A DNA stretch of 64,000 nucleotides from Candidatus Omnitrophota bacterium (GTDB taxonomy: Bacteria > Omnitrophota > Omnitrophia > Omnitrophales > Aquincolibacteriaceae). Positions 1 to 64,000 of this stretch are shown one piece after another. Under the pieces are notes generated by a model. The model ran no database searches. It had not been told where the DNA came from and saw only the letters and a list, made by a program, of their open reading frames with translations. Within the stretch, counting starts at the first letter, position 1. The number at the start of each line of letters is the position of its first letter. The position numbers and the translations under genes are program-made. The stretch covers positions 25,879 through 89,878 of the forward strand of contig JBDRCT010000036.1 in assembly GCA_043821445.1 (NCBI GenBank). The letters are read 5' to 3'.

Positions 1-11
1 AAGACTGAACA

Positions 12-1475
12 TTATCCGCTTAATTTTCTTTTATCAAAATAAATCCGCATTTCTTTTAATCTAAGCCCATAGTTCTTAATTAAATTTTGCGATTCATTAA
101 GAAACCCTAAAAAAGACCATACAAAATAAATTCGTAATCTTTGTTGAAGCGCGTAGATTTCCTTTTCAGGCACTCTCTCCCCGGCATGAAGAATGGCGTT
201 TCGTAAATCATAATCAGTTCTAAATTTTGTTTTCCACGTGTATCTGTCAGCTGCATTGAACGCTATGAATAAAGAAGCGTTTTCCGCCAGTTCATTACTG
301 TAGCCGCGGCCCGCTTCGCTAGACAATGAAATTAATGCTTCAATCGATACAAACAAACTAATAATAAAATCGTTCGGCTCATCATCCAAATATGATTTTA
401 AAAACCAGTCCAGCGACCTTCTAATTTTTTTTACTAATTGAGAATTGTCATATTTTTCTATAAGCTCGTTAAACTCTTTCAGGCGAAATCTTTTTTCAAA
501 ATCTGACAAAATTACTTTGTCTATTTGCCATTTATGCCCCGTTACTCTTAATTGTGAAAAGCGCGTATCTATTTCCTTATAATCGTCTTTATTAATGATA
601 AAATAATTTTGCTCGCCTCTTGGTTTCTCATTAAAGTTAGTTGTTTTTAACTGTTCTGCATCTATATTTGCGCTTTTTTCCTTGACGTTATCGAAAAAGA
701 ATTTCGCACAATAAATATATGCAAATACAATTTTAAATTCGTCTACCGCTTTATCAAAAATGATGGATTGCTCTTCATCGTGATGAAATCCGCTGGCACA
801 AAAACTCATCAGTGCATATTTGTCTTTGTCTTTTAATAATTTCTCTTTGCTAATTCTGCAGCGAAACGAACCTGCAAGGGCTAATGCTAAAAGCGCGGAG
901 CCACCTTCTGTTTCCGGCAATGAATTTAAAAAATCATCTGTTACTGGACCTATTTCGACTTTTCCAATTTTAGCTGCTGAAATTTCTTTAAAATTAATTA
1001 AATCTGTTAATAAGACCGCCTTATATTCCTTAAACCCTTTTTCAAAAATTTCTCTGAAATCTCGTATAGCAAAATGAATGTCGTCCGCACTTAAATATTT
1101 GTCTAGAGTGTCATTTATTACGGTGCCTCTCTTTTTTATCAATTCATATATTTTTCTTATAACTCGGTCACAAACAGAATACAAAGAGCTATCATTAATT
1201 TTGCATTTCCAGTTTCCTTCTCCGTCTAAGCCTATTATTCTAAAAAAAGCACCAAGGCTCCAATATATGCGCCAATACTTTAAATTATCTGCAAAGCTGT
1301 ACTTGTCTACAATTTGTGTGCCTAAAAAATCTTTTCCTAGTTTTTCTTCAGGGCCGATTTCACTAAGGACTATCTTTAAGAATTTTTCAGCATTGCTATC
1401 AAAAACAGAACTAAAACTGATTGCGCTTTGGTCCGAAGATTGTTCTTTTTCTTGTTTTTCTGATGCCTCATTCAT
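12..1475 (-). CDS. Large hypothetical protein (about 487 aa) with a C-terminal Rx4H (HEPN-like) motif; last gene of the SIR2 operon
   Basis: ORF 12..1493. The preferred start is the ATG at 1475 (MNEAS...), preceded by AAAGGAAC on the minus strand. The C-terminus reads ...DLRNAILHAGE (R-x4-H, as in HEPN RNase motifs). It is co-oriented and tightly spaced with three upstream genes. AT-rich codon usage. Confidence 0.55.
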   Translation of the reverse strand: MNEASEKQEKEQSSDQSAISFSSVFDSNAEKFLKIVLSEIGPEEKLGKDFLGTQIVDKYSFADNLKYWRIYWSLGAFFRIIGLDGEGNWKCKINDSSLYSVCDRVIRKIYELIKKRGTVINDTLDKYLSADDIHFAIRDFREIFEKGFKEYKAVLLTDLINFKEISAAKIGKVEIGPVTDDFLNSLPETEGGSALLALALAGSFRCRISKEKLLKDKDKYALMSFCASGFHHDEEQSIIFDKAVDEFKIVFAYIYCAKFFFDNVKEKSANIDAEQLKTTNFNEKPRGEQNYFIINKDDYKEIDTRFSQLRVTGHKWQIDKVILSDFEKRFRLKEFNELIEKYDNSQLVKKIRRSLDWFLKSYLDDEPNDFIISLFVSIEALISLSSEAGRGYSNELAENASLFIAFNAADRYTWKTKFRTDYDLRNAILHAGERVPEKEIYALQQRLRIYFVWSFLGFLNESQNLIKNYGLRLKEMRIYFDKRKLSG

Positions 1476-1533
1476 AAAAGTTCCTTTATGCAAAATAAAA
1501 AAGCAGTTCCCCTCTTTTAAGTGGAACTCATAT

Positions 1534-1746
1534 CTATCTTTTATTCCTTTTCTCTATTTCCTCTAAGCGCATTTTGAAGTCATTCCAATAGTTTATAAAC
1601 TTCATAAGCTCTTCATCATTTGAACGTAATGCTGAGGCAATTGTTTCTTGTTCAATGGTGCCCGTAAGACCAAACACTCTTTTTATTGCCTCGCCTAGTT
1701 CATTCCATGTTTTTACTGCTTGCTTTTTCAAGTCTTCACGCGCCAT
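1534..1746 (-). CDS. Small 70-aa helical protein of unknown function (operon member)
   Basis: ORF MAREDLKKQAVKTWNELGEAIKRVF... lies between the TM/TPR gene and the HEPN-like gene on the same strand. Gaps are 40 to 60 bp. Confidence 0.5.
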   Translation of the reverse strand: MAREDLKKQAVKTWNELGEAIKRVFGLTGTIEQETIASALRSNDEELMKFINYWNDFKMRLEEIEKRNKR

Positions 1747-1808
1747 TTTCCCCTCCTTGTTTTTATATAAAAAAAGCGGTTCCCTCTGGCTCGATTAATA
1801 CTTCTATG

Positions 1809-3242
1809 CTATTCATTTTCTGGAATAGCCTCTACTTGAGACTGTTCGGTTTCCATCTCGGCAATGTATTTTTTAGCCATCTCTGACAAGATACGCATTT
1901 GAGCAAAAGCGATGCTCTCTTTTAAAAAAATATGGAATTCTTGGGCAGAAGCATTAAAGTTTCCAATAATTTTATTCAACAGACCAATCGCAAATCTAAA
2001 TTGGACTTTTCCAGGATGTATATCAAAATAATGGCTAATAAATGCTATGACTTCCATGTATATGCCGCCTGCGGCTTCGCGCCCAAAAGCCTCTTCGTAT
2101 TCAGAAACTGCATGTTCATATTTTTCCTCACATAAGTCCAAGAAGGCGCTAGATAACCATGCGCTGGCAACCGTTTTTGAATATTCTTTTGCCAATTCGA
2201 TATGCTCTCGCGATTTTGAAACGTTATCCAAAAAGAAATAAAAAGTGGCGGCGCATAAGTGTGCTTGCGCCCAGTTTAATTTTTCATTTAAAGCTCGATT
2301 CGTTCTATCTAAACAAAATTCTATGCTTTTTCTGTCTATATTGAATCCCTTTGGCCGAAATATGTTGGTCCGATATACTACTTTCGCAGAATTCAAATAC
2401 GCCTCGCGAAGAAAAAATAATATTTTTTCTTTAAAAAGATATCGCCATTTAAAGTTTTGAATCTTTTTTGTTTCGATATTTTGCTTGAGGTCTTCGAAAA
2501 CAGCGCTGGCATTTTCGTAATGCCCGTATAGAAACAAGATTAATCCTAAAATGTATAATGTTGTTTCTCTTAAATTTTTTGACATTACGTCTAAGTCTAG
2601 GCTTTCATTTTCCTCATTAATGCTCCATCTGCGCCCACCAATTCCCATGCCCACAGCAGCACATGTTTGAATTTTTGGCATTAGCTCCATAATGGGTATC
2701 TTGTAAGTGAAATGTATTTTTGGAAACGTATAAAGCTTCTTCTTTTTTTGAGAAGCGACGCTCATATATCCCCAAATTATTAAACAACAGTTACTTTTTG
2801 AACGGATTTCATTCGCTTGCTCGACTGTCTCAATGCAATAATTGGGTGGCAAAGTGACAAGGCGAATAGAGCCACCCAAAGAGACATTAACCAATTCTTC
2901 TTTAAGTCTTTCTCTCAAATCTCTTATGACCTTTTGAACTTCTTCAGAGCCTCTTGGTGAAAATAAAACAGCTATTTCGTTATTTTTAAAAATGGGCATT
3001 CTGCGACCAAGCAACCAAAAAACAATTATTATTGCTGATAATAAAAAAAAGCCTATCAAATGCCCTGTTGGTAGCAATCTTGGATTGCTTTTTAACCCAT
3101 CAAAAGTAATCTCCAAAAGGGGTTTAATATTTGCTGCGCCAAAATGATAAACAATATTCGCCAGTATAATGCTGACGAACAAGCCCCTCCCTCTGTACCA
3201 CTGCGAATTAATCCAATCAAAAACTTTTATGTAATCAAACAT
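1809..3242 (-). CDS. Membrane-anchored protein (2 N-terminal TM helices) with an alpha/beta segment and a TPR-like helical C-terminus; unknown function
   Basis: 477-aa ORF. Hydrophobic stretches GLFVSIILANIVYHFGAA and LIGFFLLSAIIIVFWLLG. Then a beta-alpha-beta pattern (IAVLFSPRG..IRLVTLP..CCLIIWG). Then helical repeats. It sits immediately downstream of the SIR2-like gene. Confidence 0.55.
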   Translation of the reverse strand: MFDYIKVFDWINSQWYRGRGLFVSIILANIVYHFGAANIKPLLEITFDGLKSNPRLLPTGHLIGFFLLSAIIIVFWLLGRRMPIFKNNEIAVLFSPRGSEEVQKVIRDLRERLKEELVNVSLGGSIRLVTLPPNYCIETVEQANEIRSKSNCCLIIWGYMSVASQKKKKLYTFPKIHFTYKIPIMELMPKIQTCAAVGMGIGGRRWSINEENESLDLDVMSKNLRETTLYILGLILFLYGHYENASAVFEDLKQNIETKKIQNFKWRYLFKEKILFFLREAYLNSAKVVYRTNIFRPKGFNIDRKSIEFCLDRTNRALNEKLNWAQAHLCAATFYFFLDNVSKSREHIELAKEYSKTVASAWLSSAFLDLCEEKYEHAVSEYEEAFGREAAGGIYMEVIAFISHYFDIHPGKVQFRFAIGLLNKIIGNFNASAQEFHIFLKESIAFAQMRILSEMAKKYIAEMETEQSQVEAIPENE

Positions 3243-3356
3243 TGGTAGTTACCTCTCATGGGATACAAAAAAGGCGGCTCCCCTATTAAGAGAACCGCCC
3301 TCAATAATTCAAAATTCAAGACGCCCTTCAGGGCTTATTGCTGGGTAGTATAAACC

Positions 3357-4535
3357 TCATTTTTGTGAGTCGCTAGGGAAAGAAGAGAGCGAATCTGTAT
3401 ATTCTTTTAATCGCTTTTTTTCTATTTCAGTTATGATGCTTAACCGTCTGTCAAAAACTATGTTTGCTATTCGCTGAATGTATTTATCGCTGCAATTTAA
3501 TAGCTTCTCTTTAAATGGGAAAAATGCTTTCTCGGTCGCTTTTTTTTCATTAACAACATCCACGAATCTTTTATATGTCATGCAAACAAACCATATTTTG
3601 TCATGGCAATATTTTTTATAATGAGCCTCCATGTTTTCGTCCGGGTTGATTACCGTTATCCTCTCTTTCCCGGCCAACCTCTCGTCTTCATCTGCAACCG
3701 CAAAGTATGGATAACCGCTAAATAAAACCCTGCTCATTGTATCTTCTTTAGGAAAAGAATAGCCAATGTAAGTTTTATTAAGTGAATTACGTAATAAAGA
3801 GTAAGCGCTTGCCCACAAATCTTTTATAGGAATAAACAACTCATCTTTTTGGAGCAGTGGGGGTATAAAAAATGCCTCTTGGCCTTTCTCTTCGAACTCA
3901 TTGCGAAGTAGCTTTTGGCAAGCTCTAATCAAATATTTTGTTCTTTTACCATCGTCGTATTGGAGTATCTTTGTATAAAAAGCCGCATCCTTGGGTAATT
4001 CATCTACTGAAAACCAATCGATTGAACCATGTAATTTAAGTATTACGATATCTTGTTTTGTGATATTAAACCTGAATTCATATTTCTTCTGAATTTTATC
4101 AAGCTGTTTTTCAATAAGATTATCCCAATTAAATGTTATTACAGCATCTCCGGGTTTTAGCCTTTGGCAAAATTGATTCAGATATTGCTCGTTTTCAGAT
4201 TTGAAGTTTTCTATTTTCTTATCTAAAAGTCGACCGATTTCAAGATGGAATTCTTTTTTGAAATCGCTTACATATTTGAACAATGGGACGCCTAGAAGTT
4301 CATAGTAGTTTATTAATGAACGAAAATAATTATAAAAATCTTCCACATTAGGGTAATTCGCCAAGGCTGTTCTGAAGGAAGGATAAAAATTTATGCAGGT
4401 TGTATTAATTTTGTCAGCAAACGTTTCGCTGGTTCCATTGTTCACTAGCATCCCAAGAAATTCATTGGCTAGCGGTAAATCAAATGTCTTTGAGAAGCCA
4501 GCCCCTAGAATGTAGACGGTTCTATTTATGCTCAT
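3357..4535 (-). CDS. SIR2-like (DHS-like NAD-binding fold) protein, defence-type NADase family
   Basis: 392 aa. N-terminal YILGAGFS (GAGxS NAD-binding motif), ITFNWDNLIE (T-x-N-x-D) and LKLHGSIDW (catalytic His), in the order typical of SIR2_2/ThsA-type SIR2 domains. GGAGGG RBS 8 nt upstream. Confidence 0.75.
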   Translation of the reverse strand: MSINRTVYILGAGFSKTFDLPLANEFLGMLVNNGTSETFADKINTTCINFYPSFRTALANYPNVEDFYNYFRSLINYYELLGVPLFKYVSDFKKEFHLEIGRLLDKKIENFKSENEQYLNQFCQRLKPGDAVITFNWDNLIEKQLDKIQKKYEFRFNITKQDIVILKLHGSIDWFSVDELPKDAAFYTKILQYDDGKRTKYLIRACQKLLRNEFEEKGQEAFFIPPLLQKDELFIPIKDLWASAYSLLRNSLNKTYIGYSFPKEDTMSRVLFSGYPYFAVADEDERLAGKERITVINPDENMEAHYKKYCHDKIWFVCMTYKRFVDVVNEKKATEKAFFPFKEKLLNCSDKYIQRIANIVFDRRLSIITEIEKKRLKEYTDSLSSFPSDSQK

Positions 4536-4689
4536 TTGGGTAATATACCCTCCAATTTTTCTTTGAGCCAGAGAAAGCTACAGCCGATACCCTTTAGCTC
4601 AAAATAAGTGATTTTGCTAAAGACCTTAATCCCCTAGACCCTGCCGTAGGGAAAAGTTTGAGTAGTGGCTTTTGAAGGGACGATTTTTT

Positions 4690-4750
4690 GTTATGGCTAT
4701 GACGGTATTCCCGAACATCATTGAGCCTTAAATCGCTTTTAATGGCCGAA
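4690..4750. repeat. Left copy of imperfect direct repeat (att-like); perfect 20-bp core CTTAAATCGCTTTTAATGGC at 4731..4750
   Basis: TTATGGCTAT...CTTAAATCGCTTTTAATGGC recurs at 12364..12429. The integrase gene ends 170 bp to the right. Confidence 0.55.
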
Positions 4751-4916
4751 TTTTGTTTTCCTTAAAATCGATAGAAAGAAACAGTAGGTAGTATATTGAA
4801 AAGAATTGAGACCTCGCTAAATTCGACCCGTACCCTCTAGGAGATAAAGGGGGCAATCTGACTCTTAGTCAGATGCTCTTTGGGGCTTGAGGGAAAAACG
4901 AAAGGATATAACCCTC

Positions 4917-5993
4917 TTAATTTGAGGCGGTTGCGGTAACGTTTGCCGAGGGAGTATTTGGGGTAACGGCTTCTGGTGACTTATTGGTGACTATATTTTT
5001 CCCGAGTAGGGCTACAGCTTTATTCTTGTGGGACTGGCTGAGATGGGAGTACCTGAGGGTCATTTCTAAGGATTTATGCCCGAGCAGTTCTCGGATAGTA
5101 TTAAGGTCTACGCCACTCATAGCCAAATGAGAAGCGAAAGTATGTCGAAGGTCGTGAAATCGAAAATCTTCTATCTTTGATTTCTTCAGAGCGGTCTGAA
5201 AAGCCTTTCTAAAATTAAACGGTTTCCCGTCCTCTCCGCAAAAGACATAGCTGCTTTCAGAATGCCGTTTAATCGATGCGAGAGCTTTCCTGATATTTAG
5301 ATTAAGCGGACAGTATCGTTTTTCATCGTTTTTTGTCTGCATCAAGGCAATTACTTCGTTCACATAATCAACATCTTCCCACTTCAGACCTTGAATCTCT
5401 CCCTTTCTCATCCCTGTATTAAGAGCAACTTCAACAATCGCTCTTAGCTTCGGAGAACAGTGCCCTAGTAGAATTTGAATCTCTTCCTTGGACAAAAATC
5501 TAAGCCTCCGGTTATCCTCTTTAAAAAATTTCACCTTCTTGACCGGATTTTCGGTCGCTTTCCCCCATTCCACTGCTTTTGAATACATCACCTTTAGACA
5601 AGCGAGCTCCCGGTTAACAGTAGCCTTACAAACGGTTTTAAGCCGTTCTTCCCGGTATCTTTCAATCATCAGCGGAGTAATTTCATAGAGATACCTTTTA
5701 CCAAACGGAGGCATGAGACGATTCAGGATAGTCTTATCTGTTTTCTCCCATGACTTTTTATTTGGTTTAGCATAGAGCTCAAGGTAATCACCCGCGAAGT
5801 CTTTGAATCTTATTTTTTTGAGCTGCTTAATGTCTAGGTGCCTATTTTCAATTACCTCAACTTCCCGTTTCATTAAGACAGCCTGAGCTTGCTTTTTGCT
5901 ACGCCCTATCTTCTGGCGCATTCTTCTTCCTTGAGCGTCGTAGTAATCGATATACCAATCTTCTCCTCTGTTCTTCCTCTGATAAATTCCCAT
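4917..5993 (-). CDS. int: Tyrosine recombinase / phage-type integrase
   Basis: 358 aa. The C-terminus carries the catalytic signature ...HDLRHTFASHLAMSGVDLNTIRELLGHKSLEMTLRYSHL (R..HxxR..Y). N-terminal SAM-like region. Confidence 0.9.
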   Translation of the reverse strand: MGIYQRKNRGEDWYIDYYDAQGRRMRQKIGRSKKQAQAVLMKREVEVIENRHLDIKQLKKIRFKDFAGDYLELYAKPNKKSWEKTDKTILNRLMPPFGKRYLYEITPLMIERYREERLKTVCKATVNRELACLKVMYSKAVEWGKATENPVKKVKFFKEDNRRLRFLSKEEIQILLGHCSPKLRAIVEVALNTGMRKGEIQGLKWEDVDYVNEVIALMQTKNDEKRYCPLNLNIRKALASIKRHSESSYVFCGEDGKPFNFRKAFQTALKKSKIEDFRFHDLRHTFASHLAMSGVDLNTIRELLGHKSLEMTLRYSHLSQSHKNKAVALLGKNIVTNKSPEAVTPNTPSANVTATASN

Positions 5994-6054
5994 TGTCCTT
6001 ATCTCCTTTTCCTAGAATTTGATGCAAAGTAAGCATTATTGTTATTAATTATAG

Positions 6055-6261
6055 TCATATTATACTTGCTGATATTGAATAGTCAATAACTGGATGGATT
6101 CTTTCATCTAGCCATTTTTCGATATCCGTGCGCTTGAACCTGAGAAGCCTTCCGACTTTAACGAAGGGTATTTCTCGCTTGTGAATCCATGAGTAAAGTG
6201 TGTTGGGGCGAATTTTTAAATAATCCGATACTTCCGTAGGGGTCATTAGCTCTGACTGCAC
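6055..6261 (-). CDS. xis: Excisionase-family / AlpA-like HTH DNA-binding protein
   Basis: 68 aa. TPTEVSDYLKIRPNTLYSWIHKREIPFVKVGRLLRFKRTDIEKWL matches the excisionase-family HTH pattern. It lies directly upstream of int. Confidence 0.7.
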   Translation of the reverse strand: MQSELMTPTEVSDYLKIRPNTLYSWIHKREIPFVKVGRLLRFKRTDIEKWLDERIHPVIDYSISASII

Positions 6262-6439
6262 TGTTCGTTGTTATCCTTTCTGATAATCATTTGGCGCCTA
6301 TAAGGCTTGGTATAATCTATAAAGACTTCATTTTCTGAAGAATGTAAGAATAACCGGCCTAGGCTACGAGTATTCAAAAACTGAAGCGTAAGGGGTCCTC
6401 TGATGGCACTTGACGCTTTATTTATTGACGAATGACACT

Positions 6440-6781
6440 TCATAACTTGAACCTAGAAATTGCATTGTCGTACCTCCCAGTAAGTTTGTAATAAGTGGTA
6501 AATCTATACTTACCTCCAACCGTCCGGCTTCTTTCAATCCACTCTTTCTGTTCCAGCCCCTTAAAAGCTTTGGCAATAGTCGCAGAGGCCATAATGTCTT
6601 CCATCTCACTGTAGTGGAGGCAAATATCGCCGTTATTGGCCCCGTTGAATTTATACTTAAGATGGATATATAAAATTTTCTCGGAAGAAGTAAGTCCGCT
6701 CCTCCACGCTGGGTTTTTTAAAAGTTCACGCTCTAAAGCCACAAAAGGTTTAAATTGATTTTTCCTTTTATTTGCTCCCAT
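6440..6781 (-). CDS. Hypothetical 113-aa protein of the integrative element
   Basis: Clean minus-strand ORF between xis and the iteron-like repeats. No recognisable motif. Confidence 0.4.
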   Translation of the reverse strand: MGANKRKNQFKPFVALERELLKNPAWRSGLTSSEKILYIHLKYKFNGANNGDICLHYSEMEDIMASATIAKAFKGLEQKEWIERSRTVGGKYRFTTYYKLTGRYDNAISRFKL

Positions 6782-7077
6782 TTTTATCTCTTTTCAGATT
6801 TATGTATCTTTACGCTCCCGTTTGAATTTTTAGCATTGTTAATACCGTTCGTCCTTTAACGGATTTGAGCCCTTGTAATAGCCCAGGATTACAACAATCC
6901 TCTGGGCAAGGGTTAGGCTATTTTTTTTAAAGAAGCCGAGCCGTTTGAAAATGAGGACAAACCAAAATCTTCATGGCAGCGTGTTGTTTGCAAACGCAAG
7001 CGCATTGCTGGCACTTAGGATTAACCTTATTAGGTTTGCCCTTATAAAATCGGATATACTCCTTTTTCCCCATACGT

Positions 7078-7215
7078 TATGACCTCCTCTCCTAACCTTG
7101 TTAAGTATCAAAAAGGGGTGACAAGACTCCCCTTATGAGAAAAGAGATAGCACCTCTCCTACTAAGGATAAGTGTCAAAGAGGTATGACAAGAAATGAGG
7201 GGAAAAGAAAAAAGA
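7078..7215. repeat. Two ~45-bp imperfect direct repeats (iteron-like)
   Basis: CCTCTCCTAaccttgtTAAGTaTCAAAaAGGgGTGACAAGA and CCTCTCCTActaaggaTAAGTgTCAAAgAGGtATGACAAGA are adjacent. They lie between the 385-aa and 113-aa genes. Confidence 0.5.
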
Positions 7216-7237
7216 GAGAGGGAAAAGGTTGTTGAAC

Positions 7238-8395
7238 TTATTTTTTCTTAAAAAAATTAACGCAAGTGAGGGCTTGCTTCGCAGAGTAGACGCATTTCGA
7301 ATTTACTAGTTCCGGCTTAGGGATATTTCCTTTATGCGAGTGTCTAATAAGCGTTCTCTCTGAAACTTTTAATTTTTCAGCTAACTTCTCACGGCTTACA
7401 AAATTTTTGGGTGGTTCTCGTCTTACTCTTTGTCTTACTAGTTCTAGCAAAGGTGCATAGTCACAAGGTCTGTAAATTCTACAATACCTTCTTCCTTTTA
7501 GCTCCCATTCGGATTTGTAAATACCATTTATGTCCAAATTTCTAAGTGTCTGGGGAGAACAATGAACATAAGCAGCCATTTGCTTAACCAATATTTCTTG
7601 ATTCTCATCAGGAAAGTGCGAAATTGGCATGGGAGCAATCGCTCGTCTGTTTTTTTGTTGTATTTTTCCTCTTTCATTGTTCACAATTTCGTAGCAATCA
7701 CTCTCTGATGGTTTTCTCTCAAAAGCATTTCTTAGAGAATGCGCTTTTCGCCGAAGAAGCCCTATAATCCATTCCATAGCTCTAAAACGTTTGTTCTCCG
7801 AAATTTTTTTACATGCTTCCAAGATTACAGAATAAACTTCGCCTTCAGTAAAAACCTGATAATTCTTTTTTATAAGGGGAGTTACACCCCTATCAAGCTT
7901 TTCACGGATTCTTTTTATTGCGCATTCATCTTTCTTACTCGCGCGAAGAACCAAATCATAGTCTAAAGAAACTAAATCCTTCGCTAACTTAACAGCGCCT
8001 TCACAAAATTGTTTTAATCGCTTTTCAAAGTTTGCGTTTTGGGTAATGACATATTTGGAAAACGGATGCATCTTTCCGTTTTTAATAGACTTTTGCCTGT
8101 TAAAAAGGCTGGCTATGGTTTGGCGTCGCATTTCCGCAAATCTGAGCCTTCTTAACTTGGTTTTTACTAGAGCCTTTATTAATGATTTTTTCTTTCCTTC
8201 TTTCGATATATAAAATTTTAACCATGCGCACTTTTTTCTTAATCTATTTTCTTCTTCTATGATTGAATTTAATGCATTCTTCTGAGCTTGCCCCGATAGG
8301 AAGTAATCGCTTGCTTCTTTGAAGTGTTTATCTTTTTTGTAGGCATCGAATAGACTTTTGGTGCTTTTATCCATATTACCTCTAATTTTGGACAA
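7238..8395 (-). CDS. Hypothetical 385-aa basic protein with C-terminal HTH-like segment; possible replication/regulatory protein of the element
   Basis: K/R-rich ORF. The C-terminal REKLAEKLKVSERTLIRHSHKGNIP resembles an HTH. It is adjacent to the iteron-like repeats. Confidence 0.4.
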   Translation of the reverse strand: MSKIRGNMDKSTKSLFDAYKKDKHFKEASDYFLSGQAQKNALNSIIEEENRLRKKCAWLKFYISKEGKKKSLIKALVKTKLRRLRFAEMRRQTIASLFNRQKSIKNGKMHPFSKYVITQNANFEKRLKQFCEGAVKLAKDLVSLDYDLVLRASKKDECAIKRIREKLDRGVTPLIKKNYQVFTEGEVYSVILEACKKISENKRFRAMEWIIGLLRRKAHSLRNAFERKPSESDCYEIVNNERGKIQQKNRRAIAPMPISHFPDENQEILVKQMAAYVHCSPQTLRNLDINGIYKSEWELKGRRYCRIYRPCDYAPLLELVRQRVRREPPKNFVSREKLAEKLKVSERTLIRHSHKGNIPKPELVNSKCVYSAKQALTCVNFFKKK

Positions 8396-8561
8396 TTATA
8401 GCAAGGAACGACTGGAAGTACCGTCTCAAAAGAGGCTAGCGTTGATATTTACGAGGGGATATAGAGAAAGGGAAATATTTAACTTCGGAAAAAAAGGATT
8501 AATTTTTAACCGTAGAGTTATCAAAATTCGACCGTCTTCTCATCGATATTTAACCGAAAGG

Positions 8562-8813
8562 CTACCGAGATAACGCGCCGGAGAGAAATAACCAAATTCC
8601 ATATACTATAATTGAAAGCACTAAGCCAATTATGCTAGTAATTAAACCACCTGTTGCGATACCATTAGGAAATTTTTTTATTTGCTTCGTCGAAAAAACA
8701 ATCCCCGAAACGCCAATTGCGATACCTACTAAACCGATTAATGGCCCAATGATAATGCTTAAAATTCCTAGCACCAAGCCTGCTATCCCGAAACCATTTT
8801 GATTTTTCTTCAC
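8562..8813 (-). CDS. Small polytopic membrane protein (83 aa)
   Basis: Gly/Ile-rich hydrophobic helices (GIAGLVLGILSIIIGPLIGLVGIAIG...). Confidence 0.45.
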   Translation of the reverse strand: MKKNQNGFGIAGLVLGILSIIIGPLIGLVGIAIGVSGIVFSTKQIKKFPNGIATGGLITSIIGLVLSIIVYGIWLFLSGALSR

Positions 8814-8977
8814 GCGATTTTTCCTCCCAACTCCCAGGACAGGAGTCCAACCACAGCTAAAATTATGACTGGCGATATCAAGGCCATATCCATCATTTTA
8901 ATTTGCTTCGTTAAAGATTTTTCCTTCGGAATATTTTGAATTTCTTCGGCACAATACGGACATTTTTTTGTCCCCAT
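8810..8977 (-). CDS. Small zinc-ribbon plus single-TM protein
   Basis: MGTKKCPYCAEEIQ..., then a hydrophobic helix. GGGAG RBS upstream of the ATG at 8977. Confidence 0.4.
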   Translation of the reverse strand: MGTKKCPYCAEEIQNIPKEKSLTKQIKMMDMALISPVIILAVVGLLSWELGGKIA

Positions 8978-9002
8978 AGTTTTTCTCCCTTTTTTCTTAT
9001 TT

Positions 9003-9524
9003 TTAAACCTGATGCCGCTCTGAGTGCCGCTGATGTTTGTTCCAGTTATCACGGTATTTTTTTGCTAAGATTTTATCTTGAACCACCAAAAGATTTTCCG
9101 CATTTTTGTCTTCTGCTGTGTTGGTGAAGTTGAAAGACCCTGTTATCACAATAACTTCGTCAATAATCATAACTTTGTTGTGTGCTATCGAGTGTTTGCT
9201 ATCTATGCTTACAGGCACCCCAGTTTCTATCAATAAATTTAGTTTGCTTCCCTTAGCGTGTTTTTGACTTTTGTCGAGTAAAATTTTTACTCTCACACCC
9301 CTTTTGTGGGCATTTACAAGAGCCTCTGCTATCGGTTGCGATGTGAAAGAATATGCCTGAACAAGAATTGAGGTTTGGGCTTGGTCTATAGCGTCAACAA
9401 TAGCTTGGGTACAACCGCCTTTAGGAGAAAAGTATGCGTGAGGAACTGCATCAACAGCAGGAAGAAACGGAAAAAAATGGCTGCTTAGTAATAGTAGAAC
9501 AAGAACTGTTTTTTTAATTTTCAT
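9003..9524 (-). CDS. Secreted phospholipase-D-superfamily endonuclease (Nuc-like)
   Basis: Signal peptide MKIKKTVLVLLLLSS. PLD HKD motif HNKVMIID (H-x-K-x4-D) followed by GSFNFT. Size (173 aa) is typical of Nuc. Confidence 0.75.
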   Translation of the reverse strand: MKIKKTVLVLLLLSSHFFPFLPAVDAVPHAYFSPKGGCTQAIVDAIDQAQTSILVQAYSFTSQPIAEALVNAHKRGVRVKILLDKSQKHAKGSKLNLLIETGVPVSIDSKHSIAHNKVMIIDEVIVITGSFNFTNTAEDKNAENLLVVQDKILAKKYRDNWNKHQRHSERHQV

Positions 9525-9538
9525 GCTGCAGCTTATTG

Positions 9539-10324
9539 CTATTTTTGAGGTTGAGCCGTATAAATAAAGCCTTCGCTGTCGTAAGCCTTTAGCGTACCGT
9601 CCTCAGCAATTATCACATAGTCGCCGAATGAATTATTGGGATTTGCATACAGGCGTTCTTCACCCGAAATATTTTTGACAAACAGCTCTTTTATGTCGCC
9701 ACTCCCATCTCGAAATTTTCTCTCTCTAATATATTTCCCACCTTTTTTTCGAATAATAACTCTATGCGCGAGAGAGGGGGCCCACTCGTCAAACCATCTG
9801 CCAACCAAGATGCCATTCTCGTTCTCTAATGGAGGCACATCGTCTTTGGCGGCGGGAGAATCATACTTATCAGCCCATTGAACCTTGGTCTCATAACCGC
9901 TTCTGTCATTTGAAGCCGCTATGTCTGCGGTTACTGCACATTGACTACCAGGATTGCCCGCTGGACACCAAAGCACCATTGCGACATTAAAAGAACCCAC
10001 GGCTTCAGGGTCTGTATCGTAAACAAGCATATGAATTCGGTCTATTTCACTATCTTTGTTTCTAATGTCTAGGATTGCTGCATCTATTATTTTTTTATAT
10101 TGTTCTTTGGTTAAATCAGGTTTGACGGTGATACTGCATCCCATTGTTTTGATTTTAGGTAGCGAAGCTAGTTCAGTTAAAGTATAGGAAGAGGCTGGTC
10201 TGCTCAACGCCGAAATGCTACTTTCATTGTTTGACTTAATTTGATAGTCCGCCTCTGCAAAACAAGGTGAGCTGAGAGCGCTGAGGACTGCGATGGCGAG
10301 TAATACCACTATCATCTTCTTCAT
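9539..10324 (-). CDS. Secreted protein, paralogue A (shared C-terminal ~90-aa domain)
   Basis: Signal peptide. C-terminal GRWFDEWAPSLAHRVIIRK...GEERLYANPNNSFGDYVIIAEDGTLKAYDSEGFIYTAQP aligns with the C-terminus of the next gene. Confidence 0.55.
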   Translation of the reverse strand: MKKMIVVLLAIAVLSALSSPCFAEADYQIKSNNESSISALSRPASSYTLTELASLPKIKTMGCSITVKPDLTKEQYKKIIDAAILDIRNKDSEIDRIHMLVYDTDPEAVGSFNVAMVLWCPAGNPGSQCAVTADIAASNDRSGYETKVQWADKYDSPAAKDDVPPLENENGILVGRWFDEWAPSLAHRVIIRKKGGKYIRERKFRDGSGDIKELFVKNISGEERLYANPNNSFGDYVIIAEDGTLKAYDSEGFIYTAQPQK

Positions 10325-10358
10325 GGTGAACCCCCTAAGTTAGAAAGACAAGACGACC

Positions 10359-11300
10359 TCAATTAATCAAAAATGGAGGTTGTTCTTTTCGTGGTTCGTT
10401 CCTATAGAGGAAACCTTCCTTGTCATAATAGTTGAGCCAACCATCCTTGGCGATAACCATATAGGCGCCTGAAGAATTCCCAGGTTTGTCGGTTAGCCGT
10501 TCCTCACCAGCAACACGTGTAACCGAAAGCTTTTCTTCGCTGCTGTTTCCTTCCTCGTATATTTTTTTTATAAAATATTCTTCCCCACTCTTTCGAATCA
10601 CAACAATGTGAAAAGGGATAGACCAGACATTAAACCATCTTCCCAACACAACCCCACTGTTATAATCAGATGACTTATCGAGATTGCTTTCGGTGTAAAG
10701 TTCGGATTGTTTAGGTTTCATAATCGCATCTAGGGATAAAATCTCACCACATTGTTTCAAGGCATCATTTAAAAAATCGAGACGAATGTCCATTTGCGGA
10801 TTTTTTCCTTTCAACAAATCCCCATAGTCGAAACGTAAATTAAATAAATAAGACAAGGCGACTAACATTTGCCGCTTTGCTTCAGCGCTTTCTGGACACG
10901 TCGTAGAAACCGATTGGGTTTTTTGTTTTAGGGCTTCGAGTTGTTTTGACCAATTAGCTGACCAGCCACTCCACGGCAGCTTTTGAAATTCTTCCGCTGC
11001 CTTTAAATCATCACCTTTGAGAGCGTAAGCTAAGCTTATAGAGGTATCTTCATGGTTGGGGTTATAATTTTGTTTTTTAAACTCCTGATATTTATTTATT
11101 AACTCTCCATGCATTTCCTCGGTTTGCTTTAAAAGGATTGTTAGCTCATTCAGTTCCGAATGTTTGACTATATATTCATTTTTTATACGGGACGTGCCGT
11201 TTTCTTTTACAATTACTGTGGTTGCATCACAAGGAAACGGTAGTATCAAAATCAGCAAAAGAGAGAATAGGGCTTTAATTATCGAAAGATGTTTTCTCAT
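10359..11300 (-). CDS. Secreted protein, paralogue B (shared C-terminal ~90-aa domain)
   Basis: Signal peptide. C-terminal GRWFNVWSIPFHIVVIRK...GEERLTDKPGNSSGAYMVIAKDGWLNYYDKEGFLYRNEP. Confidence 0.55.
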   Translation of the reverse strand: MRKHLSIIKALFSLLLILILPFPCDATTVIVKENGTSRIKNEYIVKHSELNELTILLKQTEEMHGELINKYQEFKKQNYNPNHEDTSISLAYALKGDDLKAAEEFQKLPWSGWSANWSKQLEALKQKTQSVSTTCPESAEAKRQMLVALSYLFNLRFDYGDLLKGKNPQMDIRLDFLNDALKQCGEILSLDAIMKPKQSELYTESNLDKSSDYNSGVVLGRWFNVWSIPFHIVVIRKSGEEYFIKKIYEEGNSSEEKLSVTRVAGEERLTDKPGNSSGAYMVIAKDGWLNYYDKEGFLYRNEPRKEQPPFLIN

Positions 11301-11400
11301 AAATCCCCTTTACGCTTTGTAGACTATCGTCTTCCGCAGAAGCTTTAGTTTGAATAAAAAGCAGACAGAAAAAACAGCTTTTATTGCGTGAGAATGTTAA

Positions 11401-11622
11401 TCAGCGATTAAGATATGCTTGGTAAGCGCCATCAATGAGAAATTGCTCAGGCGTACCAGTGGCCCTAGACTTGTTGGCGATACTAGATTTAATTTCAGAG
11501 GGAGTTTTGCCAATCACGGAGGCGATGTAGTTTATTTTTTCCTCATTGCTTTCGGCATAGGCTTGAACTATAGGGCACGTCAAAAAACATATTAAGAGAA
11601 GTATAGCTATACGCAGATTCAT
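11401..11622 (-). CDS. Small secreted protein (73 aa)
   Basis: Signal-peptide-like N-terminus. Confidence 0.4.
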   Translation of the reverse strand: MNLRIAILLLICFLTCPIVQAYAESNEEKINYIASVIGKTPSEIKSSIANKSRATGTPEQFLIDGAYQAYLNR

Positions 11623-11660
11623 TGTGGCTGTCCTTCGTGGGTTTATCGTTAGTATATTTT

Positions 11661-11957
11661 TTAGTTCGTATCGCTAACTTCAAATAGACCGTACATTCTG
11701 CTGATGCTCATTGATAAGACGTTTGAATCGCTGGAATCATAGAAACTATTAAAAGCACCGTAATAAAAATTCCAATCATGCTTACCAATGCTAGCTAAAT
11801 TTTGACAAATATTGACTTTGGCTTCATAGTTCGCTTTTTGCCAAGCATAGCCATCATCAGTCATGGTTAAGCTGTCAGTAGCAAGAGCCACTGAGCACAC
11901 CGTCAGGAAAAGAAGAGTAAGAACGGTTATTTTCTCCTGGCTCATATTTCCTCCCAT
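11661..11957 (-). CDS. Small secreted protein (98 aa)
   Basis: Signal-peptide-like N-terminus. Confidence 0.4.
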   Translation of the reverse strand: MGGNMSQEKITVLTLLFLTVCSVALATDSLTMTDDGYAWQKANYEAKVNICQNLASIGKHDWNFYYGAFNSFYDSSDSNVLSMSISRMYGLFEVSDTN

Positions 11958-12029
11958 TTTGTAGACTATCGTCTGTAGAGTTATAGTCTACATTTAGCAA
12001 TCATATGCCTCAAGGATATTCTGGGGTAT

Positions 12030-12251
12030 ATGCAAACCATACAAAAAGCTTTCGGGTTAGCCGTCAGGAAATACCGCTATGGGCTAGGTTTGTCTCAAGA
12101 GGAATTTGCTGAAAAGGCGGGGATTCATAGAACCTATGTCTCGGATATTGAACTGGGCAAGGTCTCTATCGGGCTAAGCGTGGCTCAAAAGCTAGCTTCG
12201 GTATTTGGTTTGAAACTGAGCGAATTAATCAAAAAAGCCGAGAAATATTAG
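12030..12251 (+). CDS. XRE-family HTH transcriptional regulator
   Basis: GLSQEEFAEKAGIHRTYVSDIELGK is a classic Cro/C1-type HTH. Confidence 0.75.
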   Translation: MQTIQKAFGLAVRKYRYGLGLSQEEFAEKAGIHRTYVSDIELGKVSIGLSVAQKLASVFGLKLSELIKKAEKY

Positions 12252-12363
12252 TTTCCCGCTTTCACCTTCCTTTAAATCTGCTAAAGAATTAAAAACCTGT
12301 CAAATCGATTTTTCCCCCTGGGGGAATTTAGCTAAAAAGGGCTATTTTTGACATTACAGCTCT

Positions 12364-12429
12364 TCTTTTTCTTTATGGCTATCACCCCTATTAGGAAGGA
12401 ACCCAGGGGCTTAAATCGCTTTTAATGGC
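12364..12429. repeat. Right copy of imperfect direct repeat (att-like); core CTTAAATCGCTTTTAATGGC at 12410..12429
   Basis: Shares TTATGGCTAT and a perfect 20-bp core with 4690..4750. Confidence 0.55.
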
Positions 12430-12539
12430 TTGTTTTTCTTCGAAGGGTATATAGCACAGTTATTTGCGAGCAGATACATTGGCAAGAATTGCGAAAGCTT
12501 TAAAGATACCTGCTGGAAAATTGCTTGTCCTTTAATCTG

Positions 12540-13121
12540 TTAGACCTGATTAATCGCTTCCCCGCTCATTGCTTTGCGCGCAGGCTTATCGATATTATTT
12601 TCTTGTCCGCTGATTGAGGGAATCCATATTGGAAATTTATACAGCAAGCTAAGTCTTTTTTGTTCCAGAGCCGCCAGCGATACCTGCTCAGTAGCGATTC
12701 TCATATCAATCATTACTTTAATAAGACCCCCGCTATATTCCGCACTTTCTTTTTGAGAATCAGAAATACTCCCCTTAGCCTTAGCTATTTCTTCCTCCAA
12801 TCGCTTGATTTCTTTTGTTGAATCAACAGCTTCATCAATCGCTTCCCCATTTACCGAGTAGCTAATTTTTATGAACTTATTAATTCCCTGCCTTTTTTGC
12901 TCTAACATGGCTAGTGTATTTTTATAAATTTGCTCTCTAACTGTTAATAAATCTAGGACTAGTCCTCCAGAATAGTTTTGCTTCTCTTTTTGAAGTTCAG
13001 CTACCTGGGCGTTAAGACTTGTGATTTCTGAATCTATTTTTTTGGTATCGATTGGTTGGGCGCAACTCGTCAGCATGAGCGATAGAAGAAAAAGTATCCC
13101 CCCTCTTTTCGGGCTTTTCAT
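12540..13121 (-). CDS. Lipoprotein with coiled-coil segments
   Basis: Lipobox LTSCAQP after the signal peptide. Heptad-like repeats. Confidence 0.5.
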   Translation of the reverse strand: MKSPKRGGILFLLSLMLTSCAQPIDTKKIDSEITSLNAQVAELQKEKQNYSGGLVLDLLTVREQIYKNTLAMLEQKRQGINKFIKISYSVNGEAIDEAVDSTKEIKRLEEEIAKAKGSISDSQKESAEYSGGLIKVMIDMRIATEQVSLAALEQKRLSLLYKFPIWIPSISGQENNIDKPARKAMSGEAINQV

Positions 13122-13129
13122 ATGGCTCC

Positions 13130-13699
13130 TTATAATTGTTTTACTGCTTTTTCTTCATTAAGTTTTTTGGCAATTACTGCCAGCGCCTTGCATTCGTATC
13201 TAATCATCAATCCTAAGGTGAAGTTATCCCCAAAAAGCACTAACTGAATAATGGATTCTGGGGTATCCCACTCCGAAAAATAGGCGCCTTCGCCGGTAGA
13301 AATTGCCGTTGCGTCGTCTATGAATTGATTGTCGCTACCTTTTCTTGCTTTTTGTTTCGGTTCGCCGTATTTCTTTTTTAAGAGACTCTCAAATTCATCG
13401 AACTTTGAAATGTAGGTTTTTTTATTTGTTGTTTTTATTTGTATTAAAACCCCCGTTTGATAAAGCTTTCTTTCGACAAATTGAAAGCCTATTTGAACAT
13501 TTTCACCAGAGATCGTGCTTAAGAAAAACGGGGTCCCATCGCTGTCCGTTTTAAAATCCATATTAGGAAAAGCGGCTTTGACTTGCTCAAGACTCATTCC
13601 CCACTTAGCATTTTGATAGCCCTCTGTAAAATCAGAAGCACTACTGCTGGTGATTGGCATTATTAAAAGAAACATTAGCATTAAGGTTCTTTTCCCCAT
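13130..13699 (-). CDS. Secreted hypothetical protein
   Basis: Signal peptide MGKRTLMLMFLLIMPITSSSAS. Confidence 0.5.
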   Translation of the reverse strand: MGKRTLMLMFLLIMPITSSSASDFTEGYQNAKWGMSLEQVKAAFPNMDFKTDSDGTPFFLSTISGENVQIGFQFVERKLYQTGVLIQIKTTNKKTYISKFDEFESLLKKKYGEPKQKARKGSDNQFIDDATAISTGEGAYFSEWDTPESIIQLVLFGDNFTLGLMIRYECKALAVIAKKLNEEKAVKQL

Positions 13700-13717
13700 T
13701 ATTCTGTCTCCTTATCT

Positions 13718-13912
13718 TTAATCAAGAAACGTTTGAATAACTTCTATTTGTTCCTTAGTCGGTTTTGTCTCACCCAGCTCCAGCCGGGCAATGTAATCCT
13801 GACTGACACCCATTCGTTCAGCAAGCTCAACGATTGTTACTCGCTTTGACTTACGAATATGACGAATCATGTCACCAGGGGTTACGAAATATGGGGCGTC
13901 TTCTTCTGTCAT
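13718..13912 (-). CDS. XRE-family HTH regulator (64 aa)
   Basis: RVTIVELAERMGVSQDYIARLELGE. Confidence 0.65.
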   Translation of the reverse strand: MTEEDAPYFVTPGDMIRHIRKSKRVTIVELAERMGVSQDYIARLELGETKPTKEQIEVIQTFLD

Positions 13913-13927
13913 TGCTTTTTCAATTTC

Positions 13928-14491
13928 CTAAAGTTGGTACGTAGCCTTCACTCTTACTGAGTCTTTAAGATACGTATACCAAACAATAACATATACGCCT
14001 GTTTGAAATAAACTGATGAACGTCGGCTGCAACATGGCCTTATTCGCTTCTTCAGGAAGTCCTCCCATAAATGGTAAAATCGCACCTACCACATTACATC
14101 CTATAGAAAACAACAGATATCTTTTAGCCATTTGAACAGCACCTGCCTTTATTTTCCACAGTCCGACGCCCGCATAAATGCTAAAGGCCATAATAACCAA
14201 GTTAAGGAAAGTAAGTATAACGCAAACGACTAGGAATCTTGGAAACTGGCCAAACAGCTGCGACGTGTTCGAGTATAATCCAGCAATGTCTCGTATTATT
14301 CCAATGGGCGAAAGCATTGTAAGGCTAATACAAAAGAATAACAGCCATCCATCTACTCCCGCGTAAGTTTTGGTTGTTTGCTGAGTCATCGGCGCAATTT
14401 CACCGGTATTTAAATCACTTTTGCATTTCCAACATATAGACAACGCTGGATTGTTTTTTTCTTTACATTTAGGGCATGCTTTAGAGTTCAT
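13928..14491 (-). CDS. Membrane protein with N-terminal zinc ribbon
   Basis: N-terminal zinc ribbon CPKCKEKNNPALSICWKCKSDL, then several TM helices. Confidence 0.55.
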   Translation of the reverse strand: MNSKACPKCKEKNNPALSICWKCKSDLNTGEIAPMTQQTTKTYAGVDGWLLFFCISLTMLSPIGIIRDIAGLYSNTSQLFGQFPRFLVVCVILTFLNLVIMAFSIYAGVGLWKIKAGAVQMAKRYLLFSIGCNVVGAILPFMGGLPEEANKAMLQPTFISLFQTGVYVIVWYTYLKDSVRVKATYQL

Positions 14492-14804
14492 GCTTCTCTC
14501 CTATCTTATTCCGCAGCGTTAACAAATAAATTCCTATTCCCATATCAATTGGAAACCAGATTAATCTAACTAAATAAACTGGAAATAGTGGGTTAAAGAG
14601 AACGGCAATGATAATCAAAGGGATTTTATGCCCCTTAAGGGCTTCATCCTGCCCGAGCTTTATCGCTGCATACACTGTAATGCCGCACACGAGAAGCCGA
14701 AGAAGCGTATAAAAGCCATACGGCCAGATTGGGATGACGGCTAGAAAAAGAATAATAGCCGCTATCAATAAGAGGGATTTTAATTGGTCTTGTAACTGAC
14801 TCAC
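14481..14804 (-). CDS. Small polytopic membrane protein
   Basis: 107 aa, three hydrophobic helices. Confidence 0.45.
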   Translation of the reverse strand: MSQLQDQLKSLLLIAAIILFLAVIPIWPYGFYTLLRLLVCGITVYAAIKLGQDEALKGHKIPLIIIAVLFNPLFPVYLVRLIWFPIDMGIGIYLLTLRNKIGEKHEL

Positions 14805-14816
14805 ATGAGATTCTCT

Positions 14817-15479
14817 TTATCTTGAGGTTGTTTCGTTCGAGTCTAGACCTAACTGCCTTTGAAGTGTGCCTCCACATTTCCAGCAAGACAAAAGGTCTGG
14901 GTTGTTTTTTTCATAACATGACGGGCAGATTCTACTGCCAGCTATGACCTCTCCCGCTGAATCCGCATTTACCGTTGCTCTAATCTCATATTTCTTTTGT
15001 TCAACCGTCTCGTAAATAGATCCTAACCACGCAGCATAAATTCTCATCCCATAGGTAATAATTAATCCCAAAACTATTCCTCCGGCGGCGGCCCATTGCC
15101 TCGCAAATAAAAGTCCAATGCAAGCTATGGGAGATACAGCGGGAAAGTAAAATAGGAGGAATAGAGCAAACCATTTCAAATAAAAAACAACCGTTAAAAA
15201 AGAAAAAAGCCATACCGCTGCCCCGCACGAATAAGAGAGAACCATGGATGTTATCGCCATAGAACTTCTTAGTGGCTGGAAAAAAGACAGTGGCAAAACG
15301 ATGAATAAAAAGACCAGGATAGAAAGGCCTGCGAGCCATGAAACAATCGGGTAAAGAAAAGCAGAAATCGCCGTAAATCCTGCAAACATTGCTCCAAAAA
15401 GAAGCATAAATCCGGCCATTATTGCGAGTCCTAGTAAAACGCTGCCACTTTGTTTTAACATTTCTGTGATGTTAGCCAT
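14817..15479 (-). CDS. Polytopic membrane protein with C-terminal zinc ribbon (paralogous motif to 13928..14491)
   Basis: C-terminal zinc ribbon CPSCYEKNNPDLLSCWKCGGTL, mirroring the N-terminal motif of the gene two positions upstream. Confidence 0.55.
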   Translation of the reverse strand: MANITEMLKQSGSVLLGLAIMAGFMLLFGAMFAGFTAISAFLYPIVSWLAGLSILVFLFIVLPLSFFQPLRSSMAITSMVLSYSCGAAVWLFSFLTVVFYLKWFALFLLFYFPAVSPIACIGLLFARQWAAAGGIVLGLIITYGMRIYAAWLGSIYETVEQKKYEIRATVNADSAGEVIAGSRICPSCYEKNNPDLLSCWKCGGTLQRQLGLDSNETTSR

Positions 15480-15512
15480 GAAAGCTCCTTTGTTCTCTCT
15501 ATTTTTGTTTCT

Positions 15513-15767
15513 CTATGGCTTACAAACCTTGCATGGAATATACCCAGCCTGCATTGCCTCTTCCTTGCTGCTGAATCCAACGAGGTTAGAGGGCTTAATT
15601 CTTTTTGCCCAAACACAAGATGGACGATGGTATTTATTCGATTTACTAGACCCCACGTAAGTCATTTCCTGCTTCTGGGCATAGGTAGTGGGTGTTACTA
15701 CATGGGGAAAAACGAGGATGGAGATTGTGAGAATAACGCTAACGAGAAACGGGCGTAGTAGTTTCAT
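15513..15767 (-). CDS. Small secreted protein with Ada-like Cys4 metal-binding domain
   Basis: Signal peptide. YHRPSCVWAKRI...FSSKEEAMQAGYIPCKVCKP matches the Ada N-terminal zinc-binding pattern (PSC...EA..AGYxPCKxCxP). It overlaps the thermonuclease gene by 29 nt. Confidence 0.5.
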   Translation of the reverse strand: MKLLRPFLVSVILTISILVFPHVVTPTTYAQKQEMTYVGSSKSNKYHRPSCVWAKRIKPSNLVGFSSKEEAMQAGYIPCKVCKP

Positions 15768-16362
15768 TTTCTTTTCTCCTTATTTGCTCCGAAAGTTTCA
15801 GCTTGGCAATGTAATCTAGAACAGACTTTCTTTGCTCTTCAGTGAGTCCCTCATACTCTGCAATCAGTCCTTTAATTTCATCATCTCCAACGGTCATCTT
15901 CCAAAGCCCAAGTTGCTTTTCCCGAGCTTCTTGTTCAAGTTTCCTGAATTCCTCTAGTCGCTTAAAGGGAAATCTCGTATATGCAAACCCATAACCTTGC
16001 TTGATTATTTCGGCATTAAGAAACAAACCGTCTGAGTCTCGATAGACATAAGCAAGGGTGCGACCATACTTGTCTTTCTTCTCCCAATCATATTCCAGTC
16101 GGATTTCTTTTCCTTCCATCAATTTTTTAACAAACTGGTATGCCTCTTCAGCAAAGTACTGAACGGGTTTACTAGGGTGGTGTAACTCCGGAGTATCTAC
16201 GCCTATTAAACGCACTTTTTCACCGTTGGAGAGCTTTATAGTATCGCCGTCAACGCAACGAGCAACAGTAAGAGAATCGGTGGCTGTGGAGATCCTAGAA
16301 GTAAAAAGGGGGCTGCCCAAGATGAGCAGCCCCCAGAATGCTATTCGTTTATTCAGTCTCAT
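15739..16362 (-). CDS. Secreted thermonuclease (staphylococcal nuclease / SNase fold)
   Basis: VDGDTIKL...RLIGVDTPE...YGRTLAYVY...LNAEIIKQGYGFAY are hallmark SNase motifs. N-terminal signal peptide. Confidence 0.8.
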   Translation of the reverse strand: MRLNKRIAFWGLLILGSPLFTSRISTATDSLTVARCVDGDTIKLSNGEKVRLIGVDTPELHHPSKPVQYFAEEAYQFVKKLMEGKEIRLEYDWEKKDKYGRTLAYVYRDSDGLFLNAEIIKQGYGFAYTRFPFKRLEEFRKLEQEAREKQLGLWKMTVGDDEIKGLIAEYEGLTEEQRKSVLDYIAKLKLSEQIRRKENETTTPVSR

Positions 16363-16377
16363 AGAAACAGCTGGTTA

Positions 16378-16593
16378 TTAATACCAAGCTTTCTTGTAAC
16401 CCTTTTGGCCCGTATAAGGGTTCACATTGCCTTGGGTGCTGTAATTGTTCATCTGCGTGCTATCAGGGTTTGAGCGATAATGCGGTGCAACATATGTCCC
16501 ATTCCTGCGAGTGTATCCATTCACGTACCCAGCAAAAGCGGGGGCTTGAAGGAGTGTTAGCAATAACAACACAAAAGCAAATATTTTCTTCAT
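16378..16593 (-). CDS. Small secreted protein (71 aa)
   Basis: Signal peptide MKKIFAFVLLLLTLLQAPAFA. Confidence 0.4.
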   Translation of the reverse strand: MKKIFAFVLLLLTLLQAPAFAGYVNGYTRRNGTYVAPHYRSNPDSTQMNNYSTQGNVNPYTGQKGYKKAWY

Positions 16594-16623
16594 CGTGCAC
16601 CTCTTTGGTTATCTGGTATTTGG

Positions 16624-16935
16624 CTACGAATCGCTTTCGCTATCTTCTGACCAATCATCTTCGTTGCTGTCGTCGGAATAATCATTCAAAGAAACGCTTA
16701 CAATATCACCTCTTGAATTAGTTCCAGAGGCTTCTCCCCCGCTAATATCCCCTCCATAGACGTTCATGTCGCCACCGTTTGGCCAATGAACCTGAGTAAC
16801 CGACCCATCCTCAACTTCGACAGGAACTGTATAACTACCGCTTTCCGTGGTTACCGTTGCATCATATTCGTCGCCATAAGCAAAAGGTGTAAGCAGAAGA
16901 AACGTTGCAAGGAATATAGCTAACAAATCATTCAT
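16624..16935 (-). CDS. Small secreted acidic (D/E/S-rich) protein
   Basis: The preferred start is MNDLLAIFLATFLLLTPFAYG, followed by an acidic tail. Confidence 0.4.
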   Translation of the reverse strand: MNDLLAIFLATFLLLTPFAYGDEYDATVTTESGSYTVPVEVEDGSVTQVHWPNGGDMNVYGGDISGGEASGTNSRGDIVSVSLNDYSDDSNEDDWSEDSESDS

Positions 16936-17240
16936 CGTTATCAATGGCAATGCCTTTCTCCATAAGGGACACCCCACTTCTCGCAATTGGTGCGACAGTA
17001 ATGACAGCCATCTGAAGCAGTGCGTCCTGGGTGGGCAAAAACTACTACTTGGGCGAGACAAAGCAACAGTAAAGTGAGGGCGAGTATCTTCTTCATGGCG
17101 AGCCTCCCTTTGTAGGCGGGTAGTATAAACCTAATTAATATGGCTGACTAGACGAGTTTCCTTGGACAAATCCTCTGTCTGGTGTCTATATGGTGACTAA
17201 AATAGGTCCAAATTAATCAAAATACAGCAAACTACTTACA

Positions 17241-17284
17241 AATAAAAAAATAGCGCAACCCATCTAGTTTGGATAAGTTGCGCT
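17241..17284 (-). terminator. Rho-independent terminator-like hairpin (8-bp stem AGCGCAAC/GTTGCGCT) followed by a U-run on the minus strand
   Basis: Sits immediately 3' of the tRNA-like fragment on the minus strand. Confidence 0.5.
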
Positions 17285-17315
17285 TGTTGTATTTGGAAGA
17301 TTTTTTTAGCGGTTG

Positions 17316-17359
17316 GCGGTTCCGTAGTGTGGTGCTCTATCCAATTGAGCTACGGGCGC
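17316..17359 (-). pseudogene. Truncated tRNA-Arg(ACG)-like 5' half (acceptor 5' strand, D-arm, anticodon loop); no T-arm or 3' acceptor
   Basis: Minus-strand GCGCCCG-TA-GCTCAATTGGATAGAGC-A-CCACA-CTACGGA closely matches canonical tRNA-Arg(ACG) up to the anticodon loop. No downstream GGTTCGAATCC-like T-arm exists. It coincides with the abrupt GC shift. Confidence 0.55.
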
Positions 17360-17538
17360 AAACTACATTAATTTTTCTTTTAATAAAGGCTTGTTTGCGG
17401 CCTGTCCTGATTTCGTTGATTTGTCATGAAAAAATCAGGGCGGGTACTTGAGGGGCGCCATTATACGTATTTTGAGAGGAAAAGCAAAAACAGACTTCTG
17501 CTCAAGACGCCGGAGATATTCGACCGAACGCTGACCGT

Positions 17539-17934
17539 TTATTGCGCTTCCCTCATGCTTTGTTCCATTTTCTGCTGAATGAGTCGGGCCTGAGCGGCCG
17601 CGGCCTGCGCCTGGGCCTGCATTTCCTCTCCCAAGGTCGGGCCGAGCTTTTTTTTGATCGCCTGGGAGGTTTCCCACGACTCATCGCTCATCTGCTTCAC
17701 CGGATTCCATCCCGGGATCCGCTTGAAAAGATTGTCTTCGGGATTAAGGGTCCACCAAGGCTTTCCTTTAAAATCGATCTGCCCCGGGTCGATCCCCATT
17801 TTCATGAGGGCTTGGGCATTATGATCGGGGTTTTTTTGCAGTTTGTCCCAGAGGACCTTGAAGTCGATCCGCAATCCCGCCGCAAAAACCAGGGCCGGGA
17901 TCAGGACGAGCGCCAGCAAAAACCATTTCTTCAT
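17539..17934 (-). CDS. Secreted hypothetical protein (131 aa)
   Basis: Signal peptide MKKWFLLALVLIPALVFA. GC-rich codon usage (host-like). Confidence 0.5.
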   Translation of the reverse strand: MKKWFLLALVLIPALVFAAGLRIDFKVLWDKLQKNPDHNAQALMKMGIDPGQIDFKGKPWWTLNPEDNLFKRIPGWNPVKQMSDESWETSQAIKKKLGPTLGEEMQAQAQAAAAQARLIQQKMEQSMREAQ

Positions 17935-17990
17935 CGGAAGCCTCCTTTGACTTTAAAGTGCCGGCCCTGGGTGCGCCACCTTCATTCGCC

Positions 17991-18554
17991 TTATCTTTTC
18001 TTTTTTTTGCCGCGGGATTTAGAAACAGGTTTTTTGCCGCTTTTCGCGGATTTGGATTGCTTGCCTTTGGACGTGGCGGCCTCCCCCTTGGATTCCCCGC
18101 CGGTGGCGGGTTTTAATGCTCTCAGATGATGCGGCACGACAACATGCGAGGTCAGGTCCTTAGGAACATGGCCGGCTTTCCGGATCGCAAAACATTCCGG
18201 ACAATAGACCGGACGGTCCCCGCTCGGCTTAAAAGGCACCTCACAGCGCTTACAACAATCGGCACAGACCGCCTGGTAAAGAATTCTTTCGCGCTGGCCT
18301 TGGTTCTGCTGAGGACTCTGCTCCTGCCGCGGGACAGACTGCACGTGATAAGACGGCTGCGGGCGCTGAAACTCCTGGACCGCGCGTCTTACCTCGTTCG
18401 GGAAGGCCAGGGTCCGGCCAAGCACTTGATCCGTTTTCCTCTCCAAGTTCTCGAGCCGTTCTACGAACTTCGTCATGATGGTGACGAGGTCCGGTAGTTC
18501 GCTTTTCACCGCCGAAGACCTTTTGGATTTTTTTGCTTTTGCTCGTTTTGCCAT
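17991..18554 (-). CDS. Highly basic protein with CxxCC..C-x9-CxxC zinc-ribbon
   Basis: Start MAKRAKAKK with AAGGAGG RBS. CADCCKRCEVPFKPSGDRPVYCPECF. Lys-rich tails at both ends. Confidence 0.5.
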   Translation of the reverse strand: MAKRAKAKKSKRSSAVKSELPDLVTIMTKFVERLENLERKTDQVLGRTLAFPNEVRRAVQEFQRPQPSYHVQSVPRQEQSPQQNQGQRERILYQAVCADCCKRCEVPFKPSGDRPVYCPECFAIRKAGHVPKDLTSHVVVPHHLRALKPATGGESKGEAATSKGKQSKSAKSGKKPVSKSRGKKKKR

Positions 18555-18772
18555 GAGAAATAACCTCCTTTCCCTAAGTAGGAACGGCGGAGGGGGGGAT
18601 TTGGCTCCTTCCGCTCGCCTCGTAACACGAGGCAAGCTTCTGGTAGGCCACCCGCCCTTGAAACATGACGCCAGTCATGTTTCATTTCAGGGCTCCCTTC
18701 AAATCCCCTTCCCGTTCAAGGACAGCAGCTTCCTCGGCTGCCGCCTTGACCGTCATTGATTAACAAAATAAA

Positions 18773-18867
18773 TGGCGGAGGGGGGGGGATTTGAACCCCC
18801 GGTGACGCTTTAGGCGCCACAGCGGTTTAGCAAACCGCCGCACTAAACCGGGCTATGCGACCCCTCC
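18773..18867 (-). tRNA. tRNA-Ser (anticodon GCU), class II with long variable arm
   Basis: Minus strand GGAGGGG..D-arm..GCGGT-TTGCTAA-ACCGC (anticodon GCT)..long variable arm..GGGGGTTCAAATCCCCC..CCA. Confidence 0.8.
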
Positions 18868-19112
18868 AAAATCTGTTTTCTTCCTTGCCCCGACTTCAAA
18901 AAGTTTTCGCGTTTACGGGCTTCCGTATAGTTTTCAAAGAACTCTTCGAAAAGAAGAGTCTAAGGTTTTCCGGATTTTGTCCATCGTGACCTGCCCGCAT
19001 TATGCTCCGCAACCCTTTTAGCCGAAGAGTTTTCGTGGCTTGAGCCCACGTAATGCTTGCCGGTCTTCTTGCTTTGCAATACATAAACACAGGACATTTT
19101 TTATCTCGCACT

Positions 19113-19167
19113 TCCGCCAGAGGCGGATCCGCCTCTGGCGGAAAACCGAGCTATGCGACCCCTCCAT
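19113..19167 (-). repeat. Perfect palindrome (13-bp arms, 2-nt spacer) fused to a 20-nt duplicate of the tRNA-Ser 5' end
   Basis: CCGCCAGAGGCGG-AT-CCGCCTCTGGCGG at 19113..19140. CCGAGCTATGCGACCCCTCC at 19146..19165 matches the tRNA 5' end at 18848..18867 with 1 mismatch. Confidence 0.6.
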
Positions 19168-19381
19168 CAAATTAATCCGCCAAAGCGAGGCATAATATAA
19201 CAAATAATGGAACTCTCGAGATAAAAAAGTGTTTTTTGTTTCAGGAGAACTTTGCCGGCAGCAATAGTTTCGGGGGGCTTTGGCGCAGAACCCTGTCGGT
19301 TTTTTCTAGGCTTCATTCTCTTGATAGACTAAAATGCGTCCCTTACAGGATGCACTCTTCTAAGGGGGAGGCTGGGCCGCT

Positions 19382-20182
19382 TTGGATCTTATCAGTGAAC
19401 TTGAAAATAAAACGATCTATATCCTCCGGGAGGCTCACAGCCGCTTCAAAAACACCGCTCTCTTGTGGTCTATGGGGAAGGATTCGACAGCCATGCTTTG
19501 GATCGCGCGCAAAGCCTTCTTCGGACAAGTCCCTTTCCCCGTTATCCACATTGATACGGGTTACAAGTTCAAAGAGATCTATGCGTTCCGGGACCGTTAC
19601 GCAAAAGAGTGGGGTTTAAATCTTTTGATCAGTAAAAACGAGGCGGCGTTGCAAGCCGGCATGTCCCCGCAAAAAGAAAAACTCGCCTGTTGCCACGCGC
19701 TAAAAACAGAGGTTCTTAAAAACACCCTCCGCGAGCGCGGCCTTAAGGCCCTCTTCTTGGCCATCCGCCGCGACGAGCACGGGATCCGCGCCAAAGAGCG
19801 GTATTTTTCCCCGCGGACCTTTGACTTTCAATGGAATTACAAGGACCAGCCGGCGGAACTATGGAATCTTTATCAGTCTGAGGTCGGTGAGGGTGAACAT
19901 TTCCGCGTCCACCCCATGCTCCACTGGACCGAACTGGACATCTGGGAATACGTGCGGCGGGAAAAGATCCCGATTGTTGATCTGTATCTGGCAAAGAACG
20001 GGAAACGCTACAGAAGTATCGGTTGTGCTTCCTGCTGTTCCCCGGTGGATTCCCGCGCCGACACGATCTGCAAGATCGTCAAAGAGCTTGAAGCTACCAA
20101 GGTCGCGGAACGGAGCGGCCGCGCTCAGGATAAAGAGAATGCCTACGCCATGCAAAAGCTGCGCAGCCTGGGGTACATGTGA
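19382..20182 (+). CDS. cysD: Sulfate adenylyltransferase subunit 2 (CysD, PAPS-reductase fold)
   Basis: SMGKDS P-loop-like motif. Family-typical length. Overlaps the downstream GTPase gene (ATGA). Confidence 0.8.
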   Translation: MDLISELENKTIYILREAHSRFKNTALLWSMGKDSTAMLWIARKAFFGQVPFPVIHIDTGYKFKEIYAFRDRYAKEWGLNLLISKNEAALQAGMSPQKEKLACCHALKTEVLKNTLRERGLKALFLAIRRDEHGIRAKERYFSPRTFDFQWNYKDQPAELWNLYQSEVGEGEHFRVHPMLHWTELDIWEYVRREKIPIVDLYLAKNGKRYRSIGCASCCSPVDSRADTICKIVKELEATKVAERSGRAQDKENAYAMQKLRSLGYM

Positions 20183-21408
20183 TGGGCCGCTCTCTTCTTA
20201 GGGTCGCTATGGTCGGGCATGTTGACCACGGGAAATCGACGTTGATCGGCCGACTGCTTTTGGATACCCGTTCCCTTCCCGACGGAAAGATGAAGGAGAT
20301 CAAAAGCATCAGCAGGGACCTCGGCAAGGAGGCGGAGTTGGCGTATCTGACGGACCAGTTCCGGGAAGAGCGCGAAAACAACATGACGATTGACACGACC
20401 CAGGTCTTCCTCAAAACCCGGAAAACCCAATACGTGATCATTGATTCTCCGGGGCATGTGGAGTTTATCAAAAACATGCTTACCGGTGCCACCCAGGCGG
20501 ATGCCGCGGTCCTGATTGTGGATGTCCTGGAGGGTCTTCGGGAACAAACCCGCCGTCATGCCTTTCTCATGGACATGCTCGGCATTAAAAAGCTGGTCGT
20601 CGTTTTTAACAAAATGGATCTGGTAAAGTATGAGAGGGTTGCCTTTGTCGAGAGAAAAGCCGTCTTGATGAAATTTTTTGAAGATTTGCATGTAAAACCC
20701 CTGAATATTATCCCGGTCTCCGCCAAAGAAGGCGTGAATATTTCAAAAAAGAGTCCGCAAACCCGTTGGTATCGGGGCCCTACGCTCCTTGAAGCCCTGG
20801 ATGCCCTGGCACCCGCGGTTAAACCTTCCCGCGCACACCTCCGTTTTCCTGTTCAAGACGTTTATGAGATCAACGGCCGGAAGATCTTGGCGGGTCAAAT
20901 CTTGTCGGGACAAGTCGCCGCCGGCCAGAAAGTCACGCTTCTGCCGTCGATGCAAAGCGCCGTGATAAAATCTATAGAGGTTTTTGGAAAATCCACCAAG
21001 AAGGCCGTTGCGGGGGAAAACATTGGTTTGATTCTCAAAGGCTCCGTCTCGGTTTTGCGGGGTGAGGTGATCGCGGAAAACAATAGCGTTCTTACCCCGA
21101 CGGTCCGTTTCGCCGGAAATGTTTTTTGGATCAGCGATCTTCCTCTAAGGATCAACGCGCCCGTCACGTTGCGTTGCGCTACTCAGGAGGTGCGCGGCCG
21201 CGTCACCGGGATCCGGAATAGAATGAATTCTTCGACGTTGGAGATCCTGGAAGAAAATGCTTGCCAGCTGAACGCGAACGAAACCGGCGGGGTAAGTTTT
21301 GTGACAGAAAAACCCGCGGTCGTTGAAGGGGTCGGCCCCTTGAACGGCCTGGGGAGATTCGTAATCGAACAGGACCTTCAGATGCAGGGCGCGGGCATTA
21401 TTTCCTGA
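20179..21408 (+). CDS. cysN: Sulfate adenylyltransferase subunit 1-like GTPase (CysN / EF-Tu family)
   Basis: GHVDHGKSTLIGRLL G1 motif, DSPGH (G3) and NKMD (G4). Translationally coupled to cysD. Shorter (409 aa) than E. coli CysN. Confidence 0.7.
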   Translation: MMGRSLLRVAMVGHVDHGKSTLIGRLLLDTRSLPDGKMKEIKSISRDLGKEAELAYLTDQFREERENNMTIDTTQVFLKTRKTQYVIIDSPGHVEFIKNMLTGATQADAAVLIVDVLEGLREQTRRHAFLMDMLGIKKLVVVFNKMDLVKYERVAFVERKAVLMKFFEDLHVKPLNIIPVSAKEGVNISKKSPQTRWYRGPTLLEALDALAPAVKPSRAHLRFPVQDVYEINGRKILAGQILSGQVAAGQKVTLLPSMQSAVIKSIEVFGKSTKKAVAGENIGLILKGSVSVLRGEVIAENNSVLTPTVRFAGNVFWISDLPLRINAPVTLRCATQEVRGRVTGIRNRMNSSTLEILEENACQLNANETGGVSFVTEKPAVVEGVGPLNGLGRFVIEQDLQMQGAGIIS

Positions 21409-21410
21409 TA

Positions 21411-23465
21411 TTAAAACAACGGCCTTCCGTCAAAATCACGCTCTTTAATCTCTTCATCGGTGTACCCTGAAGCTTTCAGGATCGTTGGCGTGATATCGCA
21501 AATGGAAGGCGCCGCTTGAATGATCTTTTTGTTCAAAAAGATCACCCCCGGAACAGCGGCGGGATCGAATAAGTGATCGCCGGACCATTTTTTAAGATTG
21601 TCCTCGATAAGCCCCGTCCCCATTCCTCCTACGGCTGTCTGCCACGAGGCGCGGTATCCGGGATTAAAGCCGACGTAAAGATCCGGAGCCTCTTTAGCAT
21701 AGGGCCCCCGGAAAATGTTTTCCTGTTTGTAGACATTCTTGACGACAGGCGCAGCATACTTTTCGTCATTCCAGGTTTTAAGCTCGCTGGCTATTTTATC
21801 TTTAAGAGTCTTTGTTTCTTCGCCGGGCTCCACGATCCCTTGGGATTCCCTGCCTTTCTGATTGACGTAAATGCCCCCGAAACCCAACGCGTAAGCCCTG
21901 GTCCTCGACCAATCGATCCCGTTCAGCGGGATCTGCTCCGTGGCCTCGCCGGATTCCTTTCGGACGAGGTACCCTTTTTCCGCTAACCAATTGTTCAGAT
22001 GAACTGTTCTCCGAAAGGTCCCGAAACCGTGGTCGGACAATACGATCAGAGTGTCCTGCGACCCCAACCTTCCTAAGACGTCCCCCAAAACATCATCCAT
22101 GCGCTTGTACCACGTTTCGATTTCTTCCTTGTATTCCTCCGCCGCGTCTTGGTCATACAAAGGATGCTGCGGATCCGTATAGCGCCAGAACATGTGCTGG
22201 ATAATGTCCACGGATTCGAAATAACAAAATAAGACGCCTCCCTTTAACCGGCCAAGCTCCAGATCGAGCGCCGCTTTTCTTTCCCGATGCACCTCCTCAG
22301 CCTGTTGAAGGAAGGCCTTTTCTGAAAGCCGTTTTTCGTTCAAGACCCAGGTATCCATAGGCATCCCTTGGGTGTAGTAAAGCCCGAGGCGGTCCGCGAG
22401 CTCCCGGCTATAATTCTCCGGGTAAGAGATCGGGAAAAGAGGGCTTCGGGGATCGAAATTGATCGGGCTAATGTAGAGTTTGAGTTCCGGTTCGGTCTCG
22501 ACAAGATAAAATTTGAATATCCCCCTGGTTTTCTTGAGGAAACCCAGACTGAATTCGACCTCGTTCCATCCGCTCCATTGACCCACTTCCAGCTCTGTTC
22601 TCTTGTGCTGGAACTCAACTGCGGCACGACTCTTATCCTGCAAGGTCAGCTTAAAGGGAACGCGGACATTCGTGGGGGTGCCTCCGGGTCCCATCGTCCT
22701 GGGGCCGATAAGGTGCATCGTCTGGATCTGTGCCGTTGAGGCCGGAAAAACTTTCCCTCCCATCTCCTGGTCCGTGTTCAGCGGCTCGGAAGTATAAAAG
22801 GTGAATGTCCCCTGTGTCCCCAAAATGTCGGGGACTCCCATGCCGGAAAGCATCCTCCCAAAAATTTTTTCCGCGGGGAAAGTGTCCGGGCAGGCCAGCA
22901 CAACGGTGGGAACCTTGCGTTGGGAAGTGTAATCCCAGAATCCCTTGGCCTTCAAGACGCGGACAGGTCGCCCGCGGTCCATCCCGGAAAAAACAAGTTC
23001 CACCCCATAAGTTCTGGGGTCCCTTTTAATGAAATCGAAGATCCCGTTCTTTCCGGGGTTTTTTCCGGTCGCGAAAGCCGCCCAGGCCACCGGGGACTGC
23101 GGCGGGTTCGTCGTTGCCAAACGGTCATAAGAACCCATGGCCTTGAGCCGGGCAAAGTTCGGTAGTTTTCCCTGCCGGATCATCGGCTCAATGATCTCCG
23201 GGCTCAGCGCATCCATGCCAAGAACAATAATTTTCTTATCGAACGGCGATGCTGTCTTTTTCATGAACACTCCTATAAGCGCTCCCGCCAAAATCAGCGC
23301 GATGACCGCTGCCATGAGCGGCTTCTTGTGCTTCTTTATAAACCGAAAGATCCCTCGAAGAAAAAAAATAAAAGCTCCAAAAAGCCCGGCCAGAAGCGTG
23401 ATCATCCACGCGCTCATATTTAAAAAGGCATAGCCGCTCCCCGGATCGACATACTGAAGAATCAC
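21411..23465 (-). CDS. Membrane-anchored alkaline-phosphatase-superfamily enzyme (type I phosphodiesterase/nucleotide pyrophosphatase-like)
   Basis: 684 aa. N-terminal TM helices. IIVLGMDALSPEII and VLSDHGF metal-site motifs of the AlkP superfamily. Confidence 0.6.
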   Translation of the reverse strand: MILQYVDPGSGYAFLNMSAWMITLLAGLFGAFIFFLRGIFRFIKKHKKPLMAAVIALILAGALIGVFMKKTASPFDKKIIVLGMDALSPEIIEPMIRQGKLPNFARLKAMGSYDRLATTNPPQSPVAWAAFATGKNPGKNGIFDFIKRDPRTYGVELVFSGMDRGRPVRVLKAKGFWDYTSQRKVPTVVLACPDTFPAEKIFGRMLSGMGVPDILGTQGTFTFYTSEPLNTDQEMGGKVFPASTAQIQTMHLIGPRTMGPGGTPTNVRVPFKLTLQDKSRAAVEFQHKRTELEVGQWSGWNEVEFSLGFLKKTRGIFKFYLVETEPELKLYISPINFDPRSPLFPISYPENYSRELADRLGLYYTQGMPMDTWVLNEKRLSEKAFLQQAEEVHRERKAALDLELGRLKGGVLFCYFESVDIIQHMFWRYTDPQHPLYDQDAAEEYKEEIETWYKRMDDVLGDVLGRLGSQDTLIVLSDHGFGTFRRTVHLNNWLAEKGYLVRKESGEATEQIPLNGIDWSRTRAYALGFGGIYVNQKGRESQGIVEPGEETKTLKDKIASELKTWNDEKYAAPVVKNVYKQENIFRGPYAKEAPDLYVGFNPGYRASWQTAVGGMGTGLIEDNLKKWSGDHLFDPAAVPGVIFLNKKIIQAAPSICDITPTILKASGYTDEEIKERDFDGRPLF

Positions 23466-23674
23466 TGGGCTTCACCCCTCCAGGTTCCCGCTCTCTCGCT
23501 TTTTTAAAGGCTGCCGTGGCCAAGGCGGGCCTGCTTAGCAACTTGTGACCGCCGCCCCCTGAAAGAGCTTCTAATAAAAGACGTCATCGAAAAAGTGCTC
23601 GCTATGATAACATATTTGAAAAGTTGCGTACATCGCGCTGCAGTTTTTTGCAAAGAACGGTATGGTTGAGATAG

Positions 23675-25051
23675 ATGCCGCTAAAATTATCTAGGAATCA
23701 AAGAACGCTCTTTTTCTCTGCGGTCACCGTCTTGGCGGTCGGTTCTGTTTGTTTTCTCACCTTTTTCAACAAGCCGCAGGAACTTGATGTTGTCTTAATT
23801 ACCATCGATGCCCTGCGCGCAGACCATCTCGGCTGCTACGGTTACAATAGAGATACCTCGCCGAATATTGACGCGCTGGCGCGGGAAGGAACGCTTTTTA
23901 CGCAAGCCATCGCGCAGGCTTCTTGGACGCCGCCGTCTGTGGGGATCATCACCACCTCGACCTATCCCCCAACGCACCGGTTGCTCGACTGGGGGGATAC
24001 CCTCAACCCGGACATTCCAACCCTTGCAGAAAGCTTAAAAGCCCGTGGTTATAAAACGGTTTTTGCGGGTGCTAATCCCGCTTTCCGCGACGGTCTTCAT
24101 GGCTCCAGCAGGGGCTTTGATGAATTTTACAATGAGGGCGTGCCCGCCTCGGTCCTGACCCAAAAAGCCTCGGAGCTTGTTGGGAAAGACCGCTCTAAGC
24201 CTTTTTTTTTATGGATTCATTATATGGATGTTCACGATTATGCCCCTTCCAAGGAGTTTGAAGGCTTATATGTTAATGATAAGTTCTATGACAAACAAAA
24301 AAAATTGCCCATCATAAAGTCCGTAGCCGGCCGTTATAGCTTCCGCGGAATCGCCGATTTTAGAGCGAAGAAACACGGCGGGATTGATAACCCTGATTAT
24401 TACGTAGCTCTCTACGATAGCGCCATCCGGTCTGTCGACCAACAGATAGGGTTCCTGCTCGGGAATCTGGCCCCGGCAACCGGTAACAGAAAAACCCTGG
24501 TTATCATTACCGCTGATCACGGTGAGATGCTTGGTGAGCACGGATGTTATTTTCACCACCGCACTTTTTTATATGAACCTCTCCTTAAAGTCCCTTTTAT
24601 TCTGCACTGCCCCAACAAGGTTCCGATTAAGAAAGTCGACGCGCAGATCCGCGCCGGTCTTGATGTCCTTCCGACCGTCTTAAGCGCTCTAAAGATCAAA
24701 AGGCCGGCCGTCATCCAAGGCGTCGCTCTGATACCGACGCTCACAAAAAGCGGTGCGGGTTCTTCTTATGTCTTAAGCGAGACTTACCACCGAACAAGCG
24801 TCAGGACCGACGACTGGAAACTGATCCGCTTCTCGGGAGAAGAGGGATTTTCGGGAAACTACGAGCTCTTTCATCTCAAAAGCGACCCGGGCGAAATGAA
24901 TAATCTTGCTTTTGTTGAAAAAACTCATTTGGCGTCCTTGAAGGAAAAGCTGGACGAGCACGACGAGAAGTTTCCTAATACTAGAACGCCGTCGCCTGCA
25001 CTGAGCGAAAGGGCTCGAGAGGGGCTAAAGACCTTGGGGTATCTTCAGTAA
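23675..25051 (+). CDS. Sulfatase-family (alkaline phosphatase superfamily) protein
   Basis: VLITIDALRADHLGCYGY N-terminal motif and ITADHGEMLGEHG. The signal peptide/TM helix is N-terminal. Confidence 0.7.
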   Translation: MPLKLSRNQRTLFFSAVTVLAVGSVCFLTFFNKPQELDVVLITIDALRADHLGCYGYNRDTSPNIDALAREGTLFTQAIAQASWTPPSVGIITTSTYPPTHRLLDWGDTLNPDIPTLAESLKARGYKTVFAGANPAFRDGLHGSSRGFDEFYNEGVPASVLTQKASELVGKDRSKPFFLWIHYMDVHDYAPSKEFEGLYVNDKFYDKQKKLPIIKSVAGRYSFRGIADFRAKKHGGIDNPDYYVALYDSAIRSVDQQIGFLLGNLAPATGNRKTLVIITADHGEMLGEHGCYFHHRTFLYEPLLKVPFILHCPNKVPIKKVDAQIRAGLDVLPTVLSALKIKRPAVIQGVALIPTLTKSGAGSSYVLSETYHRTSVRTDDWKLIRFSGEEGFSGNYELFHLKSDPGEMNNLAFVEKTHLASLKEKLDEHDEKFPNTRTPSPALSERAREGLKTLGYLQ

Positions 25052-25214
25052 TGTCCGTTGTAGATTTTGCCCGGGGAATTTCCTCCCGGGGGATTCCCGG
25101 TTCGGCAGTGATTTTGAGGCTGTTCGAGAGAATGGCGGCGACCATCGTAGACGGACTCTCTTGGTCCGTCACGATGTCGTCATCATGTTTCCGATAAATC
25201 TAGAATTGAGAACA

Positions 25215-25306
25215 TGGCGGAGAGACAGGGATTCGAACCCTGGAGACCCCTTTCGAGGCCTACGCACTTTCCAGGCGCGCCCGTTCAACCGCTCCGGCAT
25301 CTCTCC
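25215..25306 (-). tRNA. tRNA-Ser (anticodon GGA)
   Basis: Minus strand GGAGAGATGCCGGAGCGGTTGAACGG...CTGGAAA loop...long variable arm...CAGGGTTCGAATCCCTG...CCA. Confidence 0.85.
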
Positions 25307-25369
25307 TTAAAAACGCGGTAAAGTCTATGTTCTCCGGGAAGAATAATCAAGGGGCGAAAATAGTCCCGG

Positions 25370-26641
25370 TCAGTTCAGATAGGGCTGAAGGGCCTTCGGG
25401 AAAACGATTTGCCCGTCGGGATCCTGAAAATTTTCAAGAAGGCAGAGGACGATCCTGGCCAGCGCCAGCCCGGAACCGTTGAGGGTGTGAACGAACTCCA
25501 GTTTTTTGGTCGCGGCGTTGCGGTAACGGATATTCATCCGTCGCGCCTGAAAGTCCGTGAAAAGGCTGCAGCTCGAAACCTCGAACCATTTCTGTGTCGC
25601 CGGGGCCCAGACTTCCAAATCGAAGCATTTCGCCGCCGCAAAGCTCATGTCCCCGCTTCCGAGCAAAACAATGCGGTAGGGAAGTTCCAATGCCTGCAGG
25701 ACATCTTCTGCGTCTTTGACGAGAGATTCTAATTCCTGCAAGGACCCCTCCGGTTTTACGAATTTCACCATTTCGACCTTGTCGAACTGATGAACGCGCG
25801 AAAGCCCTCGGGTGTCTTTTCCGTAAGAGCCCGCCTCTTTCCGGAAACAGGGGGTGTAGCCCGTATATTTGATGGGCAGGTCTTTTTCCTCGAGCGTCTC
25901 GTCGCGCATGAGGTTAGTGATGGGAACTTCTGCTGTCGGAATAAGAAAATAAGAGCCCTTTTCCTCACCCTCTCCCGCCGCTAACGCGTACATATCCTCT
26001 TCCATTTTTGGGATCTGTCCGGTCCCGCACATGGACGTGCGATTCACAATGGCCGGGGCCCAGACTTCGGTATAGCCATGCTTTTTAACATGGAGGTCTA
26101 TCATGAAGCTGATCAGGGCCCTCTCAAGCTTAGCGCCCGCCCCAAAATAGACGGGAAAACCCGCCCCCGTGACCTTGCTCCCCTTTTCCATGGAGAATAG
26201 TCCAAGGTGAGCGGCCAACTCGAGGTGGTCTTTGGCCTTAAAGTTCATTTTTCGCGGCTCGCCCCATGTTCTGACCACCTTATTGCCCTCCGTTCCCTTA
26301 CAAACAGGCACGTCAAATATAGGCAGATTAGGGATTGAGAGCATTATTTTGTCAATTTTTTCTGTTAATTCTCCCACTTTATGGTCAAAATCTGATATTT
26401 TTTGGGATGCCGTCTTCATTTCGGCTATTATGGCTTCTGCGGGCTGTCCTTGTCGCTTGAACTTGGCTATTTCGTCGCTTGCGGCATTCCTTTTAGCTTT
26501 GAGCGCCTCGCCCTGCTTCAAAAGAACTCTTTTCTCCTGGTCGAAATCCAGAAGCGCTTGGATATCGACGGAAATGCCCTTGGCTTCAATCCCCTGGACG
26601 ACTTGGTCGGGGTTTTCGCGGATGAATTTTAGGTCGAGCAC
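25370..26641 (-). CDS. serS: Seryl-tRNA synthetase
   Basis: 423 aa. N-terminal coiled-coil plus class II aaRS core motifs. Typical MLDLKFIREN start. Confidence 0.9.
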   Translation of the reverse strand: MLDLKFIRENPDQVVQGIEAKGISVDIQALLDFDQEKRVLLKQGEALKAKRNAASDEIAKFKRQGQPAEAIIAEMKTASQKISDFDHKVGELTEKIDKIMLSIPNLPIFDVPVCKGTEGNKVVRTWGEPRKMNFKAKDHLELAAHLGLFSMEKGSKVTGAGFPVYFGAGAKLERALISFMIDLHVKKHGYTEVWAPAIVNRTSMCGTGQIPKMEEDMYALAAGEGEEKGSYFLIPTAEVPITNLMRDETLEEKDLPIKYTGYTPCFRKEAGSYGKDTRGLSRVHQFDKVEMVKFVKPEGSLQELESLVKDAEDVLQALELPYRIVLLGSGDMSFAAAKCFDLEVWAPATQKWFEVSSCSLFTDFQARRMNIRYRNAATKKLEFVHTLNGSGLALARIVLCLLENFQDPDGQIVFPKALQPYLN

Positions 26642-26654
26642 GGGGCAAAAACTC

Positions 26655-29168
26655 CTATTTAGAACTTTTCTTCGCTGCCGATTTGCCGTTCAGAAGCTCG
26701 AGCTGGCTTGCATCGGCTTCTTCCTCTTTGGCGACCACGCGTGTGGCGGAAGCAATCCTGTCCTTGTCCTTGAGACGCATCACATGAACCCCCACGGCAT
26801 TGCGGCCGGAAGTGCGGATCTGGCTGACGGGGCACCGCACGACCATTCCGCTCGTGGTCACGATGATGATCTCGTCCTCTTCGGCGACGGTCAGGACGTT
26901 CACTACCTTACCGTTCTTTTCGGAGACTTTGATGTTGATAATGCCTTTGCCTCCGCGGGACTGTATGCGATATTGGGCAAAAAGTGTTTTTTTGCCAAAC
27001 CCGTTCTGTGTAACGGTGAGCGCCGTGGCTTTCGGATTCACGATCTCGGCCGCGATCACTTCATCGCCCTTCGACAGGTTGACTCCCCGCACCCCGGTCG
27101 CGTTGCGGCCCATTTCGCGGACATTATCTTCGCGGAAGCGAATGGCTTTACCGTCGCGCGTCGCGATAAAGATCTCGTCTTTGCCGGAGGTGATCTTGCA
27201 GGCTACCAGCTCGTCCTTGTCGCGCAAGGTGATGGCGTTGATCCCGGTGGAGCGCGGCCGCGAGTATTCGATCAAGTTGGTTTTTTTGATCACGCCCTTG
27301 GCGGTCACCATGAGCACATATCGCTTGTCGTCGAATTCTTTGACTTGTAAAAACCCGGAGACCTGTTCGTTCTGTATCAAGGAAAGAAAATTGACGATCG
27401 CTTTCCCCTTGGCCTGGCGTGAGGCTTGCGGGATGTCGTAGGCTTTGCGCCAATACACGCGCCCCTGGTTGGTGAAGAACATGATAAAGTCATGGGTCGA
27501 GGCAAGGAACAGGTGTTCGATAAAGTCCTCGTCGTCACGAACGCCTGAGCCTGACACCCCGCTCCCGCCGCGATTCTGCCTGCGGTATATGGAGACCGGA
27601 ATGCGCTTAATGTAGCCGGCGTGCGAGATCGTGATAAGCACGTCTTCCTGTGCAATCAGGTCCTCGATGTCGATATCGCCTTCCGCGGCAACGATCTGCG
27701 TTCGGCGTTCGTCCCCGTACCTCTTGAGGATCTCGAGCGTCTCTTCCTTGATGATATCGAGGACCTTGCGCCGGCTTTTGAGGACCGATTTGTAGTATTC
27801 GATCTTTTTGATGAGCTCGAGATATTCCTCGTCGATCTTTTCGCGCTCCAGCTGGGTCAGGCGCTGGAGTTGCATCTCAAGGATCGCCTTGGTCTGGATC
27901 TCCGTGAGTTTGAGCTCCTTCATAAGGCGTTCTTTGGCGAGCTCCGGGCTCTTGGAGGTGCGGATGATCCGGATGACCTTGTCGAGGTTTGCGATGGCCT
28001 TTTTCAGGCCCTCGAGAATATGCGCGCGTTTTTCCGCCTTGTCGAGTTCGAATCTCGTTCGCCGCATGATGACCTCGACTCGAAAATCGACGAAGCGCTC
28101 GATCATCTGCTTGAGCGTGAGGATGCGCGGCTGGCCGTCCACCAGGGCAAGCATGATAACGCCAAAGGTCGACTGCATCTGCGTGTGCTTGTACAGGTTG
28201 TTCAGAATAACCTGGGGGATGGAGTCTTTTTTGAGCTCGATCACGACGCGCATGCCGTCCCGGTCCGATTCGTCGCGAATGTCAGAGATCCCTTCCACTT
28301 TTTTGTCTTCCACGAGCCGCACGATCGACTCGATCAGGTTCGTCTTGTTGACCTGGTAAGGGATCTCCGTGATGATGATGGCATCTTTTTTGCTGCGCCC
28401 GGTCTCGATCGAGGCTTTGGCTCGCATAACCACTTGCCCGCGGCCGGTTTCATACGCTTTCTTGATCCCCTCGCGTCCGACGATCAGCCCGGCCGTGGGA
28501 AAGTCCGGCCCCGTAACGATCTTGGAAAGTTCCTTGGTGGTCACGTCGGGGTTGTCGATCGTTGCAATAAGTGCTTTCGCGACCTCGGTCAAGTTGTGCG
28601 GCGGGATATTGGTCGCCATGCCGACCGCGATGCCGCTTGAGCCGTTGATCAGGAGGTTCGGAAGCTTGGAAGGAAGGATCGACGGCTCGACGAGGGATTC
28701 GTCGAAATTCGGGACGAAATCGACCGTGTCTTTGTCGATGTCGGTTAAGAGTTCGTTGCTGGCGCTTGAAAGCCGGGCTTCGGTGTAGCGCATGGCCGCG
28801 GCATTATCTCCGTCGATCGAACCGAAGTTCCCCTGCCCTTCTACGAGCGGGTAGCGGAGCGAGAAGTCCTGCGCCATGCGGACCATCGACTCATAGACTG
28901 CGGTATCCCCGTGCGGGTGGTATTTGCCGAGCACTTCTCCGACGATGCGGGCGGATTTCTTGTAGGGCTTGCTGTGGGTGAGCCCGAGTTCATTCATGGC
29001 GAACAAAATGCGCCGGTGCACGGGTTTTAATCCGTCGCGAACGTCCGGGAGCGCGCGTCCCACAATGACCGACATTGCGTAATCGATGTAAGAGTCCTTC
29101 ATTTCCTCTTCGACGGGACGAAGAAGGACCTTTTCGTTCATCGCGTATAAGTTCTTTTCTTCTGCCAT
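26655..29168 (-). CDS. gyrA: DNA gyrase subunit A
   Basis: [24 protein letters not shown] (active-site Tyr region) and C-terminal beta-pinwheel repeats. ATG at 29168 with RBS, just after the gyrB stop. Confidence 0.95.
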
Positions 29169-29191
29169 GATCGCTTTCCTTTTTCTATAGA

Positions 29192-32042
<2,851 letters not shown>

Positions 32043-32075
32043 GAAGAACCGTTCTATTATCGTCTTTTTCCCGGG

Positions 32076-33176
32076 CTAGTTGAGTTGCATCGGCATGATC
32101 ACGTAGAGATATCCTTCTCGCCCCTTGATCAGGCCCGGCTTGTCGGGACTTGTTAAGGAAATACTGATGTTTTCGTCGGAGAGGTTTTTTAAAACGTCTA
32201 AAAAATATCCTGGGTTGAACCCGATAGTTAGTTCCTCCCCCCTAAAGTCCGCTGAGAGCTCTTCTTTAGCCTCTCCCATGTTGGGCGTTTTTGCGGAAAC
32301 AATGATTTTATTTTTAATAAAGTCGAACTTAAGCGCGGGGGCTTCTGGAGAGGTTAAAAGAGAGGCCCGGCGGACCGCTTGAAGAAGTTCTTCCCGGTTT
32401 GCTTGAACCTGGGCCTTTTCTTCTTTGGGAATTACCTGGTCGTAATTGGGGAAATTCCCCTCAATAAGACTAGAGGTAAGATAGGTGTCCTCAAAACAAA
32501 AAATGACTTTGTTCTGGGCGCAAATAATTTTCATCACACCTTCCCACGCTAAGAGTTTTAAAAGTTCGTGGATGGTTTTTGAGGGAATAATTATTTCTAT
32601 ATTTTGGATGTTTTTTTGTTTGGTTTCTTTTTTATAAAACGCTAATCTCCTTCCGTCCGTGGCCACAAACCGTATCTGGTTCCCCTGAATACAAAGAAGA
32701 ACCCCGTTTAAAACATATCTTGTTTCATCATGGGAGATCGCAAAAGAAGTTAATAAGAGGCTTTCTTTCACAACCGATTGTTCTAACTCGATCGCTCCCT
32801 CAAGGGAAAATTCTGGTAATTTAGGATACTCCTCTTTATCTAACCCTAAAATTTTAAAATTAGATTTTCCCGCTTTAATATTAATAGTGTTGTTTTTAGT
32901 AACGTTAATTTCAACGCTCCCCTCTGGTAGTTCTTTAATAATGTCAAAGAATTTTCTTGCGGGAACAGTGATGCTTCCCCCTTGAAGAACTTCCACAGAT
33001 AAGAGTGTTGATATCCCTACCTCCATATCCGTTGCGATAATTTTAAGTTTTCCGTCTTTTTGTGTTTCTAGTAAAAAGTTATTTAAGATGGGGAGGGTGC
33101 TTGGCTTGGATGCGGCTATATTGACCCCTAAAGTGATCTTTTTTAACAACTCACTCTTTTGCACTTTGATTTCCAT
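32076..33176 (-). CDS. dnaN: DNA polymerase III beta sliding clamp
   Basis: 366 aa. MEIKVQKSELLKKITLGVNIAAS start and three-domain architecture. Immediately downstream of dnaA. Confidence 0.92.
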   Translation of the reverse strand: MEIKVQKSELLKKITLGVNIAASKPSTLPILNNFLLETQKDGKLKIIATDMEVGISTLLSVEVLQGGSITVPARKFFDIIKELPEGSVEINVTKNNTINIKAGKSNFKILGLDKEEYPKLPEFSLEGAIELEQSVVKESLLLTSFAISHDETRYVLNGVLLCIQGNQIRFVATDGRRLAFYKKETKQKNIQNIEIIIPSKTIHELLKLLAWEGVMKIICAQNKVIFCFEDTYLTSSLIEGNFPNYDQVIPKEEKAQVQANREELLQAVRRASLLTSPEAPALKFDFIKNKIIVSAKTPNMGEAKEELSADFRGEELTIGFNPGYFLDVLKNLSDENISISLTSPDKPGLIKGREGYLYVIMPMQLN

Positions 33177-33233
33177 AAAAGCTCCTTCTTTTATTATTCT
33201 ATATTTTAAAACAGTAACCTTAGTAACAACCCC

Positions 33234-33304
33234 TGTGGATTTGTGGATATCCTACACAACTATCTTACAAAGAACGAGATATAAAAAAGTTTTTTTGTGG
33301 AAAA
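33234..33304. promoter_or_regulatory. DnaA-box cluster between dnaA and dnaN (downstream oriC half)
   Basis: Tandem TGTGGATTT and TGTGGATAT (33234..33250), plus TGTGGAAAA (33296..33304), in an AT-rich spacer. Confidence 0.6.
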
Positions 33305-33307
33305 AAC

Positions 33308-34660
33308 TTATTTTTTTAACAACCCTATCAACTTATCCAACAAACCTCTCGTCGCAACATCCCTATCTCTTTCCGCGGCAATTTTATTACAAGAATGAAG
33401 AACGGTAGTATGGTCTTTCCCTCCAAAAAACCCCCCAATTTCAGGAAAAGAGTGGGTCGTTAATTCCCTGACAAGATACATAGCTATTTGCCGAGGGCGA
33501 ACAACAGAAACCGTCCGTTTTTTGGCCCTAAGATCCGAAACCTTCACATTAAAATAATCCGCCACTGTTTTTTGGATACCCTCAATAGTGAATTTTTGAG
33601 CCTCTTCTTTAAAAGAGTCTTTTAAAATCTCCTGAGCAAGCCGAACATCAACCTTAGAATCAGTGAGCGTACAATAAGCCACCACACGGATAAGAGCGCC
33701 CTCGAGCTCCCGGATGTTCGACTTAATTTTCTCCGCGATAAAATAAGCCACATCATCAGGCACCACAACGGTTTCCAGCTCCATCTTTTTCTTTAAAATA
33801 GCCACTCGCGTTTCAAAATCAGGCGGCTGAATATCCGTAACCAAACCCCAGCCAAAACGAGACACCAACCTCTCTTCCAACCCCGGGATCTCTCGAGGAG
33901 CGCGGTCGCTTGTGACCACGATTTGTTTGTGGGCATCATAAAGAGCATTGAAAGTGTTGAAAAACTCTTCCTGCGTGGAATTTTTTTCCGCGATAAAATG
34001 AACATCATCTATTAGCAAAAGATCGAGCGATCGATATTTTGCGCGAAATTGAGGCGTTGTTTTCATTTGGATAGCTGAAATTAGCTGGTTGGTGAACTTC
34101 TCACTGGATATGTACAGGATCTTAAACTCCGGATGACGCTGGATCGTCGCATTAGCAATAGAATGCAAGAGATGGGTTTTCCCGAGACCTGTGGGACCAT
34201 ACATAAAGAGAGGGTTGTATTGTTTGGCGGGAGACTCGCTCACCGCAACCGAAGCCGCGTGAGCAAACCGATTTCCTGGGCCAATAACAAAAGCATCGAA
34301 AGTGTACCTCTGATTGAGTCCCGAGAGACCCTCCTCCTTCCCTTTTGCAAGGGATGGACTAGGAGGCGAGGGGGCGGTTCGCGAAGGCTCCACCACCTGA
34401 TAAACAATTCGCAAGGGATGCCCAAGAACCTCCTCGGCGGAAGAAAGGATAAGATTTTGGTAGTGGGCCTCAAGCCATTTTCCATAGTACTGGTCGGGGA
34501 CGCTTACGGTCAGAGAGTCGGAAGAAACCCCCAAAAGAGAGATCGGCTCAAACCAAGTTTTGAAAGACTGTTCGCTCAATTCCCGCGAAAGGAGAGCACG
34601 AATTTTCTTCCAAAGCGATACCAAAGAGACGTCCGGAGGCGACGAAAGAGGTTGGTTCAC
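33308..34660 (-). CDS. dnaA: Chromosomal replication initiator DnaA
   Basis: Walker A GPTGLGKTHLL, AAA+ core and C-terminal DNA-binding domain. 450 aa. Confidence 0.95.
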   Translation of the reverse strand: MNQPLSSPPDVSLVSLWKKIRALLSRELSEQSFKTWFEPISLLGVSSDSLTVSVPDQYYGKWLEAHYQNLILSSAEEVLGHPLRIVYQVVEPSRTAPSPPSPSLAKGKEEGLSGLNQRYTFDAFVIGPGNRFAHAASVAVSESPAKQYNPLFMYGPTGLGKTHLLHSIANATIQRHPEFKILYISSEKFTNQLISAIQMKTTPQFRAKYRSLDLLLIDDVHFIAEKNSTQEEFFNTFNALYDAHKQIVVTSDRAPREIPGLEERLVSRFGWGLVTDIQPPDFETRVAILKKKMELETVVVPDDVAYFIAEKIKSNIRELEGALIRVVAYCTLTDSKVDVRLAQEILKDSFKEEAQKFTIEGIQKTVADYFNVKVSDLRAKKRTVSVVRPRQIAMYLVRELTTHSFPEIGGFFGGKDHTTVLHSCNKIAAERDRDVATRGLLDKLIGLLKK

Positions 34661-34995
34661 GTGCGTGCAGGTCCTTCCAAGGTTATAAACAGGTTATTAA
34701 TAAGATAAACTTTATTTTTTTAAATAATGTATTGAGGAACAGCAAAATATATCAAAATCAATAAATAGCTTATAAACATGTTTTCAACAGCAAAACAACG
34801 ACAAAATCAACATCTGCCTAAAAACAAGGGCGGACGAAACGCGCCAGGAAGGGCATTCTACAGCAAAAAAATTTTTTGTCTACGGACAATAAAAAATTTC
34901 TTCGAAAAAAAAGGACCGGGGGCAAAAGTGTTTTTTTGCCCGGACAAAACAAAACGCTGGATATTACAAACGGACTTCACTATAATCCTCGCCTC
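34661..34995. promoter_or_regulatory. Putative oriC / dnaA upstream region with DnaA-box-like 9-mers and AT-rich unwinding tract; rpmH promoter
   Basis: TTATAAACA at 34673..34681 and 34760..34768 (7/9 to TTATCCACA). Long A/T runs. Perfect TATAAT at 34981..34986 immediately before the rpmH ATG. Confidence 0.6.
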
Positions 34996-35133
34996 ATGAA
35001 AAGAACATACCAGCCTTCCAAGAGAAAGCGTCGTAACAAGCACGGCTTTCTTGCCCGCACGCGGACCGCCGGAGGACGAAAAGTCCTTGCGAGCCGTCGG
35101 AAAAAGGGCCGGAAAAAGCTAACCCAAGTATAA
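34996..35133 (+). CDS. rpmH: 50S ribosomal protein L34
   Basis: [45 protein letters not shown] is near-identical to bacterial L34. Confidence 0.95.
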
Positions 35134-35136
35134 GCG

Positions 35137-35514
35137 TTGGAGCCAAAAAAGCGGCTCGGCTCGGATCAGCGCATCCGCCGGCAAACAACCTTCAAACATC
35201 TCACCGAGAAAGGACAGTTCGCTCGGGGGGAATACTTTTATTTGTGGGTCGGCAAGCAGGGCGAAAAAGGGCAAGCAGGACCGAAAAAAAGGCCTGTGAT
35301 CGGGATCATTGTGAGCCGGCAAACAGAGCCGACAGCAACCGGGCGGAATCTCTGGAAGCGCCGCGTTCGGGAGATCTTCCGCGAACACCAAGCGCAGCTT
35401 CACCCAGAGGCGATCTGCTTGGTGAAAATGCGCCGCGTGCGAATAAAACCGCCTTTTTCAGTCCTGGCAAAAGACCTTGTTAGCCTTTTCAAAAAAGCAG
35501 GAGCATGGGAATGA
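35137..35514 (+). CDS. rnpA: RNase P protein component
   Basis: 125-aa basic protein immediately after rpmH. Has the RNR-like motif region. Confidence 0.8.
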   Translation: MEPKKRLGSDQRIRRQTTFKHLTEKGQFARGEYFYLWVGKQGEKGQAGPKKRPVIGIIVSRQTEPTATGRNLWKRRVREIFREHQAQLHPEAICLVKMRRVRIKPPFSVLAKDLVSLFKKAGAWE

Positions 35515-35720
35515 AAAACTTTCTGATCTTCATGATCCGTTTTTACCGTACCGGCGGCGCGCCTTTTCTGGGGCCCTGCTGTCGCTTTACCCCGAGCTGT
35601 TCTATTTATGCGGAAGAAGCGCTGAACAAAAAAGGTGTGCTTGCCGGCGCCTGGCTCGCATTCCGAAGGTTTTGTAAGTGCCACCCCTTTCACGCTGGCG
35701 GATTCGATCCCGTTCGATAA
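35505..35720 (+). CDS. yidD: Membrane protein insertion efficiency factor YidD
   Basis: FYRTGGAPFLGPCCRFTPSCSIYAEEAL...GAWLAFRRFCKCHPFHAGGFDP is a conserved YidD signature. Confidence 0.9.
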   Translation: MGMKNFLIFMIRFYRTGGAPFLGPCCRFTPSCSIYAEEALNKKGVLAGAWLAFRRFCKCHPFHAGGFDPVR

Positions 35721-35729
35721 GGAAAAACC

Positions 35730-37355
35730 ATGGATAAAAACACCGTTAAAGCGATCGTTCTCGCCATGCTGGTCATGTTGTTCTATCCCATGCTCCTCAA
35801 AAAATTTTATCCGGCGGTCTATCAGCAAACACCCGCGACAGTGACCATCCCCCAGAAAGAAACCGCTCCCATAAAAGAGGTCATATCCCCGGCGACCCCC
35901 GAAGGAACAGCGCTGGAGAAGGCGGTTGCTCCAGCTATTGCGCTCTACGAGAACTCTTTCTACAGGGTGGAATTCTCCACTCTGGGAGGCACCATCACAG
36001 CGCTTTCTTTTCTGGGAGAGAAGAACCGACAAGCTTTCACCAAAACGAACTTTTTCGCAGGAGATCCGCGTGAGCCCGGCATTTTCAGCGTGAACATTCT
36101 GCACGAAAAAGCGGATCTCGCAGAAACCATCTTTAAAATGACCCGCAAGGAGGAAAGCACGGAGTTCTCTTATGAATTGCCCGGGGAATACCTGCTGACC
36201 AAAACCTTTACGTTTCGCGAAGACAAACCCGCGATCGACCTCATCATTCGGATCAAGAATCTTTCCGGGCGCGAAAAACATCTTCCGATCATGCTGAACT
36301 ACGGAATAGGTTACGAGGAGAACTATCAGAAAAATTACGGCTATTACGACGCGGTGGCCTACGCTGACAAGCTCCAAACCAAAGGCCTTTCCGGCATTAA
36401 GAAAAAAGGATTTCCTTTCCCCGATCCGACCACGTGGGCGGGCTTCATCAAAAAATACTTCGCGCTGCTTGTGAAGCCGGACGGTAAGATCATCGAGGGA
36501 AGCGCAAGGGTCGATGCAAAAAATCTCTGGGGACAAATGACGCTCGAGCCTTTGACGGTATCTGGGGAAGGCGAGGGCGAACGCAACTTTCTGATCTGTG
36601 CCGGGCCGCAACGTTACGAAGCGCTCAAGAGTTTCGGAGTGGGTTTCGAAGAGGTCTTTTCCCGGGGATTCTTCGGCCTTTTTAAGATGGGGATCCTTGC
36701 GACAATGAAATTTCTAAACCAATACACGCACAATTTTGGCTGGGCGCTGGTGCTCTTGACCCTTCTCATCAAGCTGATCTTTGCGCCGCTCACGCATTTA
36801 AGCTATGCAAGCATGAAAAAGATGCAAACGCTGGCGCCAAAGATGAAAGCGATCCAGGAGCGACACAAAAAGGATCCTGCGAAGTCCCAACAAGAGATCA
36901 TGGCGCTTTATCGGCGCAACAAGGTGAACCCCATGATGGGATGTCTTCCCATGCTGATCCAGATACCGGTTTTCATGGCCATGTTCCAACTTCTTCCGGA
37001 AGCGATCGAGCTTCACGGAGCCCCCTTCATCGGATGGATCAAAGACCTTTCCGCGCCGGATCACTTCATGATGCTTCCTTTCACGGTGCCTCTTCTGGGG
37101 TGGAATTCGCTCAACATTTTGCCGATCCTGATGGCGGCGTCCCAAGTCTGGTACCAAAAACTCATGCCGGCACAGCCCGGATCGAGCCCGGAACAACAGA
37201 CCATCATGAACATCATGCCTGTCTTTTTCGGCTTTATTTGCTACAACATGCCGTCAGGGCTCACGCTTTATTGGACGCTGCAGAACGTTTTTTCGATCAT
37301 CCAGCAGACCTTCATCAATCGCATCGTGATCGTTCTGCACCACGAAGATCAATAA
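35730..37355 (+). CDS. yidC: Membrane protein insertase YidC
   Basis: 541 aa. N-terminal TM plus periplasmic domain, then a C-terminal 5-TM core with conserved GWALVLLTLLIKL...MKKMQ motif. Confidence 0.9.
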   Translation: MDKNTVKAIVLAMLVMLFYPMLLKKFYPAVYQQTPATVTIPQKETAPIKEVISPATPEGTALEKAVAPAIALYENSFYRVEFSTLGGTITALSFLGEKNRQAFTKTNFFAGDPREPGIFSVNILHEKADLAETIFKMTRKEESTEFSYELPGEYLLTKTFTFREDKPAIDLIIRIKNLSGREKHLPIMLNYGIGYEENYQKNYGYYDAVAYADKLQTKGLSGIKKKGFPFPDPTTWAGFIKKYFALLVKPDGKIIEGSARVDAKNLWGQMTLEPLTVSGEGEGERNFLICAGPQRYEALKSFGVGFEEVFSRGFFGLFKMGILATMKFLNQYTHNFGWALVLLTLLIKLIFAPLTHLSYASMKKMQTLAPKMKAIQERHKKDPAKSQQEIMALYRRNKVNPMMGCLPMLIQIPVFMAMFQLLPEAIELHGAPFIGWIKDLSAPDHFMMLPFTVPLLGWNSLNILPILMAASQVWYQKLMPAQPGSSPEQQTIMNIMPVFFGFICYNMPSGLTLYWTLQNVFSIIQQTFINRIVIVLHHEDQ

Positions 37356-37412
37356 CAACAGTACGGCGTACGGAGTCCCGCGTACGGAAAAGAGAAGCTT
37401 TCGCCGCACTTC

Positions 37413-39263
37413 TTGCGCCGTACGCCGTACAAAAAAATGACTCCCACACAGAAATTCGCCGCCATTATCGTTGGCGCCGGACACGCCGGCGTCGAAGCCT
37501 CCCTTGCCATCGCACGATGCGGATTCCCTGTTCTTGTGATCACCATGGACACGAATGCCATCGCGCGCATGTCCTGCAATCCGGCGATCGGCGGGCTTGC
37601 CAAAGGACATATCGTCCGCGAGATTGACGCTCTCGGCGGCGAAATGGGGCTCGCAACGGACGCGACAGGCATTCAGTTCCGCATGCTCAACAAATCCAAA
37701 GGCCCGGCTGTGTGGGCGCCGCGAGCGCAGGCGGACAAGAAAGAATACGAACTTTATATGAAACGCGCGCTCGAGGCCGAAAAGAATCTTACCCTTCGGC
37801 AAGGGCAAGTTGTGGAGCTCCTGGTAAAAGACGGAACGTGTTACGGCGTTCGCACGAAGGAAGGCGAAGCTTTTTTAGGCGAGCATGTGATTTTGACCAC
37901 GGGCACCTTTCTTCAGGGGCTAATCCACATAGGCGAAGAAAAGTTTCCGGGCGGACGGCGCGACGAACCTCCCGCCGTCGGTCTTTCCGATTCGTTGCGA
38001 AGCCACGGGGTCGAACTCGTCCGTTTCAAAACGGGGACACCGCCACGCCTCCACCAAAAAAGTATTCATTGGGAATTGCTGGAAGAACAAAAAGGCGACG
38101 AGCCTCCGCCTCCTTTTTCTTATCAAACAAAAAAACTTATCGTCGAGCAACTCCCCTGCTATCTGACGCACACCAATGGAAAGGTCCATGACACCATCCG
38201 CAAAAACCTAAGCCGCTCCCCTCTTTACTCGGGGAGTATTGCTGGGATCGGGCCAAGGTACTGCCCTTCGGTGGAAGATAAAGTCGTAAAGTTCCATGAC
38301 AAAAAAAGCCATCAGATTTATTTGGAGCCCGAGGGACGCAATACGCCCGAGATCTACATGAACGGTTTTTCGACTTCGCTTCCCAAGGACGTCCAGGAGA
38401 AGGCCCTGCGGCAGATCCGAGGGCTTGAGGATGCCGAGATCCTGAAATTCGGCTACGCGATCGAATACGATGCCGCGCCTCCCATTCAACTGAAGCACTC
38501 ACTGGAGACGAAAAAAATAAGGAATCTGTTCTTTGCGGGCCAGATCAACTGTACATCCGGGTATGAAGAAGCCGCGGCCCAAGGGCTCATGGCGGGACTC
38601 AATGTTATCCGGAAGCTTTGCGGCGCCAGGGAGTTTGTCCTCGACAGGAGCGAGGCCTATATCGCAGTGATGATCGATGACCTTGTTACGTGCGGCACCA
38701 ACGAGCCCTATCGGATGTTCACATCGCGCGCGGAATTCCGGCTTCTGTTGCGGCAGGACAATGCGGATGAAAGACTTATGTTCTACGGGCGCCAATTTAA
38801 TCTTGTCTCCGAAAAGCAATTCGCGGAATTTAAAAAAAGCATGAACCGGGTACGGCGCGATATGCAGGAGCTCATAGCAAAAAAAAGCGGAGGCGAAACG
38901 TTTTACCATCAATTAAAACGTCCAGAAATGAGCCACAATATGTTAGTAATAAATGGGTTACACACATGCGATCTTTCTGAAGAGGAGATCCATCGCGTCG
39001 AAACAGAAATAAAATATGAGGGATATATTGCCCAGCAGCGCCGCGAGGTCCAAAAATTCTCAAAACTGGAAAAAAGAAAAATACCGGCCGGTTTGAACTA
39101 TGACGAGATCGTCGGAATCGGGCGCGAAGCAAAAGAAAAAATGAAAAAAATCCTTCCAGAGTCCATCGGACACGCCGCAAGAATTCCCGGAATCTCCTCC
39201 TGCGACCTTTCTCTCCTCGCCGTTTTTATCGAAAAGAGAACAAGAGAAGCTTCCACAAAATAA
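37413..39263 (+). CDS. mnmG: tRNA uridine 5-carboxymethylaminomethyl modification enzyme MnmG (GidA)
   Basis: FAD-binding IVGAGHAGVEASLAIARCG. 616 aa. Canonical position after yidC. Confidence 0.92.
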   Translation: MRRTPYKKMTPTQKFAAIIVGAGHAGVEASLAIARCGFPVLVITMDTNAIARMSCNPAIGGLAKGHIVREIDALGGEMGLATDATGIQFRMLNKSKGPAVWAPRAQADKKEYELYMKRALEAEKNLTLRQGQVVELLVKDGTCYGVRTKEGEAFLGEHVILTTGTFLQGLIHIGEEKFPGGRRDEPPAVGLSDSLRSHGVELVRFKTGTPPRLHQKSIHWELLEEQKGDEPPPPFSYQTKKLIVEQLPCYLTHTNGKVHDTIRKNLSRSPLYSGSIAGIGPRYCPSVEDKVVKFHDKKSHQIYLEPEGRNTPEIYMNGFSTSLPKDVQEKALRQIRGLEDAEILKFGYAIEYDAAPPIQLKHSLETKKIRNLFFAGQINCTSGYEEAAAQGLMAGLNVIRKLCGAREFVLDRSEAYIAVMIDDLVTCGTNEPYRMFTSRAEFRLLLRQDNADERLMFYGRQFNLVSEKQFAEFKKSMNRVRRDMQELIAKKSGGETFYHQLKRPEMSHNMLVINGLHTCDLSEEEIHRVETEIKYEGYIAQQRREVQKFSKLEKRKIPAGLNYDEIVGIGREAKEKMKKILPESIGHAARIPGISSCDLSLLAVFIEKRTREASTK

Positions 39264-39451
39264 AAACACTCTCAAGGCACCCCGATAGCCAAAGAGCAAA
39301 TTCCGAACATGAACAGACACAGCTTGATAGTAGGTCCGTTTAGCGCGTCCATGTTCTCACGGAAGCAACCACAATTCTAGTCTAAACAAAGACATAATGT
39401 GAACACTCAGGAAAGTTCGCATCTGTGTCCATTGCGAAAGAATTATAATAT

Positions 39452-39467
39452 TGTTTCACGTGAAACA
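39452..39467. promoter_or_regulatory. parS site (perfect consensus tGTTTCACGTGAAACa)
   Basis: 16/16 match to the canonical parS palindrome. Confidence 0.8.
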
Positions 39468-39770
39468 TTATTCCAAGACCAAGCGAGTCTGCACGAGTTT
39501 TATGGCCAACGACTGCCGAAAGGCAAAGAAATCTTACCTTCCGAGATAGCAAGTGCTGTTTTTCAGAAATTCATCCCGGTATGGTTTTTGGATGGCCAAC
39601 GGATCAATTCTTTAGGAAAGACTTGTTGCGAAAGCCTGGAACAAAACAGACCACAATACTAGTTGCTATAAAAATAATTATATGTAAAATATTTGACGGA
39701 ATGGACGATATATCATTAAAAGCAAAAGGTTCTTATTTTAATATTGCTTTGCCAAAATAACGTTTCACGT

Positions 39771-39786
39771 GAAACATCCGGAGGAC
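39771..39786. promoter_or_regulatory. parS site (cGTTTCACGTGAAACa, 15/16)
   Basis: Second palindrome, 18 bp upstream of the parA start. Confidence 0.75.
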
Positions 39787-39788
39787 AT

Positions 39789-40427
39789 ATGGGGAAAATA
39801 TTTTCATTCTTTAACCAGAAAGGCGGTGTTGGAAAAACAACATCGGTGATCAATATTGCCACGGTTATTGCCGGATTCGGTAAAAAGGTCCTGCTAATAG
39901 ATCTTGATTCGCAAGGCAATGCTACGAGCGGAGTTGGGATAGAAAAGAAGGAGATCGAATTAACAGCTTATCAACTTCTTGTGGAAAACCATGATCCAGG
40001 CACGGCCATCAAAGAAACATCCATCGAGAACTTGTGGATCATACCATCGAACGCGCATCTTGCTGGTGCCGAGATGCACTTGATTGGACAGGATAAAAGA
40101 GAGTTCGTTCTGAAAGAACAGCTAAAAAAGATTTCAGCGGAGTACGATTATATATTTCTTGATTGTCCGCCGTCCCTTGGGCTGATAAGCATAAATGCTT
40201 TGACTGCAAGCAGTTATATAATTATACCACTCCAGTGTGAATACTATGCTCTAGAGGGTCTCGGGCAACTCCTAAACACCTACCAGCTTGTCAAAAAAAA
40301 TCTGAGCGCAGCCATTGAGCTTGGAGGAGTGATTCTCACTATGGCTGATATTCGGACAAACCTGACGCAGCAAGTGATCGAAGAGAGGTCCGAAATTACT
40401 TTAAAGAGAAAACCTTTCAAAGCGTAA
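39789..40427 (+). CDS. parA: Chromosome-partitioning ATPase ParA/Soj, interrupted by a +1 frameshift near 40386
   Basis: Walker A FNQKGGVGKTTS. The frame ends ...IEERSEITLKRKPFKA*. The canonical C-terminus (REVRNYFKEKTFQSVIPRSVKLSEAPSFGKPAVIYDP...) continues in the +1 frame to about 40684. Confidence 0.8.
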   Translation: MGKIFSFFNQKGGVGKTTSVINIATVIAGFGKKVLLIDLDSQGNATSGVGIEKKEIELTAYQLLVENHDPGTAIKETSIENLWIIPSNAHLAGAEMHLIGQDKREFVLKEQLKKISAEYDYIFLDCPPSLGLISINALTASSYIIIPLQCEYYALEGLGQLLNTYQLVKKNLSAAIELGGVILTMADIRTNLTQQVIEERSEITLKRKPFKA

Positions 40428-40711
40428 TTCCACGGTCTGTAAAGCTTTCCGAGGCGCCAAGCTTTGGGAAACCCGCCGTTATTTATGATCCACAAAACCG
40501 AGGATCACTGGCCTATGCGGAACTCGGGAAGGAATTTTTGATGCGTTTTGGTTCAGACGACGACCGCAGCAATCTCGTTTCGATTACTCAAAAGAGTGCC
40601 GCCCCCGTCGGAAAAGGGGAAATTCAAGACGCAGGCCTTGCGGCTGAAAACGAACAGCCCCAAGCCATCCTAACGAATCCTTAAGAACACATATAAACAA
40701 GGAGTTGAAAA

Positions 40712-41659
40712 ATGAAAAAAGCCCTGGGCAAAGGATTAAGCGCGCTCATCCCCGACAGCTATACGGAACATAGGGTCGCGACCGAGAAAGAAACTTCCCC
40801 AACAACGGTCACCCTCACCACGGAACCGGAAACCGCTGTTCCCGCGACCATCCTTCCGGAGAAAAGTTCGGCATTTCAACTGATACCGATATCTCTGATC
40901 TCGCCAAACGCAGACCAACCGCGAAAAATCTTTAATACGGAAACCATCGAAGAGCTCGCCGACTCTATTCGTGAAAAAGGCGTTTTACAGCCCGTCATCG
41001 TTAAGAAGAAAAACGGCGGGACATTCGAGCTCGTGTGCGGCGAGAGAAGATTCCGCGCGGCGGCACTTTGCGGTCTAAACGAAGTGCCCGCCATTATCAA
41101 AGACGTCGCCGACGAAGATTTTCTGGAATGGGCGCTGATCGAGAACATTCAACGCGAAGATCTGAACCCCATAGAGGAAGCGGAAGCCTACCAACGCCTC
41201 GTGGAGGAAAGGAGGATTTCCCAGGAGGAGGTTGCGAAACGAGTGGGGAAGAACCGCGCGACGGTTACGAACACTCTCAGACTTCTGCGCCTGCCCCAGG
41301 AAATAAAACAGTATTTGGTGGAGGGAAGGCTTTCGGCGGGACATGCCCGCGCCCTCCTGGGCCTTTTGACGCCGGAACATCAGCGGCAGATGGCCAAAAG
41401 GATCGTTGAAGAGAACCTGTCGGTTCGCCAGGTCGAAGCTATTGTCAATCGAAGCAACGCACACAAAAGGAAAGCAAAGTCTGCCCGGCACCTTAGCGCC
41501 GAGATCGTGGACCTTGAAACACGCCTGACACATTTTCTTGGAACGCAGGCGAAAATTTATCCACGCAAAAATCAGAAAGAGGGACGCGTTGAGATCCAAT
41601 ATTTTTCACTCGACGATCTCGATCGCGTTCTTCAAAAGATCGGTTTGCCTCGGGGGTGA
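40712..41659 (+). CDS. parB: Chromosome-partitioning protein ParB/Spo0J
   Basis: ParB N-terminal box (GERRFRAA), central HTH and C-terminal dimerisation region. 315 aa. Confidence 0.9.
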   Translation: MKKALGKGLSALIPDSYTEHRVATEKETSPTTVTLTTEPETAVPATILPEKSSAFQLIPISLISPNADQPRKIFNTETIEELADSIREKGVLQPVIVKKKNGGTFELVCGERRFRAAALCGLNEVPAIIKDVADEDFLEWALIENIQREDLNPIEEAEAYQRLVEERRISQEEVAKRVGKNRATVTNTLRLLRLPQEIKQYLVEGRLSAGHARALLGLLTPEHQRQMAKRIVEENLSVRQVEAIVNRSNAHKRKAKSARHLSAEIVDLETRLTHFLGTQAKIYPRKNQKEGRVEIQYFSLDDLDRVLQKIGLPRG

Positions 41660-41841
41660 TCTTCCGCAGGGCGCCCTTCACGGACCGGAAGGCTAGAAAA
41701 GAGCCTTTACAGAAAGCCTGACCCGTGTGTTATAATTCCTGCGTTTTATCGCTCTTATAGGCCGTTCTTATCGTTTTAAAAGACGAAAAAGGCGATTCCT
41801 CGCAAAGCCGATAAACACCTTTCAAACGAAGGGAATTCCGA

Positions 41842-43137
41842 ATGCCGAAGGATTTTTGGGCGAAGGGTTTTTCCATTCTTTTAATAATCTTTGTTTTGAC
41901 CGGCTGCGGTTCTCCCACCGGGACGGGGACCCAGGGGGCCACGGAAATTAAGGTAAGCTTCTGGGGGACGCCCGAAGAGATCGGCATCATTGCTGAGGCC
42001 CTTGCGCCCTGGCAGGCAGAACATCCCGAGATCAAGATCATTTTTGAGCATACGCCCTACACCGGTTACATTAGCAAGATCCTCACCCGGATCGCGGGCG
42101 GCGCAGCGCCCGACATCATTGCCACTGAGGTCGACTACTTCGTAACGTTCGCGACCAAAGGCGTTCTGGAAGATCTGACACCGCATGAGACTGCCGACCC
42201 GGCAGGATTTGATAGAAACGATTTTTTCCCGCAAATCATCGACCGCTTCACTTACCAGGGAAAGCTTCTTGCTGCGCCCCGAGATATCGCCCCGTTCGCC
42301 TGCGTGTTCTACAACAAGAAGGTTTTTGATGAAGCGGGGATCCCCTATCCGACCGACGACTGGAACTGGAGCGACATGTTACGCCTTGCGCGCGAACTCA
42401 CCAAAAAAGACAGTTCCGGCCGCATTACGCGATACGGTTTTTACGCCTGGGCCTGGCAAAATTTCATTTATGGGAACGGGGGCGGGCTTGTGGATGATGT
42501 TAAAAATCCCACGAAGACCCGGCTCGATGACGATCGTTCCATCATGGGGCTCCAGTTCTACGCCGATTTGAGCAATCTTTATGAAGCGATGCCGACGCTC
42601 GCGGCTTTCACGAATCTTGGAATGGGAGTGGACCGGATGTTCGCCAACGGCCGCATCGCAATGTTCCTTTCTGGCATCTGGGAAACCCCGCAATTCCGCA
42701 ACTACCAATTCGAATGGGACGCGGTGATGTTCCCCAAGAATGATAAGGGCATCCGCGCATTCGGGACCGGAGGAACGGGATATGCGATCCTTAAGTCTTC
42801 GAAACACAAAAAAGAAGCGTGGAAAGTGGTCAAAGCTCTGACCGGACCCGAAGGGCAGAGGCAATTCGCCAAACGGGGGCTTGCTCAACCCGCGCTCATT
42901 TCCGTGGCGCAAAGTGACGCTTTTGCTGGGGACAGTTCTGCGCCTAAAAATAAAAAAATGCTTAACGAAGCCGTACAGTATGTGGTTTTTAGTCCTTTTC
43001 ATCCAAAATGGCGCGAAATAGAAGAAAAGCATATCCGTCCCAAACTGGACCTTATCTTTAACGGGAAAAAAACTGCCGCGGAAGCCGTCAAAGAAATGGC
43101 TCCCGAAATTAACACACAGCTGAACCAGGCCGAATAA
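41842..43137 (+). CDS. ABC transporter sugar-binding lipoprotein (solute-binding family 1)
   Basis: Lipobox LTGCGS. 431 aa. Typical SBP length and composition. No adjacent permease genes. Confidence 0.65.
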   Translation: MPKDFWAKGFSILLIIFVLTGCGSPTGTGTQGATEIKVSFWGTPEEIGIIAEALAPWQAEHPEIKIIFEHTPYTGYISKILTRIAGGAAPDIIATEVDYFVTFATKGVLEDLTPHETADPAGFDRNDFFPQIIDRFTYQGKLLAAPRDIAPFACVFYNKKVFDEAGIPYPTDDWNWSDMLRLARELTKKDSSGRITRYGFYAWAWQNFIYGNGGGLVDDVKNPTKTRLDDDRSIMGLQFYADLSNLYEAMPTLAAFTNLGMGVDRMFANGRIAMFLSGIWETPQFRNYQFEWDAVMFPKNDKGIRAFGTGGTGYAILKSSKHKKEAWKVVKALTGPEGQRQFAKRGLAQPALISVAQSDAFAGDSSAPKNKKMLNEAVQYVVFSPFHPKWREIEEKHIRPKLDLIFNGKKTAAEAVKEMAPEINTQLNQAE

Positions 43138-43179
43138 AAAAGCTTTTTAAAAACAAAAAGCCAAGGAGTTTTTGTTGCC

Positions 43180-45636
43180 ATGCCCAGAAAATCCAAGGAA
43201 AGAAAAAAAGCAGAAGCCGAAATGCCCCTGAAAGAAAAGGGCGGCGAGAAGAAATTTGCTTCAAAATACGGCCATTTTACGGCCGATGGACGCGAGTTCG
43301 TCATCACACGTCCCGACACGCCGCGTCCGTGGGTGAATGTGATCTCCAACGGGGATTATGGCGTGATCGAAACGCAAACCGGCTCGGGATTTTCATGGCG
43401 CGACAACGCGAATTTGTCACGCGTCACACGATGGGACCAGGACCTTATCCGCGACAACTGGGGAAAATATATTTACGTACGCGATCAGGATAATGGGGAC
43501 TACTGGTCCGGGACCTGGAAGCCATGCATGCCGAAATACGACTTTTTCGAAGTGCGCCACGGACAAGGCTACTCGGTTCTGACCAGCAAGCTTCACGGGA
43601 TCCGGCTCGAAAAGACGATCTTTGTCGACGTGGAGGATCCAGTCGAGGTCTGGAAGGTCGTCTTGACGAATCAATCCGGAAAAAAGAGACGGCTGAGCCT
43701 TTTTACCTATTTCGACTGGTGCCTGGGGAATTGGTCGGACACGCATCGCGAATTCCATAAAACGTTCATAGAGACATGGATCGATAAAAAAAACGGATGC
43801 ATTCACGGCGTCAAGCGCGCACCGCTTGTGCCGGGGTTCATTTCGACGGGAATGACCGAAAAGCCGCTCCAGGGGTTTCATGCAGCGAACCCCAAGCCCG
43901 TGGCGTATGACGGCGACAAGGAATTCTTCCTGGGACGGTATGGCGAGATCCACGCGCCGGCGGCCGTGGTGGAAGGAAAGTGCCGTGGGTCCGAAGGGAA
44001 GTGGGGCGATGCGGCGGCAAGCCTGCAGGTGGATATTGAGCTCGGGCCGAAAGAATCCAAGATCGTGATCTTCACGCTGGGGTCCACAAGAACCCGGGAA
44101 GAGGCCGAGCAGATCATCCAGAAATATTCCCATCCCCGGGTCGCGGAACAAGAGCTTCATAAAGTGAAAGCCCTTTGGGACTCCTTTATCCATGCCTCCG
44201 AAGTCGAGACGCCGGACGAGGCCCTCAATTTCATGACGAACACCTGGATGAAATATCAAGCGATCTCCGCGCGCATTTGGGCCAAGTGCGCCTATTATCA
44301 GTCAAGCGGCGGCTACGGATTCCGGGACCAGCTGCAGGATTGCCAGGTCTTTTTTGCGATCCGGCCCGAGCTCGCAAAAAAACAGATCCTACTCCATGCG
44401 GAGCAGCAATTTCCGGACGGGACGGTTTATCACTGGTGGCATCACGGGACAAATATCGGCGCTATTACCCACTGCTCAGACGATTTGCTGTGGCTTGATT
44501 TCATCACGTTGAACTATTTGGATGAAACCGCAAATGAGGCAATTCTGAACGAGGTTGTGAAATTCCTGCCAGATCCTAAAACCAACGAAGTCACCTCGGG
44601 AACGCTTTACGACCACATGCTTCGCGCGATCGACAAGGTTCTCACAAGGTTTTCGCCGCGGGGCCTTCCTCTGATCGGGGAGTGCGATTGGAACGATGGG
44701 TTGAGCCATGTGGGCACCCAATGGAAAGGCGAGTCGATCTGGCTCGGGCATTTTCTCTACGGTATCTTGAACCGCATGGCGCCGGTCATGGAAAAGAAAG
44801 GCGACAAAACGAAGGCCGTAGAATATCTCCGGCGCGCGGAAGCAATGAAAAAAGCTCTCAACGAACAAGGATGGGACGGGGAGTGGTACTTGGGCGCTAC
44901 GCGCGATGACGGAAGACCGCTCGGCAGCAAAAAATGTGAGACGGGAAAGATCTTTCTCAACAGTCAAACCTGGGCCGTCATTACGGGCGTGGCCGATGCA
45001 AAACGCGCACGCATCGCGATGGATTCCGCCGCGAAGTGGCTCTACAAAAAACACGGGCCGCTCCTTCTCACGCCTGGTTACAACGTGACCGACGCAACGA
45101 TCGGCTACATCACGCGTTATGCCCCATCCGTTCGCGAGAATGGCGGACTTTACACGCACGCCGGCACCTGGGCGGTCCAGGCTGAGGCGATGATGCGCGA
45201 TGGAGAGCGAGCACATCAAGTCTACAAAAGCTTTAACCCCGCGATACGGGGTTTGGAGCCGGACATTTATTACAGCGAACCGTACGTGACGCCCGGGAAC
45301 GTGGATGGCCCGGACTCGCCTCACAACGGACGCGGTGGCTGGACCTGGTACACAGGGTCAGCGGCGTGGTATGAAGTGGTGGCCATGAACTGGATCCTGG
45401 GCATTCGCCCCTCCGCCAAGGGGCTGATCGTAGATCCCGTGATCCCGAAGAAATGGCCCGGATTCAAAATGAAACGTCTTTTCCGCGGCAGCACCTACTT
45501 GATCGAGGTCAAGAATCCCGGTCAAACGGGGCAGGGGGTCCGGTCCGTTGTGGTGGACGGGAAAAAGCAGAAAGAAAGTCTTATTCCGGACCTCCGGGAC
45601 GGAAGAACCCACCGGGTTGAAGTAACGCTCGGATAA
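43180..45636 (+). CDS. Large (alpha/alpha)6-barrel glycoside phosphorylase/hydrolase, GH94-like (cellobiose/chitobiose phosphorylase family)
   Basis: 818 aa. GECDWNDGLSH (DWND catalytic-acid-like motif) and GGYGFRDQLQD. Size fits GH94. Confidence 0.45.
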   Translation: MPRKSKERKKAEAEMPLKEKGGEKKFASKYGHFTADGREFVITRPDTPRPWVNVISNGDYGVIETQTGSGFSWRDNANLSRVTRWDQDLIRDNWGKYIYVRDQDNGDYWSGTWKPCMPKYDFFEVRHGQGYSVLTSKLHGIRLEKTIFVDVEDPVEVWKVVLTNQSGKKRRLSLFTYFDWCLGNWSDTHREFHKTFIETWIDKKNGCIHGVKRAPLVPGFISTGMTEKPLQGFHAANPKPVAYDGDKEFFLGRYGEIHAPAAVVEGKCRGSEGKWGDAAASLQVDIELGPKESKIVIFTLGSTRTREEAEQIIQKYSHPRVAEQELHKVKALWDSFIHASEVETPDEALNFMTNTWMKYQAISARIWAKCAYYQSSGGYGFRDQLQDCQVFFAIRPELAKKQILLHAEQQFPDGTVYHWWHHGTNIGAITHCSDDLLWLDFITLNYLDETANEAILNEVVKFLPDPKTNEVTSGTLYDHMLRAIDKVLTRFSPRGLPLIGECDWNDGLSHVGTQWKGESIWLGHFLYGILNRMAPVMEKKGDKTKAVEYLRRAEAMKKALNEQGWDGEWYLGATRDDGRPLGSKKCETGKIFLNSQTWAVITGVADAKRARIAMDSAAKWLYKKHGPLLLTPGYNVTDATIGYITRYAPSVRENGGLYTHAGTWAVQAEAMMRDGERAHQVYKSFNPAIRGLEPDIYYSEPYVTPGNVDGPDSPHNGRGGWTWYTGSAAWYEVVAMNWILGIRPSAKGLIVDPVIPKKWPGFKMKRLFRGSTYLIEVKNPGQTGQGVRSVVVDGKKQKESLIPDLRDGRTHRVEVTLG

Positions 45637-45646
45637 GCGAAAAAAC

Positions 45647-47788
45647 ATGACCCTCTCAAGGAAATACTTTCCGGGTTCTAAATGTTTTCCGGGAAGCACC
45701 CTTTTGTTTTTTTTCGCGGTATGTTTTTTCGGAGCGTTCCTTCCGGCAGGCCTTGCCGCCAACAAACCCCAAGAACAAAAAACAGAGAAAACCACTAACC
45801 AACAAGCCACCCCCACAAAAGAAAAACCCGTGGAGACCTTTGTCCAACAGATCGGCCCTGCGGCCAGAGAAGCGCCGCTTGATATCGGGAAGGTCTTCGG
45901 TCTTGTTCTCGCCGGCAAGCCCCTCCGGGTCTCGACGCAATTCAAAGTTATAGATGACTTTAACGCGAAAGAGCTCAAAAACAGTCTTGGGGGAGCCTGG
46001 ATCATAGACGAAGGGGAAGAAAAAAAGATTCGGCTGGACCTGAAAAGAGAAGACGCCCGCGAAGCCAAAGCCGGGGGCTCTTTATGGGCGAGGATCAATC
46101 TCAAGAAAAAAGAAAAAACAGCCTTCCAGACCTCTCTTGAAAAGCTTGATATGAGCGCAGCCCACTACCTCGTGATGAAATGCAAAACAGATCCTTTGGC
46201 GCCCTTTAAAGGACGTTTGCGCGTTGCTCTGACGGATTGGGCAGACAAGACCGTGGAGCGGGACATCACGGACGTCTGTCTTGAGGGAGAGGGGTGGAAG
46301 GAAGTTATTTTGCCAACGAACGTTTTTATGGGGATCGATCTCGATCAGCTGAAATTCCTTTCTTTTAGAATGTTTGCGCGAGACCAAAATCTGGCTGGGA
46401 AGCTGGGACTGGACGAAATCGCTTTCCTGGGATACCCGGAAGTTGGATTTGAAAGCGTGGCAGATAATTTTGTCGGATTTCCGAGCTCCATTCTGGCCGA
46501 GCCCCGGCGCGAAGAACTTTTAGCGACGAAGAGCGACAAAGAACTGCTTCTCAAGATCGCTCAAGACACCTGGCAATATTTTGAAAACGCTACCGATAAA
46601 AGAAACCGTCTTATCTCGGACCATTTTAAAGTCGGGGATTTTCCCCTTGCAGCCGCCTATACCTCACCTACGAATATCGCTCTGGATCTTATGGGAACCG
46701 TTGCCGCAAGAGAGCTGAAGATCATTGCTCCAGACCAGGCGGCCCAACGCGTTCAGAACAGTTTGAAAACGCTTGAAAAAATGGAGACGTGGAAAGGCTT
46801 TTTTTTCAACTTTTATGAAACGACCCGGCTGGGAGTGAACCGGCGATTCATTTCAAGCGTAGATAACGGATGGCTTGCCATCGCGCTGGTGGTGGTCCGC
46901 CAGGCTTTCCCGGGAGAGATCGCGAAAAAAGCCACGGTTATTTTGGACCGGATTCATTTTCAGGAATTCTTGGATCCCGACACTAATCATCTTGCCATTG
47001 GTTACGACCTGGACCGCCAGGGTCCAACCCCGTATCACTACGGGATGCTTGTGACCGAGGCGCGCGCTATGAGTCTCTATGCGATCGGCAAAGGAGATAT
47101 CCCCCCCGAACACTGGTGGTATCTTTACCGTACGGCGCCGGAGGCGTGGGAATGGCAAACTCAAAAGCCGCAGGGGAAGATGGTCGAGCGCGACAAGGTC
47201 AGTTATTTCCAGGGTTATTATATCTATGAAGACAAGAAGTTCGTTCCAAGCTGGGGCGGATCGCTCTTCGAATTTCTGATGCCGACCCTTGTAATCGACG
47301 AACGGAAATTCGCTCCCAAAGGGCTTGGTCTTAACGACAAGATCGTCAGCGAGCTTCACCGGGACTACGCGCTCAAAGAAAAAAAATATCCCGTTTGGGG
47401 GATCTCGCCCGCCGCGACAGCCGACGGGCGGCGGTGGATGTACGGGGAGTACGGGATCAAAAAATTGGGGGCGAAAGGGTATCCGGACCGCGGCGTCATT
47501 ACCCCCCATGCGAGCTTTTTGGCGTTGGATAGCATCCCCAAAGACGCAATCAGGAATATTCGAAAATTTCTGACATTCAACATCTACGGAGAATATGGTT
47601 TTTATGATTCGATCACTTTTCCGAGCCAGAAGGTGAATACCCAATACTTGACTTTGGACCAAGGAATGACGATTATTCCGATCGCAAATTATCTGAAAAA
47701 GGGCGTGATCCGGGAATATTTTCACAAAGATCCGGTGGGCAAAAAAGCTAAAGAGTTGTTAGGGCAGGAAGATTTCTTCCCGGGATGA
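45647..47788 (+). CDS. Secreted 713-aa protein, possibly an (alpha/alpha)6 glycoside-hydrolase-like domain protein
   Basis: Signal peptide. Aromatic-rich C-terminal half (WMYGEYGI, YGFYDSI). Followed by a terminator-like hairpin CTCTTTCC-GGGG-GGAAAGAG. Confidence 0.35.
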   Translation: MTLSRKYFPGSKCFPGSTLLFFFAVCFFGAFLPAGLAANKPQEQKTEKTTNQQATPTKEKPVETFVQQIGPAAREAPLDIGKVFGLVLAGKPLRVSTQFKVIDDFNAKELKNSLGGAWIIDEGEEKKIRLDLKREDAREAKAGGSLWARINLKKKEKTAFQTSLEKLDMSAAHYLVMKCKTDPLAPFKGRLRVALTDWADKTVERDITDVCLEGEGWKEVILPTNVFMGIDLDQLKFLSFRMFARDQNLAGKLGLDEIAFLGYPEVGFESVADNFVGFPSSILAEPRREELLATKSDKELLLKIAQDTWQYFENATDKRNRLISDHFKVGDFPLAAAYTSPTNIALDLMGTVAARELKIIAPDQAAQRVQNSLKTLEKMETWKGFFFNFYETTRLGVNRRFISSVDNGWLAIALVVVRQAFPGEIAKKATVILDRIHFQEFLDPDTNHLAIGYDLDRQGPTPYHYGMLVTEARAMSLYAIGKGDIPPEHWWYLYRTAPEAWEWQTQKPQGKMVERDKVSYFQGYYIYEDKKFVPSWGGSLFEFLMPTLVIDERKFAPKGLGLNDKIVSELHRDYALKEKKYPVWGISPAATADGRRWMYGEYGIKKLGAKGYPDRGVITPHASFLALDSIPKDAIRNIRKFLTFNIYGEYGFYDSITFPSQKVNTQYLTLDQGMTIIPIANYLKKGVIREYFHKDPVGKKAKELLGQEDFFPG

Positions 47789-47984
47789 TGTCCTGCCAAC
47801 CTCTTTCCGGGGAAAGAGTTGAACGCTGTCTCCGGAGAGACGGCGAAGGCCTAGAAACAAAACGCCCAATTAATGCTTTGAAAAAGCATATCGTGGAGTT
47901 AAAATGAGCGCCGCATGAGGCGCTTATATAGCGGCCAAAGAACAGGTTGTAACACAAAGCATTTTTGAAAGGAGCTCCTATCCC

Positions 47985-49202
47985 ATGGTGATCAAGCAAA
48001 TGCTCAAAGACCGAACTCTCACCGACAAGGAAAGAAAAAATCTAAGCATCCTTGAAGTCATTCGCAAGAACGGGCCGATTTCCAGGACCGACATCTCCAA
48101 GCTCACAGAGCTGAACATCGTGACGGTTTCTAACTACGTGGGCCATTACATTAAAAAAGGCCTTGTGGTAGAAGGCGAGTTGGACGAGTCCACGGGCGGA
48201 CGCAAACCCGTGCTCGTGGAGCTTAATCCCAAGTCCGGCTATATCGTGGGCGTCGGGCTTAACATGATGAGCCTGGTGGCCGTTCTCGTAGATCTCGAGA
48301 TCAACGTGATCAGCGAGATCAAGCGTGAAAGGGCCCCGGAGAATTCCGAGAAAATCATCCTTCAAATGGTGGATCTCGCGGCGGAGATCATCGAAAAGAC
48401 GGAGATCGACAAAACCAAGATCGTGGGCGTCGGGGTCGGCATCCCCGGGATCATTGACGAACGCGGGCGGACGATCCGCTGGCCACAAAGCCTGGGAGAC
48501 AAAGATATTTCAGTCTGTTCCTCGATCAAAGATACTTTCGAAAAGAGACTCAACATCCCCACGATCGTGGAAAATGACGCGAACGCGGCGGTGCTCGGAG
48601 AAAAATGGCTGGGACTGGACCGCGATGTGCGGAACATGGTTTATATGTTCTCGGGTGTTGGTTGCGGCATCTTGATTAACGAGGAGATCTATCGCGGAGC
48701 GAACGGCGCCGCGGGCGAGCTCGGGATCACGAGCACGCACGCAAGCAAAGACTATTCCTTCAAGATCGCAACGCAACTTGGCCGGTGGGAAATGGATATC
48801 GGCATGGTTCGTCACGTGCGCGAGTGGATCGAAAAAGGCGAGCCCTCAATCCTGAAAGACCTGGTCAAGGGCGACCTTTCCAAGCTGACCTTTAAAGAGA
48901 TCGTCAAGGCCGTACGGGAAAAAGACGCCCTGGCGATCAAAGCGGCGGAACAGGCCGGACAAGATCTCGGCAAGAAAATAGCATTTATCGTGAACCTTCT
49001 CAATCCTGAAGTGGTGGTGATCGGCGGTGGTGTGGAGGATTGCGGTGCGCCGCTTCTCGACGCGATCAAGGATACGATTAAGGAGTGGTCCGTTGAAGAA
49101 GCCGCGACGCAGGTCAAGATCATCCCGTCCGCCTTCGGCGAAAATGCCGTAGCGCTGGGCGTGGTCGGCATTGTGGCCCGCGAAGTTTTCGCCCAGGCCT
49201 AA
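47985..49202 (+). CDS. ROK-family transcriptional regulator/sugar kinase
   Basis: N-terminal winged HTH (ILEVIRKNGPISRTDISKLTELNIVTVSNYV), then a ROK domain with GVGVGIPGIID and GELG motifs. Confidence 0.8.
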   Translation: MVIKQMLKDRTLTDKERKNLSILEVIRKNGPISRTDISKLTELNIVTVSNYVGHYIKKGLVVEGELDESTGGRKPVLVELNPKSGYIVGVGLNMMSLVAVLVDLEINVISEIKRERAPENSEKIILQMVDLAAEIIEKTEIDKTKIVGVGVGIPGIIDERGRTIRWPQSLGDKDISVCSSIKDTFEKRLNIPTIVENDANAAVLGEKWLGLDRDVRNMVYMFSGVGCGILINEEIYRGANGAAGELGITSTHASKDYSFKIATQLGRWEMDIGMVRHVREWIEKGEPSILKDLVKGDLSKLTFKEIVKAVREKDALAIKAAEQAGQDLGKKIAFIVNLLNPEVVVIGGGVEDCGAPLLDAIKDTIKEWSVEEAATQVKIIPSAFGENAVALGVVGIVAREVFAQA

Positions 49203-49226
49203 GCGCTTTTAGCTCTCGGCCCCGAA

Positions 49227-50255
49227 ATGCAATCCCTTATACAGGAACTCAAGCACCGGGTTCTCGCGGGAGGGGACATCTCTCGGGACGAAGCCCTCCG
49301 TCTCAGTTTGATCAAAGATCCTGCAACTCTCGATCTCCTTTTAGACGCTGCCCACGAGATCACAACCAAGTTCCGGCCCTCCCAACCCGATCTTTGCTCG
49401 CTCGTGAACGCCAAAAGCTACCTTTGTTCCGAAGACTGCGGTTTTTGTTCCCAATCCTCCCACTACGAAACGGGCGTGAAACGCTATTCCCTCATGAGCC
49501 CGAGGGAGATCTTGAAGAAAGCAAAAAAATGCGAAGCCAGCGGCGTACAAAGTTTTTGCGTGGTCACGAGCGGCGAGACCTTGAATGACACTGAATTCGA
49601 ACGAGTGCTCGCAACGTTCCGCTTGTTAAGCGAGAAGACCCGTCTCCGGCTGGATGGGTCGCTCGGGAACCTGACGGCTGAACAGATCCGGAAGCTTCGC
49701 GAGGCAGGGATGCGGCGCTTTAATCACAACCTCCAATGTTCTCGCGAGTTTTATCCCGAGATCGTTTCCACGCATACCTATGACGAGCGGAGAGAGACGC
49801 TAAAATTCCTGGCGGAGAGCGGCGTCGAAGTGTGTTCGGGCGGTATTTTGGGGATGGGAGAGACGGAAGAGGACCGGATCGACCTCGCATTCGAGCTCAA
49901 GCCTTTTGACCCTTGCTGCTTGCCGGTCAATATCCTGAACCCGAGGCCCGGAACGCCGCTTGAAGGGCGAAGGGCCATCTTCCCCGAGGAAATCGTCAAG
50001 ACCGTCGCTATCTACCGCTTTATTCACCCCAGGGCCAACATCAAACTTGCCGGTGGACGCGAAAGAAATCTCGGCATTTATTTTCAAGAAAAGGCCCTCC
50101 GCGGCGGAGCGAACGGATTTGTGGTTGGCGGTTACCTTACGACCGCAGGCAATCCTCTCCGGGAAGACCTCGACATGCTCCGGCGGGCCGGTTTTTCCCT
50201 GGAAGACGCCAACGGAAACGACTGTTGCCAGGCCGGTTGCAGGAAAGGCTGTTAG
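49227..50255 (+). CDS. bioB: Biotin synthase-like radical SAM enzyme
   Basis: CSEDCGFCSQS (CxxxCxxC radical-SAM cluster in a BioB-like context). 342 aa. Sits in a biotin-gene cluster. Confidence 0.7.
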   Translation: MQSLIQELKHRVLAGGDISRDEALRLSLIKDPATLDLLLDAAHEITTKFRPSQPDLCSLVNAKSYLCSEDCGFCSQSSHYETGVKRYSLMSPREILKKAKKCEASGVQSFCVVTSGETLNDTEFERVLATFRLLSEKTRLRLDGSLGNLTAEQIRKLREAGMRRFNHNLQCSREFYPEIVSTHTYDERRETLKFLAESGVEVCSGGILGMGETEEDRIDLAFELKPFDPCCLPVNILNPRPGTPLEGRRAIFPEEIVKTVAIYRFIHPRANIKLAGGRERNLGIYFQEKALRGGANGFVVGGYLTTAGNPLREDLDMLRRAGFSLEDANGNDCCQAGCRKGC

Positions 50256-50269
50256 CAGAGCGGCCATCT

Positions 50270-50997
50270 TGGAAATCTCACTCAAAGAAAAGATCATTCT
50301 TATCACAGGCGGCACCAGCCAGCTCGGGCGGGCGTTCGTTCGCAAAGCTGTCCAGCGGGGTGCGCGCGTTTTCTTCACTTATTTTAAAGCCCTTGAGACC
50401 GCTAAGGAGCTCGAACAGGCCGGCGCACAGGGGTTCCTTCTCGATCTGGCCGACGTCAAGGCCATGGATGCTTTTGCCGCGATGTTCAAAGAAAGAAGCG
50501 AATCTTTGGACGTCCTCATTCACAATGCCGCCTCAACCGCGGACGCTTTTATCGAAAAAATGCCTGAAAGCGAATGGGACAATGTCCTACGGGTCAATCT
50601 GAAGGCTCCTTTTTATCTTACTCAAAAACTCCTGCCTTTTCTTTTAAGAAAGACACCGAGCAAGGTATTCACCCTCGTCAGCCGTGCAGGCCTGAGCGGA
50701 CTTGCCGGAGCTGCGAATTACGCCGCCTCGAAAGGCGGACTGATCGCGATGACCAAAACGCTCGCCAAAGAACTTGGCCGGAAAAAAATCCTTGTGAATG
50801 CCGTAAATCCGGGCTTTATGCGGTCTTCCATGACCGCGAACATCCCCCAGGAAATTCTTCAAAGAAATCTCGAGGAGAGCCCGCTCAAAACTTTTTCGGA
50901 CCCCGAAGAGGTCGCGGACTTTCTCCTCTTTCTCTCCTCGGATCAGATGCGTCAGGTGACAGGACAAGTGTTTCATTTTGAATCCCGCCCCGCATGA
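50270..50997 (+). CDS. Short-chain dehydrogenase/reductase, FabG-like 3-oxoacyl-ACP reductase
   Basis: TTG start giving MEISLKEKIILITGGTSQLGRAF (TGxxxGxG Rossmann). NAAS and YAASKGG active-site region. Confidence 0.7.
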
Positions 50998-51262
50998 CAG
51001 TACAGAGAGAGGAAAAACAGCACAGGAGTGCAAGGATGTTGTGTTGTAGACGAACCGTTTATGGCCACGCTGCCTCCGTAGCCCACTCTAAAAGAACGAC
51101 TTTTTTCGGCCGATGTGAGTTTGTGGCGCACGGTTTTTATGTTCCGCCGCATCAAGAACCTGAGCGCAGCCCTCTGTGCCCGAGGGTCCTGCGTGTTAAA
51201 ACCCGCGCATCTCGCTATTGTTATCGCAAAAATCTTGAGGCATCCACCAGGAATGGTCAAAG

Positions 51263-52864
51263 ATGAAGAAGAGAAACTATCTGTTTTTGATATTAATAGT
51301 ATTAAGCTTTCATATTTTTCTGAACTATCAAATCCTGAAAAAAAGCAGCTTTTTCAGAGTGGAGGATGAAGGCGGCATCGTAGTGAACAGTTTGTTTTAT
51401 TACCGCGCGGTGTTCGCAGATAACACGACTAGTTTTAGTGATAAACTACATTATATTTTTGAATTGTATGGCAATTGCCACCCCCATCTTGTCGATCTTG
51501 CGGGGGCCCTCTCGTGGAAAATCTTATATTCACTCAAGCTTTTGGACATAGATTTAATGGTCCTGATGGTTAATTCTATATTTCTTCTTGTTTTGTTGAG
51601 CAGCGTCTATGGAATCGGTTCGATGGTTTTTAATAGAAACGTAGGTGTACTGTCTGCGGCGTTGGTTTCGATGTTCCCCGTGGTCTTCGGGCATTCAAGG
51701 GTGGCTATGTTGGATTTTCCTTTAATGTGCATGATCTCCCTTGGATTTTACTTGCTTCTAAAAACGAGAGGATTTAGCTCTGTCTCCTATAGCCTATTAG
51801 CGGGGATAGCGCTCGGCTTGTCGCAAGCGACCAAGGAGACAGCCTTTGTTTTCATCCTTGGCCCGCTTATTTATTATTCGATCAGAGCCTATCCGGCAAA
51901 CAACAAAAAGAGGGCGTTGTTGAATTTCGTTATGATGGCGACTTGTTTTTTTGCCGTATCGGCGATCATCTATCTCAGACCGGAAAATCTACACGTATTC
52001 AAAATATTTTTTGGAAAAATTACTTACATCAAAAGTCCCTTGAGTCCCTTTCATTACCTGTCTAATTTTATAGAAATGACGGGACCCCTTGTCTCAGTCA
52101 TAACGCTGCCCTTGCTGGCGCATTATCTGGTTAATATCAAGGGAAGAGATAAGTTTTTACTTATTTGGTTCATCATTCCGATCGCGTTGTTTAGCCTCTC
52201 TCAAAACAAAACCATAAGATTTCTTTTGCCAGTATTACCGGCCTTTGCCCTCATGGTGAGCAGCGAAGCGGACAAGATCAAACTGTCCAAGGAGTTTAAA
52301 AAAACAGTTTATGCCATGCTGATTTTAATCCCGATCGTTCAATTCGCATTTTTTAATACAGGTCTCTTAGACACAAAAATAAAAAGCATATACTTTGAAA
52401 CGGGTATTTTGCATGCTATAAAGGATGAACATCCGCCTGATTCGGTGAAATTGTTAGAAGTTTTTAATATGGAAGCGAAAATGAATAAAGGAGTGCCGAA
52501 AAAGGTGCTTTTTTTATTCAGCATCGGAAAAATTGGTTGGCCGTTCTGGTTGAATGTTGTTTTGCATCAACTGCCTTTCGATGTGGCGGATCATCTTCGG
52601 ACAGATGAAGCACAAGTGGTGGATAGTTATGGGATCGATTGGAATGAAAAAATTTTAGAAGCGGACTATATTATCGATAAGACAGGGTCTAAGCCCGGCT
52701 CGGACTGCGCAAAGCATATTTTAAAAGGGCTGGAAGATGGTTTTTCCAAACATAAGGGCCGGTTTGACTTGATTGCCAAAATAAAATTATCCTTTGATGG
52801 TTCCGTGATGTATGTTTATAGAAAATCGGAGAGCATAGGGCCGCAGACCGGCGTGAAGTCCTAG
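51263..52864 (+). CDS. AT-rich polytopic membrane protein, possibly GT-C glycosyltransferase-like (ArnT/PMT family)
   Basis: 533 aa with more than 10 predicted TM helices. Markedly AT-rich versus its GC-rich flanks. Soluble C-terminal domain. Confidence 0.35.
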   Translation: MKKRNYLFLILIVLSFHIFLNYQILKKSSFFRVEDEGGIVVNSLFYYRAVFADNTTSFSDKLHYIFELYGNCHPHLVDLAGALSWKILYSLKLLDIDLMVLMVNSIFLLVLLSSVYGIGSMVFNRNVGVLSAALVSMFPVVFGHSRVAMLDFPLMCMISLGFYLLLKTRGFSSVSYSLLAGIALGLSQATKETAFVFILGPLIYYSIRAYPANNKKRALLNFVMMATCFFAVSAIIYLRPENLHVFKIFFGKITYIKSPLSPFHYLSNFIEMTGPLVSVITLPLLAHYLVNIKGRDKFLLIWFIIPIALFSLSQNKTIRFLLPVLPAFALMVSSEADKIKLSKEFKKTVYAMLILIPIVQFAFFNTGLLDTKIKSIYFETGILHAIKDEHPPDSVKLLEVFNMEAKMNKGVPKKVLFLFSIGKIGWPFWLNVVLHQLPFDVADHLRTDEAQVVDSYGIDWNEKILEADYIIDKTGSKPGSDCAKHILKGLEDGFSKHKGRFDLIAKIKLSFDGSVMYVYRKSESIGPQTGVKS

Positions 52865-53055
52865 AATGGTGCGGGATATGGTCTGCGAAAACACGGATCT
52901 CGAGTTTTCATTTACGCGAGTTTTCGAGCAGATATACTAAGGATCCCATCCCGCAGGGATATTCAGCCGTTTTTCGGACCTGCCTGCAAGAGACGCCTGA
53001 GTGAGAGCGACGATTTTCACGCGAAACGGAATATTATGAAACGGAAAAATAGAGA

Positions 53056-54264
53056 ATGAACAAGCGACGCGTGGTAGTCACGGGCATGGGGGTTCTTTCT
53101 CCGATAGGGAACACGCTTGCGGAGTTCCGTGAGAACCTTAAAAAAGGCGTCTCCGGGAAGGAGAATGCAGACCGCTCCATCGTCGAAGGATATGAGTTTC
53201 CTCCGATCTTTCCTCTCAAGGGCTTCAACCCGCGTCCCTACGGGACGCATCTCCTGGATCCCTTCATTCAATACGCCGTCGCGGCCGCTGAACAGGCGGT
53301 CACCGATGCCCGATTCGATGTTGCTGCCGTAGACCCTTACGATATCGCGCTTTCCATTAGCTCCAGCAAAGGGGGCGTCCACAGCCTCGGGCGGTTCAAG
53401 GAGCGTTTCCTGAGAAATCCCAGCGCGATCCTAGGCGCAAGAATGTACACCAGCGCCGTGCCGAATTTTGCCGATCAATGGATCGCCCGGCGCATGAAGA
53501 TCCAGGGACCCGCCAAGTGTTACGTGGCTGCGTGTGCAACAGGGACCGTGGCCATCGTCCAGGGGTTCCGTATGGTTTCCGAAGGGCAGGCGGAGTATTG
53601 CCTTGCTGGAGCAACGGACGCCTCTATCACGCCGCTTATGCTAGGAGGCTACAACAATATGAGAGCGCTTGCAGCTAAAGATATCCGCCCATTCGACAAA
53701 AGACGCGACGGATTTCTTGTGGGCGAAGGCGCGGGCGTGGTCTTCCTTGAAACGCTGGAAAGCGCGCGGGCGCGCGGCGCAAAGATCTACGGTGAGATCG
53801 TCGAGGCCGCCTACGGTCAAGACAGCAAACAGCCGATCCACTTTGATCTTACGGAGCACGCTCTGTCCTACACGCTGGGGGTTCTTATCAAGAGGGCCGG
53901 GATCACGCCGCGGGAGATCGACTATGTGAATCTGCACGGCACAGGCACGAAGTACGGGGATCTTTATGAAACGTCAGAGCTTAAAGAAGCGTTCGGGGAG
54001 CAGGCTTACGGGATCCCTATGAGTTCGACCAAAGGTTCGACTGGGCACATGCTCGGCGCAACGGGTGCCGTTGAGATCATCGCGACGCTCCTGGGGATCC
54101 AAGAAGGCTTCATCCCGCCGACGGTGGGACTTGAAGAAAAGGACCCGGCATGCGACCTTGACTATACGCCCGGGAATATGCGCCGTCATACGATCACGAA
54201 CGCCGTCAAGGTCTCCATGGGTTTCGGAGGGCAGGTCGCTGCCGCTCTTTTCAGAAAAGTCTGA
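53056..54264 (+). CDS. Beta-ketoacyl-ACP synthase (KAS I/II, FabF-like)
   Basis: RVVVTGMGVLSPIGN start. Active-site Cys region AACATG and HGTGT/GHMLGA His motifs. Confidence 0.85.
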   Translation: MNKRRVVVTGMGVLSPIGNTLAEFRENLKKGVSGKENADRSIVEGYEFPPIFPLKGFNPRPYGTHLLDPFIQYAVAAAEQAVTDARFDVAAVDPYDIALSISSSKGGVHSLGRFKERFLRNPSAILGARMYTSAVPNFADQWIARRMKIQGPAKCYVAACATGTVAIVQGFRMVSEGQAEYCLAGATDASITPLMLGGYNNMRALAAKDIRPFDKRRDGFLVGEGAGVVFLETLESARARGAKIYGEIVEAAYGQDSKQPIHFDLTEHALSYTLGVLIKRAGITPREIDYVNLHGTGTKYGDLYETSELKEAFGEQAYGIPMSSTKGSTGHMLGATGAVEIIATLLGIQEGFIPPTVGLEEKDPACDLDYTPGNMRRHTITNAVKVSMGFGGQVAAALFRKV

Positions 54265-54312
54265 TCTTTTAAGTTGGTTTCTAATCGTAGGGTGAGCGCC
54301 TTTCGAGGGGGA

Positions 54313-55470
54313 ATGGAAAACTTATTTTCTCAAGAACTCAAATCCTTAAAAGAAAAAAACCTTTTTCGCCGTCTTCGCGTTTTGGAAGACCTTAAGGGCA
54401 CGCACGCGACATTCGAAGGGCGGAGACTCCTTCTCTTTTGCAGCAACGACTACCTGGGACTTAGCCGACATCTCCGCGTGGTCCGGGCCGCCCAAAAAGC
54501 GCTCAAGACTTACGGTGTGGGCGCGGGTGCGGCGCGACTTATCTCAGGGACCTCGAAGGCGCACGCCGTCCTTGAAAAGAAACTAGCGCAGATCAAAGGA
54601 AAAGAAAACGCACTAGTCTTTGCTTCTGGATTTCTCGCGAATCTCGGCATTCTGACCGCGTTTGCCGGCGAGAAAGACACTATCATTATGGACAAGCTTT
54701 GCCACGCGTCGCTCGTTGACGGTGCCCGGCTCTCGAAAGCCGAGCTTCGTGTATTTCCGCATAAAAATTATAAGAAATGCGAAGAACTTCTCCGCGGTTC
54801 GCAGAGCGCGAGGCGGCGGATCCTCGTGACCGAAACGGTGTTCAGCATGGACGGCGACCTGGCGGACCTTAAAGAACTTGTCCGCTTGAAAAAAAGATAT
54901 AACGCATTGCTTGTCGCTGACGATGCGCATGGTACGGGGGTTCTGGGAAAGCATGGCCGCGGTATGACCGAAGACGGGAATCTTTCAAAAAAGATCGATA
55001 TCATTATGGGGACGCTTTCAAAAGCTCTCGGCGGTCTCGGGGGATTTATCGCCGCAGACAAAGGCATAGTAGATTATCTGGTGAATTTCGCGAGGCCGTT
55101 CATCTTTGCGACCGCGCTCCCGCCCCTTCTTTGTGAGGCCGCGCACGAGGCGCTCTGCGTCGTCGAGGAAGAACCCGTGTTAAGGAAAAGACTTTGGGAC
55201 AATATCCATCAAGTTTATCAAGGGCTCGCGGGGCTTGGGCTTTCGATCGGAAAGCCCGAATCCGCGATCCTTCCGGTGATAATAGGCGACGAAGGAAAAG
55301 CGATGGAGGTCTTCGAAAAACTTCTTGCGCACGGGGTCTTCATTCCTGCCGTGCGTTATCCAACCGTTCCCAAGGGAAAGGCCCGGCTGAGGATCACCGT
55401 TTCCGCGGCGCATACCCGTCAAGACATCGCAAAGTTAATCGCGGCATTTATAAAAGCCATAGAACAATAA
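54313..55470 (+). CDS. bioF: 8-amino-7-oxononanoate synthase
   Basis: SNDYLGLS motif and PLP-lysine region TLSKALGG. 386 aa. Confidence 0.85.
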   Translation: MENLFSQELKSLKEKNLFRRLRVLEDLKGTHATFEGRRLLLFCSNDYLGLSRHLRVVRAAQKALKTYGVGAGAARLISGTSKAHAVLEKKLAQIKGKENALVFASGFLANLGILTAFAGEKDTIIMDKLCHASLVDGARLSKAELRVFPHKNYKKCEELLRGSQSARRRILVTETVFSMDGDLADLKELVRLKKRYNALLVADDAHGTGVLGKHGRGMTEDGNLSKKIDIIMGTLSKALGGLGGFIAADKGIVDYLVNFARPFIFATALPPLLCEAAHEALCVVEEEPVLRKRLWDNIHQVYQGLAGLGLSIGKPESAILPVIIGDEGKAMEVFEKLLAHGVFIPAVRYPTVPKGKARLRITVSAAHTRQDIAKLIAAFIKAIEQ

Positions 55471-55478
55471 AAACCCCG

Positions 55479-56840
55479 ATGCGAAACAAAGAGAAGAGAA
55501 CAGACAGACTGATCGCTAAAGACCGAAAGCATCTTTGGCACCCCTTCACCCAAATGAAAGAATGGCAGACCGACGAGGTAGTGGTCATTGAAAAGGGGGA
55601 GGGCCGCTATCTCATTGACACCGAAGGGCGGAAATATCTCGACGGGGTGTCGTCGCTTTGGTGCAATGTTCATGGGCATCGGGTCAAAGAACTCGACCGG
55701 GCGATCGAAAAACAGCTTAAAAAAATTTCCCACAGCACATTTCTCGGGCTTACCCATCCGACAGCGATCGAGTTGGCCGAAAAGCTCATCGCGATCGCTC
55801 CCAAAGGGCTTACCCGTGTTTTTTACTCCGACTCCGGATCCGAGGCCGTAGAGATCGCGCTTAAAATGGCGTTCCAATATTGGGCTCAAAAAGAATGTCC
55901 CGGAAAGAAAAAATTCGCGCGGCTTGTGAACGCCTATCACGGCGACACGCTCGGGTCCGTGAGCGTCGGCGGGATAAACCTTTTTCACCGGATCTATAAG
56001 CCGCTTCTTTTTGAAACGATTGCGATCCCGTCACCGTACCGCTATCGCTGGGAAACGGGCAGCGCTCCGGAAAAAGCGAAAGAAGAGGCGCTGGGGGCGA
56101 TGAAAAAAATTTTGCGAGAACATCACGCGGAGCTTGCCGCATTCGTCATGGAGCCGCTGATGCAAGGCGCCGCGGGGATGATTGATCAGCCGGCGGGATA
56201 CATTTCCCGTGCCAGAGAGCTGACGCGAAAGTATAATACGCTCTTGATCTTTGACGAGGTTGCGACGGGGTTCGGGCGGACCGGGAAAATGTTCGCGGCG
56301 GATCACGAAAACATAACACCCGATATCATGGCGATCGCCAAAGGCATCACCGGCGGCTATCTCCCTCTTGCCGCAACGCTTGCGACCGAGGAGATCTACG
56401 GCGCGTTCTTGGGCCGCTACGAAGAATTTAAAACGTTCTTCCACGGCCACACCTATACGGCGAACCCGCTGGCCTGCGCTGCGGCGATCGCGAATCTCGC
56501 GCTTTTTGAAAAACAAAAAACGCTGGCGAAGCTACAACCTAAGATCCGGTTTATTCAAAAACGCCTCAAAGATTTTTATAAACTTAAGTGTGTCGGCGAT
56601 ATCCGGCAATGCGGCATGATGGTCGGGATCGAACTTGTTCGCGATCCAAAAACAAAAGAAACTTTTAGTCCGAAGGAAAAGATCGGCATGCGCGTGGTCG
56701 AACGGGCCCGCAAGAAAGGCGCCATCCTCCGCCCGCTGGGTCCGGTGATCGTTCTTATGCCGCCGCTTGGGATGACGGAAAAAGAGCTCAACCGTTTGTT
56801 GGACATTACTTACGAATCCATTAAGGAAGTGACGGAATGA
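55479..56840 (+). CDS. bioA: Adenosylmethionine-8-amino-7-oxononanoate aminotransferase
   Basis: Class III aminotransferase. HLWHPFTQ N-terminal motif, DEVATGFGRTG and the PLP-Lys region. Confidence 0.85.
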   Translation: MRNKEKRTDRLIAKDRKHLWHPFTQMKEWQTDEVVVIEKGEGRYLIDTEGRKYLDGVSSLWCNVHGHRVKELDRAIEKQLKKISHSTFLGLTHPTAIELAEKLIAIAPKGLTRVFYSDSGSEAVEIALKMAFQYWAQKECPGKKKFARLVNAYHGDTLGSVSVGGINLFHRIYKPLLFETIAIPSPYRYRWETGSAPEKAKEEALGAMKKILREHHAELAAFVMEPLMQGAAGMIDQPAGYISRARELTRKYNTLLIFDEVATGFGRTGKMFAADHENITPDIMAIAKGITGGYLPLAATLATEEIYGAFLGRYEEFKTFFHGHTYTANPLACAAAIANLALFEKQKTLAKLQPKIRFIQKRLKDFYKLKCVGDIRQCGMMVGIELVRDPKTKETFSPKEKIGMRVVERARKKGAILRPLGPVIVLMPPLGMTEKELNRLLDITYESIKEVTE

Positions 56841-56928
56841 ATATTGAGGGCACAACGCACAACGCACAACGTGCAACGAAAAAGTTTCTTCGTTGTGCGT
56901 TGCCCGTTGCCCGTTGCGCGAGGTTTTT

Positions 56929-57666
56929 ATGAAGTCAGGCATCTTTATTACTGGAACGGACACGGATGTCGGAAAAACAGTGATTTCCGCCGGCCTCGCG
57001 CTTGTCCTTCGGGATCGCGGACTAAAAATCGGTGTCATGAAGCCCGTGGCGACTGGCTGTTATGGTGGCGATGGGCGGCTTGTCTCACAGGATGCGGCAT
57101 TCCTGATGGAAGCCGCCCAGAACGAATACCCGCCGCTTATGAGTCCGTCGCGTTTTCGCAACGCTCTTTCGCCGAACGTCGCGGCCACCCTCGAAAAAAG
57201 AGAAGTGGATGTTCCCAACATTCTTAAAAGTTACCGCACACTTCAAAAACACTATGACTTCATGATCATTGAAGGCGTGGGAGGGCTTATGGTTCCCCTC
57301 AAAAAGGATTATTATGTGGCCAATCTCATTCGCGATATGGGGTTGCCTATCGTGATCGTGTCGTATGCGGGGCTTGGCGCGATCAATCACACGTTGCTTA
57401 CCGTGGACGCGGCCAGGATCCGGGGACTGGAAGTGCGCGGCATTATCTTTAACCGTGTTTCCGTAACGAATTACTCGTTGGCCGAGCTTACAAATCCAAA
57501 GGTCATTCACGATCTTTCCGGCGTTCCGATCCTTGGCAGTTTGCCTAATATTGAGGGGCTCAACATGGACAACTGCCAATTCGGAAGGCTCAAGGAGATC
57601 TTTCAAGAACGCATCCGGATCGACAAGATCGCGGGAAATTCTGCCGGCGTCATTCCTTCCCCGTGA
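56929..57666 (+). CDS. bioD: Dethiobiotin synthetase
   Basis: GIFITGTDTDVGKTVISAGLA P-loop. About 245 aa. Confidence 0.85.
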   Translation: MKSGIFITGTDTDVGKTVISAGLALVLRDRGLKIGVMKPVATGCYGGDGRLVSQDAAFLMEAAQNEYPPLMSPSRFRNALSPNVAATLEKREVDVPNILKSYRTLQKHYDFMIIEGVGGLMVPLKKDYYVANLIRDMGLPIVIVSYAGLGAINHTLLTVDAARIRGLEVRGIIFNRVSVTNYSLAELTNPKVIHDLSGVPILGSLPNIEGLNMDNCQFGRLKEIFQERIRIDKIAGNSAGVIPSP

Positions 57667-57724
57667 TCCGAAAGGAACACCAACCTTGTCCAAACGGTCC
57701 CAGCACTTAACCATTTCAGCCAAG

Positions 57725-59068
57725 TTGGAGTCGGGAGCGCCCAGGCCGCCGTTCAAAAAAAGCAAGGAAAGACCTGGACGGAAAGCCATCGGCATTCGGC
57801 TTGAAAGAAAAAAAGACGCAAGTTTACTAGGTTTCAATCTTAAACGTCCTTACCCGCCCGAAAAAATCCGCATTCCCATTCCCGCCCTTGCGAAGCCATG
57901 CGTTAAAGTTGGCCAAACGGTTCAGACCGGGCAAAAGATCGCGGAAACACAAGGACCGGAAGGGGTGAACCTTCATGCCGGAATGCCCGGTACGGTAGCA
58001 AAAATAGGGGTTTTTCCAAGCGCGGCGGGTTCTGGAAAAAGGATGATCGAAATCCATAAACACGGAGAGTCCAAAGCCCTTCCGCCGGCGGAGGCGCGCA
58101 AAGGATGGGACGAGATCTCGGCAGAAGAACTCCCGAGGATCTTTCAAAATTCCGGGCTTGTGACTACGGATCCGCTCATGGAACCTGTCCACGTTAAGCT
58201 TGGGCGGTATGCCGGGGCGAGAACGATCATCATCAACGGTTGTGAGCCAGAACCTTATGTGACCTGCGAACAAACACTCATCCTGTCTCATTCCTTGGAA
58301 ATTTTAAAAGGCGCCGGATTACTCAAAAAAGCTCTTCGCGCCGAAAAGATTCTTTTCGCTTTCGAGAATTGCAACCTCGAGATGATCGAGCTGATCAAGA
58401 GCAAGATTTACTTTTTGAAATGGGAGCATGTGGAGGTCCGGACCGTGCCCGCGCTCCATCCCCAAGGACTGGAAAGCACGTTGCTTCAGGCCTGGTTTCC
58501 GGAAGCGGAAGACGAGGCCATTGTTTTTCCGGCGTCCACGGCATTCGCGGTTTACGAAGCGGTGGTGCAACAGAAACCTTTTTATGAAAGGGTCGTGACC
58601 GTGGGCGGCGAATGCGTGGTCGAGCCGCGGAGCCTTTGGTTGCCGATCGGAATTTCTTTCCACGATGCGCTTCACGCTTGTAAAGGGGTCATGCGCGAAC
58701 CTCAAACCATCCTGATGGGTGGACCCATGGCCGGAGAGACGCAGACGACGACGGAGGTTCCCGTCATGGCCGGGACGAACGCTATTCTTGCGCTTCCCGA
58801 AGAGATCGCAAAAGAAGAAACGGAGGCCTCGACGAGGGAGCCGTGCATCCGCTGCAATCTTTGCGTTGACCATTGCCCCGTTTTGCTTTCGCCTGCGATG
58901 ATCACGTTAGCTGCGGAGCAAAAAGAATTTGCCACTGCGGAAGAATGGAATGCCATGGAGTGCATAGAATGCGGAAATTGCGCCTATGTATGTCCCTCCA
59001 AACGGCCGATGCTGAGGCTGATCCGCTCAGCCCGCACTCTTTCGAATCCGGCGGTGGCTTATGGCTGA
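57725..59068 (+). CDS. RnfC-like electron-transport subunit (two 4Fe-4S ferredoxin motifs; degenerate NADH-binding glycine motif); start uncertain
   Basis: IIINGCEPEPYVTCEQ, MGGPMAGE, CIRCNLCVDHCP and CIECGNCAYVCP align with RnfC. The GLGGAGFPT NADH motif is replaced by GLVTTDPLMEP. No ATG lies near the expected N-terminus (TTG at 57686 or 57725). Confidence 0.6.
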   Translation: MESGAPRPPFKKSKERPGRKAIGIRLERKKDASLLGFNLKRPYPPEKIRIPIPALAKPCVKVGQTVQTGQKIAETQGPEGVNLHAGMPGTVAKIGVFPSAAGSGKRMIEIHKHGESKALPPAEARKGWDEISAEELPRIFQNSGLVTTDPLMEPVHVKLGRYAGARTIIINGCEPEPYVTCEQTLILSHSLEILKGAGLLKKALRAEKILFAFENCNLEMIELIKSKIYFLKWEHVEVRTVPALHPQGLESTLLQAWFPEAEDEAIVFPASTAFAVYEAVVQQKPFYERVVTVGGECVVEPRSLWLPIGISFHDALHACKGVMREPQTILMGGPMAGETQTTTEVPVMAGTNAILALPEEIAKEETEASTREPCIRCNLCVDHCPVLLSPAMITLAAEQKEFATAEEWNAMECIECGNCAYVCPSKRPMLRLIRSARTLSNPAVAYG

Positions 59069-59918
59069 AACGAAAACATTTTTTTATAGAACGGCTCTGC
59101 CGCCGCACATTCATTCCTCGGATTCTTTAGCCAGACGGTATTGGGGGCAGCTCGTCGCACTTATACCCGTTTTTGTGACAGCCTGTCTTGCTGGACGCGC
59201 GGAAATTCTTCGCATTTTTTTAATCTGTCTGGTGAGCACGACCGCGTTCGAATTCCTGGCGACAAAGCTTTTCCGGAAAAAAGAAAGTTTGCAAAACGGT
59301 GAAGCCGTGCTTGCCGCGGCCCTTTTTTCGCTGCTCATGCCCTCGAGATGTCCCTCCGAAGTCGTGGTGCTCGGTGTTTTTACGGCGGTCTTTGTCGCCA
59401 AAGAGCTTTTTGGCGGCGCAGGCTCCTATCCTTTGCACCCACTTTTTTTAGCGCGCATATTTTTAAAACTCTGTTTCCCCAAAGTCATGTCGGAACCGAT
59501 GCTTCTGGTTGACAGCAGCGTCTGGACGTTTGCGGGTCTTGGTCTCGGCGGGATCATTCTTCTCAAACAAAAACAAGGCTACTGGGAAACGCCCGCTCTC
59601 TTCATGTCCGTTTGCTTTGTCTGCGAAGCTTTGTTCGGAGGGCAAGGGACGCCAGCCACCTTTTTCAGCGGCGTTCTTTTGACGTCTTTTTTTCTTTTAG
59701 CGGATCCCGTGACCTTGCCCTTGACGCGCAAGGGGACGGCCTTTTTCATCCTTGGCGCGGCGCTTTTAAGCTCGAGGCTCAACCCGGAGGGATTCTCGAT
59801 CCTGTCGGCGGGATATGCAATTCTTCTGATGAATCTTCTGACGCCCTGGCTGGACGTCTGGCTCAAACCCATTCCCTACAAAACGAAACATCCGCTCAAA
59901 GCGACTTGGTCAACATGA
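59061..59918 (+). CDS. RnfD/NqrB-like membrane subunit
   Basis: ELFGGAGSYPLHPLFLARIF resembles the RnfD GG.G.NP.NPA motif. Polytopic, 285 aa. 4-nt overlap with the preceding gene. Confidence 0.55.
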   Translation: MAETKTFFYRTALPPHIHSSDSLARRYWGQLVALIPVFVTACLAGRAEILRIFLICLVSTTAFEFLATKLFRKKESLQNGEAVLAAALFSLLMPSRCPSEVVVLGVFTAVFVAKELFGGAGSYPLHPLFLARIFLKLCFPKVMSEPMLLVDSSVWTFAGLGLGGIILLKQKQGYWETPALFMSVCFVCEALFGGQGTPATFFSGVLLTSFFLLADPVTLPLTRKGTAFFILGAALLSSRLNPEGFSILSAGYAILLMNLLTPWLDVWLKPIPYKTKHPLKATWST

Positions 59919-60053
59919 GCGCCAAAAAAATAAAGGCTTGGACAGTTCTAGCATTGAAATATCTGTTTTTTGTGTTTTTCCTCGGACTGCTTGCCGCGAT
60001 CCTTTACGCAGCGCAGCTGCTGGGGAGCTAAAAAGCATGGGATCCTGGTCCAG

Positions 60054-60665
60054 ATGAAACTGCCCGAAAGGCTTTTTTCAAGAATGTTTTTAGCCTATCT
60101 TCCATTCATGGTCTATCCCTACGGTTTTTTCAAGGCCGGCGTTGCGGCGCTTTGGATCGTCGCGTTCCTTTGGGGCACGGTCTCTTTTTTCTGGTTTACC
60201 CGACGCTTTTTCCCCGACCATCTTTTGAAGCACGCCTTTTTCCTTTGGCTTGTCGTGTGGGCGCAAGCCATGTGGACGCTCACGAAGCTACCGCCCTACT
60301 GGATCGTGAGCGTTTTCTTTCTGACCCCGGTCTCCTTTCTCGATGATACAGCGAAAGCCAGCCATGTCCGCGTTTTTTCTAAAAAAGTGCCGCGATATTT
60401 TTTTGAGAGGGTCCTGACAGGAATCAGCTTTGCGGGTTTCGTGATGCTGTTGGCGCTTGTTCGGGAGATCGGGGAAAACAATCTTGGAATAAGAGCGTTC
60501 GAACAGCCAGCCGGTATGTTGCTTGTGGCCGCGGCCGTTGCTTTTTTATGGAAAAATCAACCCTATCGCAGGCGGTCCCAAGACCCATCAATCGAAGCGG
60601 AGCGGAGATTGGGGCCGTCCGAATCACCATTAATGAAAAGAAAACGAAGACTTGAAAGGGGATAA
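60054..60665 (+). CDS. Polytopic membrane protein with RnfE/RnfA-like C-terminal motif (LALVREIGENNLG)
   Basis: Multiple TM helices. LVREIGEN resembles the conserved LREIIGNG of RnfA/E. The N-terminus does not match. Confidence 0.35.
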   Translation: MKLPERLFSRMFLAYLPFMVYPYGFFKAGVAALWIVAFLWGTVSFFWFTRRFFPDHLLKHAFFLWLVVWAQAMWTLTKLPPYWIVSVFFLTPVSFLDDTAKASHVRVFSKKVPRYFFERVLTGISFAGFVMLLALVREIGENNLGIRAFEQPAGMLLVAAAVAFLWKNQPYRRRSQDPSIEAERRLGPSESPLMKRKRRLERG

Positions 60666-60666
60666 A

Positions 60667-61173
60667 ATGTATTTCTTGATCATCACCTTCAGTTTTTTGC
60701 TGGCGATGCGCGGCGCGAGGCACATGCCTCTCCAAAGACCCGCCGAGGGCCTCAGGCGCATTGTTCGCGAAGCCACGGATTTTTTTCTCACAATGAGTTT
60801 GATCCTCGCGCTTTTGGCGGTTGCCGCAGCATTCGAAGAAATTCGGACTGGCGCCCGGGACTACGCAATCTTGGGCTGCGGAATAGCGGCCTATCTGCTC
60901 TCGCGTCATCAGAAAAAAACGGATGTTTTCTTCCTTGCCGTGACGGCAAGTATTTTTATGATCGGTTCAAAACAACACGCTCTTTTGCAGGGAATCTTGC
61001 TGGCGGGGGTCGTCAGCGCGGGAACAGCGCTTTTTCAAGCCTGTTTTCTGGGCTTGAGATACAGACTTCTTTTTTCGTCCGTGCCGGCCTCCATGAAAGG
61101 ATGGCCAAGCCTGTGTCTTTTGGCCGGATTTATTTCTATGGTTTTATGGGGCCTCTGGGATTCGGCTTTCTAA
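60667..61173 (+). CDS. Polytopic membrane protein (168 aa), unknown; final gene of the Rnf-like cluster
   Basis: Four to five hydrophobic helices. ATG overlaps the stop of the preceding gene. Confidence 0.35.
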   Translation: MYFLIITFSFLLAMRGARHMPLQRPAEGLRRIVREATDFFLTMSLILALLAVAAAFEEIRTGARDYAILGCGIAAYLLSRHQKKTDVFFLAVTASIFMIGSKQHALLQGILLAGVVSAGTALFQACFLGLRYRLLFSSVPASMKGWPSLCLLAGFISMVLWGLWDSAF

Positions 61174-61378
61174 GGTTTTTGTTTGCGAAATCGACAATAG
61201 CGAGAAGAAAAAACTTGTCCCAACGAATTTGTTTTCACCCCGTTAGGAATTAGTGAGATAATACTCAATCAGTGTGGGGTCGGTTTAAAAAAGCTTTGAA
61301 ATAAATTGTAAACACGGAAAACGCGAAAATGTTTCTGAAAAACACTTCCCCTCTCTCATGGGACAAAGGAGCTTTCTC

Positions 61379-62470
61379 ATGGCCATCGAAAACATTCTGT
61401 TAGGAGCGGTCGAAAAAGAGGCTTCGGACATTCATCTTACCGTAGGCCGGCCTGTGACCTACCGCTTGGTCGGGGACCTGGTCTCGGTCAGCGAGAAGGC
61501 GCTGACCCAGCAGGATACGGAAGCCCTGGCCAAAGAGATCACGACCGAAGTCCAGCGCAAAAAGATCGAAGAGATCGGAGGCGTCGATTTCGGGTTTTCT
61601 TTTCAGGAAAAGGCACGTTTTCGCGTCTCCTGTTTTAAACAGCAGGGTCATTATTCACTTGTGTTGCGGCTCCTTCCCTCAAAGTTTTACAGCTTTGAAG
61701 AGATCGGATTACCACCGCAATTGATCGAGACGGTAAGCCTTCCGCGCGGCCTGGTGCTTGTGACGGGCCCCACCGGTTGCGGTAAAACGACCTCGCTCGC
61801 GACCATGCTCAATTACATTAACGAAAACTTCCCCAGACACATCATTACCGCCGAAGATCCAATCGAGTTCATGCATCATCATAAAAAGTGCGTGATCACT
61901 CAGCGGGAGGTTGGGGAGGACGTTCCGAGCTTTGCAGAAGCCATCGTAAAATCTTTGCGTCAGGACCCGGACGTCATTCTGATCGGAGAAATGCGTGACC
62001 TAGCGACCATGGAAACTGCCATTCGTGCTGCTGAAACGGGCCATTTAGTATTCTCCACGCTCCACACGACGGGTGCCGCACGAACGGTGGACCGCATCAT
62101 TGATGTTTTCCCCGCCTATCAGCAGCCGCTTGTCCGCGTGCAACTTGCTTCTACGATCGTTGCCGTGATCTCGCAAGTGCTTGTGCCTCGCCTGGACGGG
62201 AAGGGACGCGTGGCGGCATTCGAGGTCATGTTCGCAACGCCGGCCATTCGCAACCTCATTCGCGAAGGCAAAACCTATCAGATCATTTCCGAGCTTCAAA
62301 CCGGGTCGCGCCACGGCATGGTCATGATGGACGATTACCTCAAACAACTGTATACCCAGGGCATTATTAGCTATGAAGCCGCCCTCGACGTTGCCGTTGA
62401 TTCCCGCGAGCTTGGTCTTCAACTTTCCAAAAACCAACCCATAAGCAAGGGGAAAGACAAAGGAAAATAA
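61379..62470 (+). CDS. pilT: Type IV pilus retraction ATPase PilT-like
   Basis: ASDIHL..., Walker A GPTGCGKTT, Asp box and His box (GHLVFSTLHT), AIRNLIRE. About 363 aa. Confidence 0.85.
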   Translation: MAIENILLGAVEKEASDIHLTVGRPVTYRLVGDLVSVSEKALTQQDTEALAKEITTEVQRKKIEEIGGVDFGFSFQEKARFRVSCFKQQGHYSLVLRLLPSKFYSFEEIGLPPQLIETVSLPRGLVLVTGPTGCGKTTSLATMLNYINENFPRHIITAEDPIEFMHHHKKCVITQREVGEDVPSFAEAIVKSLRQDPDVILIGEMRDLATMETAIRAAETGHLVFSTLHTTGAARTVDRIIDVFPAYQQPLVRVQLASTIVAVISQVLVPRLDGKGRVAAFEVMFATPAIRNLIREGKTYQIISELQTGSRHGMVMMDDYLKQLYTQGIISYEAALDVAVDSRELGLQLSKNQPISKGKDKGK

Positions 62471-62477
62471 ATAAAAC

Positions 62478-62834
62478 TTGACCTGACAGGGAGGCATGGG
62501 TATTCTATGCCCGCCTTCGCGCCGTTTGACGGCGCAGTTCGGGTCCCTGGTTTTTTTAGAAGGGTCAACTCGGACGAGCAGGGAGGGTAAGTCCCGAAAG
62601 CATCCGGACGAAAATGGGGCTTGGAGAAATTCCACGCAAAAGAGATCCAGTTCGAATTTATTCCCAGAGTCTTAGTACCGTTCTCCATCTAACTTTAGGG
62701 GTTAACGGCACGATACTGCGAACCCATACTAATGAATAGCAACGCAGCATAGCCACCACTTTCAGCTCTTTCCGCGTATTTTTCAGGAAAATCGAACCCA
62801 GGACCCGAAGACCCGGTCTCAATTGAACCTCAAA
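62478..62834 (+). ncRNA. Candidate structured non-coding region/leader upstream of polA (unclassified)
   Basis: 357-bp intergenic region. TTGACC-17nt-TATTCT promoter-like element at 62478..62506. Hairpin GCGCCG-TTTGA-CGGCGC followed by TTTTTTT within about 20 nt. Further stem-loops. No protein-coding signal. Confidence 0.3.
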
Positions 62835-64000
62835 ATGACAAAGCAAATCCCGGCGGGAAATTCTCTCAAGGAAAAACTGTTTTTGGTAGATGGCAATTCC
62901 TTCTGTTACCGGGCTTTTTACGCGATCCCGAACCTGACGAATTCTAAGGGCGAGCCGACCAACGCCATTTATGGATTCGTAACTATGATGCGCAAGCTCA
63001 TGGCGGAGCAGCGGCCAGACTATGTTGCCATGTGTTTTGACCGGAAAGAGCCGACGTTCCGGCATGAACAATACAAAGAGTACAAAGCGCACCGCAAACC
63101 CATGCCCGAAGAGCTCGTGAAACAGATCGAACCCATTAAGGAGTTTTGCCGGATCTCAAACATGACGATCTTTGAAAAAGCGGGGTACGAAGCAGATGAC
63201 GTGATCGGGACCTTGGCAAGGCAGGGAAAAAAAGAAGGTTACCAAGTGTTTATCATTACGGGGGATAAAGACGCCTTCCAACTGGTCGATGATCAGGTCA
63301 AGATCCTCCAGCCTCACAAGGAGAGCCTGGTCTATGACGCCGAAAAGGTCCGGGAACGTTTTAGCGGGCTTGGACCGGATAAAGTCGTGGACATTCTCGC
63401 CCTCATGGGGGATGCCTCGGACAATATCCCGGGCGTACCGGGGATCGGTGAAAAAACCGCCATCAAACTCATCCAGGAATTTGGTTCCGTGAGCGGTCTC
63501 CTTGAACGACTGGAAGAAATTCCTTCGGAGAAACAAAGGCAGAAGATCCAAGCGAACGTGAAAGACCTGAAATTATCCCAAATGCTCGCGACAATCGATA
63601 CAGATGTGACGCTTGAGATCGATTGGGACGCCTTGCGCGTGGCCGAGCCACAGACCGCGGCCCTGATGGAATTTTTTAAACGGTATGAGTTCCGAGGGCT
63701 CCTGAAAAGCGTCGCGGGGCAAGGCGGGAAAGAGGCGGAGGAGCGGAAATACCAAACGATCGAAACTCTCCAAGAACTCAAAAATTTTACAAGAGAACTT
63801 AAAAAAGCGAAAACCGTTAGTTTTGACACCGAAACGACCTCGACCGATCCCATGAAGGCCGCCCTGGTCGGCATGAGCCTCTGTTGGGAACCCTTTACAG
63901 CCTATTACATACCCGTATCTTCCCGGGCGCACCAAGGTCCAGGACTGCCTCTTACGCAGGTTTTGGATATTGTGAAACCGGCGCTCGAGGACGGTAAAAT
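62835..64000 (+). CDS. polA: DNA polymerase I (5'-3' exonuclease domain and start of 3'-5' exo/polymerase region), partial at window end
   Basis: MTKQIPAGNSLKEKLFLVDGNSFCYRAFYAIPNLTNSKGEPTNAIYGF is a canonical PolA N-terminus. The frame stays open to the window end. Not in the ORF track because no stop is reached. Confidence 0.85.
   Translation, partial: MTKQIPAGNSLKEKLFLVDGNSFCYRAFYAIPNLTNSKGEPTNAIYGFVTMMRKLMAEQRPDYVAMCFDRKEPTFRHEQYKEYKAHRKPMPEELVKQIEPIKEFCRISNMTIFEKAGYEADDVIGTLARQGKKEGYQVFIITGDKDAFQLVDDQVKILQPHKESLVYDAEKVRERFSGLGPDKVVDILALMGDASDNIPGVPGIGEKTAIKLIQEFGSVSGLLERLEEIPSEKQRQKIQANVKDLKLSQMLATIDTDVTLEIDWDALRVAEPQTAALMEFFKRYEFRGLLKSVAGQGGKEAEERKYQTIETLQELKNFTRELKKAKTVSFDTETTSTDPMKAALVGMSLCWEPFTAYYIPVSSRAHQGPGLPLTQVLDIVKPALEDGK

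Follow-up and report, generated by a model that had tools for sequence, protein, structure and literature searches.

SIR2 domains act as NADases in several described defence systems, namely ThsA of Thoeris, DSR1/DSR2, the SIR2 subunit of SIR2-HerA, the SIR2-APAZ protein of SPARSA, and KomC of Kongming. In Thoeris, ThsA ends in a SLOG (or Macro) domain, and an adjacent gene encodes the TIR-domain protein ThsB. DSR1 and DSR2 are single proteins of ~1000 aa in which SIR2 forms the N-terminal domain and a long sensor region the C-terminal part. HEPN toxins, on the other side, commonly come with an antitoxin encoded upstream, as is established for HEPN-MNT systems. Herein, the toxin HepT is a single-domain protein of about 130 to 150 aa, and the antitoxin is a nucleotidyltransferase. 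Single-gene HEPN defence proteins such as ApeA, AbiA (with a C-terminal HEPN), PD-T4-5, and PD-T7-3 fuse a C-terminal four-helix HEPN domain containing R-x4-H to a different N-terminal domain. The immunity of Omnitrophota is almost unstudied, and no paper combining Omnitrophota and immunity was found in the library searched.

The locus described here lies at one end of the window, meaning the whole analysed stretch of 64,000 nucleotides from a Candidatus Omnitrophota genome. All four ORFs of the sequence-only reading are present and co-directional on the minus strand within 12 to 4535 (Table 1). For the HEPN ORF, an alternative TTG start would give 493 aa (12–1493); the source record (ABH891_07070) annotates the 487-aa form, which also fits the homologue alignment. 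Proteins MFH1800585.1 and MFH1800588.1 belong to the source contig (97 kb), and on an 85-kb contig of a second MAG, the partial gene V1673_03045 stops within the HEPN gene. The GC content is 34 to 37% across 1 to 5 kb versus 50 to 57% across 17 to 31 kb. Together with the tyrosine integrase upstream, this bears out the description of an AT-rich island beside an integrative element. The genes had further been called tightly spaced. The gaps between the SIR2, 477-aa, 70-aa, and HEPN genes are indeed short (114, 62, and 58 bp), but there are no overlaps, and a strong putative intrinsic terminator lies inside the first gap. Its hairpin is the best terminator-like site within 1 to 6500 and was recovered in both the MFE and the centroid folds of the 114-nt spacer; it probably ends transcription after SIR2. 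Spacer folding revealed no strong terminator between the 477-aa, 70-aa, and HEPN genes. The SIR2 gene would, by this layout, be a separate unit with its own terminator, and the other three genes possibly a second transcription unit. Co-directionality, similar GC, and distances of 58 to 114 bp would permit read-through or shared regulation, which speaks against full independence of the genes.

Table 1. Features at and beside the four-gene stretch.
Feature	Coordinates	Strand	Remarks
487-aa two-domain HEPN protein, ABH891_07070	12..1475	-	ORF; ATG start at 1475
70-aa protein, ABH891_07075	1534..1746	-	ORF
477-aa protein, ABH891_07080	1809..3242	-	ORF; singleton
Putative intrinsic terminator	3270..3302	-	15-bp stem, 3-nt loop, then UUUUUUG; directly 3' of SIR2 gene
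SIR2_2-family protein, 392 aa, ABH891_07085	3357..4535	-	ORF; stand-alone; predicted NAD+-binding and NAD+-hydrolysing enzyme
20-bp exact direct repeat, left copy (CTTAAATCGCTTTTAATGGC)	4727..4746	.	Candidate att site; between integrase and SIR2 genes
Tyrosine integrase	4917..5993	-	Phage_integrase 3.5e-38, Int_N 1.3e-8
HTH_17 excisionase-like gene	6055-6261		Directly upstream of the four genes, with the integrase
20-bp direct repeat, right copy	12410..12429	.	blastn-short E 2.4e-4 for the repeat pair

The SIR2 protein had been read as NADase-like on account of the motifs GAGxS, TxNxD, and LHGS. All three are present and occupy columns that do not vary across a 30-sequence alignment of the family (G11-A12-G13-x-S15, N136-x-D138, and K167-x-H169-G170-S171); judged from these columns, the protein keeps the predicted NAD+-binding loop and catalytic Asn/His of defence sirtuins. 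The generic PADLOC SIR2 model gives its best PADLOC E-value (6.2e-7), and the family profile matches defence NADases; the Pfam model SIR2_2 (PF13289) reaches 24.4 bits versus a gathering cut-off of 24.5. Approximately 390 homologues were found, the majority with PF13289 in precomputed annotation, and among 30 family members, the generic PADLOC SIR2 model matches 28 and Aga_SIR2 matches 21. Against solved structures, the family profile matches KomC (1.2e-7), the SIR2-like protein 8w9l (2.5e-7), FAM118B (7e-7), and ThsA (4.6e-3), as well as 8j4u and Sir2 superfamily proteins. Positions 135 to 176, containing the Asn and His region, align onto residues 108 to 155 of ThsA (6lhx), a stretch that presumably includes the catalytic Asn112 and His152. 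The reading as a SIR2_2-type, NADase-like protein is supported.

Compared with the described systems, the protein shares the SIR2_2-type Rossmann core, the GAGxS loop, and the catalytic Asn/His, but its matches are limited to this catalytic core, and SLOG, APAZ, or a large sensor domain are missing. Unlike DSR1/DSR2, it has only 392 aa, meaning the core and, in the alignment, a C-terminal helical tail of ~60 residues. Unlike Thoeris, none of the four proteins has a SLOG or TIR match, and the PADLOC ThsA models match the SIR2 core only (6.7e-5). HerA, pAgo with APAZ, and KomA/KomB, as known from SIR2-HerA, SPARSA, and Kongming, were found neither in the window neighbours (Pfam and PADLOC) nor as conserved genes in 85 other SIR2 loci. 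The partner proteins have no Pfam, PADLOC, or NCBIfam match above threshold, in agreement with the earlier statement that a TIR, HerA, pAgo, STAND, or SLOG partner is absent, and the window proteins stay below threshold for every named defence-system model. On a trigger, the SIR2 protein would hydrolyse NAD+ and starve the infected cell. SIR2-only proteins of ~330 to 400 aa are a widespread family without a conserved partner: no neighbour is conserved across the 85 loci, and the biggest neighbour cluster comprises four loci only. Such a partnerless, bare SIR2 domain raises the question of what keeps it inactive and what triggers it.

The HEPN protein consists of an N-terminal α/β domain (~20–340) with no assigned fold and a C-terminal HEPN domain (~345–485). 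The proposed Rx4H motif, DLRNAILHAGE, corresponds to R425-x4-H430 and is invariant in 27 homologues, as are E379, N399, and G432; with an α-helical HEPN fold and a conserved R-x4-6-H, the protein belongs to the HEPN superfamily, as had been suspected. The N-terminal domain contains an invariant G229-x-H-x3-E235-x-S237 motif and has no recognised counterpart. A single-sequence AlphaFold prediction was unusable (pLDDT 33). The protein at first looked like an orphan, since a word-index search missed its relatives and even the protein itself; an exhaustive HMMER search of 1.84 billion representative proteins found 55 family matches. The window protein has no significant match to a model in Pfam, NCBIfam, or PADLOC, and PADLOC returned no family at E up to 1, including ApeA and the other named single-gene HEPN systems. 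Among the 27 relatives, DzbB is matched by two (1.5e-4) and MauJ by two (1e-4); a literature search on DzbB found nothing. HEPN_RiboL-PSP, the Pfam family listed for ApeA and the PD-T4/PD-T7 HEPN systems (PMC10952713), is matched weakly by a distant relative (L079, see below).

The resemblance to ApeA, AbiA, PD-T4-5, and PD-T7-3 lies in the C-terminal HEPN domain with R-x4-H fused to another N-terminal domain and extends to the surroundings. Family members occur solitarily among varying neighbours, often with integrases, in neighbourhoods of mobile and defence-type genes. HepT/MntA differs clearly: the window protein is a two-domain protein of 487 aa, and its neighbours include neither an MNT gene nor a nucleotidyltransferase domain. 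Because its relatives stand alone among ever-changing neighbours, the HEPN protein most likely works on its own, as a single-protein toxin or an RNase of the abortive-infection type. If it behaves like other HEPN enzymes, its R-x4-H site would cut RNA, and the conserved N-terminal domain would serve as sensor or regulator. No model in Pfam, NCBIfam, or PADLOC covers this two-domain family (~465 aa), which may represent a new RNase toxin or defence protein encoded by a single gene; together with the SIR2-only family, it is the modest-value yield of the analysis. Both proteins are uncharacterised members of known effector superfamilies, and NADase and RNase activity, as well as a role in defence, are predicted for them.

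The two genes in between are of a different kind. The 477-aa protein has two N-terminal hydrophobic segments by hydropathy (21–39 and 55–85), a middle region of no assigned type, and a sub-threshold ARM_TT21_N match (9.2e-8, 32.5 bits, cut-off 40) pointing to a C-terminal TPR/ARM-like helical repeat region, and its description as membrane-anchored and TPR-like is upheld to this extent. A word-index search of 5.8 billion proteins returned the protein itself only, metagenome and viral contigs yielded no relatives, and PDB sequences and PHROGs no match. The 70-aa gene has a strong Shine–Dalgarno sequence (AAGGAGGGG) 4 nt upstream of its ATG. Its product forms a cluster by itself in the protein collection and gave no significant family match in library scans and local comparisons; the sole PADLOC match (Csm2, 0.02) is at chance level, and none of the 119 related loci encodes a relative. 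The two singleton genes could be the core of a young, lineage-specific system, with which a lack of co-conservation would be compatible.

Co-conservation was followed in 85 other SIR2 loci and in 34 other HEPN-family loci, the latter gathered with a 10-sequence alignment. None of the 85 SIR2 loci encodes a relative of either the 477-aa or the 70-aa protein, and no relative of SIR2 or of these two proteins lies near a HEPN family member in any of the 34, where the upstream genes all differ. Across the 119 loci, the four-gene block and any pair from it are absent, save two domain-level SIR2–HEPN cases. The genes are therefore not co-conserved as a block, both locus sets and the 477-aa searches being negative, and a weak SIR2–HEPN link at the domain level stays. 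The reading that we favour, if by a narrow measure, is that the stretch holds independent accessory genes instead of one four-gene machine and that it makes up one arm of an accessory island of low GC, resembling a defence island, in the Candidatus Omnitrophota genome. The evidence speaks for ordinary defence-island biology, in which independent, mobile effectors of one gene each accumulate at a hotspot of integration.

A grouping of the 477-aa, 70-aa, and HEPN genes as a three-gene module, with SIR2 unrelated to it, appears rather unlikely. In such a module, toxicity would come from the HEPN RNase and be countered by the 70-aa protein as antitoxin or inhibitor, with the membrane/TPR protein acting as a trigger. 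This would suit the gaps of 62 and 58 bp without a significant terminator, the strong ribosome-binding site of the 70-aa gene, the frequent pairing of HEPN toxins with an upstream antitoxin, and the presence of a co-directional upstream gene for nearly all HEPN family members. These upstream genes, however, are unrelated to each other (no homology by BLASTP or phmmer) and to the 477-aa and 70-aa proteins. An MNT-type nucleotidyltransferase is absent as well, and the HEPN protein could be autoinhibited by its own conserved N-terminal domain.

The two domain-level cases come from distant genomes. In a Rubrobacter MAG (L079), the gene for a 409-aa HEPN protein lies ~100 bp upstream of the one for a SIR2_2 protein of 366 aa (Pfam SIR2_2, 25.4 bits); the HEPN assignment is solid (independent profile E 8e-12; Pfam HEPN_RiboL-PSP 8e-4). 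In an Aenigmatarchaeota MAG (L088), a 407-aa SIR2 gene is followed after ~20 bp by a gene whose 633-aa product shares the HEPN motifs; its match is marginal before iteration (E 0.023), and the motifs KIRRALRW and KIRNSLLIHGGE agree. In both, the SIR2 homologues are distant from the window SIR2, and the HEPN domain of L079, and probably that of L088, is of the same rare type as in the window. The direct adjacency in L079, and probably in L088, hints at a functional link. SIR2 and HEPN might thus be a coupled pair in varying gene orders—two effectors, or an effector and a regulator—with the 477-aa and 70-aa genes as lineage-specific insertions. Since the family is rare (55 matches among 1.84 billion representative proteins), the two genes are unlikely to be adjacent by chance, except through a shared enrichment in defence islands. 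Such co-location of unrelated defence genes is a well-known confounder. The pair occurs in just two of the 85 SIR2 loci and in none of the 34 close HEPN-family loci, the inspected relatives of the L079 protein, P0170 and P0166, have no SIR2 neighbour (one of the two contigs being very short), and in the window, a putative terminator and two genes part SIR2 from HEPN. Coupling of the two is, on this evidence, doubtful. It is equally doubtful that a pair of an NAD+-depleting and an RNA-cleaving enzyme arose several times, in Omnitrophota as well as in Actinomycetota (L079) and a DPANN archaeon (L088), and that the window shows a version enlarged by a membrane/TPR sensor specific to the lineage and by a regulator of 70 aa. 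No named SIR2–HEPN system was found in the literature.

The sequence-only reading had proposed a single new defence system out of all four genes, in which the membrane/TPR protein would be the sensor and SIR2 and HEPN the joint effectors, by NAD+ depletion and RNA cleavage. If true, this would connect a SIR2 NADase with a membrane sensor and with an RNase in a new way. The common strand, the short gaps, the shared low GC, the effector-type nature of both enzymes, and the absence of the known SIR2 partners are in its favour. The putative terminator 3' of SIR2 and the missing block or pairs in the 119 loci, apart from the two cases above, argue against it, and the proposed sensor is evolutionarily unsupported, since the searches run for the 477-aa protein yielded no relatives and those for the 70-aa protein covered library scans and local comparisons. 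A single four-gene system is, hence, very improbable. Least probable is a non-immune role as incidental island cargo (SIR2 as regulatory deacylase or ADP-ribosyltransferase, HEPN as non-catalytic or housekeeping RNA-binding protein): both folds are known outside immunity, and no named model reaches threshold, but the catalytic residues are strictly conserved, the spread across phyla is patchy, the variable neighbourhoods are rich in mobile-element and defence-type genes, and the best solved-structure matches of the SIR2 family are defence NADases.

The neighbouring element is delimited by the two 20-bp repeat copies, which enclose 7.7 kb (about 4727–12429) and leave the four genes outside. Besides the integrase and the excisionase-like gene, it carries genes for HTH proteins and a PLD nuclease and, at its far end, an XRE-type HTH gene. 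This element would have inserted beside the low-GC accessory island. A 15-bp repeat (3343–3357 and 17118–17132), which would put SIR2 within a mobile element, is possibly due to chance and was set aside because its E-value is 0.23 versus 2.4e-4 for the 20-bp pair. The window integrase is 42% identical to an integrase that adjoins a SIR2 homologue in another locus (L005).

Overall, the SIR2 and HEPN proteins are new members of already known effector kinds, themselves uncharacterised, and lie in an ordinary accessory island. The four minus-strand ORFs occupying 12-4535, which the sequence-only reading had placed in an AT-rich island beside an integrative element, are confirmed in that setting by their low GC content (34-37% versus 50-57% at 17-31 kb) and by the adjoining integrase and excisionase-like genes. 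Their spacers measure 114, 62 and 58 bp, and the same ORFs are listed as hypothetical proteins in the public record, where they sit on a 97-kb contig from a Candidatus Omnitrophota MAG. Low GC content extends to about 17.1 kb.

Features of the island and of further low-GC regions in the window
Feature	Position (nt)	Strand	Remarks
HEPN protein, 487 aa (ABH891_07070)	12-1475	minus	ORF from ATG; alternative of 493 aa from TTG at 1493
70-aa protein (ABH891_07075)	1534-1746	minus	ORF
477-aa protein (ABH891_07080)	1809-3242	minus	ORF
SIR2-like protein, 392 aa (ABH891_07085)	3357-4535	minus	ORF
20-bp exact direct repeat	4727-4746; 12410-12429		CTTAAATCGCTTTTAATGGC; E 2.4e-4
Tyrosine integrase	4917-5993		directly upstream of the four genes
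HTH_17 excisionase-like gene	6055-6261		directly upstream of the four genes, with the integrase
PLD-family nuclease, 173 aa	9003-9524	minus	PLDc_2 2e-30; within integrase element
17-nt exact direct repeat	11316-11332; 11958-11974		TTTGTAGACTATCGTCT; flanks small signal-peptide-like ORFs only (73 and 98 aa)
XRE-type HTH gene	12030-12251	plus	within the element bounded by the 20-bp repeat
Staphylococcal-nuclease-domain protein	15739-16362	minus	SNase 8e-26; PADLOC model 'SNc+LTD' 3e-34; low-GC DNA past integrase element
tRNA-Ser(gct)	18773-18867		near high-GC edge of island
24-nt copy of tRNA-Ser(gct) 5' end	19143-19166		96% identical; 298 bp off
Low-GC patches	32000-34000; 39000-40000; 51000-53000		41-44% versus about 52-55% around

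Between the two copies of the 20-bp repeat lie the integrase and excisionase-like genes together with genes for a 385-aa HTH protein, small membrane proteins, the PLD nuclease and the XRE-type HTH protein. The repeat is read as a putative att duplication bounding an integrative element of 7.7 kb. On this reading, the four genes would not be part of the element but would belong to the low-GC DNA that received the insertion. Similar arrangements occur in two other loci encoding SIR2 homologues. In L005, a tRNA 3' fragment lies between an integrase (42% identity to that of the window) and the SIR2 homologue (45% identity), and in L002 the homologue is 3 kb from tRNA-Ser(gct), the same tRNA as near the island. 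Going by the three cases, these SIR2 genes seem to occupy integration hotspots outside the integrase elements. The top PADLOC matches of the PLD nuclease are DrmC models of DISARM (5e-15); other DISARM genes were not seen. The 24-nt tRNA copy may have been left behind by an old integration or rearrangement, and the three further low-GC patches may be other accessory insertions.

The SIR2 protein scores 24.4 bits against Pfam SIR2_2 (cut-off 24.5) and is matched by generic PADLOC SIR2 models at 6e-7 and weaker. Its homologues number about 390, most with the PF13289 annotation; nine close ones, at 41-58% identity, are from Omnitrophota-like MAGs and metagenomes. The SIR2_2 motif set attributed to the first gene recurs throughout an alignment of 30 sequences, in which G11-A12-G13-x-S15, N136, D138, K167, H169-G170-S171, W174, P226, K230, G258 and D265 are invariant. 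The profile of this alignment matches the solved structures of KomC (1.2e-7), a SIR2-like protein (8w9l, 2.5e-7) and human FAM118B (7e-7) and, more weakly, 8j4u (1.2e-4), Sir2 superfamily proteins (1.7e-3) and ThsA (4.6e-3). These matches are confined to roughly the first 300 profile positions; the close subfamily has an extra helical tail of about 60 residues. The sequence analysis establishes the SIR2 fold, the catalytic residues and membership in the family. With these invariant residues and structure matches, the sequence fits an active SIR2 that consumes NAD+, and the protein is predicted to be such an enzyme. It is likened to defence sirtuins in mode of action but, as the sequence-only reading held, lacks their known partners: the defining partners or domains of Thoeris, DSR, SIR2-HerA, SPARSA and Kongming were tested and are absent, which places it outside these systems.

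The last gene encodes, as proposed, a HEPN fold with an R-x4-H motif (R425-x4-H430), located C-terminally. In mode of action the protein is likened to single-gene HEPN defence or abortive-infection proteins, for example ApeA and, in its HEPN end, AbiA, yet none of their models matches it. An identical partial copy (V1673_03045, 191 aa), corresponding to window positions 12-587 and thus to the C-terminal 191 codons, ends an 85-kb contig of a second Omnitrophota MAG. Hence, that assembly breaks inside the HEPN gene, possibly a sign that the island varies between strains. The membrane part of the second gene's description stands, with two hydrophobic segments in the 477-aa protein (residues 21-39 and 55-85), while its TPR-like repeats reach only a sub-threshold helical-repeat match (ARM_TT21_N, 9.2e-8). 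This protein is its own sole match in a word-index search of 5.8 billion proteins; scans of metagenome and viral contigs gave no relatives, and PDB sequences and PHROGs no match. The 70-aa protein is the sole member of its 90% cluster, without a significant match in family-model and PHROGs scans, and its gene has a strong ribosome-binding site. Both ORFs look like genuine genes.

The strongest terminator-like site in positions 1-6500 lies directly 3' of the SIR2 stop codon (15-bp stem, 3-nt loop, UUUUUUG). In the 70-aa/HEPN spacer, a hairpin with a U-run is also present but weaker (z -1.3); the 477-aa/70-aa spacer contains no terminator-like hairpin. Adjacent genes differ across six contexts of close SIR2 homologues: a 90-aa gene and FRG (L001), a 210-aa gene (L002), an upstream 575-aa gene (L003 and L004), a Y1 transposase (L005) and, in another, a 437-aa gene and SEC-C. 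In these contexts, tblastn of the 477-aa, 70-aa and HEPN proteins found no relative. Scanning one genome per species added 80 loci; among all 85 SIR2 loci, no cluster of neighbouring ORFs spans more than 4, and no locus contains a relative of the 477-aa or 70-aa protein. Likewise, none of 34 loci of HEPN-family members contains a relative of the SIR2, 477-aa or 70-aa protein, and the genes upstream of these members are not mutually related. The four genes are thus not co-conserved across these loci, an outcome that the sequence-only reading itself had named as refuting its proposal; the co-inherited block and the novel four-gene defence system proposed from it are not supported. Several genes next to HEPN-family members are of kinds usual in defence islands or on mobile elements, namely FRG-like and PLD-like genes, ABC/OLD-type ATPases and homologues of the window's integrase. 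Short family members with the HEPN domain alone (about 181 aa; L112-L114, L118) adjoin a 424-aa integrase homologous to that of the window.

Two or three independent units are proposed as the most likely arrangement in place of one system. In the first, a bare SIR2 enzyme would be held inactive and would hydrolyse NAD+ upon an infection cue. The second would consist of the HEPN protein, which probably acts autonomously as an RNase; sensing or regulation would fall to its conserved N-terminal domain, which carries an invariant G-x-H-x3-E-x-S motif. The membrane/TPR and 70-aa genes may be cotranscribed with the HEPN gene and could provide a local trigger and an inhibitor, respectively, a scheme that finds no support outside their own genome.

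That SIR2 and HEPN are instead truly coupled in function is unlikely. A HEPN-family profile search of ORFs from the 85 SIR2 loci yielded one solid adjacency, in a Rubrobacter MAG (L079), where a HEPN protein (6358-7584, 409 aa) lies directly upstream of SIR2 (7692-8789) with a gap of about 100 bp. It scores E 2e-17 with the full and 8e-12 with the C-terminal-only profile (nominal database size one million), and 8e-4 with Pfam HEPN_RiboL-PSP. In an Aenigmatarchaeota MAG (L088, 953-4095), a 633-aa protein with the HEPN-family motifs KIRRALRW... and KIRNSLLIHGGE follows SIR2 by about 20 bp; by an independent profile its score is marginal (E 0.023), becoming strong only once the search is iterated. 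A third match, 7 kb from SIR2 in L042, appears only after iteration. Because the HEPN family is rare (55 matches in 1.84 billion representatives), the adjacency is more than would be expected by naive chance. Against a coupling stand the concentration of both gene types in defence islands, the absence of a SIR2 neighbour from the inspectable relatives of the L079 HEPN protein, and its absence from all 34 loci of the close HEPN family. The SIR2 genes in L079 and L088 are distant SIR2_2 homologues. The known SIR2 and HEPN systems listed in PMC10952713 include none that joins both, and the literature searched does not mention the pair.

In L001, the FRG-domain gene immediately follows the SIR2 homologue from Ca. 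Saelkia tenebricola, which at 58% identity is the closest one, and a gene of faint PLD match lies further along the contig. About 7.5 kb downstream of this homologue lies an OLD/TOPRIM ATPase and UvrD-helicase pair (10840-13292) that looks like Gabija.

Follow-up and report, generated by a model that had tools for sequence, protein, structure and literature searches.

The question raised by this locus, in a Candidatus Omnitrophota MAG, is whether a 7.7-kb segment bracketed by two direct repeats was integrated as a unit, and as what kind of element. Within the 64-kb stretch of DNA that was analysed (the window), this segment most probably represents a small plasmid-like mobile element in integrated form, with genes for a secreted nuclease and other secreted proteins. 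The best explanation, held with moderate confidence, is an integrative plasmid-like element of 7,683 bp (the core-to-core distance of the repeats), lying between two 20-bp cores within a larger island of foreign DNA. Between the repeats stands a single intact gene set: integrase, excisionase, a winged-helix gene with iterons, cargo and an XRE regulator. It is a new member of a familiar type of element, here in the Omnitrophota, a barely studied phylum.

Pairwise alignment confirmed the predicted imperfect direct repeats with a perfect 20-bp core. The core, CTTAAATCGCTTTTAATGGC, is present exactly twice in the window and on the same strand, at 4727-4746 and 12410-12429, while only 0.01 chance matches are expected even with three mismatches allowed. 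It is also the longest exact direct repeat of the window, all others being 17 nt or shorter. Upstream of the cores, at distances of 26 and 27 nt, lies TTATGGCTAT, which extends to a 20-nt block (block 1, 4684-4703 versus 12366-12385) with 17 of 20 positions identical, a local score reached in only 8 of 1000 shuffles. The spacer between block and core (23 and 24 nt) is unrelated between the copies. To the right of the core, about 75 nt are again homologous and collinear (4753-4822 versus 12430-12500; z=3.9; 7 of 3000 shuffles, 19 of 2000 random island segments), a similarity missed in the original prediction. Block 1 and the right-arm homology thus make the repeat a perfect 20-bp core within about 140 bp of diverged homology. 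The putative attL site occupies 4684-4746 with weaker homology to about 4822, and the putative attR occupies 12366-12429 with weaker homology to about 12500; both are intergenic, 170 nt past the integrase stop and 158 nt past the XRE stop, respectively. On inspection, the core plus one base to either side forms the imperfect palindrome GCCTTAAA-TCGCTT-TTAATGGC. Homology flanking the core on both sides is unlike the product of a simple attB x attP exchange, an observation against the favoured reading. A dispersed repeat family was also considered. The exact 20-mer gave one unrelated match across 185,579 species genomes (L001, a Bacteroidales MAG) and one across 241 million metagenome records (L002, eukaryote-like); both are chance matches, and the 20-mer is not a dispersed family.

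The tyrosine integrase (358 aa; 4917-5993, minus strand; NCBI MFH1800589.1) has its catalytic residues R196, K221, H280, R283, H306 and Y315, which are invariant in 31 clade members, and no other integrase or integrase remnant was found in the window by tblastn. Its nearest solved structures are those of P2 (5C6K, E 3e-23) and HP1 (1AIH, E 1e-14). The HP1 integrase targets a tRNA anticodon arm, and relatives of the present enzyme, with its complete catalytic residues, likewise recombine in tRNA anticodon arms. It differs from P2 and HP1 in its low sequence similarity, in having no phage around it and in that the att regions of its clade carry the tRNA 5' half, not the 3' half (in the circular relative L006 and at 17311-17360 of the window). 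An excisionase-like HTH_17 protein of 68 aa (6055-6261, minus strand; E 2.6e-17) is 38% identical to the counterpart gene of the relative L009. These genes, together with the XRE regulator, the PLD/Nuc nuclease and the paralogous secreted proteins, were found as the original prediction had described them, and its integrase- and excisionase-bearing element bounded by attL/attR-like direct repeats is supported.

Within the 3' end of the integrase gene, an arm-type-like tandem pair, GGTGACTTAT/TGGTGACTAT, 11 nt apart, is located at 4975-4994 on the plus strand, an arrangement shared with L009; the motif occurs nine times in L006 versus 0.48 expected. The XRE-side arm is without the canonical GGTGNCTA tandem pair, which is found instead at 17181-17199, beside a tRNA-Arg 5' fragment. 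A tRNA-Arg-like relic (AGAGCA-TCTGA-CTAAGAG-TCAGA; 4853-4880, minus strand) lies 37-65 nt after the integrase stop, in synteny with L009, where a tRNA-Arg(ACG) overlaps the integrase stop. The relic mimics a whole anticodon arm, with mutations in the loop (3 of 7 positions changed), and neither ARAGORN nor Rfam called a tRNA here. Both of its stem strands (TCTGA...TCAGA) match the L009 type and not the host type (CCACA), so recombination here did not involve the ancestral tRNA-type site, a point for the 7,683-bp reading.

The closest parallel to a free form is L006, a metagenomic contig whose 127-bp exact terminal overlap closes it to a circle of 8,149 bp. Its integrase is 61% identical and is followed by a divergent XRE gene after about 600 bp; this integrase-to-XRE join is the junction that the sequence predicts for the excised segment. 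L006 also encodes a Cys-rich homologue, membrane proteins with zinc ribbons and a related signal peptide. In L009 (63% integrase identity) and L007 (58%), a tRNA-Arg(ACG) directly follows the integrase gene. The nearest integrase relatives with known context adjoin tRNA genes and not intergenic sites, which counts against the favoured reading, as does the result that no relaxase, primase, ATPase or other replication or transfer enzyme was detected among the element genes. Genes of the coupling-protein, Replic_Relax or P-loop kind are present in the relatives.

The description of the element as plasmid-like gains support from this 8.1-kb circle, from the predicted junction and from a winged-helix and iteron module. 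A 113-aa winged-helix DNA-binding protein (6440-6781, minus strand), a candidate iteron-binding initiator or regulator, has nine homologues with 56-71% identity, and iterons follow in every case. Directly after its gene, a conserved non-coding origin-like region (6314-6442, minus strand) holds three iterons of the TGAAGCGTCA type, two at 6433-6442 and 6411-6420 and an inverted copy at 6382-6391, and a conserved AT-rich box, GAAGTCTTTATAGATT, at 6314-6329. This layout is repeated after the homologous gene in L091, L093 and L094 (alignment, 71% mean identity), and a 65-aa ORF at 6246-6443 is therefore probably spurious. In L091 the module is part of a 5.8-kb integrated island that has 17 bp of the tRNA-Tyr 3' end repeated exactly at its two borders.

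We infer that the 113-aa protein may act as an initiator. Its PHROG matches are to DnaD-like loader or replication initiation proteins (E 2e-6 to 2e-3), and a winged-helix gene beside three short direct or inverted repeats and an AT-rich box resembles iteron and RepA_N replicons (4PQL, 5KBJ, 4PT7). Its fold matches are generic wHTH; the RepA_N N-terminal domain is among the top ones, a weak match (E about 0.03, TM about 0.5) amid many of MarR type and no better than those to MarR, PadR or TubR regulators. Unlike RepA_N initiators, the protein has only 113 aa and no second domain, and its replication role is putative. The Rep-like gene had originally been sought in a 385-aa protein (7238-8395, minus strand). 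This near-orphan DNA-binding protein is helical in its N-terminal part and carries two wHTH domains of MerR/Xis type at its C-terminus; no Rep fold was found, and it was rejected as not demonstrably a Rep. The iteron-like repeats of that prediction were probably two 41-bp direct repeats (76% identity, 67-bp period; 7086-7193) between the 385-aa and Cys-rich genes, both ending in the ribosome-binding-site-like AGGAGAGG, whereas the conserved iterons are the three TGAAGCGTCA copies after the 113-aa gene.

A possible life cycle can be outlined from these features. The P2/HP1-type integrase would cut and rejoin DNA inside the 20-bp core, whose two inverted half-sites about a 6-bp centre would serve as its substrate, with the arm-type sites (the GGTGACT-AT pair in the integrase 3' end and the ATAGCCAT-type block 1) and the HTH_17 excisionase as helpers. 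Excision, of which the present copy may still be capable, would yield a circle of 7,683 bp in which the integrase 3' end is joined via about 350 bp to the divergent XRE gene. In the circle, the 113-aa protein could act on the TGAAGCGTCA iterons in replication, maintenance or copy control, and XRE would set the switch. The cargo would be an exported-protein operon of the Nuc endonuclease, the two paralogous secreted proteins and small membrane proteins. The entry site would already have been similar to the attachment region of the element over about 140 bp, which suggests accretion: a related resident element would have offered an att-like sequence for the insertion.

Accretion at a resident att site is known from the CIME/ICE arrays of Streptococcus thermophilus ICESt1/ICESt3. 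As there, the target resembled the att region on both sides of the core, and the element lies within older, integrase-less foreign DNA; unlike there, only two core copies are visible, a tRNA-Arg fragment of different sequence terminates the outer island, and there is no conjugation module. Small elements with a tyrosine integrase and an excisionase are exemplified by the Streptomyces integrative plasmids of pSAM2 type. The present element is like such plasmids and islets in its size of a few kb, in having integrase and excisionase together at one end, and in its direct-repeat att sites, predicted circular form and putative replication or maintenance module beside cargo. It differs in being without recognisable conjugation or rolling-circle Rep genes, in its intergenic att site rather than a tRNA 3' end, in its host phylum, and in its candidate initiator, the 113-aa winged-helix protein of an undescribed family.

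That the element is nested, as had been proposed, is plausible: all of 1-17,310 is foreign low-GC DNA, an island of at least 17 kb ending at a truncated tRNA-Arg with arm-type sites of the clade. The right boundary of the island (17181-17360, minus strand), which the favoured model places outside the 7.7-kb unit, contains an arm-type tandem pair, TGGTGTCTAT/ATGGTGACTA, at 17181-17199, of the type of this integrase clade, and a tRNA-Arg(ACG) at about 17311-17360 of which only the 5' end to the anticodon loop is present. Here GC climbs from about 41% to about 53%. Base composition does not set the 7.7-kb segment apart from its right flank (39.6% versus 41.3% GC; tetranucleotide r = 0.79), which counts against the favoured reading.

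The main alternative, which we consider unlikely, is an element of about 12.5 kb reaching from the tRNA-like relic (about 4860) to this truncated tRNA-Arg. Like its relatives, it would have integrated into the anticodon loop of the host tRNA-Arg(ACG), the 20-bp repeats being an internal or accretion feature and the DNA left of about 4860 a second element that entered the same tRNA later in tandem. The tRNA 5' half does coincide precisely with the GC boundary and is oriented as expected, and L009 and L007 have tRNA-Arg(ACG) at the corresponding place. The arm sites even fit this alternative better, with tandem GGTG[T/A]CTA pairs about 110 nt from each tRNA-like core (4975-4994 and 17181-17199) at a spacing that mirrors L009 and L006. 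Moreover, the genes from 17061 to 4917 are co-oriented except XRE, and the nested part is compositionally nearest to the right flank. However, the left end is not a junction with this host, as no host tRNA-Arg 3' half was found anywhere in the window and the relic has both non-host anticodon-arm strands besides its changed loop. The two ends have no exact repeat longer than 6 nt in common, the perfect repeat right after XRE and integrase is left unexplained, and the XRE gene of L006 adjoins the attachment region instead of lying 5 kb off.

Somewhat less probable still is a fossil unit, or repeats that are not att sites: a regulatory or terminator-like intergenic cassette of about 140 bp that homologous recombination would have duplicated or exchanged among related islands, with integrase and excisionase as leftovers no longer moving the segment. 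Homology on both core sides is as in a duplicated cassette, the tRNA-type site beside the integrase is degenerate, and the entire region is a mosaic of foreign DNA; 20-mer scans of the genome and metagenome collections found neither an empty-site allele, nor a second copy, nor a circular junction of the present element, a result that also weighs against the favoured reading. Against this, a perfect core in arms of about 60% identity is the pattern of site-specific exchange and not of a drifting duplication, and an imperfect palindrome is of recombinase-site type. The integrase, excisionase, winged-helix and XRE genes are all intact ORFs with conserved residues, and the cassette has no further copy in the window or in 96 loci examined. 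The phage-satellite-like character of the original prediction (a PICI-, P4- or PLE-like element mobilised by a helper phage) is very improbable, for although size and layout, with integrase/excisionase and an XRE-type regulator at opposite ends, are like those of PICIs and other satellites, PHROGs and Pfam revealed no capsid, capsid-remodelling, terminase-small-subunit, packaging or packaging-redirection, primase or helicase genes, no integrase on 2.9 million IMG/VR contigs comes closer than 45% identity, and the relatives carry the genes named above instead.

Under the favoured 7,683-bp element, the nuclease, the secreted paralogues and the small membrane proteins are cargo, whose functions are presumed. 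The Nuc-type PLD-family endonuclease (173 aa; 9003-9524, minus strand; PLDc_2 2.2e-30) has a signal-like hydrophobic N-terminal segment and an intact HxK(x)4D...GSxN motif. Like pKM101 Nuc (PDB 1BYR; E 4.3e-30 over 134 residues), it has a single HKD motif and an N-terminal export signal; unlike it, it belongs to a 7.7-kb integrative element that has no conjugation system, and its neighbours are unrelated secreted paralogues. These paralogues, of 261 aa (9539-10324) and 313 aa (10359-11300), both on the minus strand, share a C-terminal domain of about 90 aa (43% identity, E 3e-24), and neither matched a known family. Two small membrane proteins are encoded at 8562-9052 (minus strand): a DUF4190-like two-TM protein of 83 aa (8562-8813) and a zinc-ribbon (KKCPYCAEEIQ) and TM protein (8810-9052; start probably M26) whose motif is also found in two L006 proteins. 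The Cys-rich protein (48 aa; 6925-7073, minus strand), shorter than the ORF-list cut-off, is 53% identical to an 82-aa protein of L006 (E 2e-15). Two small proteins of 73 and 98 aa with signal-like N-termini are encoded at 11401-11957 (minus strand), and an exact 17-bp repeat, TTTGTAGACTATCGTCT, precedes both the 98-aa gene (11958) and the 313-aa gene (11316). The XRE/HTH_3 regulator (73 aa; 12030-12251; E 2.3e-16) is the sole plus-strand gene of the element and stands at the end opposite the integrase.

The 7.7-kb segment was delimited by two exact copies of a 20-bp direct repeat, CTTAAATCGCTTTTAATGGC, located at 4727-4746 and 12410-12429 (hereafter the core), at a distance of 170 nt past the stop codon of the integrase gene and 158 nt past that of the XRE regulator gene, respectively. 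These were the sole two copies in the window, even when up to three mismatches were allowed (chance expectation 0.01), and the core was also the longest exact direct repeat of the 64-kb window, which confirms the perfect 20-bp repeat reported in the original prediction. Pairwise alignment of both repeat regions, proposed at that time as a check, showed from left to right a 20-nt block with 17/20 identity, including TTATGGCTAT 26/27 nt upstream of both cores (score reached by 8 of 1000 shuffles), a spacer in which the left and right copies are unrelated, the exact core, and a collinear, homologous arm of about 75 nt to its right (z = 3.9; reached by 7 of 3000 shuffles and by 19 of 2000 random segments of the surrounding low-GC island). 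Farther left of the repeats, no significant similarity between the copies was observed. Extended by one base per side, the core could be read directly from the sequence as GCCTTAAA-TCGCTT-TTAATGGC, an imperfect inverted repeat with a 6-bp centre. Inverted half-sites around a short centre are the usual core layout of tyrosine recombinases. The left copy carries an additional core-like half-site, CCTTAAAATCGAT, 10 nt farther right. Rather probably, the segment is a 7.7-kb integrative plasmid-like element with the 20-bp repeats as its attachment sites.

Between the repeats, all genes except one are encoded on the minus strand. The integrase (4917-5993) was identified by PF00589 (E 3.5e-38; 131.5 bits, cut-off 27.1) and Int_N (35.8 bits, cut-off 27); an alignment of 31 sequences, the window protein included, shows no variation at its residues R196, K221, H280, R283, H306 and Y315, and among solved structures those of the P2 and HP1 integrases are nearest. 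It is 100% identical to NCBI MFH1800589.1, from a Candidatus Omnitrophota MAG (97,347-bp contig). No second integrase or integrase remnant was found in the window by tblastn. The excisionase-like gene (6055-6261) matched HTH_17 (E 2.6e-17) and PHROG excisionase families, and the XRE regulator (12030-12251) is the sole plus-strand gene between the repeats. The predicted placement of integrase and excisionase-like gene inside the left repeat, and of the regulator inside the right one, was confirmed.

The remaining genes encode a 113-aa protein (6440-6781), a 48-aa Cys-rich protein (6925-7073; shorter than the length cut-off of the ORF list), a 385-aa protein (7238-8395), two small membrane proteins, a Nuc-type PLD endonuclease (9003-9524), two secreted paralogues, one of 313 aa, with a common C-terminal domain (43% identity, E 3e-24), and two small proteins with signal-like N-termini. 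The two membrane proteins are located between the 385-aa and PLD genes. An assignment of the Cys-rich protein to DUF5659 was rejected, as no similarity was found. The endonuclease matched PLDc_2 (E 2.2e-30) and the structure 1BYR (E 4.3e-30) with an intact HKD motif: its segment HNKVMIIDEVIVITGSFN aligns with the 1BYR motif and forms a single HxK(x)4D(x)6GSxN, while its N-terminus MKIKKTVLVLLLLSSHFFPFLPAVDA resembles a signal peptide by eye. The anticipated PLD/Nuc nuclease and paralogous secreted proteins are therefore present between the repeats on the strength of PLDc_2, 1BYR and the shared 43% domain, their export being a prediction. A role of the PLD protein in a defence system was discarded, since its PADLOC DrmC matches were weaker than the Nuc match and SIR2 matches were restricted to a gene outside the element. 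An exact 17-bp direct repeat, TTTGTAGACTATCGTCT, is situated just upstream of the genes for the 313-aa (11316-11332) and a 98-aa (11958-11974) secreted protein, and possibly acts as a common operator or 5'-leader element; the 98-aa gene probably starts at the second ATG, after GGAGG. Promoter and terminator scans gave results not above shuffle expectation.

The 113-aa gene belongs to a conserved module. Nine homologues of its product (56-71% identity) were found, and in all four loci with DNA, i.e. the window and three loci encoding relatives of the protein (L091, L093 and L094), three TGAAGCGTCA-type repeats and a GAAGTCTTTATAGATT box directly follow the stop codon, in a non-coding layout with 71% mean identity across the four. 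The protein had no Pfam or NCBIfam match. Weak PHROG matches pointed to a DnaD-like loader and to N-termini of replication-initiation proteins (E 2e-6 to 2e-3), and its structural model is a generic winged helix, with the N-terminal domain of staphylococcal RepA_N (E ~0.03) among many MarR-type matches. The 113-aa/TGAAGCGTCA module may well serve as an origin or in copy control. Homology of the 113-aa protein with the Phage_rep_O protein of L005 or the 124-aa protein of L009, two loci with related integrases, was rejected for lack of pairwise similarity. In L009, the closest integrase relative with sequence context, four ~25-nt tandem repeats of TAAGCATTAAA type (3431-3517) lie between the gene for that 124-aa winged-helix-like protein and the excisionase gene, a different iteron set in the same position.

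A Rep-like function had been proposed for the 385-aa gene. Its product matched nothing except itself among 5.8 billion proteins, and an exhaustive HMMER scan of 1.8 billion representatives retrieved six remote relatives, all with two C-terminal MerR/HTH_17 domains. The AlphaFold model (pLDDT 71) showed an N-terminal helical part followed by two winged-helix domains, and Foldseek matches were obtained only via the latter (RacA, MerR, Xis, BldC and pSK1 Par). As no sequence or fold similarity to any replication initiator was found by protein search, HMMER or Foldseek, the Rep-like assignment could not be upheld; judged from its model, the protein is a DNA-binding protein and not a demonstrable Rep. 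The predicted iteron-like repeats stand in part: the three TGAAGCGTCA repeats at the 113-aa gene are conserved, while the 41-bp pair at the 385-aa gene (7086-7193) is real but consists of only two copies, was not found conserved elsewhere and may represent operator or RBS regions.

The integrase clade is very large, with more than 7,000 proteins at E <1e-20, and identities of 55-69% are found mainly in Omnitrophota and Nitrospirota. One relative, L006, is an 8,276-bp JGI contig encoding an integrase of 61% identity; its first and last 127 bp are identical, as expected of a circular molecule of 8,149 bp. Its gene order is integrase, about 600 bp of spacer, a divergent XRE gene, and then secreted and zinc-ribbon membrane proteins. 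L006 shares with the window the Cys-rich protein (53% identity) and the signal peptide of the 313-aa protein; it carries a P-loop protein instead of the 113-aa/iteron module. If circularised at the core, the window segment would show the same integrase-to-XRE order, with the two genes about 350 bp apart. The attP reconstructed in this way had no DNA similarity to the integrase-XRE spacer of L006. In L091, the 113-aa/iteron module is part of a 5.8-kb island adjoining tRNA-Tyr and flanked by exact 17-bp copies of the tRNA 3' end, with an integrase of only 33% identity, and in L094 it occurs with yet another integrase (26% identity). A perfect 55-bp tandem duplication (5877-5991) lies between tRNA-Thr and tRNA-Tyr of L091, just upstream of that island. 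Coupling-protein-like ATPases (DUF87/TrwB) and Replic_Relax proteins are carried by L004/5 and L007, and Phage_rep_O also occurs among clade members. The relatives can be described as small integrative elements of modular build, of which at least one close to the window element was seen as a free circle, and none has a close counterpart in IMG/VR. The plasmid-like character claimed for the segment is supported by this circular relative.

Members of the clade are associated with tRNA genes. In L003-5, L007-8 and L009, a tRNA (Ala or Arg-ACG) on the same strand overlaps the integrase stop codon or starts within about 25 nt past it (L005 11086-11159, L007 11088-11161); no tRNA-derived direct repeats of at least 15 nt were found within the 10 kb examined in L005 and L007. 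In L009, the overlapping tRNA (region 4770-4939) is a hybrid with two mismatched acceptor pairs. The integrase-XRE spacer of L006 (region 4219-4497) contains the 5' half of tRNA-Thr, flanked by tandem pairs of the motif GGTGTCTA 11-12 nt apart (nine copies against 0.48 expected). The clade appears to carry a tRNA 5' half in its att region, as seen in L006, with the integrase gene located directly upstream of the tRNA it targets. The usual arrangement, of which this would be the mirror image, involves the 3' end of the tRNA. In the window, the GGTGTCTA motif is present in only two tandem pairs, at 4975-4994, inside the 3' end of the integrase gene as in L009, and at 17181-17199. A degenerate tRNA-Arg-like anticodon arm (AGAGCA-TCTGA-CTAAGAG-TCAGA; 4853-4880, minus strand) adjoins the integrase gene as the counterpart of the L009 tRNA; its stem is of the L009 type and not of the host type. 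It may descend from an earlier attachment site of tRNA type, or be a captured tRNA.

Most of the window has a GC content of about 52% and contains housekeeping genes (gyrA, serS, cysD/N-like genes and two tRNA-Ser genes). From position 1 to ~17,310, GC content is 35-41% and tetranucleotide correlation with host segments is 0.49-0.63, compared to 0.96 between two host segments; the element is therefore embedded in a foreign island, which extends past the left end of the window. Exactly at the GC step, a truncated tRNA-Arg(ACG) was found (~17311-17360, minus strand), extending from the 5' end to the anticodon loop, and 112 nt away lies the tandem pair TGGTGTCTAT/ATGGTGACTA (17181-17199). The window contains neither its 3' half nor a matching intact tRNA-Arg and integrase for the other end of the island, and low-GC DNA continues past the left edge. 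Region 17181-17360 looks like what is left of the att site of a larger island (17 kb or more), whose other end would lie beyond that edge with an intact tRNA and possibly an integrase.

The same tandem pair and truncated tRNA on the GC step could instead mark the right end of a 12.5-kb element (~4860-17310) integrated in tRNA-Arg by the window integrase, in line with the tRNA targets beside clade integrases and with the tRNA-like relic beside this one. This explanation is improbable, because in the relic both strands of a non-host anticodon stem are preserved, as would be the case in an unrecombined site, three of seven loop positions differ from the host, and the surrounding sequence is more foreign DNA instead of host sequence. 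Furthermore, the two ends of such an element share no exact repeat, and the perfect 20-bp repeat would be left unexplained. Composition did not discriminate between the 7.7-kb and 12.5-kb models. We prefer two layers, in which an older island entered tRNA-Arg and the 7.7-kb element subsequently entered an att-like sequence within it; the presence of homology to the left as well as to the right of the core is consistent with insertion into the attachment region of a diverged relative.

No relaxase, coupling protein, T4SS or oriT indicative of an ICE or IME was detected in any ORF of 4747-12409 with Pfam, PHROGs and NCBIfam, and no transfer gene is recognisable in the element. The phage-satellite-like nature originally suggested was likewise abandoned: there were no structural, packaging or primase PHROG matches, and no close viral relatives in IMG/VR, where the best integrase match was 45% identical. 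Of the proposed attL/attR-bounded element, the flanking repeats with adjacent integrase and excisionase genes were recovered, but exact-core searches of the genome and metagenome collections gave no empty-site allele or excised circular junction. Look-ups of the exact SIR2-like protein, integrase and NCBI version of the 385-aa protein gave no other contigs. A widespread dispersed repeat family, which would have contradicted the original prediction, is ruled out by the two window copies of the core, a single unrelated match in each of the two huge collections and no copy in 94 other loci examined. An att site inside a tRNA, tmRNA or small RNA (no ARAGORN hit at either copy; no Rfam hit at the gathering threshold and none credible at E <=10), a transposon target-site duplication (20 bp is too long, and a transposase is absent) and a Xer/dif-type site (core unlike dif, as judged by eye) were also dismissed.

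For the 7.7-kb element, the integrase would bind the core half-sites and the arm-type sites and exchange strands within the central TCGCTT, with the HTH_17 protein directing excision to a 7,683-bp circle. Replication or copy control would be supported by the 113-aa protein acting on the iterons, the XRE protein would regulate the switch, possibly together with the 385-aa double-wHTH protein, and the cargo operon would export the nuclease and proteins of unknown function.

Islets that encode an integrase and an excisionase and end in direct repeats are common, and the element is therefore unsurprising in kind; it shares its terminal direct repeats and its plasmid-like relative with ordinary elements of this type. 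The 113-aa/iteron module and the Cys-rich protein are undescribed, as are the near-orphan 385-aa protein and the secreted paralogues. Omnitrophota are uncultured and their mobile elements are barely known; in the literature searched, no description of such small elements in this phylum was found. Unusually high gene exchange between Omnitrophota chromosomes and circular elements has been described in a preprint that does not include this small family (10.64898/2026.05.20.726742). Tentatively, the window element, L006, L009, L091, L093 and L094 could represent an undescribed population of miniature integrative plasmids (5-8 kb) in Omnitrophota and phyla close to them. These would exchange modules (113-aa/TGAAGCGTCA, Cys-rich protein, swappable integrases), include one integrase clade with a tRNA 5' half in att that is able to switch to non-tRNA targets in resident islands, as in the window, and carry exported-nuclease cargo. 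If so, integration by this clade would replace the tRNA 5' half and promoter and not the 3' end, and the cargo would serve the scavenging or predatory lifestyle proposed for these ultra-small cells. The element is a tangible means by which secreted nucleases and other exported proteins may spread in Omnitrophota; it also provides material for testing tRNA 5'-half targeting by the clade and, with its integrase, candidate att site and putative small replicon, might be developed into genetic tools.

Just outside the left repeat, a SIR2-like protein of 392 aa is encoded (3357-4535, minus strand; SIR2_2 24.4 bits against a cut-off of 24.5) with weak PADLOC SIR2/ThsA matches, which may be a defence gene; it is followed by genes for two large proteins without family match (1809-3242 and 12-1493). 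The right flank (12540-17061) consists of co-oriented lipoprotein or secreted-protein genes, including a staphylococcal-nuclease homologue (15739-16362), DUF2569 and DUF6804 (14481-14804), the last of which is also cargo in L094. Overall, the island gives the impression of an assembly of exported proteins, two distinct nucleases among them. Beyond it, the initial 17 nt of tRNA-Ser(gct) (plus strand: GCTATGCGACCCCTCCA) occur at 18852-18868 and 19150-19166, the repeat being placed about 300 bp upstream of the gene and adjoined by a long GC-rich palindrome (19118-19143). A second low-GC patch (41% against ~52% in its host-like surroundings) is located at 32000-34000.

Follow-up and report, generated by a model that had tools for sequence, protein, structure and literature searches.

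A tRNA-Arg 5′ half at a composition break in an Omnitrophota genome as the probable att site of an island integrated through the tRNA 5′ half

Introduction

Why does an Omnitrophota chromosome change composition abruptly at a tRNA gene of which only the 5′ half is present? Classical tRNA islands bring the 3′ part of the tRNA. In the window, the 64,000-nucleotide stretch of DNA analysed here, a first-pass annotation had noticed a tRNA-Arg(ACG) cut off at the anticodon loop, and had suggested that it may be a decayed att junction, rearranged later, or else the seam of a chimeric contig. We find that the junction is very probably the promoter-proximal att site (B-O-P′) of an island integrated via a tyrosine integrase in a tRNA 5′-half mode, and that the boundary is a genuine and fairly ordinary island edge, with assembly error and later rearrangement both unlikely. 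The features on which this reading draws are collected in Table 1.

Table 1. Features of the window and tRNA genes beside homologues of its integrase. Positions refer to the window unless a locus (L number) is given.
Feature	Position	Strand	Remarks
AT-rich, composite genomic island	1..17320		runs about 50 nt left of the window
Decayed tRNA-like relic	4815..4893	-	begins ~23 nt past the integrase stop
Tyrosine integrase of the island, MFH1800589.1	4917..5993	-	PF00589 E = 3.5e-38; Int_N E = 1.3e-8
Second arm-type motif copy AGTCACCAATAAGTCACC	4975..4992	-	within the integrase gene 3′ end, putative P arm
XRE-type HTH regulator	12030..12251	+	opposite orientation to integrase, likewise in L016, L025, L026
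Tandem arm-type motif AGTCACCATATAGACACC	17181..17198	-	putative integrase arm-binding site, P′ arm, 122 nt from the predicted crossover
Intrinsic-terminator-like hairpin and U-run	17242..17284	-	13-bp stem, 7-nt loop, within the island end
Orphan tRNA-Arg(ACG) 5′ half	17321..17359	-	standard positions 1-38
Native upstream (putative promoter) flank of the chromosomal tRNA-Arg	17360..17491	-	kept upstream of intact tRNA-Arg in relatives
Chromosomal flank genes	17539..18635	-	lineage-specific 131-aa secreted protein and 214-aa treble-clef zinc-finger protein
tRNA beside integrase homologue	L013		tRNA-Thr
tRNA beside integrase homologue	L016		tRNA-Gln
tRNA beside integrase homologue	L018-L020		tRNA-Ala-CGC
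tRNA beside integrase homologue	L021		tRNA-Thr
tRNA beside integrase homologue	L023		tRNA-Ala-GGC
tRNA beside integrase homologue	L025		tRNA-Arg-ACG
tRNA beside integrase homologue	L109-L112		tRNA-Met
tRNA beside integrase homologue	L029		tRNA-Ser

A tRNA-Arg 5′ half at the composition break

The break that had been placed at ~17.3 kb is borne out. Per kb, GC ranges over 0.34-0.45 to the left of 17 kb and over 0.49-0.57 to its right; in 400-nt windows the rise between 17.2 and 17.4 kb is from 0.42-0.43 to 0.53, and overall GC is 0.39 for positions 1-17320 versus 0.513 for the remaining window. GC3 of open reading frames is 0.29-0.44 in the left part and 0.56-0.75 in the right part, and tetranucleotide profiles likewise set the two parts of the 64-kb window apart. 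The right side carries a zinc-finger gene, tRNA-Ser genes, cysDN, serS, gyrA, gyrB, dnaN, dnaA and yidC, and is an origin-proximal core region. The zinc-finger gene stands upstream of an intact tRNA-Arg in relatives too, with tblastn protein identities of 82% in L002/L027, 79% in L008 and 49% in L007.

The orphan half, which reads GCGCCCGTAGCTCAATTGGATAGAGCACCACACTACGGA from 17359 to 17321 on the minus strand, spans the acceptor 5′ strand, the D arm, the anticodon 5′ stem and the whole anticodon loop CTACGGA, and matches intact Omnitrophota tRNA-Arg(ACG) at 100% identity over its first 39 nt (standard positions 1-38). An exact search with the 39-nt half across one genome per species returned 10 loci (L001-L008, L010 and L027; in L006 the match lies at 4325-4364), all from Omnitrophota and all with an intact tRNA-Arg(ACG). 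In alignment A1 the identity ends exactly past the anticodon loop, where the window continues from CTACGGA into ACCGCC and the tRNA into TGTGG, upholding the earlier proposal of a recombination boundary at this loop. A 51-nt string is single-copy in the window and has 0 matches in shuffled sequences. Neither ARAGORN nor Rfam (at gathering thresholds and at E ≤ 10) calls a tRNA at 17321-17359, a silence consistent with a true half; the truncated call stands on re-inspection. The earlier description was accurate and needs only to be refined in orientation: the feature lies on the minus strand and its tRNA 5′ end points to the GC-rich side.

Sequence upstream of the orphan half belongs to the native locus. 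It matches the upstream flank of intact tRNA-Arg genes with 85% identity over 171 nt in L009, 89% over 88 nt in L004/L005 and 97% over 62 nt in L001; alignment A1 shows this flank in L009, L004, L001 and L010 and a conserved block AAGAAAAATTAATGTnGTTT within it. If this flank functions as the native tRNA-Arg promoter, it would now drive the orphan half alone.

The reciprocal junction and empty sites

The far end of the island is represented in an independent assembly, in the last 5 kb of contig JAZDFE010000016.1 (L006), which ends 587 nt into the island. The last 587 nt of L006 are identical to window positions 1-587 (587/587 nt), and an intact tRNA-Arg(ACG) (L006 4289-4364, minus strand) lies 50 nt left of window position 1, on the same strand as the half. 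The orphan half together with base 17360 (17321-17360) forms a 40/40-nt direct repeat with this gene. The 64-kb window itself contains no tRNA 3′ half at up to 3 mismatches, and a search there for a second copy likewise found none. From the 100% identity over 587 nt we infer that the source genome carries the same DNA left of the window, and with it the same intact tRNA, which would then lie on the minus strand ~50 nt away and be preceded by ...CCGCTATACTCTCGCCCTCAT. Sequence upstream of the L006 gene is non-native, with a TATACT box; a scan for sigma-70 consensus promoters called none upstream of this rebuilt tRNA, and the −10-like boxes were seen by eye only.

Eight loci in related genomes (L027, L002, L008, L009, L004, L005, L001 and L010) are empty sites with an intact tRNA-Arg, native flanks and no island; a native terminator follows the tRNA-Arg, and the zinc-finger gene lies upstream where covered. 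Over ~17 kb, L027 and L002 share 84-86% identity with the window core; both have an uninterrupted tRNA-Arg, relative to which ~19.7 kb is inserted. The 40-nt repeat and the empty sites bear out the suggestion of an att junction of a large AT-rich island. The same tRNA is occupied in CAISGE010000002.1 by an 11-kb island whose integrase is 54% identical, with complete tRNA copies at both ends and an island-borne TATAAT box at the distal copy. The same exact junction was not found elsewhere in viral or JGI metagenome contigs, which gave only two chance 20-21-nt matches.

One metagenome-assembled genome holds both L006 (JAZDFE010000016.1, 100% identical to the window) and the empty site L008 (JAZDFE010000017.1, 82-89% identical). 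Because an empty-site contig and an island-end contig occur in one bin, it is probably a mixed bin or contains a second related lineage.

Farther downstream in L006 the intact gene is followed by a chimeric tRNA (tRNA#2), an 18-nt 3′ fragment, a tRNA-Met-like 3′ fragment and a 38-nt 3′ half, the last of which runs into the native downstream flank. Because a tandem array of att remnants lies there, we regard this tRNA-Arg as an integration hotspot.

Details of the array are recorded here as separate observations. ARAGORN calls tRNA#2 (L006 4111-4186, some 230-300 nt to the left of window position 1) as tRNA-Arg(ACG). Its 3′ half is identical to the real gene and its 5′ half is divergent and of the L025 tRNA type; the acceptor, D and anticodon stems are mismatched, and tRNA#2 is probably a non-functional recombination product. 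The displaced tRNA-Arg 3′ fragments and the tRNA-Met-like 3′ fragment (L006 2051-2088, 3966-3983 and about 3780-3830) are leftovers of classical 3′-mode integrations at the same hotspot and represent other remnants of the array.

A conserved module at the island end

Past the orphan half the island end has a hairpin and U-run, as had been described: the 13-bp stem at 17284-17252 on the minus strand is followed by ATTTTTTTAT and folds with an energy of −19.1 kcal/mol (z = −5.9). Beyond it lies one of only two occurrences in the 64 kb of the tandem motif [AG]G[AT]CACC-N3-8-[AG]G[AT]CACC, which has 0 occurrences in shuffled sequences; the other falls in the integrase gene. The motif recurs at the equivalent place in L026, at the integrase 3′ end in L025 and directly after tRNA#1 in L006. 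In L025, the closest integrase homologue with context, its position is the same as in the window, some 106 nt ahead of the anticodon loop. These tandem motifs are candidate arm-type integrase sites.

In L026 the same module of spacer, hairpin and arm motif comes after an orphan 5′ half of tRNA-Thr. The DNA past the orphan half is collinear between the window and L026 (alignment A3), with the shared order of an A-rich spacer, the hairpin and U-run, and then TTTAG(T/A)CACC..ATAGACACCAGA. The L026 stem differs from that of the window on both strands and still folds with z = −5.05. Hairpin and arm-type repeat therefore constitute a conserved island-end module, and together with the 40/40-nt identity of the repeat this indicates that the junction is intact, not decayed as first thought. 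Because the island genes are co-oriented with the native tRNA promoter, the predicted terminator probably insulates the island against it.

A clade of integrases next to tRNA 5′ ends

The island encodes an integrase with matches to tyrosine-recombinase NCBIfam models and PDB structures, the best being recombinases of Xer, P2 and HP1 type, and is a bona fide tyrosine recombinase. We compared it with the nine homologues for which genomic context could be retrieved. In eight of these nine (45-63% identity) an intact co-oriented tRNA lies 0-67 nt past the integrase stop or overlaps it, and in most the tRNA starts 9-24 nt past the stop; in L025 the tRNA overlaps the last 14 nt of the open reading frame. 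Because the co-oriented tRNA starts just past the integrase stop, the islands of this clade sit on the tRNA 5′ side. The tRNAs concerned are of several identities (Table 1), and the integrase open reading frame is intact in the integrated state in the window, L013, L016, L018-L023, L025 and L109-L112.

Two of these islands, in L013 (8.2 kb; tRNA-Thr) and L023 (5.6 kb; tRNA-Ala), reproduce the anatomy of the window: the far end of each has an orphan repeat that copies tRNA positions 1-38 exactly, with the same repeat boundary as in the window. The first-pass annotation had held that a 5′-only half cannot arise by simple integration and so implies later rearrangement; islands with orphan 1-38 copies in tRNA-Thr and tRNA-Ala, and integrases upstream of intact tRNAs, overturn this premise, and simple integration does yield a 5′-only half. 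No far-end orphan half was found in the islands L019/L020, L021 and L111/L112.

The arrangement of integrase then tRNA is missing in more distant relatives (44% identity or less), among which L031 has a convergent tRNA-Pro. A single-protein integrase scan of viral contigs gave no match, and an alignment-based scan of viral contigs gave distant relatives only (45% identity or less), with a co-oriented tRNA in the closest of them (L029) alone. Integrase homologues number in the thousands (roughly 6,800 at E ≤ 1e-30), and the named ones are mostly from Omnitrophota with a few from Nitrospirota.

Proposed mechanism and its alternatives

We propose that the island targeted the only tRNA-Arg(ACG) gene of an Omnitrophota genome, close to its origin of replication, and would have entered it by tyrosine-integrase site-specific recombination, with catalysis attributed to the integrase in the window and crossover placed within the anticodon loop, at whose 3′ edge the identity block ends. 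Compared with the textbook case, the polarity would be mirrored. The attP of the element would consist of its own upstream sequence and a copy of the tRNA 5′ half (positions 1-38), and since attP would carry the 5′ half, a complete tRNA would be rebuilt at the far (distal) end from the island 5′ half and the chromosomal 3′ half. The original 5′ half would be left stranded behind the original promoter, where the end module of A-rich spacer, intrinsic terminator and tandem arm-type repeat could halt transcripts from the tRNA promoter before they reach the co-oriented island genes.

A later deletion, the origin favoured by the first-pass annotation, is the alternative that best survives and is nonetheless unlikely. 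It would require a full tRNA copy in attP, complete copies at both island ends and subsequent loss of the promoter-proximal 3′ half, and some observations speak for it: the CAISGE010000002.1 island has complete tRNA-Arg copies at both ends of the same site, the AT-rich region of the window is clearly composite and rearranged, and the locus is an array of tRNA fragments. However, the boundary lies exactly at position 38 in the window, in the tRNA-Thr and tRNA-Ala islands and in the L026 orphan; a random event would not end at the loop edge four times, and in place of an arbitrary endpoint a conserved end module follows the orphan at a conserved distance.

Homologous recombination of the RecA type, in which circular DNA with a tRNA-Arg 5′ fragment is taken up by a single crossover within the 40-nt identity, would leave products of the same sequence as those of an integrase, and the integrase of the window lies 12 kb from the junction and away from the intact tRNA. 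We nevertheless consider it very improbable: 40 nt is a poor RecA substrate, arm-type repeats occur at both predicted arms, the P′ module is conserved beside orphans of different tRNAs, and the clade-wide order of integrase then tRNA with 1-38 repeats points to a dedicated site-specific system.

An assembly chimera, in which the 40-nt tRNA sequence common to both would have bridged an Omnitrophota chromosome and either an AT-rich element or an island from another genome, is hardly credible even though the tRNA-Arg(ACG) sequence is identical across the Omnitrophota clade and therefore a shared repeat in a metagenome, the composition shifts exactly at the junction, JAZDFE01 has both island-end and empty-site contigs and a second copy of the junction is absent from the public collections searched. 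Against it, an independent assembly that matches the island at 587/587 nt contains the reciprocal junction of island start and intact tRNA-Arg, both halves of the native locus are traced (upstream flank: window; downstream flank: L006), the same architecture occurs in long contigs from unrelated samples (L013, 403 kb; L023, 191 kb), the P′ module and arm motifs are conserved, and 40 nt is little for a repeat compared with the k-mers of final assembly. Integration through the tRNA 5′ half remains our preferred reading of the junction.

A composite island interior

The cargo of the island comprises SIR2-like, PLD/DrmC-like nuclease, SNase and Ada-Zn proteins, secreted and membrane proteins, and XRE and other HTH regulators. 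The integrase has no adjoining intact tRNA, unlike its clade; next to it comes a tRNA-like relic and then 4.9 kb of further AT-rich DNA, an integrase-less segment with SIR2-like and other genes that extends from the relic to the intact tRNA. The anticodon arm of the relic, AGAGCATCTGACTAAGAGTCAGA (4880-4858), matches the tRNA-Arg(ACG) beside the L025 integrase at 20/23 positions, a score reached by 0/500 shuffles. The relic represents a different tRNA-Arg sequence type from the orphan half, and the 5′ half of L006 tRNA#2 is of the relic's type. A full tRNA at 4815-4893 was considered and set aside, as ARAGORN and Rfam call none there and the anticodon arm alone is significantly tRNA-Arg-like. 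By its resemblance and position the relic appears to mark the integrase-proximal att site.

Because the relic and the P-arm motif stand beside the integrase and away from the intact tRNA, the 17.4-kb AT-rich stretch is composite and records more than one event. A single simple 17.4-kb island was rejected as a candidate, since both the P-arm motif and the tRNA relic adjoin the integrase at 4.9 kb and not the intact tRNA. The integrase-bearing unit would then have its P and P′ arms at about 4.9 kb and 17.2 kb, the integrase-less 4.9-kb segment would occupy the interval between the relic and the intact tRNA, and the whole would belong to the more extensive tandem array of att remnants at this tRNA-Arg.

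An exact repeat of 20 nt in direct orientation, CTTAAATCGCTTTTAATGGC, is present at 4727-4746 and 12410-12429 and brackets a 7.7-kb module from integrase to XRE regulator, with a 17-nt block 43-44 nt upstream of the repeat copies (4684-4757, 12366-12440). The pair could be the ends of a nested element or a repeated operator; as an integrase att site it fits poorly with the clade rule of an integrase abutting a tRNA.

Relation to known integration systems

Several parts of an Islander-type definition are present at the locus. An integrase lies inside the candidate island (4917-5993, minus strand), an intact tDNA and a same-orientation fragment flank it, the intact end being seen in the independent assembly at 100% over 587 nt, and empty sites exist in related genomes (8 loci). 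The 5′ fragment is upstream, in the tRNA sense, of the intact gene, and the Islander configuration filter accepts a 5′ fragment upstream, or a 3′ fragment downstream, of an intact tDNA (PMC4383910). The displaced fragment is a 5′ half and the window contains no 3′ half, which places the island outside the classical 3′-half class.

With classical anticodon-loop islands and prophages the element shares a tyrosine integrase and att identity that stops at the anticodon loop. Other common points are that one end has an intact tRNA and the opposite end a displaced fragment of the same direction, that the cargo is of foreign composition and that the tRNA is a hotspot where remnants lie in tandem; the solved structures nearest to its integrase include those of HP1 and P2 integrases. 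The Williams 2002 classification is said to include an anticodon-loop sublocation, for example for integrases of HP1 and P22 type. In contrast to the classical islands, the element in the window brings a 5′ and not a 3′ half, the displaced 5′ half stays beside the native promoter, from which the rebuilt tRNA is severed.

A close counterpart in site usage is archaeal. In Thermococcus, pTN3 uses a tRNA gene's 5′ half as attB, 41 bp reaching the anticodon are common to attP and attB, and a full tRNA is rebuilt that is parted from its original promoter (PMC5495485, PMC8371274). The window follows the same logic as this pTN3/TKV4 type with a repeat of near-equal length (38-40 nt versus 41 bp), and identity over the tRNA 5′ half to the anticodon region is found in the window, L013 and L023. 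Unlike the window element, pTN3 resides in an archaeon and has an SSV-type integrase with attP inside its own gene, which is split on integration; the integrase gene of the window stays whole, attP lies just past or slightly overlapping the stop and outside the body of the open reading frame, and the host is bacterial; the likeness drawn here is one of site usage. Among bacteria, islands of Klebsiella pneumoniae clade I.d lie upstream of the arg2 tDNA at a D-loop sublocation that was termed unusual (bioRxiv 10.1101/2020.11.02.365908). These too are bacterial islands on the upstream side of a tRNA-Arg gene, but they use the D-loop instead of the anticodon loop and have gammaproteobacterial hosts, and the likeness is one of site position. 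Because the Islander rule, pTN3 and Klebsiella clade I.d precede it, the 5′-half mechanism class is known but rare (pTN3 and a few bacterial cases), and the window provides a new bacterial member.

The composition break of the window is very probably a genuine island boundary and not a mis-assembly, and the origin-proximal tRNA-Arg is an integration hotspot. Orphan 5′ tRNA halves can be primary integration products, which would be mis-called by pipelines for island mapping or tRNA annotation that expect 3′ fragments or take 5′ halves for decay. From the clade-wide order of integrase then tRNA it seems that bacterial integrases with mirror-image site usage form a group of some size that has been little studied, a regularity at the clade level that is possibly undescribed. 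Such mirror-image islands must supply a promoter for an essential tRNA and may use a terminator against the old promoter. A much stronger proposal can be framed, namely an undescribed large bacterial integrase clade that obligately integrates via the tRNA 5′ half with attP abutting the integrase stop, swaps the tRNA promoter and leaves a terminator-capped, promoter-driven orphan 5′ half made as a stable ~110-130-nt RNA with its own function; we hold this to be doubtful in its entirety. If true, the stable orphan RNA might, for instance, serve as a decoy, regulate in the manner of tRNA halves or mark cells that carry the island.

Further variation in the core region

Several observations concern the GC-rich side of the window. 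The dnaN (GC 0.40, GC3 0.43) and dnaA (GC3 0.48) region at 32076-34660 is far AT-richer than adjoining core genes (GC3 0.56-0.75) and is syntenic with L027 despite its low GC, and two further AT-rich patches (GC about 0.41-0.44) lie in the core at 39000-40000 and 51000-53000. The cysDN-phosphodiesterase block between two tRNA-Ser genes is missing as a whole in L008, L001 and L009, and within 23606-25204 the sulfatase-like gene (23675-25051) beside tRNA-Ser(GGA) is missing in the otherwise collinear L027. Downstream of tRNA-Ser(GCT), at about 18636-18713, is a hairpin element AAACATGAC..GTCATGTTT with similar copies beside tRNA-Ser(TGA) in L002, L010 and L027 and two in L006; it is perhaps a terminator present in several copies, or else a REP-like element. 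Within 18845-19166, a 275-nt insertion (18868-19142) missing in L002 and L027 holds a small GIY-YIG nuclease open reading frame with an in-frame TAG (PF01541, E = 1e-12). It is bounded by a 24-nt direct repeat identical to the first 24 nt of tRNA-Ser(GCT), and has the appearance of another mobile element, inserted by a different mechanism where a tRNA gene has its 5′ end.

Follow-up and report, generated by a model that had tools for sequence, protein, structure and literature searches.

Among described systems, those that bear most closely on the locus analysed here are the Rnf complex (RnfABCDGE, EC 7.2.1.2; clostridial-type operon rnfCDGEAB), Na+-NQR (NqrABCDEF) and the partial systems derived from them. 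In canonical Rnf, mutation of the [2Fe-2S] cysteines, of RnfG T185 or of RnfD N123/D249 abolishes activity (PMC9588780, PMC11889175), and each membrane site ([2Fe-2S] cysteines, RnfD flavinylation) is essential in the A. woodii complex (PMC11889175). RnfD of C. tetanomorphum carries FMN on Thr153 in a periplasmic linker (PMC9588780), and RnfD Asp248/Asp249 forms part of a riboflavin/Na+ pocket (PMC9588780, PMC11889175). The NqrA subunit of Na+-NQR, a homologue of RnfC, is without redox cofactors yet still part of the complex, with substrate chemistry shifted to the RnfD homologue NqrB (PMC11889175). Reduced Rnf/Nqr cores also occur as "NQR/RNF-like" partial systems in Actinobacteria and candidate phyla radiation bacteria (PMC8238504); these are defined by an RnfD/NqrB-NqrF fusion beside ApbE or FMN-binding (flavinylated) proteins (PMC8238504) and have been read as serving one-directional electron flow (PMC8238504, Meheust et al. 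2021). Other Omnitrophota hold complete canonical rnfBCDGEA sets with full-size subunits (PMC8542988, supplementary table 5).

Gene organization and conservation of the unit

We analysed a 64-kb stretch of Candidatus Omnitrophota DNA, here called the window, which contains a unit of five tightly packed genes together with two copies of a repeat element:

56929-57666, + strand: bioD (dethiobiotin synthase), upstream neighbour, 19 nt before the rnfC′ start
57686-59068, + strand: rnfC′, 460 aa from TTG 57686; alternative start TTG 57725
57686-57790, + strand: repeat element copy 1 (nhmmer with the element profile, E 4.5e-12)
59061-59918, + strand: rnfD′, 285 aa, RnfD/NqrB-family membrane subunit
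59915-60031, + strand: mini-ORF g, 38 aa, one transmembrane helix, in the rnfG position
60054-60665, + strand: rnfE′, 203 aa, polytopic membrane protein; conserved core 60054 to ~60563
60564-60664, + strand: repeat element copy 2 (nhmmer, E 3.8e-26)
60667-61173, + strand: rnfA′, 168 aa, polytopic membrane protein
61358-62470, + strand: pilT-type ATPase (T2SSE family), downstream neighbour, 71-95% identity among loci

The genes run in the order rnfCDGEA, with no rnfB, and match a canonical locus (L027) in C-D-G-E-A. An earlier note on this DNA had correctly described a reduced Rnf-like cluster. It had counted four genes, and the conserved 38-aa ORF between rnfD′ and the next gene brings the number to five. 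Translation of rnfC′ most likely begins at TTG 57686, which is preceded by the Shine-Dalgarno sequence AAAGGAA and is homologous to a TTG start kept across the family; the note was right that the start is not ATG, and its choice of TTG 57725 ranks second. Because bioD stops at 57666, rnfC′ and bioD do not overlap, and the overlap that the note had seen is a longest-ORF extension to 57533. Within the unit, the rnfC′ stop and rnfD′ start overlap by 8 nt. Among 23 related loci, 22 have an rnfC′/rnfD′ overlap and 21 share a 4-nt ATGA at the junction of rnfD′ and g, where the stop codon of the former runs into the ATG of the latter. These overlaps demonstrate tight translational coupling of the genes. 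The repeat element is ~100 nt long. Copy 1 is translated in the frame of rnfC′ and inserts 28 aa at its N-terminus right after the start codon, and relatives without the element start rnfC′ 7 codons ahead of GIRLERKK; copy 2 forms an additional C-terminal tail of rnfE′ that is missing from most homologues, which stop ~28 aa sooner.

The unit recurs with the same flanks in 23 GTDB species loci and in many metagenomic contigs of Candidatus Omnitrophota. For 22 close relatives the locus extends far enough upstream to show the neighbouring gene, and in each of them bioD adjoins the unit; on the other side, a pilT-type gene lies downstream in every related locus that is long enough, the most divergent included. 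Protein clusters number 114 for E′, 128 for D′ and 122 for A′; all matches with an organism name are Omnitrophota, and the majority are unnamed metagenome proteins. In the loci examined, all five genes have intact reading frames, save for a seemingly shortened rnfA′ in one relative (L003), and dN/dS across the five genes is 0.07-0.35. RnfD′ identity within the family falls to ~25%. Together, these data show that the unit is conserved and under purifying selection, and that it is not decaying. Pfam scores drop stepwise from canonical proteins to the window's family.

Subunit assignments and cofactor sites

Comparison with canonical and solved subunits locates the following sites in RnfC′ and RnfD′:

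58154-58201, + strand: replaced glycine-rich FMN/NADH loop of RnfC′, GLVTTDPLMEPVHVKL versus GLVGMGGASFPTHVKL in canonical RnfC
58844-58996, + strand: two CxxCxxCxxxCP [4Fe-4S] motifs of RnfC′, CIRCNLCVDHCP at 58844-58879 and CIECGNCAYVCP at 58961-58996
59478-59537, + strand: site in rnfD′ of the missing periplasmic linker, ~45-65 aa of RnfD with the flavinylated threonine (D..S.ATPL)
59694-59735, + strand: retained RnfD motif LLADPVTLPLTRKG, holding the Asp equivalent to Asp248/Asp249

RnfC′ is readily recognised, as the note had held, scoring 291 bits with TIGR01945 rnfC (cut-off 246) and matching the solved RnfC chains 9eri_C, 7zc6_C and 8ahx_C in sequence at E 7e-59 to 2e-53. It is a predicted cytoplasmic RnfC-family subunit composed of RnfC_N, a degenerate Nuo51-type domain, SLBB and a 2x[4Fe-4S] ferredoxin domain. 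PF01512 scores 58.8 bits on RnfC′ over profile positions 15-121, compared to 160.6 bits over 1-149 for canonical RnfC. Alignments to the solved RnfC chains and of 23 family members with two canonical RnfC proteins place GLVTTDPLMEP (58154-58186) at the exact position of canonical GxVGxGGAxFPT, confirming the replacement that the note had reported; the glycine-rich loop GxGGAxFPT of the Nuo51-type FMN/NADH site is absent in every aligned family member, and the replacement motif GLVTTDPxMEPVH is itself kept within the family. An 8-aa deletion follows further on, and the ExEPY loop next to the replaced loop is retained. The replaced loop and the deletion, beside a retained ExEPY, suggest that RnfC′ no longer binds FMN. 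Both [4Fe-4S] motifs are intact, and each of the 26 aligned sequences has all eight cysteines.

RnfD′ was likewise correctly recognised by the note, with a PF03116 match at E 1e-45. That match yields 157 bits in two stretches, compared to 367 bits in one stretch for canonical RnfD, and RnfD′ scores under the TIGR01946 cut-off. Alignments to 7zc6_D and 9eri_D are also broken in two and skip target residues ~143-190; none of the 25 family members has the flavinylation linker (Thr, S/T-G-A-T motif), which both canonical controls possess. RnfD′ retains the transmembrane core, the N-terminal PHI arm docking into RnfC, the GGxG motif and the pocket aspartate, D215, which aligns with Asp248 of 7zc6_D and occurs in 26 of 27 sequences; the partner Asn of the riboflavin/Na+ pocket (Asn123/124) is His126 in RnfD′.

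Every related locus has an ORF of 33-49 aa at the g position with the common core (K/R)YLFF..FFL, and g evolves with a dN/dS of 0.14-0.22. It has no Pfam match, compared to canonical RnfG (184 aa), which carries PF04205, and no RnfG with a periplasmic FMN_bind domain and flavinylated Thr occupies this position in the window's clade. We read mini-ORF g as RnfG cut down to its membrane anchor, a homology that is positional only.

RnfE′ has no match in Pfam or NCBIfam and no direct match among PDB sequences. A profile of the wide E′ family aligns with canonical RnfE in hhalign (probability 94.8%, E 5e-8, 159 columns), and distant E′ members touch PF02508 at E 8e-5, with the window proteins below the Pfam threshold. 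RnfA′ matches TIGR01943 rnfA at E 1.4e-4 and RnfA in hhalign with a probability of 71% (E 3.7e-5). In Foldseek comparisons, the 10 best matches to the AF2 model of RnfE′ (pLDDT 74) are all RnfE, RnfA, NqrD or NqrE chains, and the RnfA′ model (pLDDT 77) retrieves 9eri_A first (E 0.011, prob 1.0), followed by 8ahx_A and 7zc6_A and then NqrE; Foldseek E-values for E′ and A′ are 0.01-1. From these weak but mutually consistent signals we assign RnfE′ and RnfA′ as predicted divergent homologues of RnfE and RnfA, and both profile and fold comparisons place the pair on the Rnf-Nqr (PF02508) fold in C-D-G-E-A order. The note's label of unassigned proteins does not hold, and a match of these ORFs to unrelated families, which it had raised as a possible objection, was not found. 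Natural E′-A′ fusion proteins in distant relatives indicate that the two subunits act together, like RnfE and RnfA. The four RnfA/E cysteines of the intramembrane [2Fe-2S] cluster, two per subunit, are missing in every member: the RnfE′ family has no conserved cysteine and reads A-Y-L-P at the G-x-C-P position, and the sole conserved cysteine of RnfA′ is C150 in the last helix.

We searched the window for missing subunits by phmmer, with two canonical proteins for each of the six subunits as queries against all 773 six-frame ORFs. The only matches are rnfC′, rnfD′ and a weak RnfA match on ORF4; the 64 kb contain neither RnfB nor a full RnfG, nor any further Rnf-Nqr gene, bearing out the note's statement that RnfB and an FMN-bearing RnfG are lacking here. 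Nor does RnfB occur in the sequence flanking the unit in 25 related loci. The remainder of the genome may still encode RnfB, RnfG or an entire canonical Rnf.

Readings of function

The reading we consider probable is that the locus encodes a predicted functional five-subunit membrane complex, RnfC′-RnfD′-g-RnfE′-RnfA′, which would descend from an rnfCDGEAB operon and no longer act as a ferredoxin:NAD+ oxidoreductase. The whole family has lost the RnfC loop, the flavinylation loop of RnfD, the flavin domain of RnfG, the four cysteines of RnfA/E and, from the locus, RnfB; it keeps both [4Fe-4S] motifs of RnfC along with the N-terminal arm and the pocket aspartate of RnfD. With the RnfD loop, RnfG flavin domain and [2Fe-2S] cysteines gone, the known transmembrane electron path of Rnf cannot exist here, and the loss of nearly all Rnf cofactor sites makes another job probable despite pipelines labelling part of the unit "Rnf". 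Judged from sequence, canonical coupled ferredoxin:NAD+ pumping is very unlikely. The note's suggestion of a minimal ion-translocating oxidoreductase or a module with a different electron donor is not supported as worded, since the losses extend well beyond the donor site. The Rnf-like assembly would be retained as a scaffold, and electrons could still travel only along a short branch on the cytoplasmic side, leading from the iron-sulfur clusters of RnfC′ to the RnfD′ pocket, which may hold riboflavin, quinone or another non-covalent cofactor. With only this branch able to survive, the complex would be a membrane-bound iron-sulfur redox module with an RnfC′-side partner other than NADH, and E′, A′ and g would be structural or ion-path subunits. 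Cofactors could also be bound non-covalently in unforeseen ways.

Several other readings were weighed. The module may be a membrane partner of periplasmic DsbA-type thiol:disulfide oxidoreductases, passing electrons between the iron-sulfur clusters of RnfC′ and a multi-DsbA protein that is anchored in the membrane and replaces the RnfG flavin domain, with a function comparable to DsbB/VKOR or DsbD and possibly coupled to an ion gradient. In four independent divergent lineages, an N-terminally anchored multi-DsbA gene lies directly upstream of rnfD′, between rnfC′ and rnfD′ (L036/L037, L038) or abutting rnfD′ by an overlap or few-nt gap with a peroxiredoxin upstream (L033, L034/L035). The encoded proteins carry 2-3 DsbA/Thioredoxin_4 domains with CPFC active sites and are mutually orthologous (42-55% identity), and RnfC′ of these lineages is intermediate (Complex1_51K 103 bits, versus 161 in canonical RnfC and 59 in the window). 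This gene placement hints at periplasmic thiol redox. For the window's clade the DsbA partner would have to be encoded elsewhere, as the window has no DsbA-like gene and none lies less than 10 kb from the unit in any of 25 close relatives. The absence of a family-wide conserved cysteine in D′, E′ and A′ leaves no thiol relay across the membrane visible, the loss of the [2Fe-2S] cluster and RnfD flavin leaves no evident transmembrane electron route, and adjacency by itself may be incidental, so we regard a thiol-redox role as unlikely. A non-redox membrane platform or ion channel serving type IV pilus function with the adjacent PilT-type ATPase appears quite improbable. The pilT-type gene does follow the unit in long loci even where upstream neighbours differ, at a gap of just 19 nt in L034; however, 184 nt separate the two in the window, the syntenic block runs on through polA, coaE, rho, rpmE and prfA, so that the adjacency may be plain inherited gene order, and strict retention of eight Fe-S cysteines favours a redox role. 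To our knowledge, an Rnf-PilT interaction is without precedent.

An ordinary but divergent ferredoxin:NAD+ Rnf supplied with RnfB and RnfG in trans from another locus is highly improbable. PGAP and IMG call the two largest genes RnfC and RnfD, two JGI records call A′ RnfA, RnfC′ passes its TIGR01945 cut-off, and metabolic reconstructions give Omnitrophota "a conserved Rnf complex" (PMC10066038). That description may refer to the complete operons found separately in the phylum, and this reading is contradicted by the family-wide absence of the [2Fe-2S] cysteines, RnfD flavinylation loop and RnfC glycine-rich loop. An rnfG slot taken by a conserved 38-aa gene also stands against it. Scarcely credible is the notion of a decaying paralogue or pseudogenes left from a former Rnf operon, which the note had offered as grounds for doubt. 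Many motifs are lost, and E′ and A′ fall under all curated family thresholds; against decay stand the intact frames of the loci examined (L003 excepted as above), the dN/dS range, more than 100 clusters per subunit, a family reaching down to ~25% RnfD′ identity and replacement motifs that are themselves kept.

Comparison with known systems

The predicted repurposed complex shares with Rnf the order C-D-G-E-A, the RnfC_N, Nuo51-like, SLBB and 2x[4Fe-4S] domains of RnfC′ and the Rnf-Nqr fold of E′ and A′. It differs in lacking rnfB, in having a 38-aa helix as G, in the loss of the RnfD Thr loop, RnfA/E cysteines and RnfC loop, and in Pfam and NCBIfam scores far under those of canonical subunits. 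A D/E/A-type membrane core is likewise common to the unit and Na+-NQR. In contrast to NqrA, which has no Fe-S clusters, RnfC′ keeps both, and NQR retains the [2Fe-2S] cysteines that the window's family is without. No NqrF or flavinylated NqrB/NqrC gene or motif is present at the locus, and the NqrA and NqrB equivalog models reach 41 and 56 bits on the unit against cut-offs of 450 and 414. NQR/RNF-like partial systems resemble the unit as reduced derivatives of the Rnf/Nqr core and differ from it in their NqrF domain, which the unit does not have, and in their flavinylation sites, every one of which is lost here: RnfD′ has PF03116 only, and no PF00175, ApbE or FMN_bind gene was found at the locus. 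PrdC, the proline-reductase-associated protein, offers a further parallel as an RnfC-family protein outside the canonical Rnf complex. RnfC′ matches TIGR04481 (PrdC) at E 8e-28 with 97 bits, far under the 490-bit cut-off, no prd genes lie nearby, and, unlike PrdC, RnfC′ has its translation coupled to that of an RnfD homologue.

Gene layout and subunit assignment

The Rnf-like genes of the window belong to a unit, rnfC'-rnfD'-g-rnfE'-rnfA', in which primes mark divergent Rnf-derived genes.

Genes of the unit and its flanks in the window (coordinates, strand, description)
53056-54264, +, fabF-like gene
54274-55470, +, bioF
end at 56840, +, bioA
56929-57666, +, bioD
open frame from 57533, stop 59068, probable TTG start 57686, +, RnfC-family gene (rnfC')
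59061-59918, +, RnfD-family gene (rnfD')
59915-60031, +, small ORF g, 38 aa
60054-60665, +, ORF3 (rnfE'), membrane protein, 203 aa
60667-61173, +, ORF4 (rnfA'), membrane protein, 168 aa
61358-62470, +, pilT-type ATPase gene

The earlier note's recognition of RnfC-like and RnfD-like genes is real, since both are confirmed by curated models: the rnfC' product scores 291 bits against TIGR01945 rnfC (cut-off 246), with RnfC_N, Complex1_51K, SLBB and two 4Fe-4S motifs also detected, and RnfD' matches PF03116 (E 1e-45) and falls under the TIGR01946 cut-off. The next two membrane proteins had been left unassigned with a weak likeness to RnfA/E; the likeness holds, and both now have an assignment, ORF3 as RnfE-derived and ORF4 as RnfA-derived. 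Curated models gave no match for these ORFs or a faint one (ORF4 against TIGR01943 rnfA, E 1.4e-4). ORF3 has 114 homologue clusters, the named ones all from Candidatus Omnitrophota and all annotated 'hypothetical', and an rnfE' profile run against 1.84 billion representative proteins returned 107 clusters of proteins of 150-200 aa. Some distant family members touch Pfam Rnf-Nqr (E 8e-5), and hhalign aligned the wide rnfE' family with canonical RnfE over 159 columns (probability 94.8%, E 5e-8) and with RnfA at a probability of only 2.9%. The ten best PDB matches of the ORF3 AlphaFold model (pLDDT 74) are RnfE, RnfA, NqrD and NqrE chains; the E' family profile found no match among PDB sequences, and the link to RnfE comes solely from profile-profile and fold comparison. 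ORF4 has 122 homologue clusters and aligns with RnfA in hhalign (probability 71%, E 3.7e-5), and its model (pLDDT 77) ranks RnfA of A. woodii, A. vinelandii and C. tetanomorphum first and NqrE next. The g product is a single helix whose ORF is found in every related locus, at the position where the clostridial-type order rnfCDGEAB has rnfG (canonical example, locus L027). The name of the unit therefore follows from subunit homologies and gene order. Among NCBI proteins, window RnfD' is identical to P0115 and A' is P0339 (locus tag ABH891_07365). Public names are inconsistent: RnfD' appears as 'RnfABCDGE type electron transport complex subunit D' (P0115, P0116, P0130 and others), E' always as 'hypothetical', and A' mostly as 'hypothetical', twice as 'RnfA subunit' and once as 'Stt3' (P0370, P0424 and P0429).

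Insertion-free relatives start rnfC' at a TTG seven codons ahead of the conserved GIRLERKK and preceded by a AGGAAAGA-type ribosome-binding site; TTG is the start in L001, L007, L011, L014, L015, L017-L019 and L021-L023, with ATG exceptional. The window counterpart is TTG 57686, with AAAGGAA at 57671-57677 and an in-frame 105-nt insertion directly after the start codon. The suspected non-ATG start is borne out as a family-conserved TTG, and the TTG at 57725 proposed earlier becomes the second candidate after 57686. The overlap with bioD that had been supposed does not exist, because bioD ends at 57666. In the window the rnfC' and rnfD' frames have 8 nt in common (they overlap in 22/23 related loci), rnfD' and g share ATGA (likewise in 21/23), and 1 nt separates rnfE' from rnfA', a packing suited to translational coupling. 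A promoter and terminator scan yielded nothing on operon structure above shuffled expectation. The rnfE' frame overruns its usual stop in L007 (10001-10609), L015 (10001-11050) and L021 (10001-10699) and there overlaps rnfA' in another frame; these are either translated tails or ORF-extension artefacts.

The unit also carries a repeat element of about 100 nt, with consensus CGGTCCCAAnACCnATCAATCGnAGCGAAGCGGAGATTGGGGCCGTCCAAACnACCATT...AAAAGAAA...GCTTGGACGG, which we take to resemble Rickettsia palindromic elements.

Repeat copies in the window (coordinates, location)
57686-57790, N-terminal extension of rnfC'
60564-60664, C-terminal tail of rnfE'

The two copies detected in the 64-kb window both fall inside the 3.5-kb unit, and more than 40 others occur in loci L003-L025 (for example L006 3222-3319, 4937-5041 and 9749-9848), nearly always in gene-sense orientation and often in frame within coding sequence. 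Elsewhere, copies lie at several points in rnfC', at the rnfD' C-terminus in L005 and at mid-protein positions in two rnfE' homologues. The element consists of two hairpins, and in the second stem 5 pairs show compensatory changes, each in 5-9 of the 23 copies; this structure is evident from the alignment only, a single copy folding no better than shuffles (z = -0.36). Neither the locus nor the element matched an Rfam family.

Conservation and neighbouring genes

Comparative genomics, which the earlier note had proposed as a check, reveals a recurrent five-gene unit with shared flanks. In 23 GTDB species genomes (17 bearing the title of Candidatus Omnitrophota/Omnitrophica MAGs, 6 that of 'uncultured bacterium') the unit stands between bio genes and pilT-polA-coaE-rho-rpmE-prfA, and the same placement is found in long metagenomic contigs, the divergent MAG ADurb.Bin314 and one still more distant contig. 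MAGs with the unit include the assembly with locus tags ABH891_* and JAZDFE01, PLLJ01, JAKLFP01, CAISGE01 and MWBI01. Proteins of 275-285 aa make up a sharply delimited set of RnfD' homologues: the E-value of its most distant member is 1e-41, and that of the nearest canonical RnfD (339 aa) is 3e-20. Pairwise dN/dS of all five genes is 0.07-0.35, and these values, with the recurrence of the unit in related genomes, refute a decaying paralogue.

Of all neighbours the pilT-type gene recurs most constantly; we give a functional tie to it low weight because it belongs to a longer inherited block. A tie to biotin synthesis, raised by the abutment of bioD and rnfC' in the window's clade, was set aside because the upstream genes differ in divergent relatives. 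The biotin cluster itself (53056-57666) places a KAS I/II-type ketoacyl synthase, the fabF-like gene, before bioF-bioA-bioD, and that of relatives (L001 719-7698) adds bioB, a short-chain dehydrogenase and a nitroreductase-family gene, the last absent from the window; this make-up suggests that the pimeloyl precursor is made by a non-standard route.

Lost and retained cofactor sites

In canonical Rnf, electrons leave RnfB for a [2Fe-2S] cluster whose ligands are two Cys from RnfA and two from RnfE, and they move on through RnfG-FMN, RnfD-FMN, RnfD-riboflavin, the two RnfC [4Fe-4S] clusters and RnfC-FMN to NAD+; mutation of the [2Fe-2S] cysteines, RnfG T185 or RnfD N123/D249 abolishes activity (PMC9588780, PMC11889175).

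Canonical Rnf sites and their state in the unit
RnfC loop GLVGMGGASFPTHVKL: replaced by a conserved GLVTTDPxMEPVHxKL in the rnfC' family, with an 8-aa deletion further on
RnfC Complex1_51K score: 59 bits in RnfC' vs 161 bits canonical
RnfD 45-65-aa linker with flavinylated Thr (D..S.ATPL): missing in 25/25 RnfD' members
RnfG: reduced to a helix (g)
RnfE [2Fe-2S] Cys: no conserved Cys in E', G-x-C-P becoming A-Y-L-P
RnfA [2Fe-2S] Cys: single conserved Cys in A', in the last helix
RnfB: gene absent from the window and from all flanks of related loci

The replacement of the glycine-rich RnfC segment, first remarked in the window, thus extends across the rnfC' family, and the reported lack of RnfB and of an FMN-bearing RnfG is upheld. 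Other features remain: both RnfC [4Fe-4S] motifs keep all eight Cys in 26/26 sequences, and RnfD' keeps the N-terminal PHI arm (buried in RnfC in solved structures), the GGxG motif and, in 26/27, the Asp equivalent to Asp248/249 of the RnfD riboflavin/Na+ pocket, whose Asn partner is now His. RnfC' also has extra family-conserved cysteines at C59, C173, C181, C297 and C319 (numbering from start 57725), two of which fall in the NGCEPEPYVTCEQ loop beside the former flavin site. A distant RnfE'-family protein, P0301, reads L-A-L-C-P-L where canonical RnfE has the ligand G-x-C-P; the protein could be an intermediate, or its cysteine could be there by chance.

Together, these comparisons show a conserved, predicted complex of Rnf architecture in which every site required for the U-shaped transmembrane path and NADH chemistry is missing. 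The earlier suggestion of a minimal ion-translocating oxidoreductase is supported as to a reduced Rnf-like unit and not supported as to an ion-translocating oxidoreductase, because the sites of the transmembrane path are gone.

Possible function and relation to known systems

Only the cytoplasmic-side branch, which leads from the clusters of RnfC' to the pocket of RnfD', could survive as an electron route, so the complex would be an iron-sulfur module bound to the membrane whose partner is not NADH, and in which E', A' and g may be a retained scaffold or ion path. We consider this general reading fairly probable and hold any specific donor or acceptor with much less confidence. NqrA of Na+-NQR, an RnfC homologue that has lost its cofactors and still sits in its complex, is a precedent (PMC11889175).

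Divergent relatives carry further features around the core.

E'-A' fusions and DsbA-type genes in divergent related loci
L033 1076-1975: E'-A' fusion
L034 3847-4773: E'-A' fusion
L035 3546-4472: E'-A' fusion
L034 539-2395: DsbA-type gene
L036 1603-3336: DsbA-type gene
L038 5644-6978: DsbA-type gene
L033 2-109: C-terminal fragment of a DsbA-type gene

E' and A' form one polypeptide in some distant members (P0325 and P0317; the fusions have 299 or 308 aa), which supports their acting as a pair; a metagenome scan with a single fused protein found no relative. A tie of the unit to periplasmic thiol-disulfide chemistry is suggested by a DsbA-type gene that, in four divergent lineages independent of one another, immediately precedes rnfD'. 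In L036/L037 and L038 this gene is placed between rnfC' and rnfD', and in L033 and L034/L035 it abuts rnfD'. The products are mutually orthologous (42-55% identity), with an N-terminal membrane anchor and two or three DsbA/Thioredoxin_4 domains bearing CPFC sites; that of L036 has an additional N-terminal region of about 220 aa. L034 has a 2-Cys peroxiredoxin gene upstream of the DsbA-type gene, the G-position protein of L034/L035 has 216 aa without an FMN_bind match, and RnfC' beside DsbA-type genes is of intermediate degeneration (Complex1_51K 103 bits). Yet no DsbA-type gene lies in the window or within 10 kb of the unit in any of 25 close relatives, D', E' and A' have no family-wide cysteines, and no transmembrane electron route is visible; we regard the tie as unlikely.

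Were it to hold, the lead would suggest a route to periplasmic disulfide chemistry for an uncultivated, largely anaerobic phylum. An ancient Rnf operon would have become, in Omnitrophota, a new kind of membrane redox machine linking cytoplasmic iron-sulfur or ferredoxin chemistry to periplasmic disulfides, a speculative proposal to which we assign little probability. A cofactor-free D'-g-E'-A' core would be kept as scaffold and ion path between interchangeable heads, the cytoplasmic [4Fe-4S] RnfC' and an anchored periplasmic multi-DsbA protein replacing the RnfG flavin domain; the machine would form or reduce disulfides in the periplasm of quinone-poor anaerobes, perhaps driven by an ion gradient. 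Type IV pilins might be among its substrates, as the pilT neighbour is invariant, and the window's clade would encode its DsbA partner elsewhere.

A membrane iron-sulfur module with a non-NADH partner, the reading we prefer, bears on annotation. Pipelines name two genes of the unit RnfC and RnfD, and Omnitrophota are credited with a conserved, energy-conserving Rnf; were the unit counted as Rnf, ferredoxin/NADH balancing and ion-gradient generation would be misassigned, since it very probably can do neither. A 'conserved Rnf complex' figures in published reconstructions of Omnitrophota metabolism (PMC10066038), and complete canonical rnfBCDGEA sets occur in a dozen Omnitrophota MAGs of other genera, one per MAG (PMC8542988). 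The literature searched gave no description of the rnfC'-rnfD'-g-rnfE'-rnfA' unit.

Canonical Rnf is the closest kin of the unit, yet most of the features that define Rnf are missing from it. Na+-NQR and the 'NQR/RNF-like' RnfD-NqrF systems (Meheust et al., PMC8238504) are different derivatives. Na+-NQR, whose NqrA lost its cofactors, shows that re-tooling of the Rnf scaffold is possible, and the rnfC'-rnfA' family would be a second, more radical case, which keeps the iron-sulfur head and drops every flavin site and the unusual intramembrane [2Fe-2S] cluster, and so helps to tell structural from catalytic parts of the architecture.
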